Of a stretch of DNA of 64,000 bases, positions 1-64,000 are shown one piece after another. This DNA comes from Calditrichaceae bacterium (GTDB lineage: Bacteria > Calditrichota > Calditrichia > Calditrichales > JBFXGD01). The DNA is taken from assembly GCA_050173015.1 (NCBI GenBank), contig JBFXLE010000012.1, positions 32,001 to 96,000 of the forward strand. The letters run 5' to 3'. How positions within the stretch are numbered: the stretch's first letter is position 1; the number at the start of each line of letters is the position of its first letter. The translations under genes and the position numbers were made by a program. The notes below the pieces were generated by a model. The model had not been told where the DNA came from. It did not search any database and saw only the letters and a list, made by a program, of their open reading frames with translations.

Positions 1-54
1 AAAAACATGGAATTTAAGGATAAATTGAGGAAAAAACAATCCTTATTATTAGAT

Positions 55-600
55 CTATTTCTCCTGGCCTACAAGGTTAATCCGATTCTGATCAACAACA
101 GCCGGTTCATGGATAAGGCTGTCCTTCTTACCGGACGCATTTATCTTGGTTGCTTCACTCGCGATACTTGTTTCTTGAGTTACTTTGTAGACGGGGGCAT
201 CGCTTCTTGATATCGTCGAAGAATGCTGTAAAGCTGAGGGTGGAGCAGCCGTGTTTGTTGATGTGAAGTCAGTAGCTATGAAAAAGTACATTGCTGCTGC
301 AAGGGCTATTCCTGAAAAACCAACTGACAATCGTCGGATTGAAAACATAGGTGATTTTTCGGTAATTGGATCCATGTTGATAATTTGCTGGCGGAGTCTG
401 GAATCGAAATCATCCGAAATATTTACTTTCGGCATCACGCTGAGTTTTTGCGTCAGGAGCTTGACCTGCGAAAAAACTTCATTGCAGTTCTGACAAGCAC
501 GAATGTGGTCATCAATCGTTTTCCGTGTATCAGACGACAATGTATTGCTCAGATATTCAGACAATAAGCTTTTAGTCCTGTCGCAAGAAATCATATGCAT
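55..600 (-). CDS. Zinc-finger (zf-HC2) membrane-anchored anti-sigma factor
   Basis: HxxxCxxC motif (HIRACQNC) near the N-terminus, one TM segment, directly downstream of an ECF sigma. Confidence 0.85.
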   Translation of the reverse strand: MHMISCDRTKSLLSEYLSNTLSSDTRKTIDDHIRACQNCNEVFSQVKLLTQKLSVMPKVNISDDFDSRLRQQIINMDPITEKSPMFSIRRLSVGFSGIALAAAMYFFIATDFTSTNTAAPPSALQHSSTISRSDAPVYKVTQETSIASEATKINASGKKDSLIHEPAVVDQNRINLVGQEK

Positions 601-611
601 CTCCTCAAAAT

Positions 612-1226
612 TTACACATCATTCATTAAATCTTTCAAATCTTCCTGGAGCTTCAGCCTCGCGCGGTTAACACGTGATTTTACAGTTCCTAAAGGAATAC
701 CAACAATCTCAGCGATTTCTTCGTAGGAAAATCCCTGGATGTCTCTTAATATGATCACCTGTTTAAACTTTGGTGACAATTTATTGATCGCTTTTTGAAT
801 TATCTGATCAGTTATAACAGAATTGACATCAATTTCAGGATTTGTCTCATAATCCGGAATGTCATAATCCTTCTCCGTCGACATATAATAACTAATAGAG
901 TAAAGGTTACGCCGTTTCCGCTTTCTAAGTTCCGTTTTAGCTAAATTACTTGCAATCGTATAAATCCAGGTTGAGAATTTTGCAATTTCTTTGTAATAAT
1001 GCTTGTTTTTAAATAATCTTAAAAACGTTTCCTGAACGATATCTTCCGCTTCATTTTTTTCACCTAAAAAGCGGTACACAAAGTTAAGCAACGGTTCTTT
1101 GTATCTTTTAACAAGCAGATCAAACGCATAGTTATCTCCCTGCTGAAAACGGGAGATTAATATTTCATCCGACAGATCGGTGCCTTTTTGAATCTGCGCG
1201 TTGGTCTGGTTTTCTATCTTAACCAT
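612..1226 (-). CDS. rpoE: ECF RNA polymerase sigma factor (RpoE/SigW-like)
   Basis: AEDIVQETF, KFSTWIYTIA (region 2) and SYEEIAEIVGIPLGTVKSRVNRAR (region 4). Confidence 0.9.
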   Translation of the reverse strand: MVKIENQTNAQIQKGTDLSDEILISRFQQGDNYAFDLLVKRYKEPLLNFVYRFLGEKNEAEDIVQETFLRLFKNKHYYKEIAKFSTWIYTIASNLAKTELRKRKRRNLYSISYYMSTEKDYDIPDYETNPEIDVNSVITDQIIQKAINKLSPKFKQVIILRDIQGFSYEEIAEIVGIPLGTVKSRVNRARLKLQEDLKDLMNDV

Positions 1227-1242
1227 ATTTTTTAACGTTTCT

Positions 1243-1270
1243 TTAACATTGATAAATTTTTGTAAGTTCC
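1243..1270 (-). promoter_or_regulatory. ECF/sigmaE-type promoter GGAACTT-N16-GTTAA upstream of the ECF sigma gene
   Basis: Minus strand reads GGAACTT acaaaaatttatcaat GTTAA, matching the GGAACTT-N16 RpoE-type architecture. Confidence 0.6.
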
Positions 1271-1304
1271 ATTTTTTTTTCTATTTTCAAAATAAGATAA
1301 ATTC

Positions 1305-2306
1305 TCAGATCCTGCAAATTTTATAACATAACATCTGCATAGCGGCGTCGTCTTTCAATGGGGATGATTTCAATGCTATATCCATCTCATGGAGTAGCCC
1401 GAGAATTGAATCAATTTGTGGTTCCGAAAAATGAGTCAGAGAGTCAAATGCATCCTTTAGTTGAAATTCATTTTTATTCATTTCAGTCAAGATTTGAGAC
1501 CGGGATTTCCCCATTTTTCTTAGTGAAGCGGCAATCAATGCTCTTCTGAAAAAGCCAAATAAAAATGCACAGATTATATTGGCATTTTCACCCGATTCCA
1601 GAAGTTTTTTACTTACCTGAATACTCAGGGATAATTGCCTGTGGGCAAGAGCCGACTGCAGAGCAAAAACATTGGTTTCTTTTGAAATTCCGGTTGTCAC
1701 AGAGAGATCATCCACTGTGATCAAAGACTGATCGCCTTTAAAATTGCGCGCTTTTTCCAATTCCAGGTCCAGATTCAACAGATTTGTACCGATATGATCG
1801 ACGAGAAACTGGAGTGCCGGGACTTCTATTTTGATCTCATTCTGTTTGCATCGTTCCTTTAGAAAATCCAAAATATGGTAATCTTTAATCGGATTGCATT
1901 CAACCGATAGGGCAATCTTCTTGATGGATTGAAAAATTTTTGTTCTGCCGTGTTCTTCCGTGCTTAGCACAAGGCAGGTGCTGTCCTGAGGATGAGTAAG
2001 ATATTTTTCGAATGATTCGGGATCCGATATATTCATCCGGTTCAAATCTCTGACAATTACAAGTTTCTTGTCAGAAAGCATGGGATAGGCAAGGCAGGCG
2101 GATATGACTTCGCTCAACGTTCCTTCCGTTCCATAGACGAGTGAAAGATTTAAACTTTTTGCCGATGGATCCGGAAAAATGGCCTGATCAAGAGTCCGTA
2201 TGATCAAATCATGGAAATATTTTTCTTTACCCACAAGATAATATACCGGAGCAATCTGACCGCTTTGAATAGATTTTACAATATTGTTTACAGATGTTTT
2301 TGACAT
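1305..2306 (-). CDS. holA: DNA polymerase III delta subunit
   Basis: APVYYLVGKEKYF start, PMLSDKKLVIVRD, ELEK; 333 aa. Confidence 0.9.
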   Translation of the reverse strand: MSKTSVNNIVKSIQSGQIAPVYYLVGKEKYFHDLIIRTLDQAIFPDPSAKSLNLSLVYGTEGTLSEVISACLAYPMLSDKKLVIVRDLNRMNISDPESFEKYLTHPQDSTCLVLSTEEHGRTKIFQSIKKIALSVECNPIKDYHILDFLKERCKQNEIKIEVPALQFLVDHIGTNLLNLDLELEKARNFKGDQSLITVDDLSVTTGISKETNVFALQSALAHRQLSLSIQVSKKLLESGENANIICAFLFGFFRRALIAASLRKMGKSRSQILTEMNKNEFQLKDAFDSLTHFSEPQIDSILGLLHEMDIALKSSPLKDDAAMQMLCYKICRI

Positions 2307-2312
2307 ATTGAT

Positions 2313-3776
2313 CTAAATTTTGTTATTGGTTCTCAGGGTGTTTGTTAGTTTTTTATTGAACAGTATCCCTGCAATTAGGACAATCGCCCATTGCAAAACA
2401 GATGTGCCCGGACTGAATGTTTCCAGCGGATTCCACCATGTTTCGGGATACCAGAGAACAGATTGATAAAGCCACCAGGATAGCATAACAATAAATTCAA
2501 GTGGAAGAACAAAATAGAACAGTATCCTGAATATCTTGATATACGCGGCATGTTGACGCGTTGGAGAAAGCCAGTTCTCAATAAATTTCTTAGCGCCTAT
2601 TTTTATCACTGCGAGTGTAAAGAAAAAACCACTGAGCATCAACCCCAACCCCCAAACCCAATCCTGATTATTGAAAAAGGAGAGTGAAATTGCCGATGGC
2701 ATACCGACGACCGAAGTCAAAACAGCAATCAAAATCACGGATTTCTTCCTTCTGAATCCAAAATCCATTAACATTCTTACCGCCAGTTCAATCATCGAAA
2801 TCAAGCTGCTCATTGCCGCAAAAAACAATGCCAGAAAAAAAATAGTCGTAAATATTTCTGAGCCGGGCATTTTTGCAAATAGTTGGGGAATCACTATAAA
2901 TGCCAAACCCTGATTTCCCGCGGACAGCGCGTCATTTGCCGCCTGCGAATTCACACTAAGCGCGAATACTGTCGGAATGACAACCAATCCGGCGAGGATT
3001 GAAGCGAAATTGTTCCCAACACCGGCTAAAAACGAATTCTGCACTATTTTTTCGTCCTTTTTTGCATAAATAGCATAAGTCAGTAATAAGCCCCAACCCG
3101 CTCCGGTTGACCAGGCGGATTGCGATAATCCTTCCAGCCAGACTTTGTAGTTTGAAAGCGTCTCCAGGTCAATGCTAAAAAAATAAGCCAATCCTTTAGA
3201 TGATCCGGGCAGGGTTATCGCTTTGACCGCGGCTGTGATTAGTAAAACGTATAAAAGCGGTACAATAATCTTTGAAAATTTTTCTATACCATTGACAATG
3301 CCTCGGTAAATGATAAACGCGCCCGCCAAAATGGATACAAGATGAAAAAGAACAGGTTCGTACACCGATGCCGTATATTCCTGCCAATAGACAGCATGAT
3401 TGAGTGTCGCTAGTTTTCCGGTCAGCGCGAGTACAAAATATTTAAGGCTCCATCCACACACAACGGAATAATAAAACAATATGGCGGTTGTGCAGAAACC
3501 GACAAACAAGCCCATCCACGCGAATTCTTTCCCCATTGCTTCTTTAAAAGATCCAATGGTACCCATTTTAACTCTTTTGCCTATGGAAAATTCTACAATT
3601 AAAAGAGGAATAGACCAAAGAAAAAGAAACAAAAACCAGGGAATTAAAAATGATCCCCCGTATTGTCCGGCAAGCCGGGGAAAACGCCATATGTTACCGG
3701 CCCCTATCGCCATACCCAGTGTGGCGGCGATAAGTCCAAACCGGGATGAGAACAGTTCCTTGTTTAACTCGGACAT
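2313..3776 (-). CDS. Sodium-dependent transporter (NSS/SNF family)
   Basis: GMAIGAGNIWRFP signature, about 12 TM segments. Confidence 0.92.
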   Translation of the reverse strand: MSELNKELFSSRFGLIAATLGMAIGAGNIWRFPRLAGQYGGSFLIPWFLFLFLWSIPLLIVEFSIGKRVKMGTIGSFKEAMGKEFAWMGLFVGFCTTAILFYYSVVCGWSLKYFVLALTGKLATLNHAVYWQEYTASVYEPVLFHLVSILAGAFIIYRGIVNGIEKFSKIIVPLLYVLLITAAVKAITLPGSSKGLAYFFSIDLETLSNYKVWLEGLSQSAWSTGAGWGLLLTYAIYAKKDEKIVQNSFLAGVGNNFASILAGLVVIPTVFALSVNSQAANDALSAGNQGLAFIVIPQLFAKMPGSEIFTTIFFLALFFAAMSSLISMIELAVRMLMDFGFRRKKSVILIAVLTSVVGMPSAISLSFFNNQDWVWGLGLMLSGFFFTLAVIKIGAKKFIENWLSPTRQHAAYIKIFRILFYFVLPLEFIVMLSWWLYQSVLWYPETWWNPLETFSPGTSVLQWAIVLIAGILFNKKLTNTLRTNNKI

Positions 3777-3780
3777 AATA

Positions 3781-4590
3781 TTATCTCAGATAAAACCAGG
3801 TTATTCCGGTGATTGATACGGCCATGCAATAATAACCAAACCACTGTAATTTGCCTCTTTTTACGACATCGAGCAGAAGGATTATCGCAAAGTAGCCTGA
3901 TATGAAAGATACGAGTGCTCCGGCAAGAAGATTCATGATCTCATCGGAAGTTGGCGGAACTTTTATCAGATCATTTAATTTTAATACAACAGCTCCGAGA
4001 ATCGCGGGAATGGACATGATGAAGGAAAATTTTGCGACTTTCTCCCGGTCCAAACCGAATGCCATGCCGGTGAAAATAGTGCTCCCGCTGCGTGAAATTC
4101 CCGGCAAAATAGCAATAGACTGGGCAATTCCGATAATCAGGGAATTGACATAATTGAACTCAGTGTTTTTTTGTTTTAAAAATTGTGAACTCCACATGAG
4201 GATAGCGGTGATCATCAGCATGAAGAATACTAACAGGATGTTTGAGAACAGAGCTTCTATTGGATCTTTTAATGTAAGGCCAATGATTACAGCGGGGATG
4301 GTAGCGACAATTATGTAATAATCCCATTTTAAGAATTCGGCTAACTCAGAATCTGATTCTTTGAGTACCAAAACTTTGTAAGGGGCTATCACCATTTTAG
4401 AAAGTTCATAACGAAACGCTAACAGTACGGAGAGAAGCGTTCCGAAGTGAACAAAGACCTCAAAAGCAATTCCCGGTTGGTGAAAATTTAAGAGTTCTCC
4501 AAAGATGACCAGATGTCCGGAACTCGAAATCGGCAGAAACTCAGACAGTCCCTGAATCAGCCCAAGTATAATAGCTTTAATTAATTCCAC
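3781..4590 (-). CDS. uppP: Undecaprenyl-diphosphate phosphatase
   Basis: QGLSEFLPISSSGHL and PGISRSGST motifs; GTG start at 4590 chosen because of an upstream GGAG RBS. Confidence 0.95.
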   Translation of the reverse strand: MELIKAIILGLIQGLSEFLPISSSGHLVIFGELLNFHQPGIAFEVFVHFGTLLSVLLAFRYELSKMVIAPYKVLVLKESDSELAEFLKWDYYIIVATIPAVIIGLTLKDPIEALFSNILLVFFMLMITAILMWSSQFLKQKNTEFNYVNSLIIGIAQSIAILPGISRSGSTIFTGMAFGLDREKVAKFSFIMSIPAILGAVVLKLNDLIKVPPTSDEIMNLLAGALVSFISGYFAIILLLDVVKRGKLQWFGYYCMAVSITGITWFYLR

Positions 4591-4761
4591 AATAACTCCA
4601 ATGCAGGTATCATTATGCGCATAATAAAAAATCAATACGGGTATTCATTTTAAATACTAAATTTATTTAATTTTATTATATTAAACAACATCAAATAGAA
4701 TCGCCTTGTTTATGTATTCATTGTTGAATTCAGATTTTATGGAAATTAAAATGGAGGAAAT

Positions 4762-5235
4762 TTGAAAAAGACTGTCTTACCCCTTGACAAGCATCAAACA
4801 GAAGCTGACTGGAAAGAATTTGAGAAAATCTGGAATGAGAGTGAACAATTAAAGTATTTTGGTTTTAAAGTTGATTTGAGTGATCCGGAGCATCCTGTGG
4901 CCCTGATTCCCGACATAGAGCCGCATCACCTTGGAGGACTCGGGTCAGGTTTTGTAAACGGGGCCATTGTTGCCGCGTTATGTGATCTGGCTGTGGGGCT
5001 TACCGGATCGATTCAGTTGGGGTGTCGTATCAAGGGGACAGCTGAACTCAATATTCGTTATCTGTATCCGCTTGTGTCAAAAAGCGTTAAAGCGGTGGGA
5101 AAGGTCGAGCGGGTTTCAAAAAATCTGGCGTTTACGTCGGCAGATGTTTATGATGACAGCGGGAAAATTTGCGCGATTGCCCAGGGAATTGTCGCTTGTA
5201 GTTCACGTTTAAACGGTTTACCTGATGAAGAATAA
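4762..5235 (+). CDS. PaaI-family hotdog thioesterase
   Basis: GFVNGAIVAALCD motif, TAELNIRYL strand pattern. Confidence 0.8.
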   Translation: MKKTVLPLDKHQTEADWKEFEKIWNESEQLKYFGFKVDLSDPEHPVALIPDIEPHHLGGLGSGFVNGAIVAALCDLAVGLTGSIQLGCRIKGTAELNIRYLYPLVSKSVKAVGKVERVSKNLAFTSADVYDDSGKICAIAQGIVACSSRLNGLPDEE

Positions 5236-5257
5236 TATCTAATAAAGCTATAAAAAG

Positions 5258-5288
5258 AAAAACGGGGCATCAGAAGGCCCCGTTTTTT
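5258..5288. terminator. Bidirectional intrinsic terminator between the thioesterase gene and groEL
   Basis: AAAAACGGGGC-loop-GCCCCGTTTTT hairpin between convergent genes. Confidence 0.8.
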
Positions 5289-5304
5289 ATATAAGATAGC
5301 ATCG

Positions 5305-6930
5305 TTAATACATACCACCCATACCGCCTGGAGGCATATCAGGAGGAGCAGGATTCTCCTCGGGTTTGTCTGTGATCAATGCTTCGGTCATGAGGAGCAG
5401 GCCGGCGACAGATGACGCGTTTTCGAGCGCGCTCCTTGTCACTTTTGTCGGGTCAATCACCCCTGCTTCAAGAAGATCCTCATAGATTTCAGTCGCGGCA
5501 TTAAATCCGTATGCATCTTTGCCTTCTTTTACTTTTTGAACAACTACGGATCCTTCCAGGCCCGCGTTGTTAACGATCTGCCGAATTGGCTCCTCAAGGG
5601 CGCGTCTTACAATATCAATACCGATTTTTTGATCACCCTTTGCTTTTAAAGAATCAAGAGCGCCAATGGAACGAAGGAGAGCGACACCGCCACCCGGAAC
5701 AATGCCTTCATCAACAGCGGCGCGTGTCGCATGAAGCGCGTCCTCAACCCGGGCTTTCTTTTCTTTCATCTCGATTTCTGTCGCAGCGCCGATCTTTATC
5801 ACGGCGACACCACCCGCGAGTTTAGCCAGTCGTTCCTGTAATTTCTCCCGGTCATAATCGCTCGTTGTGTTTTCGATCTGAGCGCGGATTTGAGAAACCC
5901 GTCCCTTGATATCACTGCTTTTGCCGGCCCCTTCGACGATCGTAGTGTTTTCCTTGTCAATGTTAATTTTTTTAGCTTTTCCGAGATCCTCTAAAGTCGC
6001 GTTTTCCAGTTTAAACCCTGTTTCTTCGCTGATAACTTTTCCGCCGGTCAAAATAGCGATATCATCAAGCATGGCCTTCCGGCGATCGCCAAATCCCGGT
6101 GCTTTTACTGCTGCTACTTTAAGGGTGCCTCTAAGTTTATTAACCACTAAAGTGGCCAGCGCTTCCCCCTCAACATCCTCAGCGATAATCAGTAAAGGTT
6201 TCCCGGTCTGCGCGGCTTTTTCAAGCACCGGCAGGAGATCTTTCATTGTACTGATTTTTTTATCGTAAATCAGAATCAGCGCGTCTTCGAGATGTGCCTC
6301 CATTGTTTCGGAATCAGTGACGAAGTAAGGTGAACTATAACCACGGTCAAATTGCATACCTTCAACAACATCCAGAGAAGTTTCTATAGATTTTGCTTCT
6401 TCGACCGTTATCACACCATCCTTGCCTACTTTGTCCATCGCGTCCGCGATAAGGTCACCAATGGTGGGATCATTATTGGCGGAAATTGTGCCAACCTGGG
6501 CAACTTCTTTTTTTCCGGAAACATCTCTGGACATCGTTTTCAAATGCTCGATCACTTTTTTGACAGCGAGATCGATTCCGCGTTTCAATTCCGCGGGATT
6601 GGCCCCCGCGGTTACATTTTTTAGACCTTCATTAAAAATGGCCTGTGCCAGAACCGTCGCTGTGGTTGTGCCGTCACCAGCGACATCGCTGGTTTTTGAT
6701 GCCACTTCTTTAACCATTTGAGCGCCCATGTTTTCAAAAGGATCAGCAAGTTCGATTTCTTTAGCAACGGTTACACCATCCTTTGTAATGGTTGGGGCGC
6801 CAAATTTTTTGTCTATTACGACATTACGGCCTTTTGGTCCCAACGTGATTTTTACCGCCTTGGCCAGGGTATCCACGCCACGCTTGAGTTTTACCCGCGC
6901 TTCAACATCATATTCAATTAATTTAGACAT
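5305..6930 (-). CDS. groL: Chaperonin GroEL
   Basis: [27 protein letters not shown] tail. Confidence 0.99.
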
Positions 6931-6956
6931 AAATCAACCTCTTATTTATGAAGTTA

Positions 6957-7244
6957 CTATTTTAAAATTGCCAATAAATCATTTTCGTTCAAAATCAGAT
7001 AATCCTGCTTGTCCATTTTGAAGTCGGTTCCTGAATATTTACCGTATAAAACTATATCTCCCTTTTGGACATCCATGGGAATTCGTTTTCCGTCATCTGT
7101 CACGCGACCGGGACCAGCGGCAATGACTTCGCCGCGCATTGGTTTTTGCTTTGCGGTGTCCGGAACAATAATTCCTGTGGCGGTTTTTTCCTCTTCAGGA
7201 AGCGGTTTAACCAGGACTCTGTCAGACAGGGGTTTTAAATTCAT
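6957..7244 (-). CDS. groS: Co-chaperonin GroES
   Basis: [30 protein letters not shown]; adjacent to groEL. Confidence 0.97.
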
Positions 7245-7326
7245 TTGTTCCTCCTAAATTGGTGATTTAATATATTTGATCTATAAGACTTATTTAGTTA
7301 TCGAGCTCAGGAATATCCCGAAAGAT

Positions 7327-7767
7327 TTAAGTGATTTTTATTTCAATTTCCTTTGATCTTGATTTTGATGATTTTGGTATTGTGATAGTCAAAATACCAT
7401 TTTCAAAATCAGCGCTGATTTTATCAGCGTTGACTTCATCGGGAATCTCAATAGATCGGTAAAATTTTCCGTAAGCGCATTCATAGCGAAGAAATACCGC
7501 TGATTTAATATCTTTTCCTGTTTTTTCACCGCTGATAATAAGCATGTTTTTCTGGAATGTGATTCTTACGTCATTTTTACTGACGCCGGGGAGTTCCGCG
7601 GAGACGATGAAACTGTGATCGCTTTCCTCCAAATTGATTCTGGGATTGACATCTGACCGTGCTTCATGTCTTTCAGACTCAGTGCCTGCAAGATCATTAA
7701 AAAGGCGGTCCAGATCATCTTTTAAAGAAAAAATGCTTCTGCCGGGTGTCCATCGTGCGAATGCCAT
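7327..7767 (-). CDS. Hsp20/alpha-crystallin small heat shock protein
   Basis: AELPGV and ADFENGILTITIPK motifs. Confidence 0.93.
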   Translation of the reverse strand: MAFARWTPGRSIFSLKDDLDRLFNDLAGTESERHEARSDVNPRINLEESDHSFIVSAELPGVSKNDVRITFQKNMLIISGEKTGKDIKSAVFLRYECAYGKFYRSIEIPDEVNADKISADFENGILTITIPKSSKSRSKEIEIKIT

Positions 7768-7805
7768 AAGACCTCCAATTATTTTAATTACAATACAGTG
7801 CTAAA

Positions 7806-7823
7806 TAGCAATGTTTGTGCCAG
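7806..7823 (-). promoter_or_regulatory. Sigma54 (-24/-12) promoter of hsp20-groES-groEL
   Basis: Minus strand CTGGCACAAACATTGCTA = TGGCAC-N5-TTGCT, about 40 bp upstream of the hsp20 start. Confidence 0.75.
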
Positions 7824-7838
7824 TGTTGATTGACAAGT

Positions 7839-7851
7839 TAAGTGTTTAATA
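7839..7851 (-). promoter_or_regulatory. Possible IHF site upstream of the sigma54 promoter
   Basis: TATTAAACACTTA versus consensus WATCAANNNNTTR (one mismatch), just upstream of -24. Confidence 0.4.
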
Positions 7852-8084
7852 ATACAATAGATATGAATAGAGCGAAATGGTTGAATTGTTTTAGGCTTTT
7901 TGGGTCTGATGGTTAATATGGCGTATAAGTAGTACAAAATGGCTGACAAGTGCAATTTTGGCATATAATAGACCGGGCGAGCTGAATTTTGCAAAAAGGG
8001 AAGGTAGTGGACAATCGACATTGATTGTAGACGCTGTTCTGCATAGATTACTTTTCAAAATGCAATGATTAATGAGGATTAAAA

Positions 8085-8387
8085 ATGGTAAAGCATATTG
8101 TTTTATGGAGATTTAAAACGGAAGGGGACACGGATAATAAATTAAGAAAAATGCAAAAACTGAAAATTATGATAGAAGCGTTAAGGGAAAACATTGATGG
8201 TATCCTGGAGCTTGAAGTGGGTATAGATATCAACAACTCCGAATCCAGCGCGGATATGGTTTTGTATTCCGTTTTTGAGAGCAGACAGGCATATGATTTT
8301 TACCAGGCCCATCCGGAGCACCAAAAGGTCGCTTCCAAGCTTAAAGAAATAACGCTTGAGCGAAGGGTGGCTGATTATGAAATATGA
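8085..8387 (+). CDS. Dabb-family stress-responsive A/B barrel protein
   Basis: MVKHIVLWRFK start, YQAHPEH, terminal VADYE. Confidence 0.88.
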   Translation: MVKHIVLWRFKTEGDTDNKLRKMQKLKIMIEALRENIDGILELEVGIDINNSESSADMVLYSVFESRQAYDFYQAHPEHQKVASKLKEITLERRVADYEI

Positions 8388-8427
8388 TTGTAATTTAGAG
8401 TAACTTCAAGGGCGGGAAAAATTAGAT

Positions 8428-8994
8428 ATGTCAGAACAAATTGATCGAATCTATAAACAATTTTATTCACAACTTTTACTTTATATAAAGAAACGTATTC
8501 CGGATTCCGATGATGCCGAGGATATCCTTCAAAGTGTTTATTTAAAACTATTGACAAGCGCTGATCAATTGAGAGAAAAAGATAAACTTGCAGGCTGGAT
8601 TTACGCGGTCGCTCATAATGCTGTAACGGATTATTATCGAAAAAAACGTGTCTCATTCGAAAATATTGAACCTGATGAATTAGCGGAGATTGATGAATCT
8701 GATGATCATAGCAGAACTAATGATATCTATCAATGCGTGCTCCCGTTTATTTATCAACTGCCTGAAAAATACAGAGGAGCAATTTTGCTGGCTGATGTGG
8801 AAAACAAATCAATGCGCGACATTGCCAGAGAAATGGGAATTTCGGTAACAGCCGCAAAATCAAGGGTACAAAGAGCCCGGAAAATGGCGCGTGAACTGTT
8901 CCTTGCCTGCTGTAAAATCACCTATGATTCCAAAGGAAAATTTATCGATTACATACCGCTTGGAAGTCAGGATGAAGAATGTAATAATTGCTGA
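8428..8994 (+). CDS. ECF sigma factor, SigZ-like, with Cys-rich C-terminus
   Basis: DAEDILQ, WIYAVAHN, AKSRVQRAR, then ACC...CNNC tail. Confidence 0.85.
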   Translation: MSEQIDRIYKQFYSQLLLYIKKRIPDSDDAEDILQSVYLKLLTSADQLREKDKLAGWIYAVAHNAVTDYYRKKRVSFENIEPDELAEIDESDDHSRTNDIYQCVLPFIYQLPEKYRGAILLADVENKSMRDIAREMGISVTAAKSRVQRARKMARELFLACCKITYDSKGKFIDYIPLGSQDEECNNC

Positions 8995-9029
8995 AAACAA
9001 AAAATGAAACTCAGGAAATATAAGGTATT

Positions 9030-9488
9030 ATGAGTAGCTCATCGGTGAATAGCGGTTTTAGTTTTGATATTCCTGAAAGTTTCGAGGAACAAGGATGTTA
9101 TCGCGTGCTTTATGTTCATCAGGGAACTGCCGGGGCGCTGGAAATTCTGAGCAGGTGTTACAATAATCAGCCGGATTTGAGCGACATTTTAATACTTAGA
9201 GAGACAGATACTCCCGAAACAAATTCAAGATCCTGGCGAGATATAAAGACATCCTATGCGGATTATATTGTCATTTACACAAAAGAGCAAATTGGATTGT
9301 CTGAAATCCGCGAGATCAGACGCGGCCTGAATACAAATGGTTTGGTTGTTTTTACAAAGACGCCACCTGAAATTGAAAACGTATCTAAGTTGTTTATTTC
9401 CAATGGTTTTAAGAGTGTGGGGCCGGCGCATGCCACTATTATAATATTTAAAATGACACAAATTGCCTGTTGCGGAAATATCAGATAA
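9030..9488 (+). CDS. Hypothetical protein, possibly a degenerate SAM methyltransferase-like fold, C-terminal CC
   Basis: ORF directly after the ECF gene; EIRRGLNTNGLVVF resembles the ExxRvLkpgG methyltransferase motif; ends ACCGNIR. Confidence 0.5.
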   Translation: MSSSSVNSGFSFDIPESFEEQGCYRVLYVHQGTAGALEILSRCYNNQPDLSDILILRETDTPETNSRSWRDIKTSYADYIVIYTKEQIGLSEIREIRRGLNTNGLVVFTKTPPEIENVSKLFISNGFKSVGPAHATIIIFKMTQIACCGNIR

Positions 9489-9738
9489 TTATCAGGTCAC
9501 CATAGGTAAATTAACTGAAAAACGATTGGTCAGGACCAGGACACAGAGACAATATGATATCTGCTTGATTTTTAGCTGTAAAGAATTTAAATTATGCCGC
9601 TAAAGTAAAACACTGAGAGTTATTAATTTATGTAACTTTTGGCGAAACGGGACATCAAAAAAAGCGCTGAATCAGAAAAATGTGATGTTGAAAAGGTAAG
9701 ATTCGGGCGTTTAAATTTTAGATGGAGGTTTTAGCGAT

Positions 9739-9984
9739 ATGTCCACTCAGCCAAAAGTTATTGTTTTTTCTACGCCGACATGTTCATTTTGCAACACGGC
9801 CAAAAGATATTTCAGGGAAAAAAATATAAAATTCAGAGATGTTGACGTCTCAAAAGATGCCCGGGCCGCCGCGGATATGCAGCGCAGGACCGGACAGACC
9901 GGAGTACCGGTCATTTTAATTAATAACCGGCCAATAATTGGATTTGATAAACAAAAAATTAATCAAATGTTAGGTATAAAGTAA
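9739..9984 (+). CDS. Glutaredoxin-like protein (NrdH/YruB type)
   Basis: TPTCSFC active site, GVPVI, IIGFD; GGAGG RBS. Confidence 0.9.
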
Positions 9985-9994
9985 GGAGATTAAC

Positions 9995-10264
9995 GTGAAT
10001 ATTAAGCCATTGGATGATCGTATTCTGATCGAACAGGTAGAAGAAGAAGTTCAAAAAGTAGGTTCAATTATCATACCTGACTCTGCCAAAGAAAAACCGC
10101 GTATGGGCAAAGTTGTCGCTGTAGGAACTGATGAAGATTTAAAGGAACTTGTAAAAGTAGGTGATACGGTTCTTTACTCAAAATATTCCGGTGATGAGAT
10201 AAAAGTAGAAAACAGAGAGTACTTAATTGTACAACGCAGTGATGTGTTAGCTATCGTCGGATAA
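9995..10264 (+). CDS. groS: Second, stand-alone co-chaperonin GroES
   Basis: [32 protein letters not shown]; no groEL downstream. Confidence 0.92.
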
Positions 10265-10269
10265 AAAAA

Positions 10270-10294
10270 TAGGGCTTTTATAGCCCTTTTTTTT
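10270..10294 (+). terminator. Intrinsic terminator after groES2
   Basis: AGGGCT-loop-AGCCCT followed by a T run. Confidence 0.75.
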
Positions 10295-10433
10295 ATTTCT
10301 TTTTTTACTTCCCGCTAATCCCTTTTCACTACTTTCAAGTACTTCAGTCAAACAGTTCATGTAATTGGTTTTATTAAAAAAATAGATTATATTTAATGTT
10401 AAAATAAATAAATACATAATTTAGAGATAATAA

Positions 10434-12185
10434 GTGGATTCAAAAAAATCAGAGAAGAATCTAATCCTTGATGGCATCGCTGTGTCGAACGGGATAGGTA
10501 TCGGCGAAATAAATATTTATCATACTGATTTTGACGATATCTCTGAATACACGCTGGAAACAACTAAAATTGTTGACGAACTGGAACGTTATCTGGCAGC
10601 TGTGAATGAGGTTAACCTCATCTTTCTCAATAATAAACAACGTGTAGCAAGAGATTTAGGCACAAAGCACGCGGAAATCTATGACACTTATCATATGATT
10701 ATCGAAGATCCGTTTTTTCAGGAAGAAATACCTGACACGATAAAGTCTGAAGCTAAAAATGCGGAAGCGATCATCCACAAAAAATTATCTCTGTATGAAA
10801 AGCACTTTGCGAACGTAAAAGATGAATATCTCCGTGAAAGAATATTTGACATACGCGGAGTGAGCAGACGGCTGATTTTTCATTTGCTACAACATGGCGT
10901 CGCTGATGAACTTAACAATAACAAGTCAAACCTGATTTTTGCCAGAGAATTGACTCCCGCTGATTCGATTCATTTTCATCATCGATTACTTAAGGGCATT
11001 GTTACAGAGTTTGGCGGAAAAACAAGTCACGCAGCGATTCTTGCCAGATCAATAGAGGTGCCGGCGATAGTAGGAGTGTCCAGTCTCCTGAAACAGGTTA
11101 ACTCTGGAGATACAGCCATTGTTGATGCCATAAACGGAAAATTAATCATTAGACCCGATAAAGAGGTGCTTTCTGAATACCGTGATAAACACAGGAAATT
11201 TCTTGCCCGACGTAACAAGCTAAAAAAGTTTGTCAAACAACCCCTGACAATGCTAGGGGATAGAAAAATTCAGCTTCAGGCAAATATTAACGAACCTTCG
11301 GAAATAGATCTTGCCCATAAATATAACGCCGGAGGGGTCGGTTTATTCAGAACGGAATTAAGCTTCATCGCGAAGGAATCTTTTTTAAGTGAAAACGAAC
11401 AATTCAGAATATACAGGAATGTTCTTGAAAAATTCCCGGAACAGGAAGTTGTAATTCGCGTCCTTGATCTCGGAGGCGATAAATTTTTACCGTTCACTGA
11501 ACTGCATAGAGAATTAAATCCGTTTCTTGGGTGGCGATCCATCCGAATTCTCTTAAGTGAAGTGGAAATTTTCAAAACACAGTTAAGAGCGATCATAAAA
11601 GCTTCCCATTACGGTCATGCAAAAATCATGATTCCTATGATTTCCAGCCTGGAAGAAATAATCGCCGCAAAGAAAATTATCAATGGCGTTAAAGATGATC
11701 TACGCAGGGAAAATGTTCCTTTTAACGAAAACATCCCTGTGGGAATCATGGTTGAAATTCCGTCGGCCGCGCTTTTAATTGATTCGCTAATCAATGAAAT
11801 TGACTTTGTCAGCATCGGCACGAATGACCTGATTCAATACACATTGGCGGTTGACCGCAACAATGAAAAAGTGGCGGAATTCTATCAGCCCTTAAATCCG
11901 GCTATTCTACATCTTATCCATACCGTGGCTAAAACAGGCGCGCGATCTGACAAACCTGTTTCTGTCTGCGGGGAAATGGCGGGGGACCCGCTCTATACTC
12001 AATTGTTGCTGAGTCTGGGGGTTAACACTTTAAGCATGCAGCCTTCATCCATTCCAATGATAAAAAATATTCTGCTCCATACTCAGCCGGAAGTGCTTGC
12101 TGAAATTGCTGAACGGGCGTTTACATTTAGCGAAGTAAAAAATCTACGTGAATATTTATACTCACATATAGAGAGTTTGCTTTGA
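10434..12185 (+). CDS. ptsI: PEP-protein phosphotransferase (PTS enzyme I)
   Basis: GGKTSHAAILARS (phospho-His), GVGLFRTE, NPFLGWR, SIGTNDLIQY, CGEMAGD. Confidence 0.95.
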   Translation: MDSKKSEKNLILDGIAVSNGIGIGEINIYHTDFDDISEYTLETTKIVDELERYLAAVNEVNLIFLNNKQRVARDLGTKHAEIYDTYHMIIEDPFFQEEIPDTIKSEAKNAEAIIHKKLSLYEKHFANVKDEYLRERIFDIRGVSRRLIFHLLQHGVADELNNNKSNLIFARELTPADSIHFHHRLLKGIVTEFGGKTSHAAILARSIEVPAIVGVSSLLKQVNSGDTAIVDAINGKLIIRPDKEVLSEYRDKHRKFLARRNKLKKFVKQPLTMLGDRKIQLQANINEPSEIDLAHKYNAGGVGLFRTELSFIAKESFLSENEQFRIYRNVLEKFPEQEVVIRVLDLGGDKFLPFTELHRELNPFLGWRSIRILLSEVEIFKTQLRAIIKASHYGHAKIMIPMISSLEEIIAAKKIINGVKDDLRRENVPFNENIPVGIMVEIPSAALLIDSLINEIDFVSIGTNDLIQYTLAVDRNNEKVAEFYQPLNPAILHLIHTVAKTGARSDKPVSVCGEMAGDPLYTQLLLSLGVNTLSMQPSSIPMIKNILLHTQPEVLAEIAERAFTFSEVKNLREYLYSHIESLL

Positions 12186-12214
12186 TGGGAATATTTTAAG
12201 AAAAGAGAGGAACT

Positions 12215-12568
12215 ATGTTACGAAACGCGGTTATCCGCTGGCTTATTAATTCAGCGGCATTGTGGGTGGTTGATGTTATGTTTGACGGGATTTGGTTTGA
12301 CAGCACGGGAGCACTGCTTATCGCGGCGCTGATTTTGGGACTTTTAAATACCTTGCTCAAGCCAGTACTGATTTTATTCACCCTGCCGATAAATTTTATG
12401 ACACTGGGACTTTTCACCATTGTTATTAACGCTATTATTTTGGAATTAACCAATTTTTGGCTTGATAGTTTTCATATTTCAGGTTTCGGAGTGGCTTTAT
12501 TAGCGGCGATTCTCATCAGTATTGTCAGCATTCTTCTGCAAAACCTGCTCAAGGACGATCGCTCCTAA
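12215..12568 (+). CDS. YvlD/phage-holin-4-like 4-TM membrane protein
   Basis: LNTLLKPVLILFTLPINFMTLGLF motif. Confidence 0.85.
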   Translation: MLRNAVIRWLINSAALWVVDVMFDGIWFDSTGALLIAALILGLLNTLLKPVLILFTLPINFMTLGLFTIVINAIILELTNFWLDSFHISGFGVALLAAILISIVSILLQNLLKDDRS

Positions 12569-12585
12569 TAACATCACAGAACGGT

Positions 12586-13812
12586 CTATCTCGTCAGAGC
12601 CGGATTGTGAAGGATATAGCCGTTTGAATCCATCCGGTATTTTCTCTTCAGTTCCAGCGTATCGGCCGGAAGAAGCGCCATAAATCCGAATCTCTCCCTG
12701 ATATCGTCAATTGCTGTATTAAGAGCCTCCATGCGCGTTTTTTCATCAAACAGATAAGACTGAAATCCACAAGGCTCGACTTGTCCCGCGGTGACTCCCA
12801 CATGGCGTATGCGTATCCTGCGAAAGCGGATTTCTTCAAAAATACGGCTGACGGCGATGAACAGATCCTTTCCGTCATCTGATGGATGAGTCAGGCTCAG
12901 GCTCCGGGCATGGCGGGTGAAATCGGAATAGCCGATTTTTACCGTCAACATTCGGCAAACCAGATCCTGTTCCCGTAATTTTTTCGCGATCCGTTCCGTA
13001 AGATATTGAAGAGTTCCCTTTACAATTGACATATCAGATGTGTCTTCTTCAAAACTTGTTTCCCTGCTCAATTGTCGCGGAATTATACGAATTTTTACTT
13101 CCCGGTCATCGATGCCGTTCGCGAGCTCCCACATTTTGATGCCGTTTTTTCCGAATAGTTGCTCAAGGATTAGTTTTGACAGGCGCGCCAAGCTTCCAAC
13201 GGTAAAAATGTGTAAATCGGTCAGTTTCTCTTTGGTCATCCTGCCGATGCCGGGTAAAACATCAACAGGCAGACCGTTTAAAAATTCATTCTCCTTATCA
13301 AAAGGAATTTGCGCGATCCCCCGTGGTTTATTCAGGCCGGATGCAATACGCGCAATGGTTTTCGTGCTGCCGATACCTACGGACAGGCCCACTCCCACTT
13401 TTTGCCAGACTTCTTCGGTAATATTTTTGGCTATTTGTATCGGCGCCGGATGCAGATGCAATGTCCCCGTTAAGTCAAGATACGCGTCATCCAGAGATGT
13501 AAATTCAACTAAGGGTGTGTATTTTAGATAGACATTATGAAAAACTTCAGAAACAGCGCGGTAGTGGTCATAATTGCCTTTCAGAAATACGGCATTCGGG
13601 CAGATGCCTTTTGCTCGCGTAAGTGGCATACCGGTGCGGATACCGTGGGCGCGGGCTTCGTAGCTGGCAGTATGCACGACGCCGCGTTGATCTGCCCTTC
13701 CGCCGACAATAACGGGTCTGTCGCGTAAAAGTGGATTAAATCCCTGTTCGACCGACGCGAAAAAGGCGTCCGCGTCAATATGCATTATGGTGCGATGCTG
13801 TCTTTTTATCAT
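12586..13812 (-). CDS. dinB: Y-family DNA polymerase (DinB/Pol IV-like)
   Basis: HIDADAFFASVE, SYEAR, SLDDAYLD, LPGIG; QSYLF clamp-like motif. Confidence 0.93.
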   Translation of the reverse strand: MIKRQHRTIMHIDADAFFASVEQGFNPLLRDRPVIVGGRADQRGVVHTASYEARAHGIRTGMPLTRAKGICPNAVFLKGNYDHYRAVSEVFHNVYLKYTPLVEFTSLDDAYLDLTGTLHLHPAPIQIAKNITEEVWQKVGVGLSVGIGSTKTIARIASGLNKPRGIAQIPFDKENEFLNGLPVDVLPGIGRMTKEKLTDLHIFTVGSLARLSKLILEQLFGKNGIKMWELANGIDDREVKIRIIPRQLSRETSFEEDTSDMSIVKGTLQYLTERIAKKLREQDLVCRMLTVKIGYSDFTRHARSLSLTHPSDDGKDLFIAVSRIFEEIRFRRIRIRHVGVTAGQVEPCGFQSYLFDEKTRMEALNTAIDDIRERFGFMALLPADTLELKRKYRMDSNGYILHNPALTR

Positions 13813-13849
13813 AATTAAAAAGTACGAAAATTTTTAACCGGCATTAAAT

Positions 13850-14104
13850 TCACCCCTGTAAACAGACGCGGGCAATTTGCCATTCAAGGCTGGAATCTTC
13901 AAAAAGTAATTCAAAATAGTCGGAACTGTCGGCGATAATGGAAAAATGGTATTGTTTGTTGTGCCCCTGGTGACTGACCCAATGACCATTGAGTTGATTG
14001 ATTTTGTAAACCCGGCCATTCCATTTGAAGCGCAGCGGTTTCATCTGTCCTTCCTTAAAATAGCCTATTACCTCAATGGGCTCGAAAATATCCTCAAAAA
14101 TCAT
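13850..14104 (-). CDS. Small beta-rich protein, DUF6504-like, upstream of dinB
   Basis: PLRFKWNGRVYKI...W...FELLFE...W pattern; lies between an SOS-type promoter and dinB. Confidence 0.7.
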   Translation of the reverse strand: MIFEDIFEPIEVIGYFKEGQMKPLRFKWNGRVYKINQLNGHWVSHQGHNKQYHFSIIADSSDYFELLFEDSSLEWQIARVCLQG

Positions 14105-14138
14105 CTTAATCCCGCGACTAAATTTTATTTCATTAAAA

Positions 14139-14152
14139 TGTACAAACGTACA
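14139..14152. promoter_or_regulatory. Putative LexA operator TGTAC-AAAC-GTACA
   Basis: Inverted repeat 4 bp downstream of the -10 of the small-gene/dinB promoter; same motif occurs upstream of lexA. Confidence 0.8.
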
Positions 14153-14156
14153 CCAG

Positions 14157-14185
14157 AATATATAAAGTCATCTTTAAAAATGCAA
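14157..14185 (-). promoter_or_regulatory. Sigma70-type promoter TTGCAT-N17-TATATT for the DUF6504-like gene and dinB
   Basis: Hexamers and 17 bp spacer read directly from the minus strand. Confidence 0.6.
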
Positions 14186-14306
14186 TCAAAAAACGAAAAA
14201 AAGAGATCCAGGGATGTAAAAAAACTCAGCTTGTATAAACTGATGAGGATGATGATAAAGAATTTAGATAGCTGTCAGGACGAAAAAATGTAACGAATAG
14301 AAACTT

Positions 14307-14759
14307 TCAAAGTTCTCTGATGACAGTGACAACTTTGCCGATAAGTTCAAAGTCAGGAGTGCGCGGATCGACAATGAGAGGAGATACGGAGGCATCGGCT
14401 GTTTCAAGCCGGATGAGATGCTTGTCATAATATATTTTCCGGACGTAAATGCGGTGTCCCAGCTTGATGACGCCGATATCGCCATTGTGAAGCTGAGGAG
14501 TCAGGTTGACCGTAAGAAAATCACCGGAAAGAATGCCCGCATTGGAAAGTCCGTTGTCAATGGCTTTAAGCGTGATGGATCTTGTATCGTTTTCCTTAAA
14601 ATTACTGATGATCTCACCAATATTATAATTCCCGTTGGTATGAAAGTTATTCTCCATGCGAACTTCGCCAAGAAGCGGGATATTATAAAATTCAGAGTTA
14701 AGACCGGAATCTTCGGCCCGATATACACCTTTCAAGATAAATAAATCCCTTTTGTTCAT
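14307..14759 (-). CDS. LexA/UmuD S24 peptidase-like protein lacking HTH, catalytically degenerate
   Basis: Aligns by eye to the C-domain of the neighbouring LexA: IPLLGEV/VPLIGRV, NGLSNAGILSGD/DSMINAGILEDD, VRKI/VKRL, LIGKVVTVIRE/IQGRVIGLIRE. Confidence 0.75.
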   Translation of the reverse strand: MNKRDLFILKGVYRAEDSGLNSEFYNIPLLGEVRMENNFHTNGNYNIGEIISNFKENDTRSITLKAIDNGLSNAGILSGDFLTVNLTPQLHNGDIGVIKLGHRIYVRKIYYDKHLIRLETADASVSPLIVDPRTPDFELIGKVVTVIREL

Positions 14760-14810
14760 GATAACTAAGAGTAAATTTAATATCAGATAAAATTAAAATA
14801 CAAACTCCTG

Positions 14811-15428
14811 TTAATGTACCATCTCCCGGATGAGACCGATGACCCGACCTTGAATTGACCAGTCGCTCTGCGGGTATATATCACTGTATCCGGGATTTTC
14901 AGCCTTCAGAAATGGCTTCCCCGTATCGGTGATCAGCCTTTTTACCGTGACTTCATCTTCAATAAGGGCCACTACGATATCTTTGTTGGCGGCTGTATTG
15001 CATGACTGCACCACAACCAGATCATCTTCCAAAATTCCGGCGTTTATCATACTGTCGCCGCGCACTTTTAAGGCAAAATACCGGCCTTCCAGTTTGATCA
15101 TCGCTCTTGGGATGGGTATATAACGCTCGACATTTTCCTGGGCAAGAATCGGGAAACCCGCCGCAACACGGCCAATCAGTGGCACATCCACATCGGTACC
15201 GGAATTCGGAGCATATTCCGGATCAATAATTTTCAAAGTGCGCGCGGATGAATCCTTTTCCAGGTAACCCTTAGCGATGAGCGCGTCAATATGCTTCAAG
15301 ATGGCGTATTTTGATTTGATCTTAAGGGTATCCGCCAGCTCCTGATAAGTGGGCGCGTATCCTTTTTCTTCAATATGGCGGGCAATTAACCGCAGAATTT
15401 CTTTCTGCCTGTCAGTAAGTCCTTTCAT
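14811..15428 (-). CDS. lexA: SOS repressor LexA
   Basis: LTDRQKEIL wHTH, VAAG cleavage site, GDSM (catalytic Ser), TVKR (catalytic Lys); ATG at 15428 follows an AAGGGGG RBS. Confidence 0.96.
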   Translation of the reverse strand: MKGLTDRQKEILRLIARHIEEKGYAPTYQELADTLKIKSKYAILKHIDALIAKGYLEKDSSARTLKIIDPEYAPNSGTDVDVPLIGRVAAGFPILAQENVERYIPIPRAMIKLEGRYFALKVRGDSMINAGILEDDLVVVQSCNTAANKDIVVALIEDEVTVKRLITDTGKPFLKAENPGYSDIYPQSDWSIQGRVIGLIREMVH

Positions 15429-15446
15429 GGAAACCCCCTTGTTAAA

Positions 15447-15460
15447 TGTACTAAAGTACA
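15447..15460. promoter_or_regulatory. Putative LexA operator TGTAC-TAAA-GTACA
   Basis: Inverted repeat between the -10 and the RBS of lexA. Confidence 0.82.
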
Positions 15461-15463
15461 CCA

Positions 15464-15492
15464 AAAATAAATATTAACAGAGGGGAAATCAA
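15464..15492 (-). promoter_or_regulatory. Sigma70-type promoter TTGATT-N17-TATTTT for lexA
   Basis: Hexamers with 17 bp spacer, immediately upstream of the operator. Confidence 0.5.
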
Positions 15493-15532
15493 GAAAAAAA
15501 TTTAATTAAATCAATTTAGTTAAAAAGAGGAC

Positions 15533-16243
15533 TCATCCGGATACTAATTTGATAAAATATGATTCAAAAGATTGATTTTGTTCAATTTCGGAAATCTCTT
15601 GGGCGTTAAAAATTTTCGCCACCCGGCCATTATTCAAAATAATAACAGGATCGCACCATTGCTGAATAAGAGACAGGATATGTGATGATATTATGACGAT
15701 TTTATTCAAGGCGGCTTGCTCCATAAGGTAATTTTTTAATTTATACAGAGAAACCGGGTCCAGTCCGTTCAGCGCTTCGTCAAGGATTAAAAAATCCGGT
15801 TTACCGATTAGCGCGGCGGCAATAGACAGTTTTTGCTTCATTCCGTGTGAATAATTTATGACAAGCTCATCCGCTTTGTCGTTGATGCCGTGTAGATTAA
15901 GTAAAAAATCTATCTCTTTTTGAGTATCAGTTGATTTTCTTATTTTCGCGATTAATTCCAAAAATTCACGGCCGGTAAGATACGGAAGCAATTCGGCATC
16001 TTCGGGAGCATAACCACAGTTTTGTTTAATCCGGAAGCGATTCTTGTTTAACTCCTTTCCGCGAAATTCGATCGTGCCGGAATACCCGCTGATCAACCCG
16101 ACCGCGGCTTTCAGAAGTGAACTTTTTCCCGCCCCGTTCCGGCCGATGAGTCCTGTCAATTTTCCTGGCGGAAAATCCAGACTAAGATCTTTTACGGCCT
16201 CCCGTGTTTCATAGGTGATGGTTACATTCTTAATCGATAACAT
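15533..16243 (-). CDS. ABC transporter ATP-binding protein
   Basis: GRNGAGKS Walker A, YSHGMKQK signature, ILDE Walker B, SSH; ATG at 16243 after GAGG. Confidence 0.92.
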   Translation of the reverse strand: MLSIKNVTITYETREAVKDLSLDFPPGKLTGLIGRNGAGKSSLLKAAVGLISGYSGTIEFRGKELNKNRFRIKQNCGYAPEDAELLPYLTGREFLELIAKIRKSTDTQKEIDFLLNLHGINDKADELVINYSHGMKQKLSIAAALIGKPDFLILDEALNGLDPVSLYKLKNYLMEQAALNKIVIISSHILSLIQQWCDPVIILNNGRVAKIFNAQEISEIEQNQSFESYFIKLVSG

Positions 16244-16250
16244 TATTGCC

Positions 16251-17585
16251 TCACGAGTTAAAAAAGCGCCGGCTTTTATAAAAATAGAAAAACAAAAGCC
16301 CCATGCCGATAACCGGTCCAATAAACCGGTCATTAAGGGATAAAATTACAATAAAAATGACGGTAAAATGATATGCAAAACCCGCCAGCCTTGGTTCATT
16401 ATAAAACATGATCTGAAAATTAAGCATGGCTGATAAAATCATCGCTGAAAAAATCAACACTACGCCTATCAGATTCAGCTGACCGGGTAAAGGCGTGTTA
16501 ACTATGATTAAAAATGCCCAATAGGTGAATAGGATGAGTATGATGAAAATAAATTCTACCATAAATTTAGCCAGCCAGATTTGATAAAATCTAAAAGGGA
16601 GTGTACTGAAATACCAATCAGGGTCAGGAAGAACATATTTATCATTGAAACTGTTGCTGTAATGCAGCCAGATAACGGTTAACACCCATATGGTCAACCA
16701 CATATCGGCGTTTTCCATTTCTAAATTGTACATAATAATCAGGACAGCGGTGTAGCTGATATAGGTAAAAAATTTAAGTCGGCGGTATTTAGGGTTTCGC
16801 CAGAGGCTGAGTAGTTCTTTGTTAAAAAGCGCCTGAATCAGATCGGGGAATATTTTTGGAATATTCATAAAAGTGAACGTACCGGCTTCTTTTCTCCGGA
16901 AGGAAAGCGCCGTCACAGGGAAAATTAATTCAAGATCCACAGATTTATTTGCGGAGTGGATCCTTAATATGGCTATCGTGAGTAAAAGCAGGAATATAAT
17001 ATCTACGACAAAAGCATAAAAGCTAAAATAATATGCCACTATATAAACAGCTGTGTAACCCGTCGTAACGAAAGTTGTGATGGTCAGGTATATTTTTTGC
17101 GCTTTTAACCTGAAAAGCAATTCGAGATGAAAAATATAAAATAGTGCGTAAAATATTACAAAAAGCGCGGCAGCATAGGATGAAAGAAGGAAGCCGGATG
17201 AAAAAATCAGCGATGTTACCACCGGTAAGAAAAGAATCACAAAAATTATCTGATATTTTTGTGAAAAATAGAGAATGACTGCTGAAATTTCATTTGCAGA
17301 AAGCGGTTTCCCGTAAAACGGCTTCAGGCCCTTTTGTCGGGGTACCAGATACATCATTATAAATGGACCGCTTATAATGGCCAAAATAATAAACAAATGG
17401 GTCAAAAGATCAGTCAACGCAAAGGGTGATATTTCCGATTCTGCGATCAGGGAACCGAAATATTGACGGAGCCGATCGGATAAATAAATATACACAAGGC
17501 CTGAAAGTAAGATCATCTCAATCTTTTGGCGCCGTCCAAGAGTACGCCAGATATGGATGGGTTGTTTTAATAAAAAACGAAGCAT
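16251..17585 (-). CDS. Putative ABC exporter permease
   Basis: Multi-TM protein translationally adjacent to the ATPase; internal KELLSLWRN motif typical of 2x6-TM permeases. Confidence 0.7.
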   Translation of the reverse strand: MLRFLLKQPIHIWRTLGRRQKIEMILLSGLVYIYLSDRLRQYFGSLIAESEISPFALTDLLTHLFIILAIISGPFIMMYLVPRQKGLKPFYGKPLSANEISAVILYFSQKYQIIFVILFLPVVTSLIFSSGFLLSSYAAALFVIFYALFYIFHLELLFRLKAQKIYLTITTFVTTGYTAVYIVAYYFSFYAFVVDIIFLLLLTIAILRIHSANKSVDLELIFPVTALSFRRKEAGTFTFMNIPKIFPDLIQALFNKELLSLWRNPKYRRLKFFTYISYTAVLIIMYNLEMENADMWLTIWVLTVIWLHYSNSFNDKYVLPDPDWYFSTLPFRFYQIWLAKFMVEFIFIILILFTYWAFLIIVNTPLPGQLNLIGVVLIFSAMILSAMLNFQIMFYNEPRLAGFAYHFTVIFIVILSLNDRFIGPVIGMGLLFFYFYKSRRFFNS

Positions 17586-17759
17586 GTTTGAAAATTACTC
17601 AATTTTAGACGATCACGTAACCATTATTTTTTAAAGATTGCAAGAAATTTTGCCAGTTGCTATTTTATGTTTGTTTACTAATGGTATTGAAAAAAACATG
17701 CCGTTAATATATGGACGGTGGAATATTCCAATCAAATTTCTTTGATGAAAAGAGTTAAA

Positions 17760-18260
17760 ATGAATTTATTGAGAAGAATAAATGACGCCGTCGCAAAAGT
17801 TGAATTAGGGCTGTTGATATTTATCGTTTTGACAATGGTCATCTTAGCATTCATACAGGTACTTTTACGGAATGTTTTTGATCAGGGGATTCTTTGGGGA
17901 GATACCTTTCTCAGACATCTTGTGCTCTGGGTAGGTTTTATCGGGGCATCGCTGGCAACCAGGGACGAAAAACATATTGATATCGACATATTAACACGAT
18001 TCTTGCCCGTCAGAGCAAAATCGGTTGTCCGGATTATTACAAATGTGTTTGCCGGAATAATCTGTTTCATTTTAGGCAAAGCCGGCTTGACCTTTGTGTT
18101 GCAGGAAATAGAGTTCGGCACCATATTATTCAATGATATTCCCGCGTGGTATTTTGAAATTATAATTCCCGTTGGTTTTGCGCTGATGGGTATCCGTTTT
18201 TTTTGTCTTTCCCTGGAGTTAACAATTAAATGGGTTCGGCCTGAGGGAGGGAAGAAATGA
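17760..18260 (+). CDS. dctQ: TRAP transporter small permease (DctQ)
   Basis: 4 TM segments, QVLLRNVF, HIDID; overlaps the dctM start; start codon uncertain (17718-17760). Confidence 0.88.
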   Translation: MNLLRRINDAVAKVELGLLIFIVLTMVILAFIQVLLRNVFDQGILWGDTFLRHLVLWVGFIGASLATRDEKHIDIDILTRFLPVRAKSVVRIITNVFAGIICFILGKAGLTFVLQEIEFGTILFNDIPAWYFEIIIPVGFALMGIRFFCLSLELTIKWVRPEGGKK

Positions 18261-19540
18261 CAGGCATTTTCATCGGTCTGGCGCTGCTTCTGCTCGCTTT
18301 GTTTGGAACGTCCCTTTTTGTGATCATCTCGGCCATTGCGTTGATCGCCTTTTACTTTGCCGGAATTGATTCGACCGCGGTAATTATAGAATTATATCGT
18401 CTTGCCAGTCAACCGGTTTTGCTTGCTATTCCCTTATTTACCTTCGCCGGGTATCTCCTCGCCGAAAGCAATACACCCAAGCGTCTTTTTAATCTGTCAC
18501 GCGCTTTGTTGGGCTGGCTGCCGGGAGGACTGGCTATAGTAACGCTTGTCTCATGCGCCATATTCACCGCGTTTACCGGCGCATCGGGAGTCACAATTGT
18601 AGCGCTGGGCGGATTGCTTTTTCCACTGCTTATCCAGGAAAATTATTCCGAAAAATTCAGTCTGGGGATTCTTACTGCATCGGGAAATCTTGGTCTGCTG
18701 TTTCCACCCAGCCTGCCGATTATTCTGTATGGCCTCGTTTCGGAAACCAGCATCGATAAACTTTTTCTCGCGGGAATTATTCCGGGCGCCCTCATGGTTA
18801 TTCTGCTCTCTGTCTATAGTATCGTTTACATCAAAAAAACTTCTCATGGGCTGAAAAAAACAAAGGTTTCACTCAGGGAATTACTCAAGACCGCCAGGGA
18901 GGCTATCTGGGAAATTCCTTTGCCGGTGATTATCCTGGGCGGTATTTACACCGGTTTTTTTACAGCCACAGAGGCGGCGGCCGTAACCGCGTTTTATGTT
19001 CTTTTCATTGAAGTTGTTATTTACAAGGATATTTCGATTAAAAAAGGTTTGCCCGCGGTCATAAAGGAAAGCATGGTGATGGTCGGCGGGATTCTGGTCA
19101 TTCTCTCGGCAGCGCTGGGACTTGCGAATTATCTGATAGATGCTGAGATACCTATGAGAATATTAGAGGGAATGAAGGGCGTTATCAGTACAAAAATCGG
19201 ATTTTTACTGGTTCTTAATATCTTTTTACTGATTGTAGGGGCGATGATGGATATTTTTTCCGCCATCATGGTTGTGGCGCCGTTAATTATACCGATCGCT
19301 ACAAATTTTGGGGTGGATCCGGTGCACCTGGGTATCATATTTCTCGCCAACCTGGGGATCGGATATTCGACTCCACCGGTAGGGATGAATCTTTTTATCG
19401 CGTCATTCCGATTTGAACAGCCAATAATAAAACTTTACCGGGCGACGATTCCGTTTTTAGTGATACTACTGCTTGCCCTCATTCTTATTACCTATATCCC
19501 GGAGCTAAGTTTGTGGCTTGTGGGAGTTTTTGGAGTATAA
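18257..19540 (+). CDS. dctM: TRAP transporter large permease (DctM)
   Basis: LLAIPLFTFAG, PPSLPIILY, GFFTATEAA, TPPVGMNLF. Confidence 0.95.
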   Translation: MTGIFIGLALLLLALFGTSLFVIISAIALIAFYFAGIDSTAVIIELYRLASQPVLLAIPLFTFAGYLLAESNTPKRLFNLSRALLGWLPGGLAIVTLVSCAIFTAFTGASGVTIVALGGLLFPLLIQENYSEKFSLGILTASGNLGLLFPPSLPIILYGLVSETSIDKLFLAGIIPGALMVILLSVYSIVYIKKTSHGLKKTKVSLRELLKTAREAIWEIPLPVIILGGIYTGFFTATEAAAVTAFYVLFIEVVIYKDISIKKGLPAVIKESMVMVGGILVILSAALGLANYLIDAEIPMRILEGMKGVISTKIGFLLVLNIFLLIVGAMMDIFSAIMVVAPLIIPIATNFGVDPVHLGIIFLANLGIGYSTPPVGMNLFIASFRFEQPIIKLYRATIPFLVILLLALILITYIPELSLWLVGVFGV

Positions 19541-19576
19541 AAAAAAGACGCGAACCCGAATGTGTCCGCGTCTTTT
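19541..19576. terminator. Bidirectional terminator between dctM and the proline dehydrogenase gene
   Basis: AAAAGACGCG...CGCGTCTTTT between convergent genes. Confidence 0.7.
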
Positions 19577-19579
19577 AAA

Positions 19580-20482
19580 TTATGACAGGTGAAAAATTTT
19601 CTTTATGACGTATCCGGCCATTTTCGGGTTTTCCTTTAGCCGTCGTGTTGAATATGCATACCAGTCTTTTCCGTAGGGAACGTAAACACGCAGCCTGTGA
19701 CCGGCATTTACAATAATGTCGCGCAATTGTTCATCAACTCCCAGGAGCATTTGAAATTCATACTCATCTTTTTTCAGGCCCAGATCTTCAACAGTTTTTA
19801 TCCCGTGCCAGACAAGTTTTTCATCATGAGTGGCGATTCCTACGTAGCACTTATTTTTCAAAAGCTGTTCTAAATTATATTTATAACTTTCATTGATAAT
19901 CGCCATGTCTTTGTAAGCGTCCTCCCGGGGCTCCACATAAATTCCCTTGCAAAGCCGCAGATTTGCTTTGTGAGAAATAAGTTTCCGCACATCATCGGCT
20001 GTGCGTCGTAAATATGCCTGAATGACAAGTCCCACGTGGCCTTCAAATTCTTCCTTGAGTCGCAAATATAAATCGATTGTGCTGCCTGTTGTGTGGCGGT
20101 CTTCCATATCGATTCGGACAAAATTATTATATTTTTTTGCTATTTCAATGATGCCGCGAATATTATTATAACAGAATTCTGTATCGAGATTAAGTCCCAT
20201 GTGCGTGGGTTTCACGGAAACATTGGCGTTCAGTTTGTGAAGATCGATGGCTTTCAAAATCTCCTTGTATTCATCCGCTGCCGCTGCCGCCTGTTCTTTT
20301 TTTGTGACTTCCTCGCCAAGCAGATCCATAGTTGCCATAATCCCTTTGGCATTCAATTCCCTTACAACCGAAATGGCCTCATTTAGAGTTGATCCGGCTA
20401 TATAATTCCGCGAAAAATATCTGACAATCGGTTTTGGAACAACAGGAAGTGTCAAAACAACTAATTTATCCAATAAGCTCAT
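19580..20482 (-). CDS. Monofunctional proline dehydrogenase
   Basis: VRIDMED, IQAYLRR, LRLCKGIY, IATHD, YEFQMLLG, RRLKENP. Confidence 0.93.
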   Translation of the reverse strand: MSLLDKLVVLTLPVVPKPIVRYFSRNYIAGSTLNEAISVVRELNAKGIMATMDLLGEEVTKKEQAAAAADEYKEILKAIDLHKLNANVSVKPTHMGLNLDTEFCYNNIRGIIEIAKKYNNFVRIDMEDRHTTGSTIDLYLRLKEEFEGHVGLVIQAYLRRTADDVRKLISHKANLRLCKGIYVEPREDAYKDMAIINESYKYNLEQLLKNKCYVGIATHDEKLVWHGIKTVEDLGLKKDEYEFQMLLGVDEQLRDIIVNAGHRLRVYVPYGKDWYAYSTRRLKENPKMAGYVIKKIFHLS

Positions 20483-20748
20483 ACCTACTCCATGTTTCGT
20501 ACAATATTCTTGCCGAAATCCGGCTTTATAATCTATTAAACATCAAATTCTAAGTTAGTGAATAATTTATCAGAATGAAAATTTCTAATCAATACATTTT
20601 TAAGTTTTTTAACACGAGGAAAAAAGTGGATGGCGGGATTTTATTATACTCCCTGGACATACAAGGGACCGATAAATATGTCTTCTAAAGGATCACTTTG
20701 CCGAGGATCATAATACTATAATTGAATGGTTATTAAAACCGCTTGAAA

Positions 20749-20979
20749 TTACCGATAGGAATCAGCTGAATTGATATTCTGATCGGAGTGGATAGATTTC
20801 TCAAAATTGCCATTGTGATCATATACTTGAATGACAGCGCCCGGTTTTTCTTTGATCATCTCATTTGCGGCGCTAAGCGCGTTGCCTTTTGAGAAATACA
20901 TACTTAGTCCGATGTCGTCATTTTCAATGGCCCAGTGAACGCCGAAAGGCGCAATTCGATAGATATTTTTGTGCTTCAT
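20749..20979 (-). CDS. Small protein, DUF2188-like
   Basis: W...S..F..K..A..AA...IQVYDHNG pattern; 76 aa. Confidence 0.55.
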   Translation of the reverse strand: MKHKNIYRIAPFGVHWAIENDDIGLSMYFSKGNALSAANEMIKEKPGAVIQVYDHNGNFEKSIHSDQNINSADSYR

Positions 20980-21147
20980 TCCAATATCCCCGTTTTATAG
21001 AATTTTTTGTGATGCATAGATATTGGGGATTCAATCGAACTGAGATCCTGCAACGGATAAAGGATGCAGAATATAAATTTATTGATGAGAAAAAGGAGGA
21101 AGAAGTCTATTAAAAGCCGAATCCCTTTTTATTATAACGTAGTTACC

Positions 21148-22212
21148 CTACGATTTATTCTTTTTTGTTTTAAATTCAGGTATAAAACTGCCAAATCCCT
21201 GATTGCAGTTCCGACACATATCAATACTTTTGCGATCTTTGATTAATTGATCGCGAAATTCAAAAAATTGCCCGCTCAGCCAGATCTCTTCGAATTGTTT
21301 GGTAAGATTTATATTTCCCATATTATAGTGACCGTTTTTATCGAAACAGCATGGCACCACTGAACCATCCCAGTTTATCAGCGTCGACATCCAGGGACGG
21401 GGACAGGATTTTTTATGATTGTTTTTTACGCTTAATGTCTGGCCGCTAAAATCATACCGTCTGAACTTTTCGTTTTCCGGCAGCCAGGTTTTTGCTTCAT
21501 CCAACGAACGCACTTCAATGTTTTTGATCAGGATACGGTCCACACCAATCTCTTTACCCAATTTTTTAATAGCCGTAAGTTCATGTTCATTATGCTTCAT
21601 CACAAGAAACTGAAGCGCGATCAGCGGTGTTTTACTTTTTCGCTGACGTTTAATCTCCATAAATCGGCGTAATCCATCGGTAACTTTAGTAAAATCACCT
21701 TTTATCCGGTAAGTTTCGTAGGTTTCCTGTGTTATTCCATCGAGAGAAACAATCATGCTGTCAAGCCCCGAATCAATTGTTGCATTAATTGATTCATCTG
21801 TGAAATAATGGGCATTTGTGCTGGTAGTGCAATATATGTTTTTTTCTTTTGCCAATCTTACAAATTCAAGAAAATGTTTATTGATGTATGGTTCACCCTG
21901 ATGATAGAGAAGCAGAAAGAAAACATCGTTACCTAACTGACTCAGAATGGATCTAAACGTGTGAAGAGACATTTTTCCAACAGGCCTTTCCATCTCTCCG
22001 GCCCCGGTTGTACATAGTGGGCATTTGAGATTGCAGACATTGGTGGGTTCTATTGTAAGAACGGGAGGGACGCCCCAAAGGATATTCTTATTTAGAACCG
22101 CGGAAAGAATAAATGAGACTCCGGTTTTCATAAGATTTATAAATCGGCGGAACGTCAGGGACCGAATCAGGTTAGGAAGTAAAAGTTCGTTCAAGAGCAT
22201 TCTCTCAATCAT
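21148..22212 (-). CDS. Radical SAM / SPASM(twitch) domain protein A
   Basis: EPTNVCNLKCPLC (CX3CX2C), CPRPW..NWDGSVVPCCFD, MCRNC. Confidence 0.9.
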   Translation of the reverse strand: MIERMLLNELLLPNLIRSLTFRRFINLMKTGVSFILSAVLNKNILWGVPPVLTIEPTNVCNLKCPLCTTGAGEMERPVGKMSLHTFRSILSQLGNDVFFLLLYHQGEPYINKHFLEFVRLAKEKNIYCTTSTNAHYFTDESINATIDSGLDSMIVSLDGITQETYETYRIKGDFTKVTDGLRRFMEIKRQRKSKTPLIALQFLVMKHNEHELTAIKKLGKEIGVDRILIKNIEVRSLDEAKTWLPENEKFRRYDFSGQTLSVKNNHKKSCPRPWMSTLINWDGSVVPCCFDKNGHYNMGNINLTKQFEEIWLSGQFFEFRDQLIKDRKSIDMCRNCNQGFGSFIPEFKTKKNKS

Positions 22213-22400
22213 GGATTTTTATGCGTTTAACTGTCAAAAAAGTTAATTGATTTCCGGGTGGATTGCAAAAAGCATTATTGAAAAGATTAATTCCATGGCT
22301 CGATATGTGATATCCCATTTGTATTATGGCGGACCGGTTGTAATTATGGTATAAACCTGCTAAATTTCTTTTGAGATTTATTTAGAATGGATTAATTCAG

Positions 22401-23498
22401 ATGGACTTGATTTACTGGTTTTTTCTTATTTCCAATGGTTTCTACATTTTTTTACTTCTGCTCGTCTTTGCCGGACTGAGTATGTTGAAAATAAAAAACA
22501 AGACAAATTATCCGAAAATTTCCATCGTAATCGCGGCGCGAAATGAAGAGAAAAGGATAACTCCGGCCATTCATTCCATGTTGAAATTAAATTATCCGAT
22601 TGACAATTTTGAAGTGATCTGGGTGGATGACGCGTCGACAGATGATACCGCTAAAATAATAGAACAACACGCGAAGGAACAAAAAAACTGGAAACTGATA
22701 CGGATTGACGAAAAAAGTACAAGTCTGCGCGGGAAAAAGAAAGCGTTGAAATCAGGAATAGATCAGGCTACGGGTGAATTGATATTCACTACCGACGCGG
22801 ATTGTGAGGTGCCACAGGACTGGCTGATGATAATGAGTTCATATTTTGACGATCATACGAGCATGGTACTGGGACATTCACCTTTAACAGGGCTGAAGGG
22901 CTTCCTGGGGCGTATCTTACAATTTGATAATCTGTTTTCCGCAGTGGTAACGGCAGCGCCCACGAAATTAGGTTTTCCAATGAGTAGTATCGGACGCAAT
23001 CTGTCGTATAAAAAAAAGGTCTATGCGGATGTCGGGGGATATGACTCTTTGAAAAAATTCCGAAGCGGAGATGATGTTCACCTGACGGAACGCTTCAGAA
23101 GAGAAGATGGGGGGAAAATTGACTATTGCATCCATCCGGCAACGTTTGTATCAACAAAACCGCCTCTTACCGGTAAGGAGATATTTCATCAACAGGTTAG
23201 GAAAAACAGCAAAACATTGAATAAATCACTGCCGTCGGTTCTGCTTTCAATAGTTTTGTTCCTTTATTTCATCATCCTTATTATTTTTCCTTTTTTAAAC
23301 TCAAAATGGCTGGGATTGTGGTTGGCGTTACTGGCAATTAAATTTAGCGCCGAGCTGATTACTTTGATTAAAGCCTGTTTTATATTCAAAAAAAAAGAAT
23401 TGGTACCGTATCTTCCTCTGATGCAGATCATTTATCCGGGATATGTCATTTTCTTCAGCCTGCTTGGAGTCCTGCAAATTTATGAATGGAAAAAGTAG
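22401..23498 (+). CDS. Membrane GT2 glycosyltransferase
   Basis: IAARNEE, DDASTD, TDAD, GDD, QQVRK; N- and C-terminal TM segments. Confidence 0.9.
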   Translation: MDLIYWFFLISNGFYIFLLLLVFAGLSMLKIKNKTNYPKISIVIAARNEEKRITPAIHSMLKLNYPIDNFEVIWVDDASTDDTAKIIEQHAKEQKNWKLIRIDEKSTSLRGKKKALKSGIDQATGELIFTTDADCEVPQDWLMIMSSYFDDHTSMVLGHSPLTGLKGFLGRILQFDNLFSAVVTAAPTKLGFPMSSIGRNLSYKKKVYADVGGYDSLKKFRSGDDVHLTERFRREDGGKIDYCIHPATFVSTKPPLTGKEIFHQQVRKNSKTLNKSLPSVLLSIVLFLYFIILIIFPFLNSKWLGLWLALLAIKFSAELITLIKACFIFKKKELVPYLPLMQIIYPGYVIFFSLLGVLQIYEWKK

Positions 23499-23569
23499 GC
23501 CGGATTAACTAAATTGACACACCTTAACAACATCTGGAACAAGAGACTTATTAAAAGCTTACACAACAT

Positions 23570-24547
23570 ATGAGAGAAAGATTAAAACAACGAATCTTAT
23601 TCGCGCTAAAGTACCTTGTGGGATTTCTACTTCTCGCGTGGATATTGGCGTATATTGACCGGGAACAGATGTTCGCAACAATAATGAACTTAGAACTCTC
23701 GGTGATTGTATTTGTCATTGTCCTGGCTGTTCTGAGCTTGACTGCCCAGTTTTATCGCTGGAAATATCTTGTGGAAAGTAATTCCATCCATTTCAGGGCG
23801 GTAGATCTAATACCTTCATTTTTCGCGGGATTTGCTTTCCGCATGATGCTGCCCGGGGGACACGCGGAAATCACCAAAATATTCTTACTCCCCGGGAAAA
23901 AGGGAGGAAAAGTTGTTGCCTTTGGAATCGAAAAATTTTTTCAGACATACATTAAAATATTCATGGTATCTTTAGCTTTTCCTCTTATGTTTCCTAAGTA
24001 TCGTTTTGTATTGTGGGGATTGAGTGGATTGTTATTGTTGGTTTATTTTTTTCTTCCGCTCATGATGCAAAGAGCGTTTCTTAAAAAGTATCAGGAACGG
24101 GAAGTCAATTATCACAGCTTATTTTTTAGAACACTCATTTTCTCGGTAGCAATATTCGGCGGGCTGATTTTGCAGTATTATTATTTGCTCAATTCAGTTC
24201 ATGATATTGGGTTTTATGAAACATCACTATCTGTAATTTTCATCTGGGGAGCCGGATTACTGCCGATTTCCGTATCGGGACTGGGAGTCAGGGAAGCGCT
24301 ATCGGTTTTTTTCTTTGGCAAATTCGGCATACCGGGCTCATCGGCGGTCGGACTGTCACTTTTTCTGTTTTTTATTAACGCCATTCTGCCGGCTTTGGCG
24401 GGTGTGTACTATATAATAAAGAGAAGAAACGATCTCCGGGATGCCGGTGGGATATTCAAATCTGCCGCAAAAAAAGCTATTGGAACCGGGAAAAATAGAA
24501 TGGTGTTCAAAAAATACCGTTCCGTCTTAGATAAAAAGTCAGAGTAA
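23570..24547 (+). CDS. Lysylphosphatidylglycerol synthase TM-region / UPF0104 flippase-like protein
   Basis: YRWKYL and LPISVSGLGVRE motifs, multi-TM. Confidence 0.82.
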   Translation: MRERLKQRILFALKYLVGFLLLAWILAYIDREQMFATIMNLELSVIVFVIVLAVLSLTAQFYRWKYLVESNSIHFRAVDLIPSFFAGFAFRMMLPGGHAEITKIFLLPGKKGGKVVAFGIEKFFQTYIKIFMVSLAFPLMFPKYRFVLWGLSGLLLLVYFFLPLMMQRAFLKKYQEREVNYHSLFFRTLIFSVAIFGGLILQYYYLLNSVHDIGFYETSLSVIFIWGAGLLPISVSGLGVREALSVFFFGKFGIPGSSAVGLSLFLFFINAILPALAGVYYIIKRRNDLRDAGGIFKSAAKKAIGTGKNRMVFKKYRSVLDKKSE

Positions 24548-24675
24548 TTTTTTTCAGGCAGTATAAAAATAAATAAACAGAATTACGGGTTCAGCCAAAT
24601 TCGTTGTCATTTTAAATCGGAACATCGGTGGAAAAATCATCTAACTTTTCCGGATAAATAAGCATTGGACTAAAG

Positions 24676-25773
24676 ATGTCATTTTTAGATAAATTAACGC
24701 TTTCATTTTTGCCTTTTAAATCGGCAATACGCCTTCTGCGCGCATCAAAAGTTAGTTATACCCCGCGCCGTCTTTTAAACTTCTTCAAAATCTGGCTGTC
24801 AATGAACATCTCAAAATTGTCGCGGAAACCTGTTGTCTGGGGATACGCGCCGGTTCTGATGGTGGAGCCTACTAATATCTGTAATCTTAAATGCCCCATG
24901 TGCCCATCGGGAAACGGAGATATGGCGCGCCCTAAGGGGAAGCTTGATCTGGATAATTTCAGACGATTAATGGATGACGTGGGAGATTATATATTTTTGG
25001 TACAATTCTGGAATCAGGGTGAACCTTTCATTAACAAATCGTTTATCGATTTTGTGAAGTACGCTAAATCGAAGGGTGTTATGACGCAGACCTCGACCAA
25101 CGGACATTTTGTGCGGGATGATGAGGCAGCGGACGAAGTTATTCTTTCAGGGCTTGATCAGATTATTTTTTCTATGGATGGAACGAATCAGCAAACATAC
25201 GAGCAATACAGAGTCGGAGGCAATTATAATCTGGTTCTTGAGACTCTCGGCCGGTTATCGGAAGCGAAAAAACGGCATAACAGTAAAACACCGTTTATTG
25301 AATTGCAGTTTATCGTTTTTAAACATAATCAGAATGAGATTGATGAGATCATCCGGCTCGCGAAGCGGTTTAAGGTGGATCATCTCTCATTTAAAACCGC
25401 GCAGGTTTATTCCGCTGATCAGGCGGAAGAATTTTTGCCCGATGATACTGATATGAGGCGATATTCTTTTGATGGCGATCATTTACAGCTAAAAGATGAT
25501 GTTCCGAACTGGTGTAAGCGGTTATGGATGAATTCCACGGTAAACTGGGACGGATCCGTAAGTCCCTGCTGTTTTGACAAAGACGCGGATCATGCTTTTG
25601 CCAATATATTTACGGATGGTGTTTCATTCAGAGAAACCTGGACAAATAATAAGTACATGAACTTCCGCAGATCGGTATTAAAAAATCGCAAGGCGATCGA
25701 CATGTGCAGGAATTGTACCGAAGGATTAAAAGAGCCATACGCGCGGGTCGTAAATCTTGATGAAGTTTCATAG
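24676..25773 (+). CDS. Radical SAM / SPASM(twitch) domain protein B
   Basis: EPTNICNLKCPMC, CKRLW..NWDGSVSPCCFD, MCRNC. Confidence 0.9.
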   Translation: MSFLDKLTLSFLPFKSAIRLLRASKVSYTPRRLLNFFKIWLSMNISKLSRKPVVWGYAPVLMVEPTNICNLKCPMCPSGNGDMARPKGKLDLDNFRRLMDDVGDYIFLVQFWNQGEPFINKSFIDFVKYAKSKGVMTQTSTNGHFVRDDEAADEVILSGLDQIIFSMDGTNQQTYEQYRVGGNYNLVLETLGRLSEAKKRHNSKTPFIELQFIVFKHNQNEIDEIIRLAKRFKVDHLSFKTAQVYSADQAEEFLPDDTDMRRYSFDGDHLQLKDDVPNWCKRLWMNSTVNWDGSVSPCCFDKDADHAFANIFTDGVSFRETWTNNKYMNFRRSVLKNRKAIDMCRNCTEGLKEPYARVVNLDEVS

Positions 25774-25777
25774 CCTT

Positions 25778-26413
25778 TTAGATTTCATACCATTTCAGGT
25801 AGTCTTCCTCATAAATTTGAATATCATCAAACCAGACTTTTCCTCCACTGTTGCCGATGGTGTCAAGACCGGTTTTTATCAAAACACGTCGGGTGCCGGG
25901 CGGAATGGTGAAAAGCAATATGATTTCTTTCCAGTCACTGGTGCCGGTTAATCGGGATGACTCTATCGTGCTGGCGCTGAGGACGAAGCTGTGGTGGAAT
26001 TTGTCGGGGAACATGATCTTTATCCATGCGCTTCGCGAGAGATTTTTTGTTTTTACCCAGGCTCTTAGTTTGTAAGTGTGTCCCGCTTGAAAATTATTTA
26101 GCGTTTGTGTCCAGTAAAAAGACGCGGGGATTTCCTGGTGGTTCGAAGGGATTTCAATAGAGACGGAATGATCACCACTGTGAAATATATCGTTATCCCA
26201 CCTGTAAATCTCATGATCCAGAAGTGTATTGGAATGAGGTTTGAACCATCTTGCGGGTATTTGTTTCCTCAGGCTGTGTTCTTCAAACCCACCATTATAG
26301 ACCAATTGAAACGGAAGAACTTCGTCCGACACCTTTCTACTTATGTTCTCATCACTGCAGGTAAACGGCATAAACGCGGCAAACAGCCAGATTAAAATAA
26401 TCGGGAGTTTCAT
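25778..26413 (-). CDS. Exported protein (possible lipoprotein) with carbohydrate-binding (CBM4/9-like) domain
   Basis: Signal peptide ending in Cys, NGGFE start, GTSDWK, VWFDDI end. Confidence 0.7.
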   Translation of the reverse strand: MKLPIILIWLFAAFMPFTCSDENISRKVSDEVLPFQLVYNGGFEEHSLRKQIPARWFKPHSNTLLDHEIYRWDNDIFHSGDHSVSIEIPSNHQEIPASFYWTQTLNNFQAGHTYKLRAWVKTKNLSRSAWIKIMFPDKFHHSFVLSASTIESSRLTGTSDWKEIILLFTIPPGTRRVLIKTGLDTIGNSGGKVWFDDIQIYEEDYLKWYEI

Positions 26414-26487
26414 AAGAATCCCTTTTAGTCAGAACACTATCTATATATCCTAACTAAAAGAGGGCGAAAATTATTTTCGTGTTTAGG

Positions 26488-26517
26488 AAATAAACAGCGG
26501 CAGAAAATCTGCCGCTG
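26488..26517 (-). terminator. Terminator of acs
   Basis: CAGCGGCAGA-AAA-TCTGCCGCTG hairpin followed by TTTATTT on the minus strand. Confidence 0.7.
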
Positions 26518-26526
26518 ACAAATATT

Positions 26527-28440
26527 TTATTGCTCAAGTGTGCTTAAATCACCTTCATCCTGACCGAGGGCGCGGGCTTTCAGAACCCGACGCATGATTT
26601 TTCCGCTTCTGGTTTTTGGAAGTGTCTCAACAAAATGAACTGTTTCCGGTTTGGCGATTGGTCCGATCTCACGGCTGACATGTTCTTTCAGTTCATTTTC
26701 CAGCGCTTTGCTCCCGGTAAGACCGGCTCTCAGGATCACAAAAGTATGAATCGCGTTCCCTTTAAGTTCATGGGGCAGAGCAATTGCCGCTGCTTCAGAA
26801 ACGGCGGAATGGCTGACCAGAGCACTTTCAATTTCCGCTGTCCCAAGCCGGTATCCGCTCACTTTTATGACATCATCGATGCGGCCGATAACCCAAAGGT
26901 ATCCGTCTTTGTCGATCCTGGCCGAGTCACCGGCTTTATACCAACCCTGTTTTTCATAATCCTTCCAGTAGGTTTCAACATAGCGTTCGGGATCGCGGTA
27001 GATTGTTCTCGCCATCCCGGGCCAAGGAGCTTTGATTACAAGTTTTCCCTCTTCGCCGGGTTTAACTTCTTTACCTTTTTCATCCACAACCCCCACTTCA
27101 TTACCGAAGAATGGACGACTGGCGGAACCCGGTTTCAGGGGCATCACAGGAATGGGAGTAATCATAAAACCACCGGTCTCGGTTTGCCACCATGTATCCA
27201 TAATCGGGCATTTTTCCCGGCCGATTACGCGGTGATACCAAAGCCAGGCCTCAGGATTTATGGGTTCGCCAACCGATCCGAGAAGCCGCAGGGTGGATAA
27301 ATCGTGTCTTTCCGGCCAGGCGTCACCAAACCGCATAAGACCTCTTATCGCCGTCGGCGAAGTATATAAAATAGTGATTCCGTATTTTTCAACAATCTGC
27401 CACCACCGGTTTGGATAGGGATGATTAGGAGCTCCTTCGTACATCATGATCGTGGCGCCATTGATCAGCGGTCCGTAAACAATATAGCTATGACCAGTGA
27501 TCCAGCCGGGATCGGCAGCGCACCACCAGCGGTCATCATCCTTAATGTCAAACACGTAATGATGAGTTGAGGCCGTGTAAACACTGTAACCTCCATGTGT
27601 ATGGACCACACCTTTGGGTCTGCCTGTGGTTCCGGAGGTGTACAGAATAAATAGCATATCTTCAGAATCCATGACTTCCGTTTCACATTTCGGGCTTGCT
27701 ATAGGCAGAGTCATCAGATCATGCCACCAGAAGTCACGGTCATTTTCCATATAAACGTCTTCACCGGTGCGTTTTACGGTGATGCAAACTTCGATAGTCG
27801 GGGATCTTTTAATCGCCTCATTTGCAATTTCTTTCAACTTAGTAGGTTGTCCTCTACGGTAGCCACCGTCCGCGGTAACCAGTACACGGCTTCTCGCGTC
27901 TTCAATCCGTTCGGCGAGCGCTTCTACGCTGAAACCGCCGTAAACGACGCTGTGAGCGGCGCCGATTTTAGCGCAGGCCAGCATGGCAAATGCAAGTTCG
28001 GGTATCTGTGGCATATATATAGTTACGATGTCGCCTTTTCTGACACCCATGCTTTTCAGTACATTGGCAAACTTAGAAACTTCTCTGTTCAGCGCGTGAT
28101 AAGAGTATGTGCGAACGTCACCCGGTTCTCCCTCCCAGATAAGCGCCAGCTTATTTCTGCGCCAATTTTTCAGATGCCGATCAATCGCGTTGTGGATTAT
28201 GTTGGTCTTGCCGCCTGTAAACCATTTATAGAAAGGTTTTTCGGAATCATCCAGCACTTTGTTCCATTTTTCGTACCAGCCGAGTTTTTCGGCTTCTTCG
28301 GCCCAAAAACCCTCTCTGTCTTCTATGGAACGTTTGTAAATTGATTCATAATCTTTGATGTGGGCTTGTTCAATGGTTTCCGGAGAGGGGTGAAAAAATC
28401 CATCATTTGAGTTATTTTTATTCTTCTGGTCATTACTCAT
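26527..28440 (-). CDS. acs: Acetyl-CoA synthetase (acetate-CoA ligase)
   Basis: YTSGTTGRPKG, DTWWQTETG, PKTRSGKIMRR. Confidence 0.95.
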   Translation of the reverse strand: MSNDQKNKNNSNDGFFHPSPETIEQAHIKDYESIYKRSIEDREGFWAEEAEKLGWYEKWNKVLDDSEKPFYKWFTGGKTNIIHNAIDRHLKNWRRNKLALIWEGEPGDVRTYSYHALNREVSKFANVLKSMGVRKGDIVTIYMPQIPELAFAMLACAKIGAAHSVVYGGFSVEALAERIEDARSRVLVTADGGYRRGQPTKLKEIANEAIKRSPTIEVCITVKRTGEDVYMENDRDFWWHDLMTLPIASPKCETEVMDSEDMLFILYTSGTTGRPKGVVHTHGGYSVYTASTHHYVFDIKDDDRWWCAADPGWITGHSYIVYGPLINGATIMMYEGAPNHPYPNRWWQIVEKYGITILYTSPTAIRGLMRFGDAWPERHDLSTLRLLGSVGEPINPEAWLWYHRVIGREKCPIMDTWWQTETGGFMITPIPVMPLKPGSASRPFFGNEVGVVDEKGKEVKPGEEGKLVIKAPWPGMARTIYRDPERYVETYWKDYEKQGWYKAGDSARIDKDGYLWVIGRIDDVIKVSGYRLGTAEIESALVSHSAVSEAAAIALPHELKGNAIHTFVILRAGLTGSKALENELKEHVSREIGPIAKPETVHFVETLPKTRSGKIMRRVLKARALGQDEGDLSTLEQ

Positions 28441-28771
28441 ACGGACATCCTCCTTAATATAGTATATATGATCTTAGGCCGATATATATAAAAACAATCT
28501 CAGAATTTTCGGATGTTCATTAATATCCAGACAAGTTAAAAAAACAGCATTTTTAATGATTAATGGGATAAACAAAGGAACATCATCTGCCTTGACTTAT
28601 TGAATCCTGCAATGATAAATTTGTATCATAACAAACAATCTAAGCAGGGTGAATATTCCAAGTCAATCCGGGTGTTGTACGAATGAGATACTGCTTTAAT
28701 TCTATTTAAAAGCTACTGATACTGATTACTGCAATGGGCACTAATGATAATAAATCTTTTTTCCGGAACAA

Positions 28772-30196
28772 TCAATAAAAGATGCTTTTTAAAATATAGA
28801 AGAATAAAATTGCTCCAAGCGCTCCGACGGGAATGGTGATTATCCATGAAAGGATAATATCACGGATAGATCTCATGTTCAACGCGCCAATCCCGCGCGC
28901 CAGGCCGACGCCTAAAATGGCGCCCACGAGAGCGTGTGTAGTTGATATTGGTAGTCCCAATTTTGACGCGAAAACAATAGTGATTGCAGCGCCAAATTCA
29001 GCTGAAAATCCTCGGGTCGGAGTCAGTTCGGTGATTTTTTTACCGATAGTTTCGATGACACGCCATCCCCATGTCGCAAGACCGACAACAATGCCGACGC
29101 CGCCAAGCATTAGCACCCACGTAGGCACTGCAGACTGTGTCGTTATCGACCCGTTTATCAGCACATTGATAACAGCGCTCAGGGGACCCACGGCATTGGC
29201 GACATCGTTAGCGCCATGCGCAAACGCGACAAAGGCCGCGCTCATGATCTGCAGATAAACAAAGATGCGTTCGACTGTCCGGTATTCAGTGCTCCCCCGC
29301 TCGATGGTAACACCTGTTCTGACCCTGCTTCTTATTGCCTTCAAATCGGAGAGTAACTTTGAAAGCATTTCATTTATATCACCGCTTGAATCAAGTTTTG
29401 CCGCCTGTAGGAACCTTGAAGCTTTTTTTATATTATCTGCGACAGAAACGGGTTGAAATAAACGGACACGATCCGGTTCAGGAGTCTCCTTGATACGTTT
29501 TACAAGAAAAAAACTTATAATGGAAGCAATTATTCCGACTGCTGCGGCAATTAACAATGCCGAGCCAAGAGGAAGATCCAGGTGCAAATTTTTGAGGCCC
29601 TTAAAAACCAGGACAAGCGTCATAACAAAAAAAACTAAAAACACGAGGAAGGGGGTAATTCTTTTTGCCGCGGACACGGGATCCGCGTTATAATATATTT
29701 GCTTTCGAAGAATGCTGAATATTACAAATGCTATTGTTCCACTCAGTACGGGAGATATCACCCAGCTTCCGACAATAGACCCAACTTTCTGCCAGTGAAT
29801 TGCATCAACCCCACCGATTAAAATTCCAAAGCCAATGATCGATCCAACAATTGAGTGTGTCGTTGAGACCGGCCAGCCAAAGTAAGATGCCACCTGAAGC
29901 CAGATGGCTGCGGACAGAAGCGCGGCCAGCATACCATAAACAAAAAAAACAGGATTTGAAGAAAAAATCTCAGGTGAGACGATTCCTTTTTGTACCGTTT
30001 CAGAAACATGGGAACCGACAAAGAATGCTCCCGAAAATTCCATTATAGCAGCAAGAATAACAGCTCTTTTTATTGTCAGAGCCTTCGAGCCTACCGAAGT
30101 ACCCATCGCATTTGCAACATCATTGGCTCCGATAGACCAGGCCATGTAGAAACCAAAAATAATCGCAAGTACAAAAAGTATTGAACCAAATTCCAT
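28772..30196 (-). CDS. PiT-family inorganic phosphate transporter
   Basis: Two GANDVANA signatures, PVSTTH and PISTTH. Confidence 0.95.
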   Translation of the reverse strand: MEFGSILFVLAIIFGFYMAWSIGANDVANAMGTSVGSKALTIKRAVILAAIMEFSGAFFVGSHVSETVQKGIVSPEIFSSNPVFFVYGMLAALLSAAIWLQVASYFGWPVSTTHSIVGSIIGFGILIGGVDAIHWQKVGSIVGSWVISPVLSGTIAFVIFSILRKQIYYNADPVSAAKRITPFLVFLVFFVMTLVLVFKGLKNLHLDLPLGSALLIAAAVGIIASIISFFLVKRIKETPEPDRVRLFQPVSVADNIKKASRFLQAAKLDSSGDINEMLSKLLSDLKAIRSRVRTGVTIERGSTEYRTVERIFVYLQIMSAAFVAFAHGANDVANAVGPLSAVINVLINGSITTQSAVPTWVLMLGGVGIVVGLATWGWRVIETIGKKITELTPTRGFSAEFGAAITIVFASKLGLPISTTHALVGAILGVGLARGIGALNMRSIRDIILSWIITIPVGALGAILFFYILKSIFY

Positions 30197-30231
30197 CTAT
30201 TCTCCAGTGGTCATTCGCGTCAAATTAAAAA

Positions 30232-30906
30232 TTACTTTATTTCCAGAATCATTCGCACTCTGTTCGCCAGTTTTTCTGCGGAGTTTGACAGACGGGCCAG
30301 TGTCCTGAGAATACCCATCCATAAAATAAATTCACCATGTGTAAACTCATGCTCATTCGCGAAAAGGGATTGAAGTAATTTTTGCTGGACCAAATCGGCT
30401 TCATGCTCCGCGTAAGCCACTTGTTCCACAAGCTGCATAACCCGTTCCGCTTCTTTACCTCCAAATGATGACTGAATGAGTTCATCCATTTCCTGCATGA
30501 CTTTGGACGCCTTGTCAATTGTTTCAAGATTCTTGTCCAGGAATACCCAAAAGTGCATATCCATACATTTCGGGATTTTGCACTCTTTATATGTCAGGAG
30601 CATACCGATATCCTCACAGGTATCGGCAAGTGAATCCTGAATACCAAGCATTTCTAAGATATCGTTCCGGTCAACAGGCATGAAAAGTCCTTGTCTCAAG
30701 CTGTTTCTGATATCATTCTTAATTAAATCAGCTGAATGCTCGAGGCGCGAGATTTCTTTTGCAAGCGGCTGAATTTTTTCCTGTTCACCCTTTTTGACCG
30801 CTTCAAATAATTCAGGCACTTTGACAACACATTCCATTACAGTGGACATGTGAGCTTGTAAGGGGCCAAAAGGAGAAGCTGCGAAAATTTTTGAAAATAC
30901 GCCCAT
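30232..30906 (-). CDS. DUF47/TIGR00153 PhoU-like phosphate transport regulator
   Basis: SPFGPLQAHM, LEHSAD, FMPVDR, EHEAD; directly upstream of PiT. Confidence 0.88.
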   Translation of the reverse strand: MGVFSKIFAASPFGPLQAHMSTVMECVVKVPELFEAVKKGEQEKIQPLAKEISRLEHSADLIKNDIRNSLRQGLFMPVDRNDILEMLGIQDSLADTCEDIGMLLTYKECKIPKCMDMHFWVFLDKNLETIDKASKVMQEMDELIQSSFGGKEAERVMQLVEQVAYAEHEADLVQQKLLQSLFANEHEFTHGEFILWMGILRTLARLSNSAEKLANRVRMILEIK

Positions 30907-31107
30907 CGATTATGCTCTCTTAGTTAATTTGAGTCAATTCAAAATTATGGCAAATATTAAATTTTAATACCAAGTGTAATCATACAAAATTCTGACTTTT
31001 ACATCAACAATTTTGAATCAAAATAATTATCAATTTTTGGATGTGGTTAATCACTTTAAAAACAAATAATTATGTCAAGTTCTTTTGATTTTGGGATGTA
31101 TAATGGT

Positions 31108-31141
31108 AAAAAAAAAAGGATCTCCGCGCGGAGATCCTTTT
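31108..31141 (-). terminator. Terminator of the subtilase gene
   Basis: AAAAGGATCTCC-GCGC-GGAGATCCTTTT with a long T run on the minus strand. Confidence 0.85.
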
Positions 31142-31157
31142 ATGATTCATAAAGTGA

Positions 31158-32354
31158 TTACTTATGCGCAATAGGATCTGCATTGCCGTCAGGATCACCG
31201 GTAACATAGCCATCTGTTTTAATATTACCGTTGGTTACGAGAAGTAGTCCCGCGACATGTGGGGTAGCCATTGAAGTTCCACTAATAGTATTCGTTCCGC
31301 CGTCTTTCCACAAAGACAGAATGCTTACTCCGGGGGCGGAATAATCCACGGGCGGATTGCCATAATTTGAAAAATAAGCGAATACATCATTAATATCGAA
31401 AGCAGATACAGTATAAACATAAGGTCCATTGACCCGCGCAGGTGAATGATTGTTCGCATCATCCGATTCGTTGCCTGCTGCCAAGGCAAAATAAATCCCG
31501 TTATTCGAGGCGTTCAAAACAGCCTGATCAAGGGCGTCCGAAATGCCGCCGCCAAGACTCATATTGGCAACATCACCGGCCGCGCCGTTTGCGGCAACAT
31601 AATCAACACCGGCGATTACCCCAGTGGTGGATCCGCTGCCTCTGCGGTCAAGTACCTTAACGGCCACAACAGTTGCTCCGGCCGCGACACCAACAACGCC
31701 TTCGGTGTTGTCAATAGCTGCGATCGTTCCGGCAACGTGTGAGCCATGACCATTGTCGTCATCACCCGTTGTGGTTCTTGCTATAAAGGTAACACTTCTT
31801 GCTATATCAACATTTAAGTCGGGGTGTTCAAAATCGACACCCGTATCAATAATCCAGGCCACTTTGCCCGCTGACGCTGTTGCTCCGCCAACCCGTGTAA
31901 TTCCCCATGGTGTGGTTTGCGCAACCGGTGGTGCCGGCGGTTTTTTTGCAAAAATCGATGGACCTAAAGTGATTACCCGGTCCTGCTCAATAAATGATAC
32001 GCGGCTGTCATTTTTTAATTTTTCAATTTCTTCTTTTGATGCTTTGACTGAAAATCCGGTTATTGCCCGGCTGTAAATTGAACCGATGGATGATTCACTC
32101 ATTTTTGAATCATACAATACCGCTTTCGCTGTTGCTTGTACCGCAGCGGCTGTTTTGCCTAAACTTACCTGCTGCTGATCCAGTACAACGATATAACTTC
32201 CATCAATCGGGGTACCATTTACAGGTACATCCTGCGCCTGCATCATTTCGGTTGAAGCCGAGTCGGTCGGTGATGTGGAGCGTTCGCAACTAAACATCAG
32301 GGCAGTAACCAGAATGGAAACAATTAACCCGGTAAAAAGTAATCCTTTTCTCAT
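31158..32354 (-). CDS. S8 subtilisin-like serine peptidase lipoprotein with I9 propeptide
   Basis: IIDTG (Asp), HGSHVAG (His), GTSMATPH (Ser); lipobox-like FSC. Confidence 0.93.
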   Translation of the reverse strand: MRKGLLFTGLIVSILVTALMFSCERSTSPTDSASTEMMQAQDVPVNGTPIDGSYIVVLDQQQVSLGKTAAAVQATAKAVLYDSKMSESSIGSIYSRAITGFSVKASKEEIEKLKNDSRVSFIEQDRVITLGPSIFAKKPPAPPVAQTTPWGITRVGGATASAGKVAWIIDTGVDFEHPDLNVDIARSVTFIARTTTGDDDNGHGSHVAGTIAAIDNTEGVVGVAAGATVVAVKVLDRRGSGSTTGVIAGVDYVAANGAAGDVANMSLGGGISDALDQAVLNASNNGIYFALAAGNESDDANNHSPARVNGPYVYTVSAFDINDVFAYFSNYGNPPVDYSAPGVSILSLWKDGGTNTISGTSMATPHVAGLLLVTNGNIKTDGYVTGDPDGNADPIAHK

Positions 32355-32651
32355 CCGTCATCTCTCCTTGCAAATTAGTTGGACATAATAAATATTTTGC
32401 GGAAAGGAATCCCGCATTAATTAAAATCCAGAGGGCCTGGATCTGTAGAATGGATATGCAAATATATTAGATTATATGCAGAATGCAAGTGTTTTTACGC
32501 ACAGATTTCTCAATAAAGAATGATATTTATTCAAAAATGTATATATTTTAAAGAAAAAAAGTGTTTTTTTATTAGATGAGTGATTTTTTATTTCCTGAAC
32601 ATTTTATCAATTATCCCGATCGGCATCCGTAAAAAGGATAATTTTATACCC

Positions 32652-34211
32652 TCATTTGGGATATCCCGTTATCTCACGGATACGCTCATACAAAGGTTTA
32701 AGGTTGCTGTACATTTTTTTATAAACATCCTTATAGAGTTCATCGTAAAGCTGATGTGTTTTCAGATTCGGCTCAAAGACATCACCGACCCTTGTCATCG
32801 CATTGACCGCGTCATTAAAATTATTGTGCAAGCCCAAACCCACGGCAACTTCTATGGCCGCTCCAAGGCCGGAGGTCTCGTACAAATGGGGTCGGGCAGT
32901 GGGAAGACCAAAAATATCCGCCGTAACCTGCATCGCGTTCCTGCTTTGTGAGCCGCCACCCGAAACACGCAGAGATTCGATGGGGATATGCGTACGTTTT
33001 TCGATTCTTTCTTTACCTTCACGCAGGGCGTAGGCTAATCCTTCCAGGATCGCTTTGAATAAATGCGCGCGTGTATGGATATCGCCAAATCCTATGACGG
33101 CGCCCTTCGCCTCGGGTCCGGGAAGCTTAATACCCGGGGTCCAGTATGGCTGAAGAATCAAGCCCATGGAGCCGGCGGGAATGTCGTCGATGAGTTTGTC
33201 AAACAGGGCTTCGGCATCGATACCTCGTATCTCCGCTTCCTGCTTCTCCGGATATCCAAACTCCTCTTTAAACCAGCTGACCATCCAGAAGCCCCGGTAA
33301 ATCTGAACTTCCATGGAATGATAGTCTCTGACGGCGGAAGGGTAGGGAGGAAGAAAAGGAATAGCCTCAATATATTTCTTGTGAGTTACGTTTATTGTCG
33401 CTGTTGTTCCGTAACTCAGACAGCCGATGGACGGTTCGAGACTTCCGGAACCGATTACTTCGCAAGCCTTGTCGGCCGCCGCTGCAATAAGCGGAAGACC
33501 GGCCGGAATACCAGTTTCCGCGGATGCTTCCGTTGTAATCTCCCCTAGTACTTCACCGGGCTCAATTAGATCCGGAAGCTGATTCCGCTCAACGGGAACG
33601 CCTTTCCATTTCCAATCCCAGCCTGAAGCCCAGCGCAAATTTTTGTAATCAAAGGGGATGTAACCGACCTGACAACCAATGGAGTCCACAAATTTTCCGA
33701 TCAACCGGTGGGTCAGATAGCCGGATAACAGCAGATATTTATGTGTTTGCTTCCAGATTTCAGGTTGCTCCAGTCGAATCCAGTTGGCTTCAGCTTCTTC
33801 CTGGAAGTACGAAATTGTTCCGCTGAGCCGGAGCAGTTTAAATAAAGTACCCCACCAGCCTCCGAGCGGTGGTTGTCCGTAGGCTTTTCTCTGATCAAGC
33901 CAAAGAATAGCCGGCCGAAGCGGATTTCCGTTTTTATCGAGATTAATGACCGTTCCTCGCTGAGTGGTGAGCGCCACACCCGCGATCCGTTCTTTATAAG
34001 CGTTATTTGCTTCCCAGAGACCCTGACATGCACGGCATAGCGTTTTCCAAAAGACTTCGGGGTCTTGTTCAGCCCAACCCGGATTGGCGGAAAAATAGGG
34101 TTTGAATGGAACCTGGTTGATGGCAAGTAAATCACCATTTAAATCGAAAATCATGGCTTTAAGGCTCTGGGTGCCGTTATCGATGGATAACAAAAGGTCT
34201 TTTGTCGGCAT
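32652..34211 (-). CDS. FGGY-family carbohydrate kinase
   Basis: IDNGTQS, WAEQDPE, WLDQR, VSGGGS; start uncertain (34211 or 34250). Confidence 0.9.
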
Positions 34212-34317
34212 AAGTATTCCGCTGATTAGTGGAGTATCGTCCGGTTGCAACAGTGAATTCTATATCGGCTATCGGTAAAATACGCGGATGCTTTAGTTGA
34301 ATCAAGCAGGTATGAAT

Positions 34318-35874
34318 CTATTTTACCGGAACTTTGTGTTTTAATTTCCAATGTTCAAGATATTGATTTTTTTCATCTTCCCATTTTGTGTTATCCCAGG
34401 GCAAGACAGGTTGACAGATTCTCTGGATATGGCTGAGATATGCTTCACCGCCGCCCGGCAATAGAAGACCAATCCGTGTGCGGCGTAACAGAAGATCGGT
34501 AAGATGCCGGATGTGTTCATTTTTTGCGGTGTAAGGCAGCTCTGCCCAGATTGTATTTGTACCGGGGATGATTTTAAGATCTCTCTTGTCAGAATTTTGA
34601 ATGAGCGCCTCAGCCTTCAATCCATATCTTCCATAAAGCCGGCGAATGATGTTTGCGTCCAGATTACTGACAAGACCCTTTTTTACCGGAGCAGGTTGGA
34701 AGACGGGTTCGTTTTTAACAGTCTCGGTTCCTGGTGGAAGATACGGGAGAGCTGCTTTTAGCGCGTCCCACGCAAGTCGGTGGAACGTCGTAAGTTTGCC
34801 TCCTGTTATGGTGATAAGTCCTTTCTGTACCCACACCACATGTTCACGAGTCTCTTCAGACGGCGGTAAATTCCCTTCGCTCAGAACCGGGCGAACACCG
34901 GCATATGATGAGAGACAATCATCTAAGGTGATATCAAGCGAAGGGAAAAGTGATGTAAGTCCTTCCATGAGATATTCTACCTCTTCCATAGTGATAACCG
35001 GTTCAAATGACAAGGGTTCTTTAAAGTCAACATCCGTTGTGCCGATAAAAACGGCTCCTTCCCACGGGATAACAAATAAGGGTCTCTTGTCGGCAGGATG
35101 GAAAAAACTAATTGCCTGGGGCAGAGGGATCGCCCATGCCGGAAATATGAGATGGCTTCCTCGCAAAGGTCTCAGATGGAGTCCTTTCACCGGCGAGGGA
35201 TGAAAAGTTTCCGCCCAGCTTCCGGTAGCATTTATGACCAGCCGGCACGAAAAAATACGCTCTTCATTTGATTCACTGTCTTTAACATTGACTCCGGTTA
35301 CTTCATTTCTCTTGTTTTTAAGAATTTTGGAAACCTTGCTGTAGTTTTTCGCGACACCTCCGGATTCAAGCCCTTCATTGATGAGCCGGAGTACCAGCCG
35401 GGCATCATCCACCTGCGCGTCAAGAAAGCGGAATCCGCCTTTCAGGCCTTTTTTCCGGACATGAGGCGCCATCAGGGAAAATTCGGTACGGTCGAAATAA
35501 TCATGCTGTTTTTCCTTCGCAAGAATATCATAGATAGAAAGCCCGGTTTCCAGCATGATTTTATCCGCGGGATGATCATTGTAAACAGGCAGCAGAAAGG
35601 GCAGCGGCTCAACAAGTCCCGGCGCCTCATGAAGCAATCGCTGCCGCTCTCTGACAGAAGTTCGGGTGAGGAGAAAGCGCCCCTGTTTGAGATACCGCAG
35701 ACCTCCGTGAATCAGTTTTGATGACCTGCTTGATGTCCCCCAGGCGAAATCATGCTGTTCCAGAAGCAGAACACGAAGCCCCATACGCACCGCTTCCCTG
35801 AATATTCCTGCTCCTGTGATACCTCCGCCAATAATAATCAGATCCCAATGTTCGGGCAGATCGTTTAGTTCCAT
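34318..35874 (-). CDS. glpD: FAD-dependent glycerol-3-phosphate dehydrogenase/oxidase-like protein
   Basis: GGGITGAG, GTSSRSSKLIHGGLRYL, GTTD, AGVRP, GGKLTT. Confidence 0.88.
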   Translation of the reverse strand: MELNDLPEHWDLIIIGGGITGAGIFREAVRMGLRVLLLEQHDFAWGTSSRSSKLIHGGLRYLKQGRFLLTRTSVRERQRLLHEAPGLVEPLPFLLPVYNDHPADKIMLETGLSIYDILAKEKQHDYFDRTEFSLMAPHVRKKGLKGGFRFLDAQVDDARLVLRLINEGLESGGVAKNYSKVSKILKNKRNEVTGVNVKDSESNEERIFSCRLVINATGSWAETFHPSPVKGLHLRPLRGSHLIFPAWAIPLPQAISFFHPADKRPLFVIPWEGAVFIGTTDVDFKEPLSFEPVITMEEVEYLMEGLTSLFPSLDITLDDCLSSYAGVRPVLSEGNLPPSEETREHVVWVQKGLITITGGKLTTFHRLAWDALKAALPYLPPGTETVKNEPVFQPAPVKKGLVSNLDANIIRRLYGRYGLKAEALIQNSDKRDLKIIPGTNTIWAELPYTAKNEHIRHLTDLLLRRTRIGLLLPGGGEAYLSHIQRICQPVLPWDNTKWEDEKNQYLEHWKLKHKVPVK

Positions 35875-37484
35875 TTTTTACCGGCCTTCTGGATAATATT
35901 TCCGGGACTCATCCTGTGTTCAGGATCGATTTCATCGAAAATATGTTTAATCATTTCCAAGCCTACCGTCCCTTTTTCCACTTTGATGTAGGGAGCATGA
36001 TCTTTGCCGATACCATGCTGATGACTGATGGTCCCTCCGGCATCAACAATGGCATTGCTGGCCGCTTGTTTTATGGCTTTCCAGCGGCTAAGATTTTCCA
36101 TGGCGGAATCAGTGATTCTGAAAACAAATTGCGTATAAATACTCGATCCGGTAGGATATATATGTGACAAGTGACTAAATACATGGATTCTTTCGTTGAA
36201 TGGTCTCAGTGCGGATTTAATGGCGGATTCGATGGCTTCAAGAGTCAGATTTACATTATCCCATGTCACGGCTGTCTCAAGAGTGTCGACCGCATAGCCC
36301 GCGTCCCAGAGCGTATTTCTAAGATACGGAGTTCTGAACCGGTTTTTTTTCCAGGAATTACCCATGGCAGGTCCCGCGGAAACTCCTCCGTGGTTTTGGA
36401 TGATTCCAAATGCTTCTTTTTTGGCGGATTTTACAATGCGGTGTGTTCCGGTAAATCCGATAAGACACATGCACGCCTTATCGATGCTTATTCCGCGAAT
36501 TCTTAGATATTTAGTCAATACAGATATCTCTGTATCGTGTCCGGCGATAAGCGCGAGGCTTGTCATTGTTTCAGCAGCGGTGCTTAAGCGAAGCATGGAA
36601 TAAGGGGTTTTGGAGTTAGCGATATTACGGGCGGCCTCAGTCGCCTCATCCCATGAGCGAAAGAACACTCCGTAAACGATGTCTTTTTCCGGTATCGGTG
36701 AGATTCGTAAAATGGCTTTGCTGATGACTCCGAGCCGGCCTTCAGAGCCCATAATTATTTCCCGCAAATCCGGACCGGCCGCCGAAGCGGGGAAAGGCGG
36801 GAGATTCATTTTTCCTTTAGGTGTAATGATTTCACCGCCCGCGAATAACTGCTCGATACGGCCAAAATGCCTTGACTGCTGCCCGCTGGAACGCGTCGCG
36901 ATCCAGCCTCCGAGTGAAGAATATTCAAATGATTGCGGATAATGTCCAAGTGTAAAACCGTGCGCCCTTAATCGCGCTTCTATGTCCGGACCGGTGATAC
37001 CGGCTTCAAATGTAGCGAGATGACTTTTTTTATCAATAGAAATCAACTGGTTGAGACGCTTCATGGAGATACTCAAAACCGGACGTTTCTCCGGAGGTAC
37101 ATTCAAATGTCCCACAACACTCGTTCCGCCTCCATAGGGGATAATGACAATTCCATTTTCTGATGCAAACCGGATAATTTTTTCCAGTTCCTTTAGCGAC
37201 GAAGGATGCGCCACGCCATCGGGGAAAAGTGGTAAAGTTCCGCCGCGCAGTGAAATCCAGTCAGGCAGACTTTGTCCGTGAGCATGCAGCAGTCTGTCCG
37301 CGGGATCAACAGAAATCATCTGATTTTTTGGAAGCCTTGACTCCGGAATATTTTTTAGCAGCTGTTCTATCGGTACATCCGGTACCGGCATTGAATCCCC
37401 TACCAACTCCTTTAGCATTAAATGCGCTTTTTTAGATATTTCCATATTAATTGAAGGATCACCCCAACCATTCCAGCGCTGCAT
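35865..37484 (-). CDS. FAD-linked oxidoreductase, alkyl-dihydroxyacetonephosphate synthase-like
   Basis: MQRWNGWG start (TAATG overlap with fadR), PYGGGTSV, GHYPQSFEYSSLGGWIATRSSG, GSEGRLG, SHQHGIG. Confidence 0.85.
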   Translation of the reverse strand: MQRWNGWGDPSINMEISKKAHLMLKELVGDSMPVPDVPIEQLLKNIPESRLPKNQMISVDPADRLLHAHGQSLPDWISLRGGTLPLFPDGVAHPSSLKELEKIIRFASENGIVIIPYGGGTSVVGHLNVPPEKRPVLSISMKRLNQLISIDKKSHLATFEAGITGPDIEARLRAHGFTLGHYPQSFEYSSLGGWIATRSSGQQSRHFGRIEQLFAGGEIITPKGKMNLPPFPASAAGPDLREIIMGSEGRLGVISKAILRISPIPEKDIVYGVFFRSWDEATEAARNIANSKTPYSMLRLSTAAETMTSLALIAGHDTEISVLTKYLRIRGISIDKACMCLIGFTGTHRIVKSAKKEAFGIIQNHGGVSAGPAMGNSWKKNRFRTPYLRNTLWDAGYAVDTLETAVTWDNVNLTLEAIESAIKSALRPFNERIHVFSHLSHIYPTGSSIYTQFVFRITDSAMENLSRWKAIKQAASNAIVDAGGTISHQHGIGKDHAPYIKVEKGTVGLEMIKHIFDEIDPEHRMSPGNIIQKAGKKWN

Positions 37485-38185
37485 TATACACCTCCGTTTT
37501 CGGGATAAAGTGATTCCCATAATTCAAGACTCTTTTCCATCGCCTCGCGAACCAGCGGCTCAATTCGTTCTTTACCGTTTGAAATAGCATCAGTAAGAAG
37601 AGAGTAATATTTTAGTGAAGCTTGTCTGGTTTCGGGATGATCGAAATATTTTACCGCCAGGACTTTAAAAATATATGAGAAATCATTTAAGATAAGCATA
37701 TTGACAGGATTTTTTGAATGCTTTGTCATGAGTACCTGGAGGCCCCAGTCAAATTCGGCGAATGTTCCGGGATTCTCTGTGCCGCGGTCAAAGGCGTCCA
37801 GATAATCCAAGAGCGTGTCGGGAGCATATAAAGCAGCCCTGGCGGCGATGGCCGGCATCAGATTCGCTCTGACATCCAGAAGATGAATAATGAGTTCTTC
37901 GGGCAGATCCTCACCGTATTTGGCCAAAGTGCCAAGAAGGGACAGCCCGCCTTTTTCCCAATAATCATTGACCATCGTAGGTTTGCCGTGCTGAATAGTG
38001 ATCCAGCCTTCACCGGATAATCTCTTCATCGTTTCACGCAGAGTGGGGCGGGTTATGCCGATTTCTTCCGCCAAGGCCCTTTCAGCAGGAAGCGCCGATC
38101 CGGCGGGATACGTTCCGTCCAAAATAGCGGTCATAAGTTTGTGTTCTGCAAAAGATGCGGGTCTGAGCGGCCGATCGTTTTTCAT
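37484..38185 (-). CDS. fadR: Fatty acid metabolism transcriptional regulator FadR
   Basis: LPAERALAEEIGITRPTLRE and GWITIQHGKPTMVNDYW closely match the enterobacterial FadR N-domain. Confidence 0.88.
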   Translation of the reverse strand: MKNDRPLRPASFAEHKLMTAILDGTYPAGSALPAERALAEEIGITRPTLRETMKRLSGEGWITIQHGKPTMVNDYWEKGGLSLLGTLAKYGEDLPEELIIHLLDVRANLMPAIAARAALYAPDTLLDYLDAFDRGTENPGTFAEFDWGLQVLMTKHSKNPVNMLILNDFSYIFKVLAVKYFDHPETRQASLKYYSLLTDAISNGKERIEPLVREAMEKSLELWESLYPENGGV

Positions 38186-38193
38186 GATCCTTC

Positions 38194-38229
38194 TTTCTAT
38201 ACTGGTAAGTGGTCATACCAGTATAGAAA
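38194..38229. promoter_or_regulatory. FadR operator region: perfect 14 bp inverted repeat containing a FadR-type box
   Basis: TTTCTATACTGGTA-N8-TACCAGTATAGAAA; the internal AAGTGGTCATACCAGTA fits TGGT-N3-ACCA and overlaps the -10. Confidence 0.75.
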
Positions 38230-38248
38230 ATAAAAGTTCAACTGTCAA
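38220..38248 (-). promoter_or_regulatory. Sigma70 promoter TTGACA-N17-TATACT of the fadR operon
   Basis: Near-consensus hexamers and 17 bp spacer. Confidence 0.8.
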
Positions 38249-38296
38249 GAAGAAAATGACAGTTGAACTGCTTCGGTTTAGAACCAACGGGTTAAT

Positions 38297-39766
38297 TTAG
38301 TTGGTATATCGGATAACGGACGGGCTTATGAGTTTGAAGTCAGGCATCGTCATTCCCGCGTCGGCATTTATATATGTCGGATCGCATATCACATAGGTCT
38401 TATTGTTGTACTGCAGTTTGTCGCCTGAAACGTCGCCCCCAAAATGGACAGCGGTGCTGATATGTCCGGGATAATTCAATAAAATGACATCTAAGTTTAA
38501 CAAATGGCGCACCAGGTAGGAAAATAAAATTGATCTGTCTTCGCAATCGGATGCGGGATAGAAAATAGTTTCTTCCGGCACCAAATATTTTTCCCGGTCA
38601 AATTGCTTGTCATCCGTTTTATATGCAAACGCGGTTTGTACAAACCTCAGTAAAAAATTAACTGCCTGAAGTTCTGTTTTACCTTCCAGATACGGTTTTA
38701 ATGAATTTATAACGGATTGGTTAAAATACTCCGATGTTCCGGCCGATAAATAAACCTCCAACTCCGTTTGCGGATACTCTTTAAAAAATCGGACAACATC
38801 ATCGGTGAATTCCACATCCAGGGAAATGTCCTCTTGATCGTATTTAAAATTCAGCGATCTGGTTTCCGGGGAACTATTAAATTTCGGAACCCGATTGACC
38901 ACAAGATTCACGGTGTTTTCGGCATCCTTATATTCACCGGTATATGTAAAGATCTGCTGATTCAAATCCAGAATCTGATTCCAGTCGATGAAATAGTGTC
39001 TGATCTCATCAATCATCGTAAATTGTACTTCAAACATCTGATTTTTTACAGGCAGCAATAACAAAATATTGTTATTCTGATAAGCGACGCGCGCCGCCAT
39101 ACCCGATCTGTTGAGCAAAAACCATTCATAAAGAATCTGTTTGTTTGTGTTTCCGGGATAAACACTTCCCGCGAAACGATGTATCAGTAAGACATAACCC
39201 CAATCGTTGAGGAACATTTCTGCCCTCAGATTTTCCAGTTGACTTATCAGGCCTGATTTATGATCGACTGCCATCTTTTCCCACGCGTTACTGATAGATT
39301 TGTTTGAGACCGGAAAAGCGAAATCCCATTGGGGATTAACGGCACATTCAACCCTGTATAAGGATCCGAAAAATTCAAATTCAACTGCCGGACTGGCAGG
39401 ATCGGGTTCATGAGAAACAATATCAGGCTTCTTCACCGGCTCCTGGAGTGGATTTGGGTCATCGATAATTTTTATTGTTTTCGTCTGATCAGATTCCGGC
39501 TCAACGGGTTTTTCTTCATCTTTGGCAACCGGGATGGTGACTGGTTTTGGCTGGTCATCGGCCTTCAGCCCCTTTCGCGCGTCAAATGCCTGCCAGTCCT
39601 TCTCAAGAAAATTCAAAAAGGCGCGGTCCGTCTCATCAAGATAGTGGTTATACTGTTTTTGATCTTTTTTTAACCATTCCTTAAAGTCATCCTGAGCATG
39701 TAGATTAGTCATAGTGAGAAGTACGGATAATATGAAGCTGAAAAACAGATAATTATATGCTCGCAT
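38297..39766 (-). CDS. Exported transglutaminase-like (Cys-His-Asp) protein
   Basis: Signal peptide; SDCEDRSILF, GHISTAV, YVICDPT. Confidence 0.65.
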   Translation of the reverse strand: MRAYNYLFFSFILSVLLTMTNLHAQDDFKEWLKKDQKQYNHYLDETDRAFLNFLEKDWQAFDARKGLKADDQPKPVTIPVAKDEEKPVEPESDQTKTIKIIDDPNPLQEPVKKPDIVSHEPDPASPAVEFEFFGSLYRVECAVNPQWDFAFPVSNKSISNAWEKMAVDHKSGLISQLENLRAEMFLNDWGYVLLIHRFAGSVYPGNTNKQILYEWFLLNRSGMAARVAYQNNNILLLLPVKNQMFEVQFTMIDEIRHYFIDWNQILDLNQQIFTYTGEYKDAENTVNLVVNRVPKFNSSPETRSLNFKYDQEDISLDVEFTDDVVRFFKEYPQTELEVYLSAGTSEYFNQSVINSLKPYLEGKTELQAVNFLLRFVQTAFAYKTDDKQFDREKYLVPEETIFYPASDCEDRSILFSYLVRHLLNLDVILLNYPGHISTAVHFGGDVSGDKLQYNNKTYVICDPTYINADAGMTMPDFKLISPSVIRYTN

Positions 39767-39798
39767 TTCAGTTACTCCGTTGGCTATTAATTGTCATA

Positions 39799-40974
39799 CT
39801 AATGAATAACATCGGAACTTTCACGCTCATCATAGAGCTGATTTACCGGAATTATTCTCTGGTACTCATCAATTTCAAATACATTCCACACATTTCCCCG
39901 GCTTTGACAAGGTATATCAAATCCGGCTTTCAGCGCCCCATCGGCATAAACATCAACATGGGCATGGCTATAAGATAAGTCAAAGCTGTTTTTGCGGTGC
40001 CGGCCGCTAAAATTATGCACGACATATCTGTAGGTTCCATGCATTGGTTTATAAATGGTGACAGTTTCCGGTCCGTAGGAATGCTGATCATCAACATCGA
40101 GAAAATCCCTGCCGTCAATGAGCGTTCTGTTACGCCACCAGATATGAAATTGTTCATTTGATCCGGATGGTCCGGAGAGATGGGCGTCTAAATCTTCAGG
40201 ATGAGCACCCCAGGTCAAAACGATCCGGATTTTATCGATTTTTGGAGTGAGCGCGAAATTCATGCTAACCGGCAACTCGGTAAGGTCCATTTCAAATGTG
40301 TGCCGGGAAGAAATAAAACCCTCCTTTGTAAAAGTAACTTCATATTGTCCATAATCAAACTTATGAGAAAATACTCCGTTTTTATCTGTTTGTCCGGAGC
40401 AAACTGTTTCATTGGTAGTTTTGTTTTTAACGATGACGTTAACACCGGAAAGTATTTTACCGGTAACGGCGTGAACCATCGATACTTTATATAAACGCTG
40501 GGTCTCATACATTTCGGTTATCTTAATGAATTGGCCGTCAATAATGGCTCCACCGTGGAAAACCAGGCCGGGCTGATTCTCCGGAACTTTTACTTCATAT
40601 GTCTTATGATTGACATTATCTTCAACCCGGACGGAGGCATCCGAACGGCTGAGCATCAACAAATCTTCAGCAGTTGAAAAGTCTTCATCAATCAGTGGAT
40701 TTGCAATCCATATATTGGCGATACAATCTTTGGAGTCTATAATGATAAATTCCTGAGTATCACCGTTAAAAGTTCTGTTAACAAGGATATTTCCATCACT
40801 CGACGGCTTTTGTAAATTACCTCTGATGGCTTCTACTTTTCCGGTATGGTAATATTGTAATATCCCATCGGCTTCCCCCATATCTGCCATCTCATCCCAA
40901 CGGACAGTGATTTTGAAATCATAGGCAGACAGCGGCATTACGAACAAAAGGACCAGGTAGAGAAACTTTTTCAT
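39799..40974 (-). CDS. Exported protein with carboxypeptidase-regulatory-like and YfaP/DUF2135-like domains
   Basis: TDKNG..F...GQYEVTFTKEGF beta-sandwich; IVLTWG..DLDAHL, LDVDD..YGPETVTI. Confidence 0.65.
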   Translation of the reverse strand: MKKFLYLVLLFVMPLSAYDFKITVRWDEMADMGEADGILQYYHTGKVEAIRGNLQKPSSDGNILVNRTFNGDTQEFIIIDSKDCIANIWIANPLIDEDFSTAEDLLMLSRSDASVRVEDNVNHKTYEVKVPENQPGLVFHGGAIIDGQFIKITEMYETQRLYKVSMVHAVTGKILSGVNVIVKNKTTNETVCSGQTDKNGVFSHKFDYGQYEVTFTKEGFISSRHTFEMDLTELPVSMNFALTPKIDKIRIVLTWGAHPEDLDAHLSGPSGSNEQFHIWWRNRTLIDGRDFLDVDDQHSYGPETVTIYKPMHGTYRYVVHNFSGRHRKNSFDLSYSHAHVDVYADGALKAGFDIPCQSRGNVWNVFEIDEYQRIIPVNQLYDERESSDVIH

Positions 40975-41002
40975 AAATCATTCTCTTTCATAAAAGTAAC
41001 TG

Positions 41003-41806
41003 CTATTTATTACTATTTAGCATTGGGCTATAGATATCGGTTTTAGAAATTTTTGCTAAAACAAAAAATAATTGATTGTTAAAATCGGGATATCGTTGGA
41101 CGATGGAAATATTCCGAACCAGAAACAATAATTTTAATATGGTAATTCCTTCGATTCCTTCTAAATGTCCGGAGTTATCAGAACTTAGACTATAATATTT
41201 GACGTTATGCACTTCTACCGCGACATTTGTTAAGATGTTAAAAACAGCCTGCTCTTCCGCGGTTTTCCAACCGTCATTTTCATTTCCGGTTGTGGTGAAT
41301 TTTCCGACACCGTAATAGTACAGATCATCATCAAAGAACGAAGATTCCACCCAATCCGGTTTTGTCAGGGTATCTACATCAATAACCGGGAATGGTTCTT
41401 TTGGGACTACAGCGAATGAATCGAGTTCAAATGCGGCAATATAGTCACCGAAAATCACATTAATGTCAAAATGATCGACTTCAGTTAATAGATCATATGT
41501 TTTGTCAGCTGAATCCGGTGAAAAATAATAGAAATAATCACTGTTCTGAAGCAGATCTTTCTCTGATGATGTATCGAAAACTTCGTATGTCCCTTTGACA
41601 ATGCATTCCTTGTACACATTATAAACAGAGGCGGCGTCCTCTTTTGCTGTAAGTCCCCGGTAGCTGTACCCGGTAATAATATTTGCATATTTTCGCGGGT
41701 AAAGAAACCACTCCGGATATGAGTTTGCCGCCATGCCGGTGTTCATGGAAATCACAATCAAAAATATAATCACTGAACGCGTAATCAAGTTAAGAAATAG
41801 TGTCAT
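41003..41806 (-). CDS. Exported protein with LPP20-like domain
   Basis: KPDWV, YYYGVG, AEEQA pattern; signal peptide. Confidence 0.55.
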   Translation of the reverse strand: MTLFLNLITRSVIIFLIVISMNTGMAANSYPEWFLYPRKYANIITGYSYRGLTAKEDAASVYNVYKECIVKGTYEVFDTSSEKDLLQNSDYFYYFSPDSADKTYDLLTEVDHFDINVIFGDYIAAFELDSFAVVPKEPFPVIDVDTLTKPDWVESSFFDDDLYYYGVGKFTTTGNENDGWKTAEEQAVFNILTNVAVEVHNVKYYSLSSDNSGHLEGIEGITILKLLFLVRNISIVQRYPDFNNQLFFVLAKISKTDIYSPMLNSNK

Positions 41807-41831
41807 CCGGATATTTTATCCTGAAAAGAAG

Positions 41832-41862
41832 ATAGCGGAACAGCAGTTGACCGTTCCGCTAT
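41832..41862 (-). terminator. Intra-operon stem-loop/terminator after the 198 aa lipoprotein gene
   Basis: ATAGCGGAAC...GTTCCGCTAT hairpin followed by CTTCTTTT on the minus strand. Confidence 0.55.
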
Positions 41863-41872
41863 AAATATAAGG

Positions 41873-42469
41873 CTAATTGTTTTGCTGTTTCTCGTATTCT
41901 TCCATTTCCTTTTTTAATTCTTCATATGCCTGGGAAGCGCGAAATCTCTCATAAAGTTTATTGTCATTTTTCTTTAATTCATCAAGGATTGAAAGATTCA
42001 CATTATTAGGTTCAATCGCAACCACAGCGGCGCAGGTGATGACATCAGAATCTTTTTTCTTCATATACTTCACTTTTTTTGTGATAGCTCCTCTTAACAT
42101 CTGGCTGGATCGTGTTTTAATGACAGAGGTAAAAGCTTCATTGATTTCAGTGTCGTCATTACTACCGATTTCTTCCTGAAATTTTTTGTTAAGTTGCTGA
42201 ACCTGCTCTTCAAAAATTGACGCGAGCTGTGCTTTTGCTTCTGTCACGGCTTTCTTCTCCGCCAAATCGCGGCGTTCAGATATTCCCTGAGCCAACGCCG
42301 CCACTCCGCCTGCCTGAATAATGTCATTAGACAAAGTTCTTAAATCCTGAAACGGATCTTCAAGGACTTCATATCCTTCAGATACAGCCGCCATTTTTTT
42401 TCCGCCGCCGCAAGAAGCTAAAAATCCGAGTGTCAAAAGACTTAGAAGAACAAAAATGAATTTCCTCAT
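41873..42469 (-). CDS. LPP20-like lipoprotein
   Basis: Lipobox LASC; G.S....A..KA..EA.AQLA pattern. Confidence 0.65.
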   Translation of the reverse strand: MRKFIFVLLSLLTLGFLASCGGGKKMAAVSEGYEVLEDPFQDLRTLSNDIIQAGGVAALAQGISERRDLAEKKAVTEAKAQLASIFEEQVQQLNKKFQEEIGSNDDTEINEAFTSVIKTRSSQMLRGAITKKVKYMKKKDSDVITCAAVVAIEPNNVNLSILDELKKNDNKLYERFRASQAYEELKKEMEEYEKQQNN

Positions 42470-42572
42470 GATACTTCTCCTGTGATTGATTGAACAATAT
42501 AGGTATTAACTAAAATCTTAACCTTTTAAATTTATTTCCTTAACCTAAACAATATTCCTTCTTTAAGAAATT

Positions 42573-43616
42573 TTAGATTGAACGGATATATTCCATAAAT
42601 TGTTTAAAAAATTGCTGATCAAGCTCTTTTTTCAGGGTAGTCATCATTTTTTCATAGGCCTGATCTTTGGAAATACCCATGGTACGATTCGCATAGTTGA
42701 ATGTTTTTAGAGTGAACTGATTAATATTGTCTTTAACATCCAACTCCAGCCGCCAGTTGTTGCCGCTTACATCGTTCCTTCCCAAATTGGCCGGAGAAAA
42801 AATAAAACGGTAAATAATATCAAAATCAGCGGCTTGATTCTCAACGATTTTAAATCCGATTTTTCCGACAATCTCCTTAATATAAGGGGCGGCTTTCTCG
42901 CTCTGCGCGCCATCCGGATTTAAACGGACAGTAATCGTTGAGAGCAGTTTTACTTTTTCGTTCACTATTTGGCTTACGGGAACGGGAGACAAGATGGTTT
43001 CACCGGTCACGGAGATAATTTTGAATTGTGATAATAAGAGCTCATTCACATCCATAAGATCCGATGCTCTCATCAGATACGCGAATTTGACAAGTTTATT
43101 TTCATTTGCGGTGTATTGGGAATAGTAATCGTTTACCAGTTCATAATTTTCTTCTATTTCCTGCTGATATAATTCTTCCGTATCCAGCCGGTTCAGGTAA
43201 GCCAGAACGTAATAAAGACCTTCAGCGGATGAAAAATAGGATTTATCAATCGTAATGTTCTTGAGCGCCTGGTTGCTTTTAACATTTGTTTTGTTAATGA
43301 TCTCCGCGGTTGCGGTAACCCCCTGTTTGTTTTCATAATAATTTTGGAGTACTGTTTCGTCTACAAAAACATTTGATTGGAAAACTTTGGAGATACTTCC
43401 GATGGCGTTATTTTCTGCATTAGCGCGCGTGTCGCCGCTTCCGATTCCCACGATATATCTCGATGCGGGATATGAATTATAAGGATGATCAATCCAGTCG
43501 GGAATCATGTCATCGGTAGTAATGTTTTTATGCGCTTTCGGCGCCGCGCAGGAAGATAATATTATAAAACCGCAAAGTATGGTCAGTATCCACAAGAGTT
43601 TGAAACTATGCATCAT
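42573..43616 (-). CDS. LPP20-family lipoprotein
   Basis: Lipobox LSSC; IPDWI, YIVGIGSG, AENNA. Confidence 0.7.
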   Translation of the reverse strand: MMHSFKLLWILTILCGFIILSSCAAPKAHKNITTDDMIPDWIDHPYNSYPASRYIVGIGSGDTRANAENNAIGSISKVFQSNVFVDETVLQNYYENKQGVTATAEIINKTNVKSNQALKNITIDKSYFSSAEGLYYVLAYLNRLDTEELYQQEIEENYELVNDYYSQYTANENKLVKFAYLMRASDLMDVNELLLSQFKIISVTGETILSPVPVSQIVNEKVKLLSTITVRLNPDGAQSEKAAPYIKEIVGKIGFKIVENQAADFDIIYRFIFSPANLGRNDVSGNNWRLELDVKDNINQFTLKTFNYANRTMGISKDQAYEKMMTTLKKELDQQFFKQFMEYIRSI

Positions 43617-43624
43617 GTTGCCCT

Positions 43625-45049
43625 TTAGTTTAATGAAACCGCGTCGATCAGGTTAAAACCATTATGAACAACTGTGTATTGTTCTATCGATTTTGATTGA
43701 ATTATGGATCCATAGCTGTTTAAAAAATTAATGGTGATGTTATGAACTCCCGGATCGATATCAAATTCGCCTATATAGCATTGATTTGGCATTGTTCTCC
43801 AGCAGCGCAGATCCGCGTTCTCTGTAGCGTCCACCCCCACGTCCACCGCCGCATTCAGTAAGGTAGTAAAAAATCCGTTGGAACCGGTTTCCTTCTTGAT
43901 TTTTTCTTTTGCTTTTGCGGCAGCCAGCCCCTTTGTCACGGTCCTAAGGATAGTTTTGAAATAAATAATGTCCTTTTTTTGCTCGAAGGTATGAATAGCA
44001 ATTTTCCCCATATCTTCCAGTAGATCCAGATTGCCTAAATACACTCCGTCTGCCATGATCTCGATTCGGCTTATGGCGGACTCGGCAGGCTTGAGTACAG
44101 GCAAGGAAAATTTAAAATGAAAACCGGGCTTCATTCCGGGAAAAGCAATGTTAGGGAGGGGAATGGGAACATCCAGCTCGCTCACTCCAACAGCGTCATC
44201 ATAAGTTGTAATCAAGCCGCCCACCGGTTCTTTCGTGGGCGCGAGTCCTGTGAATGCGATAATGTTTAATGCGGACCTGTCATTTTGCTGGACATGCAGT
44301 TCATCACCGGAAGGCTCGAAATAGAATTTGTTTTTGACCGCATCGGGGATATTATGATCGTAGATATGAGTATTTTCATCCCAGGCGGTTTTTAATTTTT
44401 GCAGTGAAATTCGGCAATTATCATATTCACCATCAGCGCTGAATATCAGATAGCTGAGATAATGAGTTAAGACGTCGTCATAAAACTTATTTTTACTTGT
44501 CTGAATTTCAACCTTTGATTTTCCAGATTTATTCATATCGGTGACAAGTTTGTCGTATTTGTCGGCTAGCGCGCGCAATTTATCGTTGACTCGCTTCGTT
44601 TCCACATAAGCGTCGTCAAATTTACCTAAATTCAGATAGTTCAGGGATTTGAAGATATTGATATAAATATTCTCATAAATTTCACCGGAGTAGTCCAATA
44701 TATTATCATTCAGAAGAAGAGAACCGGCAGCTTTTGATATGCTTTTTGTAAACAGCTCTTCCATGGCCAATTCAGCTTTCTCGAAAGCATTATTACTTTT
44801 TTCGTACTCTCCGTTAAAGTACAATACCGCTCCCTTATCAAGATAATAAAGCACACGGTCCTTTTTAGAATATTTCCCTGACTTTTTGGCATTATCAATT
44901 TTCTTGACGGCGTTTTCAAAATTGCCGGTGTGCAAATCCATCATGATCGGTTCATAATGTTCCAACTGAGTCATGGTGCTCGCGCAACCGACAATTAATA
45001 AAAATGTTAGAATATAATGAAACCACTTCCTGTTGATCATGTACATCAT
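43625..45049 (-). CDS. COG3014-like helical (TPR-like) lipoprotein
   Basis: Lipobox IVGC; LYYLDKG, YSGEIYE, ADLRCWRTMP motifs. Confidence 0.75.
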   Translation of the reverse strand: MMYMINRKWFHYILTFLLIVGCASTMTQLEHYEPIMMDLHTGNFENAVKKIDNAKKSGKYSKKDRVLYYLDKGAVLYFNGEYEKSNNAFEKAELAMEELFTKSISKAAGSLLLNDNILDYSGEIYENIYINIFKSLNYLNLGKFDDAYVETKRVNDKLRALADKYDKLVTDMNKSGKSKVEIQTSKNKFYDDVLTHYLSYLIFSADGEYDNCRISLQKLKTAWDENTHIYDHNIPDAVKNKFYFEPSGDELHVQQNDRSALNIIAFTGLAPTKEPVGGLITTYDDAVGVSELDVPIPLPNIAFPGMKPGFHFKFSLPVLKPAESAISRIEIMADGVYLGNLDLLEDMGKIAIHTFEQKKDIIYFKTILRTVTKGLAAAKAKEKIKKETGSNGFFTTLLNAAVDVGVDATENADLRCWRTMPNQCYIGEFDIDPGVHNITINFLNSYGSIIQSKSIEQYTVVHNGFNLIDAVSLN

Positions 45050-45125
45050 TCCTAATCTATCTCACCTTAGCCGGATTCTGGTTAACAAAAACATCGCCGG
45101 GTGAATCATTACTTGCTTTTGCCGG

Positions 45126-45761
45126 TTACCATTTGTAACGGTTTTGTTCGATCATCTTTTTGATTTTTTTATCGCCTATCCACACTTTCAGATTCTTCTC
45201 CAGGTGAATAAGTTCCAGATTAACCTGATAATAAACGGCTTTCTGACCTTCGAAAGAATCAACAATGGTATTTATACTGCCCTGAAGCATGTAGTCGGCG
45301 CCGGTTTCATTGGCAAGTTGTTTTGCCGTTTCCAGAGATGAAAAACTTTGCTGATCGAGTCGTTCTTTCCGAATTTCTTCACGTTCTTTTTCGGATGCGA
45401 CAAAACTGATCTGTCCGGAATTGATTAATTCTTTTTCAATGTCTTTTATGAATAAATCCACCGGAATATGTTCGCTGCTTTTGTTACGAATACTTCCAAC
45501 AATAACAACGGGTTTTTCATCATTCAGATCCACATATTCGAGTAACCATGGTTTTGAAAGAAGATCACGGATCATGGCTTCCGCGGTAAGCCGGGAATCA
45601 GTATCATTCCAACGTCCGCTCAGATCCGAAGTTTGATCCGCGGAAACACGGGTAACTTTTCGTGAACTCTGGCATTGAATTAGAACCGATGATAATAAAA
45701 CTAACATGCCTAAAACCAGCATTCTTGATAAAAAACTTCCTGTCTTTAACATAACGGCCAC
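45126..45761 (-). CDS. LpoB-like (CsgG/LpoB fold) lipoprotein
   Basis: DLSGRWNDTD, IRNKSSEHI, GADYMLQGSI, YYQVNLEL..VW..IKK. Confidence 0.8.
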   Translation of the reverse strand: MAVMLKTGSFLSRMLVLGMLVLLSSVLIQCQSSRKVTRVSADQTSDLSGRWNDTDSRLTAEAMIRDLLSKPWLLEYVDLNDEKPVVIVGSIRNKSSEHIPVDLFIKDIEKELINSGQISFVASEKEREEIRKERLDQQSFSSLETAKQLANETGADYMLQGSINTIVDSFEGQKAVYYQVNLELIHLEKNLKVWIGDKKIKKMIEQNRYKW

Positions 45762-45880
45762 CTTATAATTAGTAAATAATTCTCTGAACTTTTCTCAGGA
45801 TCTACATTTTACACTACAAAAATATCAAAACAAATCCAAAAAGAATAATTTTAAAGAACGGAAAAACACGAAAATAGTTT

Positions 45881-47695
45881 CTATTTATAGATCTTAAAAT
45901 TAGCGGTTTTTATTAAAGAATCCTCATCCCATTCGTTGGGCTGCCAGGCCCTCACATAGATAAGAGGATCCTTTTCGGTGAAATCAATCAATAGAAACAG
46001 ATATCCTTCATCAGAGTAGGTGGTTGAATAATAACTCTGACGCATTTCCACTCCATAAACCCCCTCGGTACTGTTCTTCTTTATAATGTCAAATGATCCG
46101 AAGTCAAGAAATATATCTTTTTGAAGGTTAAATACTTGTTCCTGTCTTTTAAGATAATGCTTTTTTGTCAGACGTACATATTCGTAATCAGGCTGATTAG
46201 TAAATTTCTGATAATTAACCATATTATCAGGCAATTTCACCGGAGTAATTTTACGACCAACAAGGATAAGCGCTTCATCAGCGAACATCAAATCCACCGT
46301 TTCAATATCACGGGTCTGGTAAGCCGTACGATACTTTTCAACAAACTTAATAATATCCTGTCTGTTTTCCCAATCATTGCCGTATTTTGCCTGTTCGGAG
46401 AAATGCCGGTAAAGATTTTCTGAAATACTAAGATTAAAGTCGATTAAAATTCCTTTATCTGAAAAATCAAGCACTAAATATTCTGTTGATTGTTTGTTAA
46501 TACCAGGGTAATGATGAAGCATACGTATTTTACGTAATTCATATCCGGAAGAGGTTTTGAAGATCCCGCCTTCAATATTATGCGTGGCGGGTTCCGCGGA
46601 ATTGTATCTCAGATAATTGATGATCTTGTGGTTTAGAAAAGGATCATTAGAATATTTTTCATTAATCATCGACTTATCATTTTTTGAAAGAAGATCTAAA
46701 AATTCAGAAGCGGACTTCAAGATTGTCGGTTCGACAAGAATATCTTTTTCCAGGGTAAGATTCATATTCCATTTATTGGATGCGCCGGAAGTTTGGACTT
46801 GCCCAGACTTGACTTTCTGATTGAGATCGACGTTTTTTGCGGAATTAAATGTGGGCAGGTTTACCACATTCCATAGTTCACCGACCACATTATATTCCTG
46901 ACGGGATTCATAATAGGCGTATTTTATGAATAATTTTAAGGATTCAAAGTTGGTGCTGGCTCCAAGCAGTCGAAATGTCGCGATTCCGTCTCTTCCTTCA
47001 ACTGCAACCTGGCTAGTTCCGTCCCAAAAAGTGAAATCAATAAGAGATACGGCAATTCCGTTCGAAGTAATATGAAGTGTTATTTCACGCTCCATGTCAG
47101 AGATTTTTTTGTCACCGGCAAAAGTAAATTTTAAATCAAGAAGAATCCGGTTAATACGCGCGGGCAGTTCTGTCGTATAATTAATATCCTGATATACAAC
47201 GCTTTCATCAGGTAATGACTGGACAAGCAAGAGAGCATAGTAATTCAGCTTTAACGCGAATGCAGTATTATGATTTAATGCATTTAATTCGGCTTTACGC
47301 GCGATTTCAGAAATCAGTTTTTTGCGCTCTTCAAAAATCTGAAAAACTTCCTTCTTGTCAAGGTAACAAAACGTTTCTATCTCACCGTTGGCCAGGGGCT
47401 TTTTTATCGTGTTTACGTTTTGAAGTGTCGCGGCGCTGTGAGTACGTATGATGGATTTGACAGACTCATCGAGTCCGGCCGCGTTTTCAATAATTTTGCT
47501 TTCAAAAGATTTTGCTACCCTAACGGCGATTTGCTCGGTCAGTTCTTCCAACGCGCGGTCACGGGATTCTCTGGTGTCATGGGCCACTCCGGAACCGTAA
47601 TAGTAATTTCCACTATTAATAACTTGTTTTTTATCAATTTGCTGAGCAAATAGTAAAGGTGTAATCAAAAAGATACTGAAGAAAATGATCCGCAC
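45881..47695 (-). CDS. Exported protein with N-terminal LPP20-like domain
   Basis: Signal peptide; YYYGSG...RALEELTEQI; C-terminal YRTAY and DEGYLFLLIDF..P.IYVRAWQP region. Confidence 0.6.
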   Translation of the reverse strand: MRIIFFSIFLITPLLFAQQIDKKQVINSGNYYYGSGVAHDTRESRDRALEELTEQIAVRVAKSFESKIIENAAGLDESVKSIIRTHSAATLQNVNTIKKPLANGEIETFCYLDKKEVFQIFEERKKLISEIARKAELNALNHNTAFALKLNYYALLLVQSLPDESVVYQDINYTTELPARINRILLDLKFTFAGDKKISDMEREITLHITSNGIAVSLIDFTFWDGTSQVAVEGRDGIATFRLLGASTNFESLKLFIKYAYYESRQEYNVVGELWNVVNLPTFNSAKNVDLNQKVKSGQVQTSGASNKWNMNLTLEKDILVEPTILKSASEFLDLLSKNDKSMINEKYSNDPFLNHKIINYLRYNSAEPATHNIEGGIFKTSSGYELRKIRMLHHYPGINKQSTEYLVLDFSDKGILIDFNLSISENLYRHFSEQAKYGNDWENRQDIIKFVEKYRTAYQTRDIETVDLMFADEALILVGRKITPVKLPDNMVNYQKFTNQPDYEYVRLTKKHYLKRQEQVFNLQKDIFLDFGSFDIIKKNSTEGVYGVEMRQSYYSTTYSDEGYLFLLIDFTEKDPLIYVRAWQPNEWDEDSLIKTANFKIYK

Positions 47696-48027
47696 GTTCT
47701 GACTCCATTCTTGAACGAATTAACCTAAAATATATAAACCGATATCTGCTGAATGATGTAAAATTTCATTGATTTTTTAAGAAACGCCGCCTGATGCCAT
47801 AATCAATTTATATTTTATCATCTGAGTGCCTATAGACCTTAGTATCATTTGAAAGGGAAAATCAGATCAAATATAATGGATTGTAAAATTTGAATCAATC
47901 GGATTCTTTTAACCATCGATTTGATGTGAATTTTCCGAGACTAAAATTCTTTACAAAACATCTATAGATTATACGATCTAATCCCTAATTTATTTACACT
48001 TTAGGATGGGCAATCCTATATTTATCA

Positions 48028-49842
48028 TTACTTGTTCGTTACTTTTTTAGACGGCCCGCCGCCAAACAAAACACCAAATTGAAGATACGCGCTTTCCTTT
48101 ATGTCATGATCATCACGATATTGCTGATACACAGCTTTCAGGAAAAAATTATAACCTAACTGGATTCTGAGATCCGCGTAATAACCATAGGTTGTTTGTT
48201 TGATCTTATCCACCCGGTCACCATCCAGTTCATTGTAAAAATAGTTTTCTCCGATAAACGCGCCGGCAGACGGATAGAGTGTTTCCCACAATACAAATGG
48301 AGTAAATCCAAGATAACCGTTCCAGCTATAGGTAACCAGACTATCTTTTTCGACAGAGGATGTGTTCAAATTTGTTGTTTTAAATCTAAAACTGCCGCCT
48401 ATCGTAAACGGATTCAAATAAACAGAAATATCCCCGATGTAGCCGTAGTCATCAAGCGGATCAGATATTTCATCGGATTGTGTGATTTCATTCAGCATCT
48501 CAGGGGGCAATTGCCAGTAATATCCGCCGAAAGAAATGAGTAATCCGTCCGAAACATCGGAAATCCGTTCATTACCAAAGGCGGTCAGACGGAAGAAACG
48601 ATTTCTTGTTTTAACAAGTTTATAATCACATTCTTTGCCTCGTGAATCAATGGAAAAGGATTTGTTTTTTGTATCATAGCCTTCTTTTTCTATACGGATT
48701 GAAAATTTTCCGGGTTCCAGTTCCAGCTCATATATGGGAATGGCGCCCATGTAACGGTTATCAATATAAATACCGGCTCCTTCTGTTCCCTTTACTGTGA
48801 GCAGTCCATTTGGTGATGGCGAGACCTGCAGATTCAGATCGTAGTCCCCGGTAACGTCAATATTAAGTGAATCGGGACGATGACGCCGCTTACGGGCTTC
48901 AAGTTGATACCGTCCGGCCGGGACTTTTCGTTTAAGAGGTGTCGAGCCGATGTAATTGTTATCCAGATAAATTTCGGATTCAGGGACATTGCTTTCAATA
49001 ATTAAAGTACTCTCTTTACGGAGAAGATTTACCTGAATAGGTACCGATTTCTCGGGATCATCATTCGGTATTATTTCCATGGCATAAGTAAAAGGATGAT
49101 AGTAAGGTTTTTCCAGACGCAGAAAAGCCAGGCCTTCGGGAACCGCGATAGGCAAATCAGGACTGAATGGCGCTTCTTTATCATTGATGTATAAGCGCGC
49201 GTCATTTTGTAGAATAGAAATGGTGACATAGCCAAATGTTGGTGTGAGCGTCACTTCTTCGTTTACGGTTTTACCCTCCTGTATTTTTATAAATATTTCA
49301 CGACGGACATAGCCTTCTTTGGTGATGATAAATTTCCATGTCTGCGCGCTCAGATTTTCAAAACGGTGGGGACTGATCTGGTTAAGGCCGGGCATTCCGT
49401 CAATTTGTATAGTGGCGCCGGCGGGTTGGGTCTTTAAAATTAGATGCCCTTTGCGCGAATTATACTTTGAATCAGCGGAAATCTTTATCACAAATACCGC
49501 GCGGGGTGCTAACTGAATACCAGCTTCCGAAAAAATGATTTGCATTGGCTGAAAACCGGTGTGTAATATTTCCAGCACACGCTCATCCGGGGACAAATAT
49601 ATGATATCGCGTCCCGGTTGATCATCCACTTTAACTACGCCGTTATACGCGTCATAACTGAATCCATCCATGTCGGATATGATCCGGATAGCGGCGCAGA
49701 ACCGGCCGTTCTCGTCTTTGATTCCAGTCATTTCATCAGAAGACTTTTCAGCTTTGCCTACTATTTGAAGTTGAGAGAGATTTTGAGCCTGAAGAAACGC
49801 AGATACCAGTAAAATAGCCAGTAACATCCTTGTCATGAGCAT
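48028..49842 (-). CDS. PEGA-domain exported protein, possible C-terminal beta-barrel
   Basis: Repeated PxGAxIxIDG / IGSTPL / KEGY PEGA motifs; aromatic alternating C-terminal strands. Confidence 0.75.
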   Translation of the reverse strand: MLMTRMLLAILLVSAFLQAQNLSQLQIVGKAEKSSDEMTGIKDENGRFCAAIRIISDMDGFSYDAYNGVVKVDDQPGRDIIYLSPDERVLEILHTGFQPMQIIFSEAGIQLAPRAVFVIKISADSKYNSRKGHLILKTQPAGATIQIDGMPGLNQISPHRFENLSAQTWKFIITKEGYVRREIFIKIQEGKTVNEEVTLTPTFGYVTISILQNDARLYINDKEAPFSPDLPIAVPEGLAFLRLEKPYYHPFTYAMEIIPNDDPEKSVPIQVNLLRKESTLIIESNVPESEIYLDNNYIGSTPLKRKVPAGRYQLEARKRRHRPDSLNIDVTGDYDLNLQVSPSPNGLLTVKGTEGAGIYIDNRYMGAIPIYELELEPGKFSIRIEKEGYDTKNKSFSIDSRGKECDYKLVKTRNRFFRLTAFGNERISDVSDGLLISFGGYYWQLPPEMLNEITQSDEISDPLDDYGYIGDISVYLNPFTIGGSFRFKTTNLNTSSVEKDSLVTYSWNGYLGFTPFVLWETLYPSAGAFIGENYFYNELDGDRVDKIKQTTYGYYADLRIQLGYNFFLKAVYQQYRDDHDIKESAYLQFGVLFGGGPSKKVTNK

Positions 49843-50108
49843 CTTTCCTTAGAAGAAAATATGGCGGGTGTATATGATAAAATCAATTTTATTTATAGGA
49901 TCGTCAATAGATATATCCTTGAAGAAAAATATCGGCACTAAAAATAAAAACTTCACAAAAAAACAAACGATGTCACAAATTAGATCAACTTGTTTAATAA
50001 AATGACTGCTTTTTTTTCTGATGTAACGCTTATTTACGGCCCGGCGATATATGAATTTTCATTTACTTTGTCAAGAATTGGGCGGCTGTCTGCGTGCGCG
50101 AACTCTCT

Positions 50109-50669
50109 TTACATATTACCTGTGCTCATGGTATCCGGCATCATTGTTTCACAGGATTCTTTCAGATTTTTAAGCCCCTTCTCAAAATCAGGTCCCATCA
50201 TCTGATCAAGAAAAAGTCCAAAATAACGTCCGACGGGATAATCCAGTTCACCGACATTTGCCCAGACAACCTGAGTGCCGGTTCCCGCGGGTTCAAATTC
50301 CCATACATCAAAAGATTTCATTGCCTGTGGTTCAAGAAAGATTAAATCGGATTTAATGGATTTGTTTTCTTTCGCCTCCAGAATAGTCAGATGACCGGTG
50401 CCAAGGATTTTTCCTTCCCACGCCCACCTGGAGCCCACCCCTTTTCCGGGGCCTGAGATTACAGATTTGGCATCGGGATCCATCGCTGTCCAGGGATTCC
50501 ATTTTTCCCAGTTCTTAAGATCAATAACCTGACCGTAAACCACTTCGACAGGCATATCAATTTCAACGGACCGTTCAACCCGGTAATCCGAAGGTAAAAA
50601 AAGAGCGACAACCAAAAACAGAGCGATTAGTCCGGCCAGCACATAGAGTGTTACTTTTAAAATCTTCAT
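50109..50669 (-). CDS. SRPBCC (polyketide cyclase-like) family protein
   Basis: VERSVEI, WEKWNPW..MDP, MGPDFEKGLKNLK. Confidence 0.85.
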   Translation of the reverse strand: MKILKVTLYVLAGLIALFLVVALFLPSDYRVERSVEIDMPVEVVYGQVIDLKNWEKWNPWTAMDPDAKSVISGPGKGVGSRWAWEGKILGTGHLTILEAKENKSIKSDLIFLEPQAMKSFDVWEFEPAGTGTQVVWANVGELDYPVGRYFGLFLDQMMGPDFEKGLKNLKESCETMMPDTMSTGNM

Positions 50670-50824
50670 GATCCCCCCTGATTATGTTTGAATGACTGAC
50701 TTATAAACGAATAATGTACCAGTATTTATTTCGATGCTAATAAGCAAATGAGATTTGCCGGATCGTGAAACACGCATCCGGAAGAAATCGGAGATGTGAA
50801 ATGACATTTTTCCCGTCTACAATT

Positions 50825-50954
50825 CTTACTTCCTACTTCTTACTTAAGGCTAAGGCACTAATTTCCTGTTCTTACTCTTTTTTCTTTTTTCTTTTATCTT
50901 TTGTCTTAATTTCCTACTTCCTACTTCCTACTTCTTAATTCTTACTTCCTACTT
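50825..50954 (-). repeat. Heptamer tandem-repeat composite element (AAGTAGG/AAGTAAG units plus A-rich heptamers)
   Basis: 6 units at 50913-50954 and 3 units at 50825-50845, flanking AAAAAAG-type heptamers. Confidence 0.8.
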
Positions 50955-52245
50955 CTCCTCCGTACTGCTTTGTCTCATGGCATCCCGAATAGCACATTTT
51001 TCCATCTTCGGTTTCCCCAATACGCGCCGGCATTTTCCATTTTCCAAATGACACTTTTCCGGCAATCAGATGCTCCTGATTTGATCCGTGCATATCGTGA
51101 CAAAGCACACAGTTGCGGCCTTTATCTCGCTTGACATGCAGATAATGGAGATTTTGTTTTCCATCGCTGAATCCAGACGCGTCCATTCCCGGGTCTTCAA
51201 TAAGTGAGGTTTCATGACAGTTGAAACAAACCGCGAAGGATTCTGAATCGCCCGGAGCGTATGCGCTATTGGGAAAGTCAGCGTTTAGCAGGCAGGTAAA
51301 TTCGGAAGAATGGGGAAGATGGCAGGATTCACATCCACCATCCATAGCCGGGGCATGGATAAATTCTTTTTCTTCCAAACGATTTTTGATTTTTCCCGCT
51401 CTTGAATACTCAACCGGCAGGGAGGTGTCATGACATGTAAGACAAAGCTCCTCTCTCTGCTGAGTCAGTAATCCATTCATCTCCGATGCGTGAGCTTTAT
51501 GACAGTCAAGACAGGCTCGTCCATCGTTTATCGCTTTATGCACTGAAATGTTATCGGATTGGTCTTCATGGCATTCATAGCACTGTCCGGGAACCGGCAT
51601 CTTCAGAAGTGACGTGTATTGAGATGTGTGAGTGTGATGACAATCCGAACATTCCCCCTCATAAGCGGGATGCACATTATTCAATGCCAGCTCATCTTTC
51701 TGCTCCTCATGACAGTCGAAACAAAGCTGCGGTGGCTCCTTTTTCAGAAAAGCTGCATAATCTGATTGATGCGGATTATGACACTCTGTGCATTGGTTGT
51801 TTTCCGCCGGCGGATGATTTACCGCCTTTGGATTATTATATAGATCATGGCATTTACCGCAAATCTCCCCCTGGTCGGCGGCGATCAGTAGTGCCGCGTT
51901 GTTGGAACTGTGGACATCATGACAGGCGGTGCATTCACCTGCGACAACCGGAGCATGAACATCATCTTTTTCATGTTTTGAATCATGACAATCATAACAG
52001 AGATAGGGCATTTCGTTTAACAGCGAAAATTCATTACCCTCTGAGCCGGGATGAATAAATCCGTTTGATTCATGACAGGAAGCGCAGTCATCTTCAACGG
52101 GCGGATGAATATGCGATCGGTCCAGATATGACCCGTGACATCCTCCCGCGGTGCAGTCTGATTCCAGTTCTGCCTCTTGAGCAAAAAGAGGAGACTGATG
52201 AAAGAATAGTATCACGGCGAAATAAAATATGATCCGAATGGTCAT
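50935..52245 (-). CDS. Exported multiheme cytochrome c (13 CxxCH plus one CX4CH and one CX3CH)
   Basis: Motifs counted in the translation; paired CxxCHxPH / LCxxCH pattern; signal peptide from ATG 52245 (AAGGA RBS). Confidence 0.93.
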   Translation of the reverse strand: MTIRIIFYFAVILFFHQSPLFAQEAELESDCTAGGCHGSYLDRSHIHPPVEDDCASCHESNGFIHPGSEGNEFSLLNEMPYLCYDCHDSKHEKDDVHAPVVAGECTACHDVHSSNNAALLIAADQGEICGKCHDLYNNPKAVNHPPAENNQCTECHNPHQSDYAAFLKKEPPQLCFDCHEEQKDELALNNVHPAYEGECSDCHHTHTSQYTSLLKMPVPGQCYECHEDQSDNISVHKAINDGRACLDCHKAHASEMNGLLTQQREELCLTCHDTSLPVEYSRAGKIKNRLEEKEFIHAPAMDGGCESCHLPHSSEFTCLLNADFPNSAYAPGDSESFAVCFNCHETSLIEDPGMDASGFSDGKQNLHYLHVKRDKGRNCVLCHDMHGSNQEHLIAGKVSFGKWKMPARIGETEDGKMCYSGCHETKQYGGEVGSKN

Positions 52246-52255
52246 GAGTTCATCC

Positions 52256-54223
52256 TTAGAATTTTCTTTCAACACGCATGAATCCGGCATTGTATGTTAT
52301 CTCTTCCCCGGAAAAATCGCGCCGGTAAGTTTCTAGTCCCACAGTCAAATACATCTGTCTGAATCGTGTTGTAAATTCACCCCGCAGCGTGGCAAGATTC
52401 AGATCAATGCCTCTTCCATCCTGAAAACGGTAGCTTGTTTCCAGACTGATTTGCGAGATACGGGAAAGACGATACAAAAACCGGCCGGTTAAATCCCTGA
52501 ATTTCTGGTCTTCCTCGTCTTCTGTCAATGTATAATTCCGGATATTTCCTGAGAGAGAAACATTTAGCCTGCTAAACAAATATCTGTTAAAAGTGATATA
52601 ATACCGGACTGAATGATAGGGAACGATATTGCTGTTGTAGTCGTCAATTTCTACCCCGCCGGAAATCGGTCCTTTTGTCAATCGTGTGCCAAATACTCTC
52701 TCGGAAACCGTTTTGAGTACGGCTAAATCAGATCCTTCCGGATTCTCAATATCCTGTTCATATGAACGAAAATATAACTCAGCAAGCTGATTAAAAACGG
52801 TTAATCTCGCTCCGAATGCATTACTGAGTATATCGTATTGGTATGAGGTCTGCCGTGTTACCGTGTAATCTACGAGAATTTTTGTCCCATCGGGGATTTG
52901 GCCACCAGGCAGTCGCTGAATTTCCAGGAAATCGCCTCGTGTAATCAGTACATAATCCAGATTCTCCTGATAAGGAATCAACCCTGTTTCATCGGTTACC
53001 ACAACACTTGCCGGATCCGCGTAAGGATTTTCCAGCAATATTGTTTGCCCGTCAAACAGAGTAACGGCCTCATTGATAATTCTTGACGGGCTTGGCAGGC
53101 TGTTCCGGTTTTCATTTCGCTTCCTGAGCTCGTAGTCGATGGAAAGGTTGCCGGTCGGGATTTTTTTTATATAGTTGAACCCGATTGTGCCCGTGTTGGT
53201 GTACTGATTAAATCCGCTCTGATTAAGATCGATATATTCATAATAGGCAAAACTTCTAAGGCTCCGGTATAACTGATGCTCAACTCTACCGGAAATATTA
53301 TGCTGGTCGGAGCTGAATTCCTTTTGATCAAAAGAAGCATATCGGTAATCACCAGAAAAATCCAGATTATACGGTAATACGAATCTGATATTCTCAGTGG
53401 CGGTTAACCGGTCAAACTCCTCGCTTCCGGTCTGCTTATAATACCAGATCAGAGAATTGAGATTATTATTGCGGTTCTTATCCAGGAAGAAATTATCCCG
53501 CAGATTGACGCTCGATATTTTATTGTGAATGGATGCGTTTTGCGCGTATTCACGTGAATAATCTTCATATGAATAAGCAAAACGATGGTCATCATAGCGG
53601 CTGAATGATTTGCTGAATTCGGATCTAAAATTATCACGAGTATTTACAAAATCACGCCCGGTTTGCAATTCCTTTTGTTCCCAGTTTTCATGAGAATAGC
53701 TAAATGTTACCGGGAGAATGTCGTTGCGATAGGCAGCTCCTCCGCCAATATCTGTTCTGTAGTTCTCGACATTGGTCAGGAATTCGCGGTTCACATAACT
53801 GTGGCTAAAATTCGTAAACAAGTTAAATGTAAAAGGGCGCTGTTTAAAAAATGATGTATGGAGATTTAATTTTTCACCTGTTTTTGTTTCAGTGCGGTTT
53901 GGAACAACCAAAAACTGATCCCGCCGGATGCCGGGATTGAAGTCAAAATCGGCATTTATCAACATAAAATTGGGGTGCCAGACATAACTTCTTGATCTTA
54001 ATAAAATCTCTCCGGAAAAAATCGTGGATTCAGGCTTATCAGATAAACCGGATGGATAAACTGTTTCCTGCGAACGGAATTCACTTTCCATAATGACGGA
54101 ACCGTTCAGCGATTGCAGGCGCCATGCCCCAATCGAATAAAGTTCACTGTCCTGTCCGGAAGAAGGAGACAGCAACATCAAAAGAAGAGCAGGGATTAAA
54201 CCAATTATTTTCCGTAACGTCAT
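52256..54223 (-). CDS. Large outer-membrane beta-barrel (porin of a porin-cytochrome conduit)
   Basis: Signal peptide, alternating aromatic beta-strands, C-terminal Phe (VERKF), lies between multiheme genes. Confidence 0.78.
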   Translation of the reverse strand: MTLRKIIGLIPALLLMLLSPSSGQDSELYSIGAWRLQSLNGSVIMESEFRSQETVYPSGLSDKPESTIFSGEILLRSRSYVWHPNFMLINADFDFNPGIRRDQFLVVPNRTETKTGEKLNLHTSFFKQRPFTFNLFTNFSHSYVNREFLTNVENYRTDIGGGAAYRNDILPVTFSYSHENWEQKELQTGRDFVNTRDNFRSEFSKSFSRYDDHRFAYSYEDYSREYAQNASIHNKISSVNLRDNFFLDKNRNNNLNSLIWYYKQTGSEEFDRLTATENIRFVLPYNLDFSGDYRYASFDQKEFSSDQHNISGRVEHQLYRSLRSFAYYEYIDLNQSGFNQYTNTGTIGFNYIKKIPTGNLSIDYELRKRNENRNSLPSPSRIINEAVTLFDGQTILLENPYADPASVVVTDETGLIPYQENLDYVLITRGDFLEIQRLPGGQIPDGTKILVDYTVTRQTSYQYDILSNAFGARLTVFNQLAELYFRSYEQDIENPEGSDLAVLKTVSERVFGTRLTKGPISGGVEIDDYNSNIVPYHSVRYYITFNRYLFSRLNVSLSGNIRNYTLTEDEEDQKFRDLTGRFLYRLSRISQISLETSYRFQDGRGIDLNLATLRGEFTTRFRQMYLTVGLETYRRDFSGEEITYNAGFMRVERKF

Positions 54224-54260
54224 TTTTTTACCTTAAAAATGATAAAACCAATCGGTGGAA

Positions 54261-54869
54261 TTACCTGAATAAATAAGCATCTTCACCGCCGTGCGGATTA
54301 TGACAATCCAGACAGCTAACTTCGTTTATATCCTGGTGAGCTTCATTTTTAAAAACGTCCCCGCTCTGATGACAGAAAAGACATAACTCCTGTCCGTTCC
54401 GAATCAAAAGATGTTCATTTTTTGACAGGTGTGGATTATGACATTCCGTACAAAATCCGGCCCCCACCGGTCCATGCAGCGCCTCGTAATTATCGTTAAA
54501 GTCATCATGACACTGATAGCAAAGGCCCGGTTGCTCATCGAGCAGGGCATTTCCCTTTTCAGGGACATGGCAGGCATCACATGATTTTTCGGCATAAACA
54601 GGGTGCACGGTCATTTTCGGGCGAACGGGATTTGCAGAAGCAGGTGTACCTGCAACAGGGACAGATGCCAGGACCGTATCAACTGTCGCCGATTGTTCCG
54701 CTTCGGGGCCCGGCACTCCGTCAAAAAAGGTAGTAAGAACTTTATGACGGCTTTCCGGATGACAGGCAGCCAAAAGCGCGATGACCGTCAATATAAAGAG
54801 GTGTGTAATATGAGTTCGCAAGGCTATTCTCTGAAATTTGGTTTTTGAACAATTTTTCAGATAACACAT
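54261..54869 (-). CDS. Pentaheme cytochrome c lipoprotein
   Basis: Lipobox LAAC; CDACH, CYQCH, CTECH, CLFCH, CLDCH; start uncertain. Confidence 0.9.
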   Translation of the reverse strand: MCYLKNCSKTKFQRIALRTHITHLFILTVIALLAACHPESRHKVLTTFFDGVPGPEAEQSATVDTVLASVPVAGTPASANPVRPKMTVHPVYAEKSCDACHVPEKGNALLDEQPGLCYQCHDDFNDNYEALHGPVGAGFCTECHNPHLSKNEHLLIRNGQELCLFCHQSGDVFKNEAHQDINEVSCLDCHNPHGGEDAYLFR

Positions 54870-54895
54870 TGTTCGCGTTTATATGCCGTTAAATA

Positions 54896-55969
54896 TCATT
54901 CCTTTACATCAACAAATCCATAGACGTTGATCTTATCAGGTCCATACTGATTGGTTACAAAAATCAGATATTGCAATTCGAAACCGGGATGAACATATTT
55001 CCGGAAATACTCAAGATTGTCATAATCTATAATCACTTTGGCGGGCAGCCACATATCACCGGGTCCTTTATAGCTTCCTCCGAAAAACATCAGTAATTGA
55101 TCTTCTTCATTAAATAGCTGGACATTTTCAAAGCCCGCGTCCACCACGTATAAATTGGATTGTTTATCTACCGATATTCCCTTAGGGCGTACAAATTGCC
55201 CGGCATTTTTTCCGTAGCTGCCTATGGATCGAATGAATTCGCCTTCGGTCGTATAAACTTTTACGCGGAAATCACCAAAATCACTCACATAAACCTGATC
55301 ATTTTTTACGAATAGATTTGTCGGGGAGTACAGGTTGCTTTCCCCGGTATTCTCATCATTGGGGATCGATCGAATCAGTTTATGGTCTTCTTTTGAAAAC
55401 GCCAGAATCTTATGGCCTTTGATATCGCTGACCCAGATTAAATTATTAGTGACAAAAACATCAGTCGGCCTCAGGATGTCCTCGCTGCCAAAACTGTTCA
55501 CAAACTTCCCGCTTTCATCAAATATAACGATATCGCCTCTTTCAGAATCAGCCACATAAACGCGTCCGTCAACATCCACAAAAGAGTTGATCGGTTTCTT
55601 TAACTGGCCCTTTCCGGCCGGTTTCAAATATTCAAAAGAACGGGTATTCAGATCGATAATTTCGAGTCCGCCAAACATGGTGTCGCAGACATATATTCTG
55701 CCGCGGTATATAGACAGTCCATACGGTTTGACGATGGACCGGTTTTCTTCTTCGCCCAGCACATAGCGGGCAAACGCGGAACGACGTCCGGTGATATCGC
55801 TTGAACTGCTGATACGGGTTAAAAACTGGATTCTCGTAGTAGCCGGAGGCGCGGGATAGATGATGACGTTATCGTCGTTCACAGGCCTGTTGAAGGTCCT
55901 GTTGCAAGAAAGCGCCATCATCACTATAAAAAAAGACAGAACAATTAACTGAATTAAATTCTTCATCAA
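54896..55969 (-). CDS. NHL-repeat six-bladed beta-propeller lipoprotein
   Basis: Lipobox ALSC; repeated KPYG / RPTD / RPKGISVD..YVVD motifs. Confidence 0.88.
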   Translation of the reverse strand: MMKNLIQLIVLSFFIVMMALSCNRTFNRPVNDDNVIIYPAPPATTRIQFLTRISSSSDITGRRSAFARYVLGEEENRSIVKPYGLSIYRGRIYVCDTMFGGLEIIDLNTRSFEYLKPAGKGQLKKPINSFVDVDGRVYVADSERGDIVIFDESGKFVNSFGSEDILRPTDVFVTNNLIWVSDIKGHKILAFSKEDHKLIRSIPNDENTGESNLYSPTNLFVKNDQVYVSDFGDFRVKVYTTEGEFIRSIGSYGKNAGQFVRPKGISVDKQSNLYVVDAGFENVQLFNEEDQLLMFFGGSYKGPGDMWLPAKVIIDYDNLEYFRKYVHPGFELQYLIFVTNQYGPDKINVYGFVDVKE

Positions 55970-56054
55970 ATTTTATCCGTATTCAATAAATTAGACTCAA
56001 AACCGGTAATAATTACAATTCAAATAAACCGCGGCGAATAATGTCTTCAACCGT

Positions 56055-56678
56055 TTATTTATTATGACAGGTCAGACACAAGGCGCTCGACGAATTGGAT
56101 ATGATGAGCAACTTGCTGAATCCCTGGCTGTTATGTACATCATGACAGGAGGCGCACTGCACTTTACCGCCGATTAACATGTCATTGCTAATGGTGCCGC
56201 CCATGCCTGAATTCGCGGTGGTCGGATCGTATAATCCGCCGTCTGAGTTTGCCAGCGCCGCGTCATAAGTAAAAGAAACCGGGTGATCATCACTAAGATC
56301 TGTTCCCACAAGGCTGTTTCCGGTAATAAAATGGCTTCCGCCTGTTTGGCCGCCGTAATTGTCAACGGCTATGGTGCCGTCATGACAGCTCATACAGAGT
56401 TTTGATGAAGCATCCGGTTGGCCCACAGTGGCGTTCATGGACGCGCTGCTGTAAGGAGTAAATGTGGCGGAGGTCATCTCATGATTCCATAACGGGGCAT
56501 CGCTGACGGATACATCGGCATTGTGAGTAGTATGGCAGACGATGCAAATCTGGTCGCTGGTATTCCAGGCCGCGGATGAAAAATCGTGGGCGGATCCGAC
56601 AATGGACTGCGCCAACGCGGTGCCGCTGAGCACCAGGGTAAAAGTTACAGCAAAGCAAAAACCTAATAATCGTTTCAT
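56055..56678 (-). CDS. Secreted tetraheme cytochrome c, OmcE-like
   Basis: Signal peptide; CIVCH, CMSCH, CASCH, CLTCH with HDFS, PLWN, CHDG and GTDLSDDHPV motifs recalled from Geobacter OmcE. Confidence 0.85.
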   Translation of the reverse strand: MKRLLGFCFAVTFTLVLSGTALAQSIVGSAHDFSSAAWNTSDQICIVCHTTHNADVSVSDAPLWNHEMTSATFTPYSSASMNATVGQPDASSKLCMSCHDGTIAVDNYGGQTGGSHFITGNSLVGTDLSDDHPVSFTYDAALANSDGGLYDPTTANSGMGGTISNDMLIGGKVQCASCHDVHNSQGFSKLLIISNSSSALCLTCHNK

Positions 56679-56728
56679 GACTGTTCCTTTCAATTGTTTT
56701 ATTGCCCTAAAATGTGAAAATCTTCCTG

Positions 56729-58417
56729 CTAATAAGTTTTTGGATCATGATCTTCTCCGTGACATACTAAATAACATGACCCTCTGGAGGATCCCTGATC
56801 AATAAACTCCAGTCTTGTACCGGAGGGGAATACAACGGAAACATCAAAATTAATAAGATGTGTGTTATTGGTCGCATTTCCCTGTAAACTGCTTATTCCA
56901 TGCGGATCGTGACATACGTTGCAGGGGGTATCTTCAGCAACGATATGCCTCCAGTGTACTTTTCTCGCAAAACTGCCGCTGCTGTTGATGATTGTATTTC
57001 GGTTGTGGCATTCATAGCATAAGCGGTAATTGTCATAAGATTCGGTTGTATAATCCGCGGTAACATACTGATATTTTAATATCTGCGGGTATATGGATCC
57101 GTGAGGTCCCGCCGGCGCGCCCGTTCCGTCGCTGGCATGACAATGGGTGCAGTAAATTATGCTTGATGCTGTGTAAGGTGATATCATCGACAAGACATTT
57201 GGATTTTTGCCGACTGCCTCAATCGGGTGGTATGAAGGGTTAGCCGGATCATATTCAAGACGCGTGTTGGATTGTTCAATCAATCTGATAGTCGGGCTGC
57301 CGGGTTTATCGGGACTGTCGGCATGGCATTTATAACACAACTCATACTGGTATTGTACCGTTTCGACCGCTGTTCCGTTTGTATTCAATCCGCTTGTGCC
57401 GGCAATGAATCCATTGGCGTTTGGCGCGGTGGCTGCTGAGAGTTTGCTGGAGTGTGGATTATGACAATCTTCGCACTCAACATGTCTGTTCTGGACAGGA
57501 ATATTTTCTTCCGGATCATGGACACCGGCATAATTGTAAACATCATGAATATACGGTTTGGTTGTGATAATTGTCTGAATGTTTTTAGCGGCGACATTTC
57601 CGTTATGGCAGTCCAGACAGTTATTCTCTTCCGTGAGTGAATTCAGCAGACGATCATGACTCTCTGAGTTATGAGGATTATGACAGTTTTCACAGCCGTT
57701 TTCCGCCACATTCGCGTAGGGGGTGTGAAACCAGGGATCATTTCCGGAGCCGTTCCACGTCGCGATTGAATTTTTATGCGATGAATTGACCCAGTCATTT
57801 TTCTGATGGCAATAGAGACAAAGATCAGAGTTTTGGTTGGTGGCGACCAGAAACTGTCCGTATAAATCGACATGCGGATCATGGCAGGAAGTGCATTGAA
57901 CACGCTCGTTTGCAAGTTTAACCGGCCCGGTAAGAACGGCTGGATCGCTTAGTTCACCATCAGCCGCCGATAAAGCGGAATTATATAAAAAGGACACCGG
58001 GTGATCATCCGATAAATCGGTGGATAAATTTTTATTACCGGATGGCATCATCGTAATTCCGCCACTGAATTCTATGGGTGCCGGTTTGCTTAAAACATTA
58101 CCGAGAGCGATGGTGCCGTCATGACAGGAAAGGCATAATAGTGAAGCGCCGTCCGGCTGCCCTGGGGAGGCCTGTGTGGTAGAACTGCCGTAAATTGTGT
58201 AGGTTAATCCCGGATCTTCACGATTCCATAATGGTTTTCTCGGGCTGCTCTTATGCGGAGTGTGACAAAAAACGCAGATTTCAGATTCGCTGCTGGCCTT
58301 AACTGTTCCCGGGCCGGTGACGGATAAATTATGAACTGAATTCACAATTGATTGTGAAAGCGCGATAGATGGAATCATTAATAAAAAGGTCCAGGTTTTC
58401 AGTAGCTTATTTTTCAT
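56729..58417 (-). CDS. Secreted multiheme cytochrome c (11 CxxCH plus one CX3CH) with N-terminal OmcE-like module
   Basis: Motifs counted; first about 200 aa are colinear with the adjacent tetraheme (ICVFCHTPH, PLWNR, CLSCHDGTIA, TDLSDDHPVSF). Confidence 0.9.
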   Translation of the reverse strand: MKNKLLKTWTFLLMIPSIALSQSIVNSVHNLSVTGPGTVKASSESEICVFCHTPHKSSPRKPLWNREDPGLTYTIYGSSTTQASPGQPDGASLLCLSCHDGTIALGNVLSKPAPIEFSGGITMMPSGNKNLSTDLSDDHPVSFLYNSALSAADGELSDPAVLTGPVKLANERVQCTSCHDPHVDLYGQFLVATNQNSDLCLYCHQKNDWVNSSHKNSIATWNGSGNDPWFHTPYANVAENGCENCHNPHNSESHDRLLNSLTEENNCLDCHNGNVAAKNIQTIITTKPYIHDVYNYAGVHDPEENIPVQNRHVECEDCHNPHSSKLSAATAPNANGFIAGTSGLNTNGTAVETVQYQYELCYKCHADSPDKPGSPTIRLIEQSNTRLEYDPANPSYHPIEAVGKNPNVLSMISPYTASSIIYCTHCHASDGTGAPAGPHGSIYPQILKYQYVTADYTTESYDNYRLCYECHNRNTIINSSGSFARKVHWRHIVAEDTPCNVCHDPHGISSLQGNATNNTHLINFDVSVVFPSGTRLEFIDQGSSRGSCYLVCHGEDHDPKTY

Positions 58418-59423
58418 CGGCATCCTTGTATATCAGTTCAAACATCTGTATGCGCGCGTTATAGCTGTCGGCTATGTAGATACGATCCTGGTGATCGATA
58501 TATATTCCCGACGGAAGCCAGAATTCACCCCGGCCCCGGCCCTGTTTACCAAAATAATGAAGAAAGTTTCCTTCTTTATCAAAAATCTGGACGGTATGGA
58601 AAAGCCCGTCCACCACGTAAATTTGTCCATGTGAGTCAGCAGCGATTCCTTTCGGGGCTGAAAAATAGCCGCTGGCGTCGCCGGCTTCACCAAAAATATT
58701 CACAAGTTCACCTGATTTATTAAAGACCTGAATCCGAAAATTCATTGAGTCAACCACATAGACATTACCCTTATCATCGATGGTGAGATAAGTGGGAAAA
58801 TTAAATTCAGCGGGCCCGGTTCCGCGTTGTCCAATTATTCTCAGTAGTTTGCCGGACTTATCCAATACAAGGATACGGTGTTTCCCGGTTTCCGTTACCC
58901 ATATTTCATTTGAAACATTTGAAAAACCGATTCCCGTCGGTCTGTCAATTTCTAATGAGGGATTTAATAGACCGGTTTTTCCCATTGTAACATTTTGGAC
59001 ATATATTTGATTGGTTTTTGAATCTGTAAGAAGCAGTGAATTTGAATCAAACCCGGACATACCGATAAGTGACGGAAAGCCGGTTTGTTTTTCCTGATAA
59101 AAGTTTTTGACCTGACCGGAATTTTGATCAATAAATGTCAGGGATTTAGCGCCCTGATCGAGTACCCAGATGGAATCAGGATCATCCGCGAAAACTGCCA
59201 CCGGTCTTATTAACGAGTGGAAATCTTTTCCGAAAATAAAATTAAACATTAACTTCGTAAAACCGGGCTTACTTTTCAAATCATCAGAAGATGCAAACTG
59301 TCCGGTCCATTTAACAGCGTGGGAATCGCTTCCGGAAACTACAGACTGATTTTCAACTGCCAGGCTCAGCATTGGAAATATGATCAGAATGGTGAATGAT
59401 ACTAACAGGAAATTCCGTTTCAT
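58407..59423 (-). CDS. NHL-repeat beta-propeller protein (exported)
   Basis: FNFPTYL..D..GNVYVVDS.NFRIQVF type repeats; signal peptide. Confidence 0.9.
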   Translation of the reverse strand: MKRNFLLVSFTILIIFPMLSLAVENQSVVSGSDSHAVKWTGQFASSDDLKSKPGFTKLMFNFIFGKDFHSLIRPVAVFADDPDSIWVLDQGAKSLTFIDQNSGQVKNFYQEKQTGFPSLIGMSGFDSNSLLLTDSKTNQIYVQNVTMGKTGLLNPSLEIDRPTGIGFSNVSNEIWVTETGKHRILVLDKSGKLLRIIGQRGTGPAEFNFPTYLTIDDKGNVYVVDSMNFRIQVFNKSGELVNIFGEAGDASGYFSAPKGIAADSHGQIYVVDGLFHTVQIFDKEGNFLHYFGKQGRGRGEFWLPSGIYIDHQDRIYIADSYNARIQMFELIYKDADEK

Positions 59424-59834
59424 CAGGACAAAATCCTTTTAAGTACGTTCATGGGTGCCATGTGAAAAAATATACTTATTTAGACCGATTATCAATTTAA
59501 TCGTAAAAAAGTTAATTCCTAATGTAAGATAATGGTTAAATTCAGCCCTTGTATGTGCTCTAAATCAATTTCAGATTGTATATAAAAGTATGACACTTAT
59601 TCAGTGACATGGAAGATATAAAAAAAAATGGCGGTTGAAAATGATTTTTTAAAAAACCTATGCAGGACAGTAATGTCAATGAAGTAATTATAACCCGCGC
59701 GGAGAATTGACCGGACAAAAACAATATTCACAAAAAAATTATTTGTTTCGGAAACTATCCTGTCAATTCCCCGGCGTCAGGTTAATGAGATGATTTGGCG
59801 GATATGTCTGATCCGGCATGCCCGGGGAATGAAA

Positions 59835-60260
59835 TTATTTCATCACCGCTTTTTTAAGCGCGCTGAGATTCTCACGTTCCCGGGCCGCTCTTCCCGCAAA
59901 GCTTTCGAGCGCCGTGACTTTCCATTTTAACACGCCCCACGCAGGGATACCGCGTATTATTTTATCCACTTCGCTGTTGGAGGACGCTTCCACGATAAAG
60001 ATTAATGCCCGGTCCCCGACCGCAAGGCCGCCGGCGATGATCTTCTTTTCGGCCTCAAGCGTCATTAATGCGTTAAAAGTCGGCAGTATCCCTTTTTCCA
60101 GGACTTGTATACCCTCTTCCGGAGATGTGTAACCGGGGCCATCGGATCCGACCACCAGGTAAAAATTACTACCGGAACCCGGCATTTTAGGCTGAGCCAA
60201 TGCGGACACGCTGAATCCAAATACAGCGATTGTAAATATCACCATGATTTGCTTCTTCAT
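59835..60260 (-). CDS. Exported protein, muconolactone-isomerase/dimeric alpha-beta barrel-like
   Basis: Signal peptide; IFIVEASSNSEVDKII..IPAW...WKVTAL pattern. Confidence 0.55.
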   Translation of the reverse strand: MKKQIMVIFTIAVFGFSVSALAQPKMPGSGSNFYLVVGSDGPGYTSPEEGIQVLEKGILPTFNALMTLEAEKKIIAGGLAVGDRALIFIVEASSNSEVDKIIRGIPAWGVLKWKVTALESFAGRAARERENLSALKKAVMK

Positions 60261-60620
60261 GACAATTTCCCCCTCATGAATTAATGATTAGATGAATTAA
60301 TTAAGTATGAAAAGAACAATAAATTCATTTTAAATCTCAACAGATTAGTGTTGCGATTTGAAGCGTGATCAAGTGGGGGGGGATTAAATGTCAGGTCACA
60401 ACTGTCAGATATCCGTTATAACTGATATTTTCGGTTTTTCATCCCAATTCTTTATATTCTTCTGAGATTATGATATGGTGGTAGATAAATGTGATGGTGA
60501 CTCTATTTGAAAAGATGACAAAATTTACACCGCGGAAGGCGGTGCTGTTGCGTTAAAAAATAATAATTCAAATAGAATAGAAGAAATAATCCCGATCAAA
60601 GCTATCCTATTAGAGATCCA

Positions 60621-62729
60621 TCAATCCCTGCGCAGACGGTTAATCTGATCCACGTCTCCGAGCACCAGCAGACGGTCTCCGGGCTGAATCTCATAATCAG
60701 GAGTCGGTATTGTGCCAGGTCGCCCCGGAATGCCGGCACCTGAACCCGTGGGTTTGCGGACCAGTATCACCTCGAGTCCGTAACGGGAGCGGATATCTAT
60801 TTCACGGATGGTACGCCCGATGAAGCTGTATGGCGGTTCCACTTCCGCCAGTCTGTATCCATCAGTTAATTCCACCTCACGTTCCTCCTGGACGGCGGTC
60901 ACCACGCTGTGCATGCCTCCGGCCAGATCCCATTTGAATATTTCCCGGTTGTAGGCGTCAATAATATCTTTACGTTGTACAGAACCGATCAGTTTTTTTG
61001 AATCCCTGCTTTCAATAACGGGTAGTTCATCCACATTATAACGGCCGAAGGAATGCATCACTAAATCAAGATTGTCATCGGGATAAAGATTTGTCGGCGG
61101 GGGATGGGCGATATCAGAAGCGATAACCAATTCAGCCAGATAGGATTCATCCTTTAAGAATTCTTTCAATTCAAGGATAGAAATCGTTCCCACCAGCTCC
61201 CCTTTTTTGTTAATCACAAAGTACTCCTGGTGCATGCTCCGCATCATACACCGGATCAGCTCGTTAAAGGTATCGTTCGCCGGAATGGTTTCAATGTCTT
61301 TTTTTAGAACATCCTTTACGGCCAGGCCCCGCAAAATGTTGATATCCCGGCCTTCAAATATATTGATTCCCCGCCGCACCAGTTTCATGGTGTAGATGGA
61401 CTCCTTTTTCAGATAAGTGGCAATAAGCACCGAAATAATACATGAAACCATCAAAGGGGGAATGATATGATAATCGTTTGTAAGTTCAAAGATAATCAGA
61501 ATGGCGGTGATGGGAGCATGTGTTGTACCTGCCACTAGCGCGCCCATGCCGACGAGAGCATACGCGCCGGCGTCGGCTGTGATCGCCGGATACATCAGAT
61601 GTACTTCTTTCCCGATCAGGCTGCCCAACATGGCGCCGATAAAGAGAGACGGGGCGAAAATACCACCGGATCCGCCTGAGCCGAGCGTCGCGGAGGTAGC
61701 GGCAATTTTTAAAAATATCAACGCTCCCAGCAGAAGACGCACATCCCGACCCCATAACGCGTCATTTATCGATTCGTAACCGACACCGTAAACTTGCGGA
61801 AAGCCAAGGGCAATGATTCCCACTAACAGGCCGCCGGCCGCTGGTTTCAGATATCCCGGGATGTTTAATTTCTCGAAAAAATCCTGACTCTTGTAAACCG
61901 AATGGATAAACAAAACCGCGATCAATCCCGCCAAAATTCCAAGTATGGTATAGGGGATAAATTCGTACGAACTGACAAGGTTGTAAGCTGGAACACGGAA
62001 CGCGGGAAAGTCGCCGATATAGTGTCGTGAGATAACGGTAGCGACGACTGATGAGATGACGATTGGGCTGAACGCCGGCACCGCAAAGTCACCCAGAATA
62101 ATTTCCACGGCGAATAAGGCTCCGGCGATTGGCGCGTTAAAGGTCGCGGCGATCCCGGCCGCTGCTCCGCATGCCACAAAAGTGCGGAGACGCCGGGCTG
62201 AAACAGCGAGAAACTGTCCAAAAGCGGAACCGATGGCCGAACCGATATGCACAATCGGTCCTTCACGGCCCGCCGAGCCACCGGAACCGATCGTAATGGC
62301 CGCTGCCAGGGCTTTGGCGATCACAACACGGGGGCGTATACTGCCGCCGTGAATAGCGACTGACTCCATCACTTCCGGAATGCCGCTGCCTTTCACTTCA
62401 CGGGCGATAAAATGAACAATGGGGCCGACAATGAGCCCGCCGAGCACCGGAATGCCCAGTTTCTGCCACCAGCTAAGCCCGCTTACCCAGTCAAGGGAAT
62501 AAATATCCGTCTGAAAAAAGGCGTGGTGGGTAATTTTAATCAAATAGCGGAAGAGAATCGCCCCAAAAGCCCCGAGAATACCGATAGCGATGGCCGTGAG
62601 CACCATGAATATATGTTCCGCCCGGCGTAACCGGCCAAACATCCCTACCAACTGTTTGATAAACCGGTGCCTGAGCCTGATAAGGCGGAGAATGATAATT
62701 TTAATAAATCGCCTGAATTCTATGGCCAA
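60621..62729 (-). CDS. ClC chloride/proton antiporter with CBS pair and TrkA-C domain
   Basis: GSGIP, GREGP and GIFAP selectivity motifs; two CBS repeats; C-terminal IPTPDYEIQPGDRLLVLG. Confidence 0.92.
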   Translation of the reverse strand: MAIEFRRFIKIIILRLIRLRHRFIKQLVGMFGRLRRAEHIFMVLTAIAIGILGAFGAILFRYLIKITHHAFFQTDIYSLDWVSGLSWWQKLGIPVLGGLIVGPIVHFIAREVKGSGIPEVMESVAIHGGSIRPRVVIAKALAAAITIGSGGSAGREGPIVHIGSAIGSAFGQFLAVSARRLRTFVACGAAAGIAATFNAPIAGALFAVEIILGDFAVPAFSPIVISSVVATVISRHYIGDFPAFRVPAYNLVSSYEFIPYTILGILAGLIAVLFIHSVYKSQDFFEKLNIPGYLKPAAGGLLVGIIALGFPQVYGVGYESINDALWGRDVRLLLGALIFLKIAATSATLGSGGSGGIFAPSLFIGAMLGSLIGKEVHLMYPAITADAGAYALVGMGALVAGTTHAPITAILIIFELTNDYHIIPPLMVSCIISVLIATYLKKESIYTMKLVRRGINIFEGRDINILRGLAVKDVLKKDIETIPANDTFNELIRCMMRSMHQEYFVINKKGELVGTISILELKEFLKDESYLAELVIASDIAHPPPTNLYPDDNLDLVMHSFGRYNVDELPVIESRDSKKLIGSVQRKDIIDAYNREIFKWDLAGGMHSVVTAVQEEREVELTDGYRLAEVEPPYSFIGRTIREIDIRSRYGLEVILVRKPTGSGAGIPGRPGTIPTPDYEIQPGDRLLVLGDVDQINRLRRD

Positions 62730-62808
62730 TATTCTTCACTCCCGAAAATGAACGGCATGCGAATGTGTAAGATTACAAAATCCCGGGATTAAAGAAAATG
62801 AAAAAAAT

Positions 62809-62997
62809 AAGTAGGAAGTGGGAAGTAGGAAGTAAGAAGTAAGAAGTAGGAAGTAAGAAATAGGAAGTGAGAAGTAAGAAGTAAGAAGTAAGAAGTAGGA
62901 AGTAAGAAGTGGGAAGTAAGAAATAGGAAGTGAGAAGTGGGAAGTGGGAAGTAGGAAGTAAGAAGTAGGAATTAAGAGATGGGAAGTGGGAAGTAGG
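62809..62997 (+). repeat. Tandem array of 27 heptamers, consensus AAGTRRG
   Basis: 189 bp parsed unit by unit: AAGTAGG, AAGTAAG, AAGTGGG, AAATAGG, AAGTGAG and minor variants. Confidence 0.95.
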
Positions 62998-63016
62998 GAC
63001 AAGGCCTGCCTTGTCC
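62993..63016 (+). repeat. GTAG-type REP-like hairpin
   Basis: GTAG-GGACAAGGC-CT-GCCTTGTCC, a perfect 9 bp stem preceded by GTAG. Confidence 0.55.
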
Positions 63017-63217
63017 GGGAAGTTTAAGAAAAAAGAAAAATGATAAAAGAAAAAAGAGAAGAGATCCTTTGTCTGAAACAGGAATTATAGAGCCTTAAGA
63101 GTAGAGACGTCTCAAATTTGCGTGTGGCTGGTCTGGTCTCATAATTTATAAGAATTGATCTTTAAATATTCAGGTTCTATTTTATACAATATTTTTCTAT
63201 AAAATTGGGGAAATTTT

Positions 63218-64000
63218 ATGAAGCATCTGACATTTTTAATAATGCTTACGGCATCGCTTTTCGCGCAATCTGTCGACTGGAAAACCGATTACGAAAAATC
63301 AGGTTTCCTGGAAACGCCCCGTTATGATCAGACCATAGAATATTGTCAGCGTCTGGCAGATGCTTCACCATGGATTTCATATACATCTTTTGGAATAAGT
63401 CCGCAGGGACGGGATCTGCCCCTCCTGATCATTGACCGCAACGGTAATTTTACCCCGGAAGCGGTTCGCGCCTCAGGAAATGTGGTGGTTTATATTCAGG
63501 CGGGAATCCACGCCGGTGAACCCGACGGAAAAGACGCCGGTCTGATGCTCGTCCGGGAAATTGCCGTTACAAAAAAACTTGATGATCTGATCGGCCATGT
63601 GACCATTCTTTTCAATCCCATCTTCAATGTGGACGGGCATGAGCGATTTAATGCGTACAATCGGATCAATCAAAACGGTCCGGAGGAGACGGGCTGGCGG
63701 GTAACGGCGCAGAATTATAATCTGAACCGCGACTATCTCAAAGCGGATGCTCCGGAGATGAGGGCGTTTCTGCGATTATACAACCGCTGGCTTCCGGAGT
63801 TTTTTGCCGACTGTCATGTGACCGATGGCGCCGATTATCAGTATGCCGTCTCCTATAAGTTGGATACCCACGGGATCGCTGATGACGGTCTGATTGACTG
63901 GACGGAGAACTACTATCTAAAAAATATCAAACCGGCAATGGAAAAGAGCGGATTTCCGCTGACCCCTTACGTGGCTTTCCGAAAAGCCCATAATGTGAAA
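63218..64000 (+). CDS. M14 family zinc carboxypeptidase (truncated by window end)
   Basis: Not in the ORF track (no stop in window); manual translation gives MKHLTFLIML signal peptide, GIHAGEPDG (HxxE), NLNRD, DCH. Confidence 0.85.
   Translation, partial: MKHLTFLIMLTASLFAQSVDWKTDYEKSGFLETPRYDQTIEYCQRLADASPWISYTSFGISPQGRDLPLLIIDRNGNFTPEAVRASGNVVVYIQAGIHAGEPDGKDAGLMLVREIAVTKKLDDLIGHVTILFNPIFNVDGHERFNAYNRINQNGPEETGWRVTAQNYNLNRDYLKADAPEMRAFLRLYNRWLPEFFADCHVTDGADYQYAVSYKLDTHGIADDGLIDWTENYYLKNIKPAMEKSGFPLTPYVAFRKAHNVK

Follow-up and report, generated by a model that had tools for sequence, protein, structure and literature searches.

What might a LexA-like protein that carries neither a DNA-binding domain nor a protease active site do beside an intact lexA gene? 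Control of the SOS response is usually taught as a two-protein switch composed of RecA* and LexA, and the question is raised by a locus of a Calditrichaceae bacterium (assembly GCA_050173015.1, contig JBFXLE010000012.1), of which we analyzed a window of 64,000 nucleotides. An unbroken reading frame of 150 aa on the minus strand (14307..14759) encodes an HTH-less, catalytically dead paralogue of the LexA C-terminal domain, here called X. A preliminary description made from the sequence had placed X between lexA and a Y-family polymerase and offered three roles for it: a partner of LexA in heterodimers, a competitor for RecA*, or a cleavage-independent, UmuD'-like polymerase subunit.

Results

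Identity and fold

An alternative start, a TTG at codon 9, would yield 142 aa, as in the Atlas record; the closest relative, P0002, is also 142 aa long. In a Pfam scan X matched Peptidase_S24 (PF00717; 41.5 bits against a cut-off of 23.3) and no HTH family, neither PF01726 nor any other, whereas the neighbouring LexA matches both PF00717 and PF01726, and the intact frame without a DNA-binding domain that had been described is thus confirmed. In the alignment of orthologues, about 22 unconserved residues lie ahead of the S24 domain. X scored below the cut-offs of both the LexA model (TIGR00498; 51 bits, cut-off 111) and the UmuD model (NF007621; 23 bits, cut-off 110), and it gave no match to HumD (NF051876) at E up to 1. 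An AlphaFold2 model built on a 64-sequence alignment has pLDDT >90 at residues 61–150; the N-terminal 60 residues have a pLDDT of ∼45 in this monomer model despite their sequence conservation. When the model was searched with Foldseek, LexA C-terminal domains ranked first (rmsd ∼2 Å over ∼90 columns), and phage 186 CI was among the matches (E 0.02). X has the S24/LexA C-terminal fold without the HTH, and it and LexA are the only S24 proteins in this genome. No fusion of X to LexA or to a polymerase was present among 8000 candidates of 276–2000 aa, which is a weak test.

Cleavage site and catalytic dyad

BLASTP aligns X with the neighbouring LexA at 26% over 152 columns, and a profile-profile alignment of the two (probability 98%) has a register that agrees with that of phmmer to 1JHF. 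The register first proposed is the same in all of these alignments: the Ala-Gly cleavage site GRVAAG of LexA becomes GEVRME in X, the catalytic Ser is replaced (GDSM to DNGL; Ser126 to Gly70, codon 14550–14552), as is the catalytic Lys (VKRL to VRKI; Lys163 to Arg107, codon 14439–14441), and the C-terminal IGKVVTVIRE is retained. Among 70 aligned orthologues of X, the Lys position is Arg in every one, the Ala-Gly site occurs in none, and the Ser at the catalytic position is kept in 7 and gone in 63; the adjacent LexA proteins have the Ala-Gly, the Ser and the Lys in 69 of 69. A shifted register that would restore the dyad was rejected (Ser72 of X is Ser in 21/70 orthologues and Lys108 is Lys in 32/70), and the claim of a dead dyad stands.

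Asp68 (68/70) and Arg107 (70/70) both flank the former active site, which a salt bridge between them may plug. Residue 120 (window ∼14400–14402), on a strand near the former active site with its invariant or near-invariant Asp68 and Arg107, is Thr, Cys or Ser in 63/70 orthologues; there may be a repurposed pocket here. A search of representative proteins also found S24 domains with a Lys-to-Arg replacement in proteins unrelated to X, and dead S24 domains per se are therefore not unique to X. P0068, P0072, P0076 and P0102, long matches in that search without X's motifs, are large unrelated proteins with two or three tandem S24 domains fused to other domains; in the first three, the tandem domains keep the Ser and have the Lys replaced by Arg.

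Distribution, selection and phylogeny

A word-indexed search returned 42 relatives of X of 139–157 aa among 51 candidates, the named sources being Calditrichota, and 14 genome loci with X relatives were all assigned to this phylum. Within it, X was matched in 74 of 86 genomes, and in 49 of the 53 good ones (≥90% complete, ≤5% contaminated). We took 75 regions from Calditrichota genomes, of which 72 contain an X orthologue and 70 an orthologue long enough to align; a fragment at a contig end (G034), a frameshifted copy (G069) and a second match in G064, which is a true UmuD, were left out of the set. Open frames of X occur in seven Calditrichota families. When 1.84 billion representatives were searched with a profile, 21 matched at E up to 1e-30, every one of them carrying X's motifs, after which the matches dropped to ordinary LexA; the Atlas holds a matching cluster of 98 members in which Calditrichota is the commonest phylum. 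The search for mobile elements carrying X gave no phage match, and two ‘plasmid’ records matched ordinary lexA only.

Among the 2145 pairs possible in 66 genomes, 55 with X identity >62% were used to estimate dN/dS: the ten closest gave 0.025–0.127, and no pair with a computable dS exceeded 0.33. In most pairs the value for X is ∼2–3 times that for LexA; X evolves faster. Phylum-wide orthologues, purifying selection and a Lys-to-Arg replacement without exception bear out the earlier designation of X as a pseudoprotease of the SOS locus. In a FastTree phylogeny of 107 sequences, drawn from 33 of the genomes and supplemented with sequences from outside, X and its distant representatives form one long-branched group that falls outside the Calditrichota LexA clade; the branches are long, the alignment has 122 columns and most deep supports are <0.95, so that this tree does not fix the origin of X. 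Tree distances of X and LexA correlate (rho 0.86), as vertical co-inheritance or shared ancestry alone would also produce. We conclude that X is an ancient pseudoprotease under purifying selection, phylum-wide in Calditrichota and tied to lexA.

Gene neighbourhood

The lexA gene (14811..15428, minus strand) is canonical, with an HTH, Ala90-Gly91, Ser126 and Lys163 (TIGR00498, 203 bits against the cut-off of 111), and its stop lies 51 bp ahead of X. On the other side of X is a stand-alone 84-aa frame (13850..14104, minus strand), which a sub-cut-off Pfam match to DUF6504 (E 3e-4) and its context suggest to be ImuB-C-like, and then a Y-family polymerase of the DinB/Pol IV type (polY; 12586..13812, minus strand; NF002677, 314 bits, over the cut-off), for which the UmuC model gave 117 bits against a cut-off of 431. 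The placement of X between lexA and a polymerase thus needs amending: X does follow lexA, but it does not adjoin polY, the ImuB-C-like frame and a second SOS-like box intervening. PolY has a RecA-NT-like motif, labelled by eye against the description in PMC6511836; in it and its orthologues the second catalytic motif is SLDD, as against the usual SIDE of the other DinB in the genome set, and the orthologues end in a conserved tail, GYILHNPALTR. Farther along the window are groEL and groES, accompanied by a small heat-shock gene, and close by there is another groES-like gene (5305–7767 and 9995–10264).

Of the 72 loci, 70 have lexA upstream of X and in the same orientation, the remaining two being cut by contig ends, and 9 of 11 metagenome loci contain X, again with lexA upstream on the same strand in all nine. 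The synteny proposed as a check holds for lexA and less so for the polymerase: imuB-C is downstream of X in 40/72 loci and a polY orthologue in 27/72 (some loci are short), with none in family f7. In that family (L037, L040, L043, L048, L033, L034, L039) the gene after X is often, by eye, an AlkA-type glycosylase of ∼300 aa that replaces imuB-C-polY, and in G056 it is by eye a Tag-like glycosylase. In two genomes, G032 and G033, an insertion of 1.57 kb separates lexA from X (L083:5162–6739 in G032); its two genes, of 276 and 250 aa, appear by eye to encode a three-Cys-motif partner protein and a DUF5131-like radical SAM protein.

Presence and absence were scored with single-protein queries on draft genomes in which kin are not independent. 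Fourteen genomes have no X match or a partial one: nine have no lexA match, one has a UmuD-like protein only, three have a lexA cut by a contig end and one (G069) has lexA with the frameshifted X. Those without a lexA match include G001 (96% complete) and the single-contig G082, both of which keep an accessory DnaE. A polY orthologue is missing from 11 of the 49 good X-bearing genomes, including the single-contig G064 (hand count, with absence taken as a best match of <40% identity, against >50% for orthologues), and in G053, G058, G059, G062 and G064, all X-bearing and without polY, we found no ImuB-C match and no accessory-DnaE orthologue; ImuB-C was matched in 63 of the 86 Calditrichota genomes. 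G043 (fragmented, 6% contaminated) has a polY orthologue with no lexA or X found. X follows lexA, not the polymerase, and X and lexA are missing together.

A predicted SOS box and regulon

The palindrome TGTAC-N4-GTACA, which we predict to be the Calditrichota SOS box, occurs twice in the window, upstream of lexA (15447..15460) and between X and imuB-C (14139..14152). Counting sites with at most two mismatches, 60 of the 67 lexA genes that could be scored have one in the preceding 150 bp, and one is present ahead of imuB-C in 21 of the 40 cases that could be scored; in the 70 regions upstream of X no site was better than three mismatches. The candidate consensus is GTGTAC-N4-GTACA(T/C), and it shifts towards GTGAAC-N4-GT(T/A)(C/T)AC in families f6–f8. 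Because boxes precede lexA and imuB-C and none precedes X, lexA and X probably form one operon with lexA first, and the arrangement suggests that imuB-C-polY is a separate LexA-controlled unit; scans for sigma-70 promoters and terminators found about as many as chance would give (6 vs 4.9 and 2 vs 1.3, respectively).

With a matrix derived from 38 other genomes, the top four sites in this genome belong to lexA (the highest), a second dnaE, an unexplained site and imuB-C. The number of sites genome-wide was not above that obtained with permuted matrices (11 vs 11–26 for scores >13; 4 vs 1–5 for scores >17), so the case for the box rests on position and cross-genome conservation; recA was not among the box matches in this genome. 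A candidate site lies at G000:C16:57932, and the second DnaE (L136:262–3450, G000:C16), directly preceded by a perfect SOS-like box, is likely a DnaE2-type partner of ImuB-C and PolY. One of the top four sites, C16:81433, is beside a mobile-element-like region and no SOS gene. L137:1389–3915 (G000:C16) is a small mobile-element-like region (by eye primase-like, AAA ATPase and terminase-small-like genes) with a near-perfect SOS-like palindrome and a short tandem repeat. The predicted Calditrichota regulon is small, comprising lexA-X, imuB-C-polY, the accessory dnaE and perhaps an SbcD/Mre11-like nuclease.

Surfaces and predicted complex

LexA dimerizes through antiparallel beta-11 strands and a hydrophobic cluster, according to PMC11787620. 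Residues of X that match this surface are largely kept: V146 is aliphatic in 68/70 orthologues, R148 is Arg in 65/70, I47 is aliphatic in 68/70 and G75 is Gly in 62/70, and I147, also at a beta-11 dimer position, is largely conserved. However, the central Gly of beta-11, present in 66/69 LexA proteins, has in most cases given way to Gln, Thr, Ser or Met in X, and the dimer interfaces of X and LexA are therefore not identical. Several residues are invariant or near-invariant in X and absent from LexA (F24, N53, D68 and T134-P135-x-F137); such a pattern may mean that they serve another partner.

ESMFold2 gave X with the LexA C-terminal domain an ipSAE of 0.54, the best of three controls reaching 0.00, with at least 59% of contacts shared between runs and a partner pLDDT of at least 67. 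The mark applied is reached by 116 of 157 solved complexes and by 2 of 215 mismatches; at scores ≤0.60 there are only 18 solved complexes and both mismatches. The score lends the pairing weak support, and it may reflect likeness to, or memory of, the solved LexA homodimer.

Discussion

Of the three mechanisms first put forward, heterodimerization with LexA fits best, because of the linkage to lexA, the co-loss, the conserved dimer strand and the weak complex prediction. We therefore give an even chance to X being an uncleavable, DNA-blind partner that heterodimerizes with LexA and tunes repression. In this reading X and LexA would be made from the same autoregulated transcript and pair through the conserved C-terminal beta-11 surface of X; the resulting heterodimer would carry one DNA-binding domain for a palindromic operator, and X would most likely be an anti-repressor built into the system, permanently mimicking the C-terminal fragment of LexA that cleavage releases. 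RecA* would be unable to cut X, so that the X:LexA ratio would increase after damage, and the raised ratio would lower the threshold for, or lengthen, induction of lexA-X, imuB-C-polY and the accessory dnaE. Since the heterodimer would have a single HTH and X would outlast the cleavage that removes LexA, we lean modestly towards an anti-repressor over a stabilizing or co-repressor role. A tentative extension, which we take to be possible but on balance doubtful, is that X, by poisoning LexA dimers and building up once RecA* has driven cleavage, creates an SOS circuit of the microProtein type with a threshold or memory.

Several observations point away from the heterodimer. X might lie next to lexA for no other reason than that the lexA promoter makes its expression damage-inducible, the kept dimer strand is equally consistent with an X homodimer, and the non-identical beta-11 interface, the X-specific motifs, the insertion in G032 and G033 and, as a weak test, the lack of a LexA-X fusion among longer proteins all count against it. 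X might instead be a LexA-linked SOS effector that forms a homodimer or docks on the LexA dimer or some other partner via F24/P28, N53, D68-R107 and TPxF; its part would be that of a co-repressor or scaffold, comparable to gp7 and DdrR. The residues invariant in X and absent from LexA would then have a use, as would an N-terminal segment that is conserved though modelled at low confidence, and unrelated co-repressors of LexA do exist (PMC9700832 and PMC11332147); but this requires an extra surface or partner for which there is no evidence here, and the genes downstream of X vary by family (imuB-C-polY, or by eye a glycosylase in f7). We regard it as rather unlikely.

An uncleavable decoy that fills the groove of RecA* and damps or ends LexA cleavage would also suit a protein in a damage-inducible position whose fold is common to the RecA* binders LexA, UmuD and lambda CI. 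In PMC9926225, RecA* is described as holding LexA by an F203 pocket (F111, L113, V153) and by an acidic patch, D150-D151-E152, which faces RecA K232/R243/K245, and combined charge reversals at D150/D151/E152 strongly impaired RecA-mediated cleavage of LexA. The patch is lost in X: the Asp150 position is Gly in 68/70 orthologues, the Asp151 position is acidic in only 39/70, and the Glu152 position is Arg or Lys in 62/70, compared with Glu in 67/69 of the adjacent LexA proteins. The core positions of the F203 pocket are still mostly hydrophobic in X, the loop-derived ones having diverged in families f6–f8; but the pocket is said to form only in the cleavable conformation (bioRxiv 10.1101/2023.10.30.564768), and X has lost the loop and the AENP motif of that conformation. 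The charge reversal at the Glu152 position weakens the proposed competition for RecA*, rather than excluding it, as the same preprint, by Cory, reports that charged LexA-RecA contacts are individually dispensable; we consider a decoy improbable. A cleavage-independent, UmuD'-like subunit of a PolY-ImuB-C-DnaE mutasome seems to us quite improbable. X resembles UmuD' in size and architecture, imuB-C and polY orthologues are its downstream neighbours in part of the loci, and PolY, like UmuC, has a conserved C-terminal tail. Against this, X persists in genomes without polY, ImuB-C and accessory DnaE and belongs to a different predicted transcription unit, imuB-C-polY having its own box, and the idea is weakened accordingly. 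Moreover, X scores better with the LexA than with the UmuD model and does not match HumD, the polymerase is of the DinB type and not UmuC, G043 has a polY orthologue where no lexA or X was found, and the PolY-ImuB-C-DnaE2 modules, as far as the accessible published descriptions go, need no S24 subunit. Finally, X could be a functionless, decaying lexA duplicate, or a protease whose dyad has been mis-aligned. The frameshifted copy in G069 (a 62%-complete genome), the faster evolution of X and the Ser kept in 7 of 70 orthologues would agree with this; open frames in seven families, dN/dS ≤0.33, a Lys replaced in all 70 and a single X clade outside the Calditrichota LexA clade do not. The decaying duplicate was rejected because of phylum-wide conservation and purifying selection, and we find explanations of this kind scarcely credible.

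A dead paralogue that stays beside lexA throughout a phylum suggests that the SOS response has a third core component, itself derived from LexA. The hypothesis of a LexA-X heterodimer could be put to a direct test with the two proteins, both small and soluble, and the predicted operator TGTAC-N4-GTACA; for Calditrichota the analysis also yields a candidate SOS box together with a small regulon. If X weakens LexA dimers or blocks their cleavage, efforts to modulate SOS induction would have a template from nature, and the evolution of pseudoenzymes in the control of bacterial genes a clear example; if the dimer-poisoning reading is true, the textbook negative-feedback switch becomes a threshold or memory circuit.

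Comparison with known systems

X resembles the LexA C-terminal domain (PF00717, TIGR00498) in its S24 fold, its beta-11 dimer strand and its position in an SOS locus. Unlike LexA, it lacks the HTH, the Ala-Gly site and the dyad, has the RecA-facing Glu reversed and invariant motifs of its own, and always accompanies an intact LexA. Phage HumD is a naturally pre-shortened UmuD', and with UmuD, UmuD' and HumD X shares the form of an S24 protein of ∼140–150 aa without a DNA-binding domain, encoded in an SOS locus near a Y-family polymerase; in contrast to these, X is closer to LexA, has no dyad, is linked to lexA rather than umuC and is kept in the absence of the polymerase. The S24-fold domain of phage 186 CI is non-cleavable, and this protein is like X in having the fold without protease activity, but it keeps its DNA-binding domains and is itself a repressor. 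Id proteins and microProteins are dominant-negative, truncated transcription factors with a dimerization domain and no DNA binding; the likeness of Id proteins to X lies in this architecture, Id proteins being eukaryotic and of the bHLH type.

Full-text searches of mostly non-subscription papers, directed at a LexA paralogue of this kind or at LexA in Calditrichota, listed no description of X. Operons of lexA-imuB-C-polY are described (PMC6511836), as are DnaE2-PolY-ImuB-C-RecA modules (PMC6511836, PMC12926913 and PMC3765255), and what they have in common with the X locus is lexA, a stand-alone ImuB-C, a PolY bearing RecA-NT and a box-preceded second DnaE elsewhere; the available portions of these papers mention no dead LexA paralogue, whereas here X is inserted after lexA. 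The accessory co-repressors of LexA, GIL01 gp7 and Acinetobacter DdrR, are lineage-restricted proteins (PMC9700832, PMC11332147) that tune the SOS repressor by direct contact, which is the role proposed for X; they are small co-repressors of other origin, whereas X is a chromosomal LexA paralogue kept across a phylum. By its features X belongs to neither LexA nor UmuD/HumD, and it may work like a LexA accessory factor.

What the first reader, a model, noticed from the sequence alone, without database searches (positions are those of the whole stretch)
50935..59423. Candidate complete extracellular electron transfer operon (nanowire cytochrome + porin conduit + NHL propellers) outside the known electrogens
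Seen: seven co-oriented, tightly packed genes. In transcription order they are an NHL propeller, a 12-heme cytochrome, a tetraheme cytochrome, an NHL lipoprotein, a pentaheme lipoprotein, a 655 aa beta-barrel and a 15-heme cytochrome (33 CxxCH plus 3 atypical motifs). All appear to carry export signals. Known: porin-cytochrome conduits (MtrAB, OmbB/OmaB, ExtABCD) move electrons across the outer membrane, and Geobacter omcE has NHL and multiheme neighbours. Inference: one operon encodes a periplasmic relay, a trans-membrane wire, an adaptor, a filament subunit and assembly factors, in a lineage (probably Calditrichota/KSB1-like) with no described cytochrome nanowire that I know of.
Basis: partly seen in the sequence, partly recalled or inferred. 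Interest (0 to 1): 0.9.

Follow-up and report, generated by a model that had tools for sequence, protein, structure and literature searches.

The report
OmcE-type cytochrome nanowire gene cluster
A seven-gene operon in a Calditrichaceae-like genome encodes two relatives of the Geobacter OmcE nanowire cytochrome, two propeller proteins, a very large outer-membrane barrel and two feeder cytochromes; it is an undescribed variant of a known electron-export system, and the same variant occurs in many bacterial phyla.

Summary
Seven co-oriented minus-strand genes lie at 50935-59423, carrying 33 CxxCH and 3 atypical haem motifs. The 212-aa tetrahaem g3 is a full-length homologue of the solved OmcE filament subunits (7tfs_A E 8.7e-28, 9yuq_N 2e-23). 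The 564-aa g2 is an OmcE-like domain fused to eight more haems. The 655-aa g6 models confidently as a roughly 30-strand barrel (pLDDT 90.4). g5 and g7 are MtrA-like. The genome has ccmC/E/F.

The composition matches the minimal omcE cluster published in 2026 (PMC13712944), so the kind is known. This is a distinct variant:
- The barrel shows no detectable sequence homology to the Geobacter-type barrel.
- g3 falls in its own clade and has a ninth conserved His.
- g2 is encoded in the operon, whereas Geobacter-like genomes carry it split at another locus.

The five-gene core recurs in 34 of 36 fully flanked loci, from Calditrichota, Bacteroidota, Ignavibacteriota, Gemmatimonadota, Proteobacteria and others.

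Filament formation, which protein sits in the barrel, and the direction of electron flow are all inferred. "Complete" overstates it, because the operon has no quinol dehydrogenase.

The parts
58407..59423 (-). g1: secreted six-bladed NHL beta-propeller (338 aa, no Cys), paired with g2
   Evidence: Pfam NHL E 1.3e-25 and DUF5128 5.8e-20. The order g1 then g2 is adjacent 50 times in 78 related loci. Only 13 of 58 homologues have a lipobox-like motif.
57797..58423 (-). g2, N-terminal part (aa 1-209): signal peptide plus an OmcE-like tetrahaem domain
   Evidence: 7tfs_A E 1.6e-31 over residues 10-208. The profile of 43 homologues gives 7tfs_A 3.3e-46 and 9yuq_N 1.5e-37. It is 41% identical to g3. 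All 4 CxxCH and the 4 extra His (H31, H57, H141, H184) are invariant in 43 of 43 sequences.
56729..57796 (-). g2, C-terminal part (aa 210-564): eight further haem sites (7 CxxCH plus CYLVCH)
   Evidence: Pfam Mtrc-MtrF_II-IV_dom E 3.2e-13 over residues 238-369. Weak profile matches to 6i5b_A (3e-5) and 6r2q_A (2e-4). Nine invariant non-motif His lie in this part. Geobacter-like genomes encode the equivalent of residues ~279-564 as a separate 7-CxxCH protein.
56055..56693 (-). g3: OmcE-family tetrahaem cytochrome (212 aa; probably 207 aa starting at 56678), candidate secreted or polymerising subunit
   Evidence: 7tfs_A E 8.7e-28 and 9yuq_N 2e-23, both full length. It is 36% identical to the OmcE of a Geobacter-like genome. 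The 4 CxxCH and 4 ligand His are kept in 72 of 72 clade members, and the extra H71 in 70 of 72.
54896..55969 (-). g4: NHL beta-propeller lipoprotein (357 aa), paired with g3
   Evidence: Pfam NHL 1.5e-13 and DUF5128 8.6e-15. PDB NHL domains of TRIM3/TRIM71/TRIM2 score E about 1e-27. The order g3 then g4 is adjacent 70 times in 78 loci, and 49 of 71 homologues have a lipobox-like motif.
54261..54869 (-). g5: pentahaem lipoprotein cytochrome (accessory)
   Evidence: 5 CxxCH. LLAAC lipobox. 6r2q_A E 1.9e-12. Present in 26 of 36 fully flanked loci.
52256..54223 (-). g6: outer-membrane beta-barrel of about 30 strands from an unnamed family
   Evidence: AF2 model with pLDDT 90.4 and pTM 0.69. It has 30 strands of mean length 15 aa, connections of 2-9 aa, and a C-terminal Phe. 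Only generic barrel matches were found. No Pfam family. The family has 1632 clusters at 50% identity with E<=1e-30.
52886..53056 (-). g6 insert (aa 390-446): a small conserved domain between strands 18 and 19
   Evidence: DSSP string of the model. It falls in the best conserved block of the family consensus. The sub-threshold NCBIfam match to a phage tail tube model (28.7 bits, cut-off 60) lies over aa 385-462. It is on the periplasmic side only if the strand count and the usual N-in topology hold, which is inference.
50935..52290 (-). g7: 15-haem MtrA/DmsE-like cytochrome (accessory), probably starting at M16 (52245)
   Evidence: 13 CxxCH plus 2 atypical motifs. TIGR03508 E 3.1e-40, but 138 bits is below the 192 cut-off. 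6r2q_A E 2.7e-12. Present in 21 of 36 fully flanked loci.
59738..59766 (-). promoter-like site TTGACA-17-AATAAT upstream of g1
   Evidence: Matches 11 of 12 positions. The region as a whole has no more such sites than shuffles (25 found against a mean of 23.9), so this is weak.

Best explanation
This is an OmcE-family extracellular cytochrome locus, a second ('type B') version of the omcE nanowire cluster.

Shown: (1) g3 and the N-domain of g2 are homologues of solved OmcE filament subunits and keep every haem ligand. (2) g6 models as a barrel of about 30 strands. (3) g1 and g4 are NHL propellers, each encoded next to one OmcE-like protein. (4) g5 and g7 are MtrA-like. (5) The set g1+g2+g3+g4+g6 travels together across phyla.

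Inferred mechanism: all seven proteins are exported by Sec and the cytochromes are matured by Ccm. g6 is the outer-membrane pore or anchor through which folded g3 reaches the surface. There g3 stacks into a haem wire, or forms a short surface assembly. g4 and g1 are non-enzymatic escorts or adaptors for g3 and g2. g2 joins the g3 assembly through its OmcE-like domain and extends the haem chain by eight haems, as a cap or base. g7 and g5 feed electrons from periplasmic carriers where they are present. The quinol dehydrogenase is encoded elsewhere. The direction of electron flow is not fixed by the sequence.
For: - Homology: g3 against 7tfs_A 8.7e-28 and 9yuq_N 2e-23; g2 residues 10-208 against 7tfs_A 1.6e-31. 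9YUQ is the D. soudanensis OmcE model (PMC13712944, data availability).
- Ligands: the 4 CxxCH and 4 further His are kept in 72 of 72 g3-type sequences. The same positions are kept in 7 of 7 Geobacter-type OmcE.
- Composition matches the published minimal omcE cluster: two multihaem cytochromes, two beta-propeller lipoproteins, OmcE and a large beta-barrel (PMC13712944 section 8).
- Barrel model: pLDDT 90.4, 30 strands with minimal loops.
- Synteny: the core five genes are present in 34 of 36 loci with full 10-kb flanks, and all seven in 18 of 36.
- Co-occurrence in the genome's own phylum: strong g6 in 29 of 86 genomes, g2 in 30 of 86, both in 28.
- g2: 12 haem motifs and 25 invariant His in 43 of 43 sequences, which is 2n+1. 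That is the arithmetic PMC13712944 gives for a terminating or anchor subunit (section 12).
- In Geobacter-like genomes the g2 equivalent is split (NHL, then a 4-haem OmcE-like protein, then a 7-CxxCH protein) at a separate locus, in 4 of 4 genomes examined.
- Ccm: ccmF-like, ccmE and ccmC lie together on contig C24.
- g4 resembles scaffold-type NHL domains, not enzymes.
Against: - No filament has been seen for any g3-type protein.
- g3-type sequences form their own clade (support 99/91), apart from the clade holding the proven OmcE (100/96). The unrooted tree cannot say which is sister to which.
- g3-type proteins have a ninth conserved His (H71, 70 of 72), where all 7 Geobacter-type OmcE have Arg. 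By the same 2n+1 logic g3 might itself be non-polymerising, so the His arithmetic is ambiguous.
- The g6 family shows no sequence homology to the Geobacter-type barrel: hmmsearch gave no hit at E<=10 and hhalign gave probability 27.8%.
- Many carriers carry labels of taxa not known for extracellular electron transfer.
- Surveys treat the related 'DFE variants' as weak evidence of extracellular electron transfer (bioRxiv 2022.03.26.485925, passages).
- The g2 model was too poor to use (pLDDT 59.5).
Confidence: 0.55

Rival explanations
1. A classical porin-cytochrome conduit without a filament. MtrA-like g7 threads the g6 barrel and lipoprotein g5 sits at its mouth. g2 and g3 are monomeric, or 1:1, surface reductases held by the NHL propellers, as MtrC is held on MtrAB.
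For: g7 and g5 match the 333-aa chain A of the Mtr complex entry 6r2q at E 2.7e-12 and 1.9e-12. g5-g6-g7 are contiguous and tightly spaced. The g2 C-part has an MtrC/MtrF domain II/IV match at 3.2e-13. g3 carries a ninth conserved His that could close its own open haem. MtrB is among the barrel matches at Z 15.3.
Against: g5 and g7 are dispensable for the cluster: they are present in 26 and 21 of 36 fully flanked loci, against 35 of 36 for g6, g4, g2 and g1. Proteobacterial and Gemmatimonadota-labelled loci have g3-g4-g6 directly adjacent with no g5. MtrB is tied with TonB-dependent receptors and ushers, so it is no specific relative. A 30-strand barrel is wider than needed for an MtrA-like rod (geometric estimate).
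Confidence: 0.25
2. The same hardware works inwards. It takes up electrons from Fe(II), reduced minerals, cathodes or partner cells, or reduces soluble humics, rather than respiring Fe(III) oxide.
For: Carriers include records labelled Thiobacillaceae, Sulfuritalea, Woeseiaceae, Gemmatimonadota and aerobic Bacteroidota families. The related D. ferrophilus NHL-cytochrome clusters were linked to electron uptake from solids (PMC5815863, passages).
Against: Nothing in the sequence fixes the direction. This genome has 28 multihaem ORFs, typical of respiratory versatility. No physiology exists for this organism.
Confidence: 0.15
3. A periplasmic or outer-membrane redox module unrelated to extracellular electron transfer, for example detoxification or a soluble-substrate reductase with the NHL propellers as catalytic subunits.
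For: NHL and SGL-type propellers include enzymes: there are weak Pfam matches to SGL and Arylesterase. No RNA or phenotype data exist.
Against: The best NHL matches are scaffold-type TRIM and Brat domains. There is full-length homology to extracellular OmcE. A dedicated giant barrel is strictly co-inherited with the other core genes.
Confidence: 0.05

Closest known systems
omcE nanowire gene cluster of Geobacter/Desulfuromonas (OmcE filaments, PDB 7TFS and 9YUQ; PMC13712944)
   Same: Both have a tetrahaem OmcE-family subunit with all eight haem-ligand His, NHL/beta-propeller partners, a very large outer-membrane barrel next to the subunit gene, and MtrA-like multihaem cytochromes.
   Different: g3 is only 36% identical to the Geobacter-like OmcE, sits in a separate clade, and has a ninth conserved His. 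The barrel family is not detectably homologous. The 12-haem OmcE-domain fusion g2 and its own propeller are inside the operon, whereas Geobacter-like genomes carry them split at a distant locus. The phyla differ from the five listed in the paper.
MtrCAB and Geobacter Pcc/Ext porin-cytochrome conduits
   Same: Both combine a barrel, an MtrA-like periplasmic multihaem cytochrome and a lipoprotein cytochrome encoded side by side (g5-g6-g7).
   Different: The barrel has about 30 strands with minimal loops and no sequence or specific fold link to MtrB. g5 and g7 are optional across the family. There are OmcE-like proteins and NHL propellers, which Mtr lacks.
Desulfovibrio ferrophilus DFE_0448-0451 / DFE_0461-0465 clusters
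   Same: Both have multihaem cytochromes together with NHL beta-propeller lipoproteins, and one small cytochrome (DFE_0465) was found in the extracellular fraction (PMC5815863 and PMC8322314, passages).
   Different: No barrel is reported there; the authors propose that the propellers replace it. I did not compare sequences with the DFE proteins, so any homology to g1-g7 is untested.
OmcS 'osc' assembly system (Shen et al. 2025, Cell Chem Biol; not held, known to me only through PMC13712944 reference 72 and recall)
   Same: The idea is the same: a nanowire cytochrome is mounted on the outer membrane through a porin-like channel, helped by a beta-propeller-like protein and other proteins.
   Different: OmcS is a different cytochrome family.
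Chaperone-usher pili (FimD/PapC)
   Same: A large barrel, a subunit polymerised by donating a structural element to its neighbour, and a variant subunit that ends the fibre. PMC13712944 section 12 draws this analogy. FimD and PapC are among the fold matches at Z 14.2 and 14.1.
   Different: There is no sequence relation, no periplasmic Ig-like chaperone, and the barrel has more strands. The fold match is tied with all other large barrels.

Membership tests
OmcE-family nanowire cytochrome | Four CxxCH motifs in a protein of about 200 aa | tested here: met
   g3 has 4 CxxCH in 212 aa. They are invariant in 72 of 72 clade members.
OmcE-family nanowire cytochrome | Four further conserved His that ligate the haems (PMC13712944 section 7) | tested here: met
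   H36, H57, H137 and H187 are kept in 72 of 72 sequences. They align with His in 7tfs_A and 9yuq_N and in 7 of 7 Geobacter-type OmcE.
OmcE-family nanowire cytochrome | Full-length sequence homology to a solved OmcE filament subunit | tested here: met
   7tfs_A E 8.7e-28 (query 14-212 against chain 9-232) and 9yuq_N 2e-23. That 7TFS is G. sulfurreducens OmcE is recalled. 9YUQ is confirmed by the paper.
OmcE-family nanowire cytochrome | Falls inside the clade of experimentally proven filament formers | tested here: not met
   g3-type sequences (37 rows) form a clade (99/91) separate from the Geobacter-type OmcE clade (7 rows, 100/96). The tree is unrooted, and 73 of 132 available rows were used.
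OmcE-family nanowire cytochrome | Polymerises into an extracellular haem filament | not testable with these tools
   This needs cryo-EM or biochemistry. The ninth conserved His (70 of 72) leaves it open.
omcE gene cluster (as defined in PMC13712944) | OmcE gene next to a beta-propeller lipoprotein and a large outer-membrane barrel, with two multihaem cytochromes and a second propeller | tested here: met
   g3-g4-g5-g6-g7 plus g1. g2 is an additional component.
omcE gene cluster (as defined in PMC13712944) | Barrel homologous to the Geobacter-type cluster barrel | tested here: not met
   An HMM of 57 g6-family sequences found no hit at E<=10 in the Geobacter-like loci. hhalign of the 57-row profile against the 7-row profile gave probability 27.8% over 111 columns. 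The fold of the Geobacter-type barrel was not modelled.
Porin-cytochrome conduit (MtrAB/Pcc type) | MtrA/DmsE-family periplasmic multihaem cytochrome encoded beside the barrel | tested here: inconclusive
   g7 hits TIGR03508 at E 3.1e-40, but 138.3 bits is below the 192.2 cut-off. 6r2q_A scores 2.7e-12 over a short stretch. The resemblance is real, but membership by the curated cut-off is not met.
Porin-cytochrome conduit (MtrAB/Pcc type) | Barrel related to MtrB or another known Pcc porin | tested here: inconclusive
   No Pfam or NCBIfam porin family matched. 6r2q_B scores TMq 0.35 and Z 15.3, tied with unrelated large barrels.
Porin-cytochrome conduit (MtrAB/Pcc type) | A cytochrome sits inside the barrel | not tested
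   The complex prediction (g6 + g3 + 4 haem) could never be queued. See Tried and rejected.
System I cytochrome c maturation (genome prerequisite) | ccmC, ccmE and ccmF present | tested here: met
   PF01578 gives 4 matches over the cut-off, including ORFs of 753 and 764 aa and one of 237 aa. PF03100 (CcmE) matches at C24:53049-53303, between two of them.

The most novel reading that the evidence does not exclude
The type-B cluster may be the most widespread cytochrome-nanowire machinery in bacteria, found in the FCB group, Gemmatimonadota, Proteobacteria and others. Its conserved 12-haem protein g2 may be the missing in-operon terminator, anchor or tip of OmcE-type wires. In this reading its OmcE-like domain donates H31 to the open haem of the last g3 subunit, while an extra invariant His closes its own open haem. 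That extra His may be H216, which is invariant in the 43 fused proteins aligned but not conserved in the 4 split forms. The wire would then be plugged into an eight-haem head. The 30-strand g6 barrel would be a new kind of usher that passes folded haem proteins.
Probability: 0.25. Interest if true: 0.85.

Novelty: new variant of a known kind. Interest (0 to 1): 0.62.

Why it matters
Cytochrome nanowires have been solved from only a handful of organisms. PMC13712944 lists how they are secreted, anchored, started and ended as open questions.

This locus shows that an OmcE-like system, with its own unnamed barrel family (1632 clusters at 50% identity with E<=1e-30), is common. It occurs in phyla where no nanowire has been described. 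No held paper mentions OmcE together with Calditrich*. Of the four held papers that mention OmcE with Ignavibacteri*, three were listed and I read passages of one, which does not describe this cluster.

It also supplies a concrete, conserved candidate (g2) for the cap or anchor role, for which the paper says no candidate is encoded in OmcE operons. Sources name Caldithrix abyssi and Ignavibacterium album among the carriers of homologues, so bench tests may be possible if cultured strains of these species carry the cluster.

For environmental genomics, it would turn many "hypothetical protein + cytochrome c3 family" annotations into a recognisable electron-exchange marker.

Tried and rejected
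1. Complex prediction with g6 (24-655), g3 (29-212) and 4 haem was never accepted, because the queue was full or the attempt came too soon after a full signal. There is no result of any kind.
2. The AF2 model of g2 from 43 sequences had pLDDT 59.5. It was not searched or interpreted.
3. The look-up of sequencing runs listed no RNA holder. There were 12 DNA holders in 5 studies, one of them the possible source.
4. Fold searches of the barrel found only generic large barrels and no specific relative.
5. The ESM Atlas gave only 'hypothetical protein' neighbours.
6. PF27730, precomputed on one distant barrel relative, is not in the held Pfam copy.
7. The promoter scan has one good site upstream of g1, but the total is not above shuffles.
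9. Papers not held: PMC9357133 (OmcE structure), PMC10330847 (archaeal nanowires) and PMC11845295 (OmcS assembly). What I say of them is recall or second-hand.
10. PMC11475568, the Caldithrix genome paper PMC5317091 and the Melioribacter paper PMC5492636 had nothing on this cluster in the passages searched. Supplements were not opened for any paper. Tables S4/S6 of PMC5815863 and Fig. 3D/4D of PMC13712944 may list taxa that I could not see.
11. I rejected using the His count alone as proof that g2 is a cap, because g3 also shows 2n+1.
12. The idea that the split Geobacter locus is omcP/omcO is recall only. PMC11492766 merely groups 'OmcE/OmcP'.

Full report
OBSERVATION

Seven minus-strand ORFs occupy 50935-59423 with spacings of -17 to 85 nt. 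There are 11 CxxCH plus CYLVCH in g2, 4 in g3, 5 in g5, and 13 plus CYSGCH and CTAGGCH in g7, giving 33 + 3. Pfam confirms two NHL propellers (g1 E 1.3e-25, g4 1.5e-13) and four multihaem cytochromes. g6 has no family. All seven proteins begin with a hydrophobic segment, and g4 and g5 carry lipobox-like motifs. The operon is bounded by a ClC channel gene upstream and an SRPBCC gene downstream.

WHAT THE PARTS ARE

g3 (212 aa) matches the solved filament subunits 7tfs_A (E 8.7e-28) and 9yuq_N (2e-23) over its whole length. 9YUQ is the Desulfuromonas soudanensis OmcE bundle model (PMC13712944, data availability). That 7TFS is Geobacter sulfurreducens OmcE is my recall.

g2 (564 aa) has the same domain at residues 10-208 (7tfs_A 1.6e-31) and is 41% identical to g3 there. 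Eight more haem sites follow, with an MtrC/MtrF domain II/IV match (3.2e-13).

g7 and g5 match chain A of the Mtr complex entry 6r2q (2.7e-12 and 1.9e-12). That chain is MtrA by recall. g7 scores below the curated DmsE-family cut-off.

g4 resembles scaffold-type NHL domains such as TRIM71, TRIM2/3 and Brat (about 1e-27).

g6 was modelled from 29 sequences (the window's g6 plus 28 of the 37 hits). The model has pLDDT 90.4. It shows 30 long strands with a mean of 15 aa, connections of only 2-9 aa, one 57-aa insert after strand 18, and a C-terminal Phe. Foldseek and VIA-align give only generic large barrels, all tied: Cir, PirA, LptD, BtuB, MtrB at Z 15.3, and FimD/PapC at about Z 14. A simple geometric estimate puts the backbone radius at 26-30 A for 30 strands. 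That is wide enough in principle for a folded small cytochrome, but this is inference.

GENOME

G000 is 4.34 Mb and 97.5% complete. It has ccmF-like, ccmE and ccmC together on contig C24. It has 28 ORFs with three or more CxxCH. There are no paralogues of g2, g3 or g6 elsewhere. NapC/NirT-like matches lie on other contigs only, so the operon is not a complete pathway. A protein at least 90% identical to g6 is labelled Calditrichaceae bacterium.

COMPARISON WITH THE LITERATURE

PMC13712944 (mBio 2026; I read passages and sections 8, 9 and 12) makes four relevant statements:
- The smallest omcE clusters always encode two multihaem cytochromes, two beta-propeller lipoproteins, OmcE and a large beta-barrel.
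- Such OmcE homologues occur in five phyla: Thermodesulfobacteriota, Pseudomonadota, Aquificota, Campylobacterota and Nitrospirota.
- The barrel may be a secretion pore or anchor.
- No OmcE-like tip or anchor candidate is encoded in OmcE operons. An ideal anchor would have 2n+1 His.

So the kind of system is known.

No held paper combines OmcE with Calditrich*. Four combine OmcE with Ignavibacteri*; three were listed and I read passages of one (PMC6344600), which mentions neither this cluster nor NHL propellers.

HOW THIS LOCUS DIFFERS

I fetched a Geobacter-like omcE locus. Its OmcE matches 7tfs_A at 7.1e-119. Its gene order is: 9-haem cytochrome, 8-haem cytochrome, NHL propeller, OmcE, 746-aa barrel, 343-aa protein.
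- Its barrel family (7 sequences) is not detectably related to the g6 family (57 sequences). hmmsearch found nothing at E<=10, and hhalign gave probability 27.8%.
- In 4 of 4 such genomes examined, the equivalent of g1-g2 lies at a separate locus and is split. The order is an NHL propeller, then a 4-haem OmcE-like protein, then a 7-CxxCH protein equal to g2 residues ~279-564.
- Other Desulfobacterota carry the window's type intact (L132, L135, L137-L139).
- A careful IQ-TREE of OmcE-like domains used 73 of 132 rows, keeping every second g3-type and g2-type row. It gives three well-supported clades: g3-type (99/91), Geobacter-type OmcE (100/96), and g2 N-domains together with the split forms (99/90). 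The tree is unrooted, and the bootstrap had not fully settled.

DISTRIBUTION

- The g3 family has 5130 database clusters at E<=0.001.
- The best 78 loci carry the following labels, by my reading of the record titles: 27 Bacteroidota-type, 15 Gamma/Betaproteobacteria-type, 9 Ignavibacteriota/Chlorobiota-type, 8 Calditrichota, 5 Desulfobacterota-type, 3 Gemmatimonadota, 3 unclassified, 2 Omnitrophota, 2 Verrucomicrobia, and one each of Sumerlaeota, 'Deferribacteres', Bdellovibrio and Hyphomicrobiales. These are MAG labels as deposited, and the list is biased towards the query's relatives.
- Of the 36 loci with full 10-kb flanks, 34 have g1+g2+g3+g4+g6 and 18 have all seven genes. The order g1 then g2 is adjacent 50 times, and g3 then g4 is adjacent 70 times, in the 78 loci.
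- In the genome's own phylum (86 genomes), strong g6 occurs in 29, g2 in 30 and both in 28. The single g6-only genome has in-frame stops. One of the two g2-only genomes is 64% complete.
- The barrel profile finds 3054, 2372 and 1632 clusters at 50% identity at E<=1e-3, 1e-10 and 1e-30. Its Atlas neighbours are all 'hypothetical protein'.

HISTIDINE ARITHMETIC

I aligned 43 g2 proteins: the window's g2 plus 42 of the 49 ORFs of at least 500 aa. The seven dropped were five with long spurious N-terminal extensions and two divergent forms. All 12 haem motifs and 13 further His are invariant, giving 25 = 2x12+1. H216 lies just after the OmcE-like domain. It is invariant in the fused proteins but not conserved in the four split C-proteins (A/N/E/R). 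This fits a subunit that can give H31 to a neighbour while closing all its own haems.

However, g3-type proteins also keep a ninth His. H71 is present in 70 of 72 sequences, and the position is Arg in 7 of 7 Geobacter-type OmcE. The same logic could therefore make g3 non-polymerising. I treat the argument as a lead, not as evidence for either role.

MECHANISM, WITH ODDS

Most likely (0.55) this is an OmcE-type surface cytochrome assembly. g3 is exported or anchored through g6. Each OmcE-like protein is served by its own NHL propeller. g2 acts as cap or base. g5 and g7 are optional feeders.

The main rival (0.25) is a filament-less porin-cytochrome conduit. The direction of electron flow is open (0.15 for uptake). 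A role unrelated to extracellular electron transfer is unlikely (0.05).

What is shown: homology, ligand conservation, the barrel model, synteny, co-occurrence and the presence of Ccm. What is inferred: secretion route, polymerisation, capping, occupancy of the barrel and physiology.

VERDICT

This is a new variant of a known kind. Its value lies in its breadth across phyla and in offering a testable in-operon candidate for nanowire termination or anchoring.

Noticed in passing
L116:10479-18740 (+): Immediately downstream of an OmcE-like gene in an unnamed Desulfobacterota genome lies a 2753-aa ORF with 57 CxxCH motifs.
   Followed up: no
L122:8662-10866 (-), and similar hits in G063, G283, G225, G334, G133, G310: A third architecture: proteins of 734-784 aa whose first ~350 residues align with g2 residues ~16-350 (OmcE-like domain plus the next haems), preceded by an NHL propeller.
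   Followed up: partly
G406:C36:23632-25014, G417:C131:8767-10041, G432:C117:3179-4453, G408:C25:895-2274: Four genomes of the window's own phylum have distant g6-like barrels of about 660 aa at 24-27% identity. In three of them (G406, G417, G432) an OmcE-like gene lies on the same contig. This may be a further barrel variant.
   Followed up: no
related loci L006-L083: 40 extra small OmcE-like paralogues are not followed by an NHL gene. 23 have 4 CxxCH, 12 have 5, 3 have 3 and 2 have 7. The five-haem forms may be the 'possible new OmcE nanowire family' of PMC13712944 section 9. This window has none.
   Followed up: partly
window 52886-53110 (g6 aa ~385-462): The best conserved block of the barrel family gives a sub-threshold match to an NCBIfam phage tail tube model (E 8.3e-7, 28.7 bits, cut-off 60). 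It coincides with the only long insert in the barrel model.
   Followed up: partly
window 45881-47695 and 48028-49842 (-): Two neighbouring ORFs of exactly 604 aa each. One has PEGA domains (4.1e-32) and the other has no family. They sit in a run of envelope lipoprotein genes (LpoB-like 45126-45761, LPP20-like 42573-43616) just downstream of the cytochrome operon.
   Followed up: no
genome contigs C15:33678-42349 and C18:84416-87573: Two other large multihaem clusters in the same genome: ORFs with 3, 19, 11, 12 and 9 CxxCH on C15, and with 19 and 20 CxxCH on C18.
   Followed up: no
window 59835-60260 (-): A 141-aa secreted-looking ORF between the ClC channel gene and the operon promoter region, with a weak muconolactone-isomerase-like match (9.6e-5, below the cut-off).
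   Followed up: no

Follow-up and report, generated by a model that had tools for sequence, protein, structure and literature searches.

A putative OmcE-type cytochrome wire cluster in a Calditrichaceae bacterium

A minus-strand array of cytochrome, propeller and barrel genes

The window analysed here, a stretch of 64,000 nucleotides from a Calditrichaceae bacterium, carries a seven-gene array on its minus strand (50935..59423), with the genes in the order G-F-E-D-C-B-A (Table 1). Gene E encodes a tetraheme c-type cytochrome of the OmcE family. Its reading frame extends from an ATG at 56678 to a TAA stop codon at 56055-56057. An alternative in-frame start, a TTG, is present upstream at 56693, but it is less likely to be used because the homologues begin at the methionine of the MKR.. 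N-terminus and an AAGGA sequence lies 7-11 bases before the ATG. By eye, residues 1-23 of the translation (MKRLLGFCFAVTFTLVLSGTALA), followed by QS, look like a Sec signal peptide that is cleaved between ALA and Q, leaving a mature protein of about 184 aa.

The protein contains exactly four CxxCH motifs (Table 1) and, outside of these motifs, the histidines H31 (AHDFS), H52 (TTHN), H132 (DDHP) and H182 (DVHN). In an alignment of 57 sequences, all four CxxCH motifs are invariant (57/57, including C45, C48 and H49 of the first one), as are H31, H132 and H182, while H52 is present in 53. H31, H52, H132 and H182 would hence be the distal heme ligands, as judged from their conservation. Conservation does not by itself mark a histidine as a heme ligand, since H66 is present in 49 of the 57 E-type sequences. 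The first-pass annotation of this DNA had described a mature protein of about 185 aa with four CxxCH motifs and four additional histidines in the contexts given above; these elements, and every other motif string that it listed, were found in the translation of E. The strand of the gene was left unstated in that annotation.

Table 1. Features of the array, with positions in the window
Feature	Position	Strand	Remarks
G, NHL-repeat six-bladed beta-propeller	58407..59423	minus	338 aa; Pfam NHL, E-value 1.3e-25; signal peptide
F, cytochrome with 12 heme motifs	56729..58423	minus	564 aa; 11 CxxCH and C550xxxC554H555
OmcE-like module of F	57800..58354	minus	residues about 24-208; 41% identical to E, BLASTP E-value 6e-46; also matched by tblastn of E against the window
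E, putative filament subunit, OmcE-family tetraheme cytochrome	56055..56678	minus	207 aa; stop codon included
Signal-peptide coding part of E	56610..56678	minus	residues 1-23, cleavage between ALA and Q, read by eye
Heme motif 1 of E, C45IVCH49	56532..56546	minus	non-motif ligand histidine H52 (putative) 3 residues on
Heme motif 2 of E, C95MSCH99	56382..56396	minus	followed by invariant D100 and G101
Heme motif 3 of E, C175ASCH179	56142..56156	minus	H182 3 residues on
Heme motif 4 of E, C201LTCH205	56064..56078	minus	two residues short of the C-terminus
D, NHL-repeat beta-propeller lipoprotein	54896..55969	minus	357 aa; Pfam NHL and DUF5128; lipobox ..MMALSC
C, pentaheme lipoprotein	54261..54869	minus	202 aa; lipobox LLAAC; paired-CXXCH units
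B, putative outer-membrane beta-barrel	52256..54223	minus	655 aa; signal peptide; C-terminal ..RKF
A, cytochrome with 13 CxxCH	50935..52290	minus	451 aa; overlaps the end of B; outside the six-gene core

Six of the seven genes (G-F-E-D-C-B), tightly packed on one strand, correspond in composition to the published minimal omcE cluster, in which OmcE is accompanied by a pair of multiheme cytochromes, a pair of beta-propeller lipoproteins and one large beta-barrel (Petersen et al. 2026, PMC13712944). Both B and the lipobox-bearing D are found within 2 kb of E on the same strand, an arrangement which is kept in related loci; there, D directly follows E and G adjoins F. A difference from the published cluster concerns the propellers, of which only one of the two, D, is a lipoprotein here: G contains no cysteine, and is therefore not a lipoprotein in this Calditrichaceae genome. 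C and A match chain A of the Mtr complex (6r2q_A) with E-values of 1.9e-12 and 2.7e-12, respectively, in both cases over only 55-90 residues of paired-CXXCH units. A-like genes occupy varying positions in related loci, and A is probably a periplasmic feeder.

The assignment of B is putative, and relies on its signal peptide, its C-terminal aromatic residue and the published description of the cluster, from which B would be the large beta-barrel. Of 43 full-length homologues, 34 end in F and 3 in W. A Pfam search of 28 homologues gave no family for any of them, other than two single matches at the level of chance, and the profile search returned no PDB relative (best E-value 0.36). A language-model lead towards Porin_4 was weak (score 0.89, carried by 33% of cluster members) and the Atlas neighbours of B belong to unnamed families. 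The putative beta-barrel gene beside multiheme cytochrome genes is reminiscent of the porin-cytochrome conduits (MtrCAB, PDB 6R2Q; Pcc of Geobacter). However, the Mtr and Pcc systems contain neither the two NHL propellers nor the OmcE subunit that are present here, and they are recognised by an MtrB- or OmbB-like porin, whereas neither Pfam nor the PDB profile search yielded a relative of B.

Regulatory signals around E were also searched for. An attenuator or terminator after E, as occurs after some pilin genes, was rejected, because the RNA between E and D folds no better than shuffled sequences (z 0.49) and no terminator-like site was found between the two genes. A promoter scan of 50000..61000 was uninformative, with 25 sites, one of them a good match, against 23.7 expected.

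Relationship of E to OmcE and the case for a heme wire

Among PDB sequences, phmmer aligned residues 9-207 of E with residues 9-232 of G. sulfurreducens OmcE (7tfs_A; E-value 8.4e-28) and E over its full length with D. soudanensis OmcE (9yuq_N; E-value 1.9e-23), in both cases motif for motif; scores between cytochromes are partly due to the conserved heme motifs themselves. Given the E-value and the extent of the alignment to 7tfs_A, the likeness to OmcE is not due to chance. Similarly, a Foldseek search with the AlphaFold2 model of E (mean pLDDT 89.5) returned 7TFS as its sole PDB match, with an E-value of 2.1e-9, TM-scores of 0.64 and 0.66 and 36% identity, a match which relies on a predicted, heme-less model and has an rmsd of 5.2 Å over 205 columns. 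The model contains few secondary-structure elements, among them a helix at residues 2-19, and E is thus predicted to adopt the OmcE fold, mostly coil wrapped around the heme chain. For comparison, the identity between the two OmcE wires that have been proven by experiment is only 41%, and the published alignment of OmcE homologues has, besides its four CxxCH motifs, the same four additional histidines as E (Petersen et al. 2026, PMC13712944).

E shares with G. sulfurreducens OmcE (7TFS) the four hemes, the identical order of all motifs, the four non-motif histidines and a C-terminal CxxCH located two residues from the end. The two proteins differ in length (232 aa for OmcE, 207 aa for E), which is accounted for by about ten short loop deletions. 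The initial annotation had likened the motif order of E to that of G. sulfurreducens OmcE, and this was accurate, as 7tfs_A carries the identical order in the phmmer alignment. It had also proposed that E is an OmcE-like tetraheme and a candidate nanowire subunit, with pairwise alignment to OmcE as a check; that alignment is significant over the full length, and the fold match, the ligand conservation and the gene neighbourhood support the proposal, in which polymerisation is inferred. Its suggestion of a minimal filament subunit did not hold, as 207 aa is an ordinary length for the clade: over the 120 closest cluster representatives the median length is 206 aa, and 113 do not exceed 207 aa. 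Shorter relatives with four motifs exist as well, since of 138 single-module representatives at 50% identity (median 215 aa), 30 are at most 207 aa long.

The D. soudanensis WTL protein (PDB 9YUQ) is likewise a tetraheme and belongs to the minimal cluster type without adjacent glycosylation genes (PMC13712944), but it comes from a different phylum and is 218 aa long against 207 aa in E. The 9YUQ structure is a bundle of OmcE, and the loops which form this bundle are conserved in no subset of homologues (PMC13712944); anti-parallel bundling can therefore not be inferred for E. OmcS of G. sulfurreducens (PDB 6EF8) resembles the proposed wire, according to the literature, in its heme stacking pattern and in having one heme completed by a histidine of the neighbouring subunit. 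OmcS is a hexaheme protein, however, whereas E has four heme motifs, and 6EF8 was absent from the matches of E in both the PDB sequence search and Foldseek; the profile of the F family reached it with an E-value of only 0.051. The classification of E as an OmcS-type hexaheme nanowire cytochrome was rejected on these grounds.

The family to which E belongs contains 5131 representatives at 50% identity (E-value at most 0.001), and E is a further member of this known and very large family rather than a new kind of wire. Solved OmcE filaments come only from G. sulfurreducens and D. soudanensis, with filaments also seen in G. metallireducens; all three are Desulfuromonadia. The size of the family and the very few species in which filaments are proven speak for a non-polymerising E, that is, an outer-surface or periplasmic tetraheme carrier which has the OmcE fold and is docked as a monomer or small oligomer on the adjacent porin-cytochrome complex. 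This alternative is unlikely, although it deserves consideration. According to Petersen et al. (2026, PMC13712944), the gene neighbourhood separates likely nanowire homologues of OmcE from other tetrahemes, and the neighbourhood of E places it with the likely wire formers. Furthermore, the N-terminal H31, invariant across the alignment, is read as the histidine donated to the next subunit, so that in a monomeric E the sixth ligand of one heme would be missing.

E is thus probably a tetraheme subunit of an omcE-type cluster that polymerises into a heme wire, a reading in which polymerisation derives from homology. The E precursor would be exported by the Sec pathway and its four covalent bis-histidine hemes would be attached in the periplasm. 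The protein would then cross the outer membrane at the 655-aa beta-barrel B, aided by the NHL beta-propellers D and G, and would polymerise head to tail outside of the cell, as OmcE does. The terminal hemes of adjacent subunits would stack, with one heme completed by a histidine of the next subunit, presumably H31, leading to an insulated heme wire. Periplasmic electrons would reach this wire via the putatively MtrA-like cytochromes A and C together with the 12-heme F. The physiological role of cytochrome filaments is itself presented as disputed in one report (PMC11077965).

Conservation of the cluster across phyla

Related loci were collected from genome contigs, yielding 75 loci, 32 of which are at least 16 kb long. 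Among the 75, a stand-alone E-type gene was found in 63, an F-type gene in 41, a C-type gene in 35 and a B-type gene in 47, while at least one NHL propeller is encoded in 67 and two or more in 44. All six gene classes occur together in 21 of the 75 loci; of the 32 longer ones, 14 have the full set. The records of the related loci carry about 17 phylum-level labels, and those of the 21 loci with all six classes span at least eight phyla.

The same module is carried by a Geobacter sp. metagenome-assembled genome (MAG), in which the order is E-D-C-B-G-F instead of the G-F-E-D-C-B found here. Together with the published description (PMC13712944), this locus indicates a core gene set shared with G. 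sulfurreducens omcE. In Geobacter-type clusters, 15-70 glycosylation genes follow omcE (PMC13712944), whereas the cluster of E has no adjacent glycosylation block, and the nearest glycosyltransferase gene (22401..23498) is located 27 kb away. In G. sulfurreducens, the neighbouring genes GSU0615 and GSU0616 encode cytochromes, and gsu0615-0616-0617 is listed as an operon. Among other carriers, Caldithrix abyssi encodes an E protein with 67% identity, and the full module is present in a record of Ignavibacterium album.

The published OmcE survey names five phyla (Petersen et al. 2026, PMC13712944). Calditrichota, Bacteroidota, Ignavibacteriota, Planctomycetota, Verrucomicrobiota, Acidobacteriota and Gemmatimonadota are absent from that list. 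A full-text literature search found no paper linking OmcE to Calditrichota, and the literature search likewise returned no OmcE claim for Ignavibacteria. With the present cluster, a complete omcE-type module, consisting of a propeller, the 12-heme F, OmcE, a second propeller, the 5-heme C and the barrel, is now found in Calditrichota. The distribution of the module suggests that the model organisms greatly understate how widespread cytochrome-wire machinery is among bacteria of sediments and soils.

The same distribution bears on the direction in which electrons would flow. Related loci were found in lineages which are not known as metal reducers, such as Woeseiaceae, Thiobacillaceae, Sterolibacterium and a Thiodiazotropha symbiont, and no Fe(III) reduction is known for Caldithrix, a point which had not been explicitly tested according to a 2018 paper. 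Heme wires being reversible in principle, the cluster could work in reverse and serve for electron uptake (oxidation of Fe(II) or of a cathode, or interspecies transfer) and not for the reduction of an extracellular acceptor. However, those OmcE proteins which have been characterised take part in the reduction of Fe(III) and Mn(IV) oxides and in DIET, and the window holds no pointer to lithotrophic iron oxidation, no Cyc2-like gene being among the matches of the Pfam scans. Electron uptake is hence rather improbable, and outward flow to an extracellular acceptor is the direction favoured for the E wire.

Cytochrome F, an OmcE module with eight additional hemes

F combines a complete N-terminal OmcE module with an extension that carries 8 more hemes. 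The mature N-termini of the two proteins are near-identical (QSIVNSVH in F, QSIVGSAH in E). Across 33 homologues of F, the invariant histidines comprise all 12 of the heme motifs and 13 outside of them, and no methionine is conserved, so that F has one invariant histidine beyond the need of 12 bis-histidine hemes. The C-terminal extension has no significant fold match, the next best after 7TFS having an E-value of 0.2, and its sequence profile gives only weak matches (6i5b, 6r2q_A and 6qvm).

It is the OmcE module of F, and not E, which scores best against the solved OmcE: residues 10-208 of F match 7tfs_A with an E-value of 1.6e-31, compared with 8.4e-28 for E, and the F-family profile reaches 1.1e-48 against 7TFS. 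This could indicate that F, the fused protein, is the true counterpart of OmcE, with E as an accessory or a cap. The better score is, however, simply explained by slower divergence of F, since even in the Geobacter sp. MAG the E-value against 7TFS is only 9.6e-16 for E, compared with 6.6e-29 for F. The 43 F modules all fall into one set (SH-aLRT 97) of a quick maximum-likelihood tree, a set which bears many phylum labels and also takes in one contig-end row, probably a truncated F. This set is separate from 64 other stand-alone rows, including that of Geobacter sp. Both solved OmcE subunits are stand-alone proteins, like E (232 and 218 aa), and in F a 360-aa extension begins right after heme motif 4, where it would block the face on which the next subunit docks. 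On the grounds of tree and architecture, F was rejected as the real OmcE orthologue, and a role for E as an accessory or cap is highly improbable.

The pairing of E with F was modelled with ESMFold2, using mature E and residues 24-235 of F. Three runs gave ipSAE values of 0.60, 0.57 and 0.56 (median 0.57), agreeing in at least 94% of contacts and with a partner pLDDT of at least 80, while the best of 3 controls reached 0.00. In the calibration of the ipSAE mark, 116 of 157 solved complexes reached it, as did 2 of 215 mismatched pairs. A pass at 0.60 or under, however, was seen for only 18 of these solved complexes, and for both of the mismatched pairs. The model thus lends weak support to the E-F pairing, and may merely recall the solved OmcE filament.

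F could tentatively be viewed as a cluster-encoded terminal subunit, anchor or tip, of the OmcE wire. Its OmcE module may dock on the end of the filament via the normal subunit interface, and the heme of this module which normally needs a neighbour's histidine may instead receive one in cis from the extension, for example H216. With its eight additional hemes, F may then wire the filament to the barrel, if F is an anchor, or to a mineral, if it is a tip. According to Petersen et al. (2026, PMC13712944), the omcE operons encode no candidate for a terminal or anchor subunit. The literature describes the anchoring, initiation and termination of OmcE wires as open questions, for which F is a concrete candidate. 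For termination and anchoring, the same authors use the functional analogy of chaperone-usher pili (PMC13712944), in which the repeating subunit completes its neighbour; by analogy, the fibre could be terminated or anchored by a variant subunit that its own operon encodes. The two systems are not homologous, and the exchanged part would be a heme ligand in the OmcE wire instead of a beta-strand.

Kinship and spread of E

The ORF of E runs on the minus strand from an ATG at 56678, likely the true start because homologues start there, to a TAA stop at 56055-56057, and encodes 207 aa with exactly four CxxCH motifs (C45, C95, C175 and C201) and 10 histidines. Judged by eye, the first 23 residues resemble a Sec signal peptide that ends in ALA before Q, and cleavage after residue 23 would give a mature protein of about 184 aa. 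All motif strings quoted in the first-pass annotation are found in the translation, including the extra H31, H52, H132 and H182. In an alignment of 57 sequences, all have the four CxxCH motifs, H31, H132 and H182, and 53 have H52. The same pattern of conserved motifs and histidines was reported for OmcE homologues in passages of Petersen et al. (2026, PMC13712944).

The first-pass annotation had read E as an OmcE-like tetraheme cytochrome, which is borne out by this ligand pattern together with full-length phmmer matches and a fold match. Among PDB chain sequences, phmmer found two real matches, both full-length: 7tfs_A, from the G. sulfurreducens OmcE nanowire (E-value 8.4e-28, residues 9-207 against 9-232), and 9yuq_N, from the D. 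soudanensis WTL OmcE bundle (E-value 1.9e-23). The AlphaFold2 model of E, built on the 57-sequence alignment (mean pLDDT 89.5), had 7TFS as its single Foldseek match in the PDB (E-value 2.1e-9, TM 0.64/0.66, 36% identity). The two experimentally proven OmcE wires are 41% identical to each other (passages of Petersen et al., PMC13712944). Judged by its sequence, E is an OmcE homologue. The idea that it is a minimal filament subunit was rejected, its length being typical of its clade. Bundling of the D. soudanensis type cannot be inferred for E, since the bundle-forming loops are described as not conserved among homologues in excerpts of the same paper (PMC13712944).

The E family is very common. 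A word-indexed search found 5115 related cluster representatives at E-value ≤ 0.001, the best 120 of which are all 64-100% identical to E and 191-230 aa long; the few named records among these 120 are Calditrichaceae, Calditrichia, Caldithrix abyssi, KSB1 and Chlorobi. An exhaustive search of 50%-identity representatives gave 5131 at E-value ≤ 0.001 and 501 at ≤ 1e-30. With one genome scanned per species, at least 542 relatives turned up among at least 664 pattern matches, and 75 of the loci were retained for comparison.

Several relatives carry more than one OmcE module in a single polypeptide: P0121 (1400 aa, 4 matched stretches, 16 CxxCH), P0122 (965 aa, 3 stretches, 20 CxxCH), P0123 (459 aa, 2 stretches, 12 CxxCH) and P0125 (819 aa, 2 stretches, 18 CxxCH). 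They look like covalently pre-joined wire segments. Among the 138 single-module relatives (50%-identity representatives P0121-P0270), seven have five CxxCH rather than four, matching the '5-heme OmcE-like' group suggested as a possible leaky-wire family in passages of Petersen et al. (PMC13712944). At a Frackibacter locus (Bacillota label), two genes with five motifs each lie side by side and an F-like gene has 14; the 16.7 kb examined there yielded no barrel gene.

The omcE-type cluster and its conservation

E lies in a tight minus-strand array with intergenic gaps of 26-85 bases, or overlaps (table). A barrel and a propeller gene nearby were used to pick likely wire-forming OmcE homologues (passages of Petersen et al., PMC13712944), and G-F-E-D-C-B is the published minimal omcE gene set. 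No glycosylation genes adjoin the cluster, which places it with the 'minimal' type reported from D. soudanensis in parts of that paper (PMC13712944). Of the promoter-like sites, the best (11/12 match) sits some 315 bases upstream of the G start and could serve the whole G-to-A array; the promoter scan as a whole was not above chance.

Features in the window discussed in the text
Feature	Coordinates	Strand	Description
Promoter-like site	59738..59766	-	TTGACA, 17-base spacer, AATAAT
G	58407..59423	-	NHL beta-propeller
F	56729..58423	-	12-heme cytochrome
E	56055..56678	-	OmcE homologue (by sequence)
D	54896..55969	-	NHL propeller lipoprotein
C	54261..54869	-	pentaheme lipoprotein
B	52256..54223	-	655 aa, signal peptide, no Pfam family, C-terminal ..RKF
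A	50935..52290	-	13 CxxCH motifs
Envelope protein run	42573..49842	-	downstream of the cytochrome array
Modification genes	21148..25773		possible lipid or peptide modification cluster
SOS-type cassette	12586..15464	-	next three rows
LexA	14811..15464	-	SOS-type cassette
Second S24 peptidase-like protein	14307..14759	-	SOS-type cassette
Y-family polymerase	12586..13812	-	SOS-type cassette

In the C-terminal position, full-length B homologues have F in 34 and W in 3 of 43 cases, the usual signature of outer-membrane barrels. Residues ~385-462 of the barrel candidate B form a well conserved central segment (D423, Y424, G441 and Y453 invariant or nearly so in 28 homologues), which matches an NCBIfam phage tail tube model weakly (E-value 8.3e-7, 28.7 bits, below the cut-off of 60) and could be a soluble or plug domain inserted there. 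Both A (E-value 2.7e-12) and C (1.9e-12) matched chain 6r2q_A of the Mtr complex, which we take to be its cytochrome, presumably MtrA. This chain is labelled 'Cystathionine beta-synthase' in the sequence library and 'Structure of the Mtr complex' in the structure library; the former looks like a database slip.

The ORFs of at least 80 aa of 75 related loci were searched with the window proteins (phmmer, E-value ≤ 1e-5). The loci carry about 17 phylum-level labels, which are MAG labels from the records and may contain errors. A stand-alone E-type gene was found in 63 loci, an F-type gene in 41, a propeller gene in 67 (two or more in 44), a C-type gene in 35 and a B-type gene in 47; all six classes occur together in 21 of the 75, and in 14 of the 32 loci of at least 16 kb. 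Many loci end at contig ends, and over-extended ORFs are missed by the size filters. Among the matches listed, the closest locus is that of a Calditrichaceae MAG, which holds the best matches of E, F, D, G and B; the window is therefore likely to come from Calditrichota. The order G-F-E-D-C-B occurs in Calditrichota, Ignavibacteriota and Bacteroidota loci, and E-D-C-B-G-F in a Geobacter sp. MAG and in Desulfobulbaceae, Acidobacteriota, Planctomycetota and Nitrospirae records. The two orders are circular permutations of a six-gene module and track broad lineages. The complete omcE machinery is extended well beyond the five published phyla.

Several loci contain extra E-type paralogues: ORFs matching E, a count that includes F-type ORFs, number five in L013 and four each in L009, L040, L051, L053, L059 and L070. 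In the Geobacter sp. MAG (L038), an open-ended ORF with three CxxCH motifs (16188..16592) comes after the omcE-type module; by motif count, it is reminiscent of the triheme PpcA-type periplasmic carriers of Geobacter.

F, an OmcE module with an extension

Residues 10-208 of F form a complete OmcE module, 41% identical to E (BLASTP E-value 6e-46) and matching 7tfs_A with an E-value of 1.6e-31, and a profile of 33 F homologues matched 7TFS at 1.1e-48. The mature N-termini are nearly alike (QSIVGSAH in E, QSIVNSVH in F). Apart from 7TFS (E-value 8.9e-8), the F model had no significant fold match; its pLDDT averages 73.7, with low values in the N-terminal module. Across the 33 homologues, the 12 heme motifs (11 CxxCH and one CxxxCH) are invariant, 13 non-motif histidines are invariant and three more occur in 29-31; no methionine is conserved. 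F therefore has at least one conserved histidine beyond the need of 12 bis-His hemes.

In a quick maximum-likelihood tree of 65 stand-alone four-motif modules and 43 F modules, from which an uncounted number of modules with another motif count and of matches shorter than 150 residues had been left out beforehand, all 43 F modules and one contig-end row formed a single set (SH-aLRT 97). Hence, F is an old paralogue travelling with E; it is present in the Geobacter sp. MAG too.

Complex prediction for mature E with F residues 24-235 gave ipSAE values of 0.60, 0.57 and 0.56 (median 0.57), against 0.00 for the best of three controls, with at least 94% of contacts agreeing between runs and partner pLDDT of at least 80. 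Of 157 solved complexes, 116 attained the ipSAE mark, as did 2 of 215 mismatched pairs; values up to 0.60 cover only 18 of the 157, and both mismatched pairs that attained the mark. The prediction lends weak support to docking of the F module on E, and its pass may be memory because the OmcE filament is solved. Tentatively, F might be a terminal subunit, whose OmcE module would join the filament end and whose extension would satisfy the open heme in cis and pass electrons onward. F is in this respect a testable anchor or tip candidate, 'anchor' being defined in passages of Petersen et al. (PMC13712944) as an OmcE-like protein having nine histidines for its four hemes.

A full-text search found no literature joining OmcE with Calditrich*, and the terms 'OmcE-like', 'OmcE homolog' and 'OmcE domain' occurred, among the papers searched, only in Petersen et al. 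and a 2026 peat preprint. The preprint mentions, in clusters of Acidobacteriota and Verrucomicrobiota, OmcE-like multiheme cytochromes carrying 8-13 hemes; these may be F-type proteins.

Proposed wire pathway and other genes of the window

It is probable that E works by the OmcE wire model, inside an omcE-type cluster. E would be exported through Sec before heme attachment, both being established for c-type cytochromes. It would then pass through or at the putative barrel B, helped by the propellers D and G, as suggested by synteny and by the 'porin-like pathway' hypothesis cited in passages of Petersen et al. (PMC13712944). Outside the cell, E would polymerise head to tail, one heme being completed by the next subunit's histidine. 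H31 may be this histidine acting in trans, in view of its invariance, its fixed position as the eighth residue of the mature chain, and a presumed analogy with OmcS. Completion of a heme by a neighbouring subunit is described in the filament literature, including passages of Petersen et al. (PMC13712944). Cytochromes A and C, which may be MtrA-like, would supply electrons to the wire. Caldithrix is not known to reduce iron, although a 2018 paper noted that its genome holds a porin-cytochrome-like system.

A series of envelope proteins is encoded downstream of the array: LPP20-like and LpoB-like proteins, two unknown ones of 474 and 604 aa, and another of 604 aa that bears three PEGA domains. 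Together they resemble a separate surface-structure or lipoprotein cluster. The window also contains an SOS-type cassette. Elsewhere, a family-2 glycosyltransferase and an LPG-synthase-type membrane-domain protein are encoded between two radical-SAM/SPASM proteins, and may form a small lipid or peptide modification cluster.
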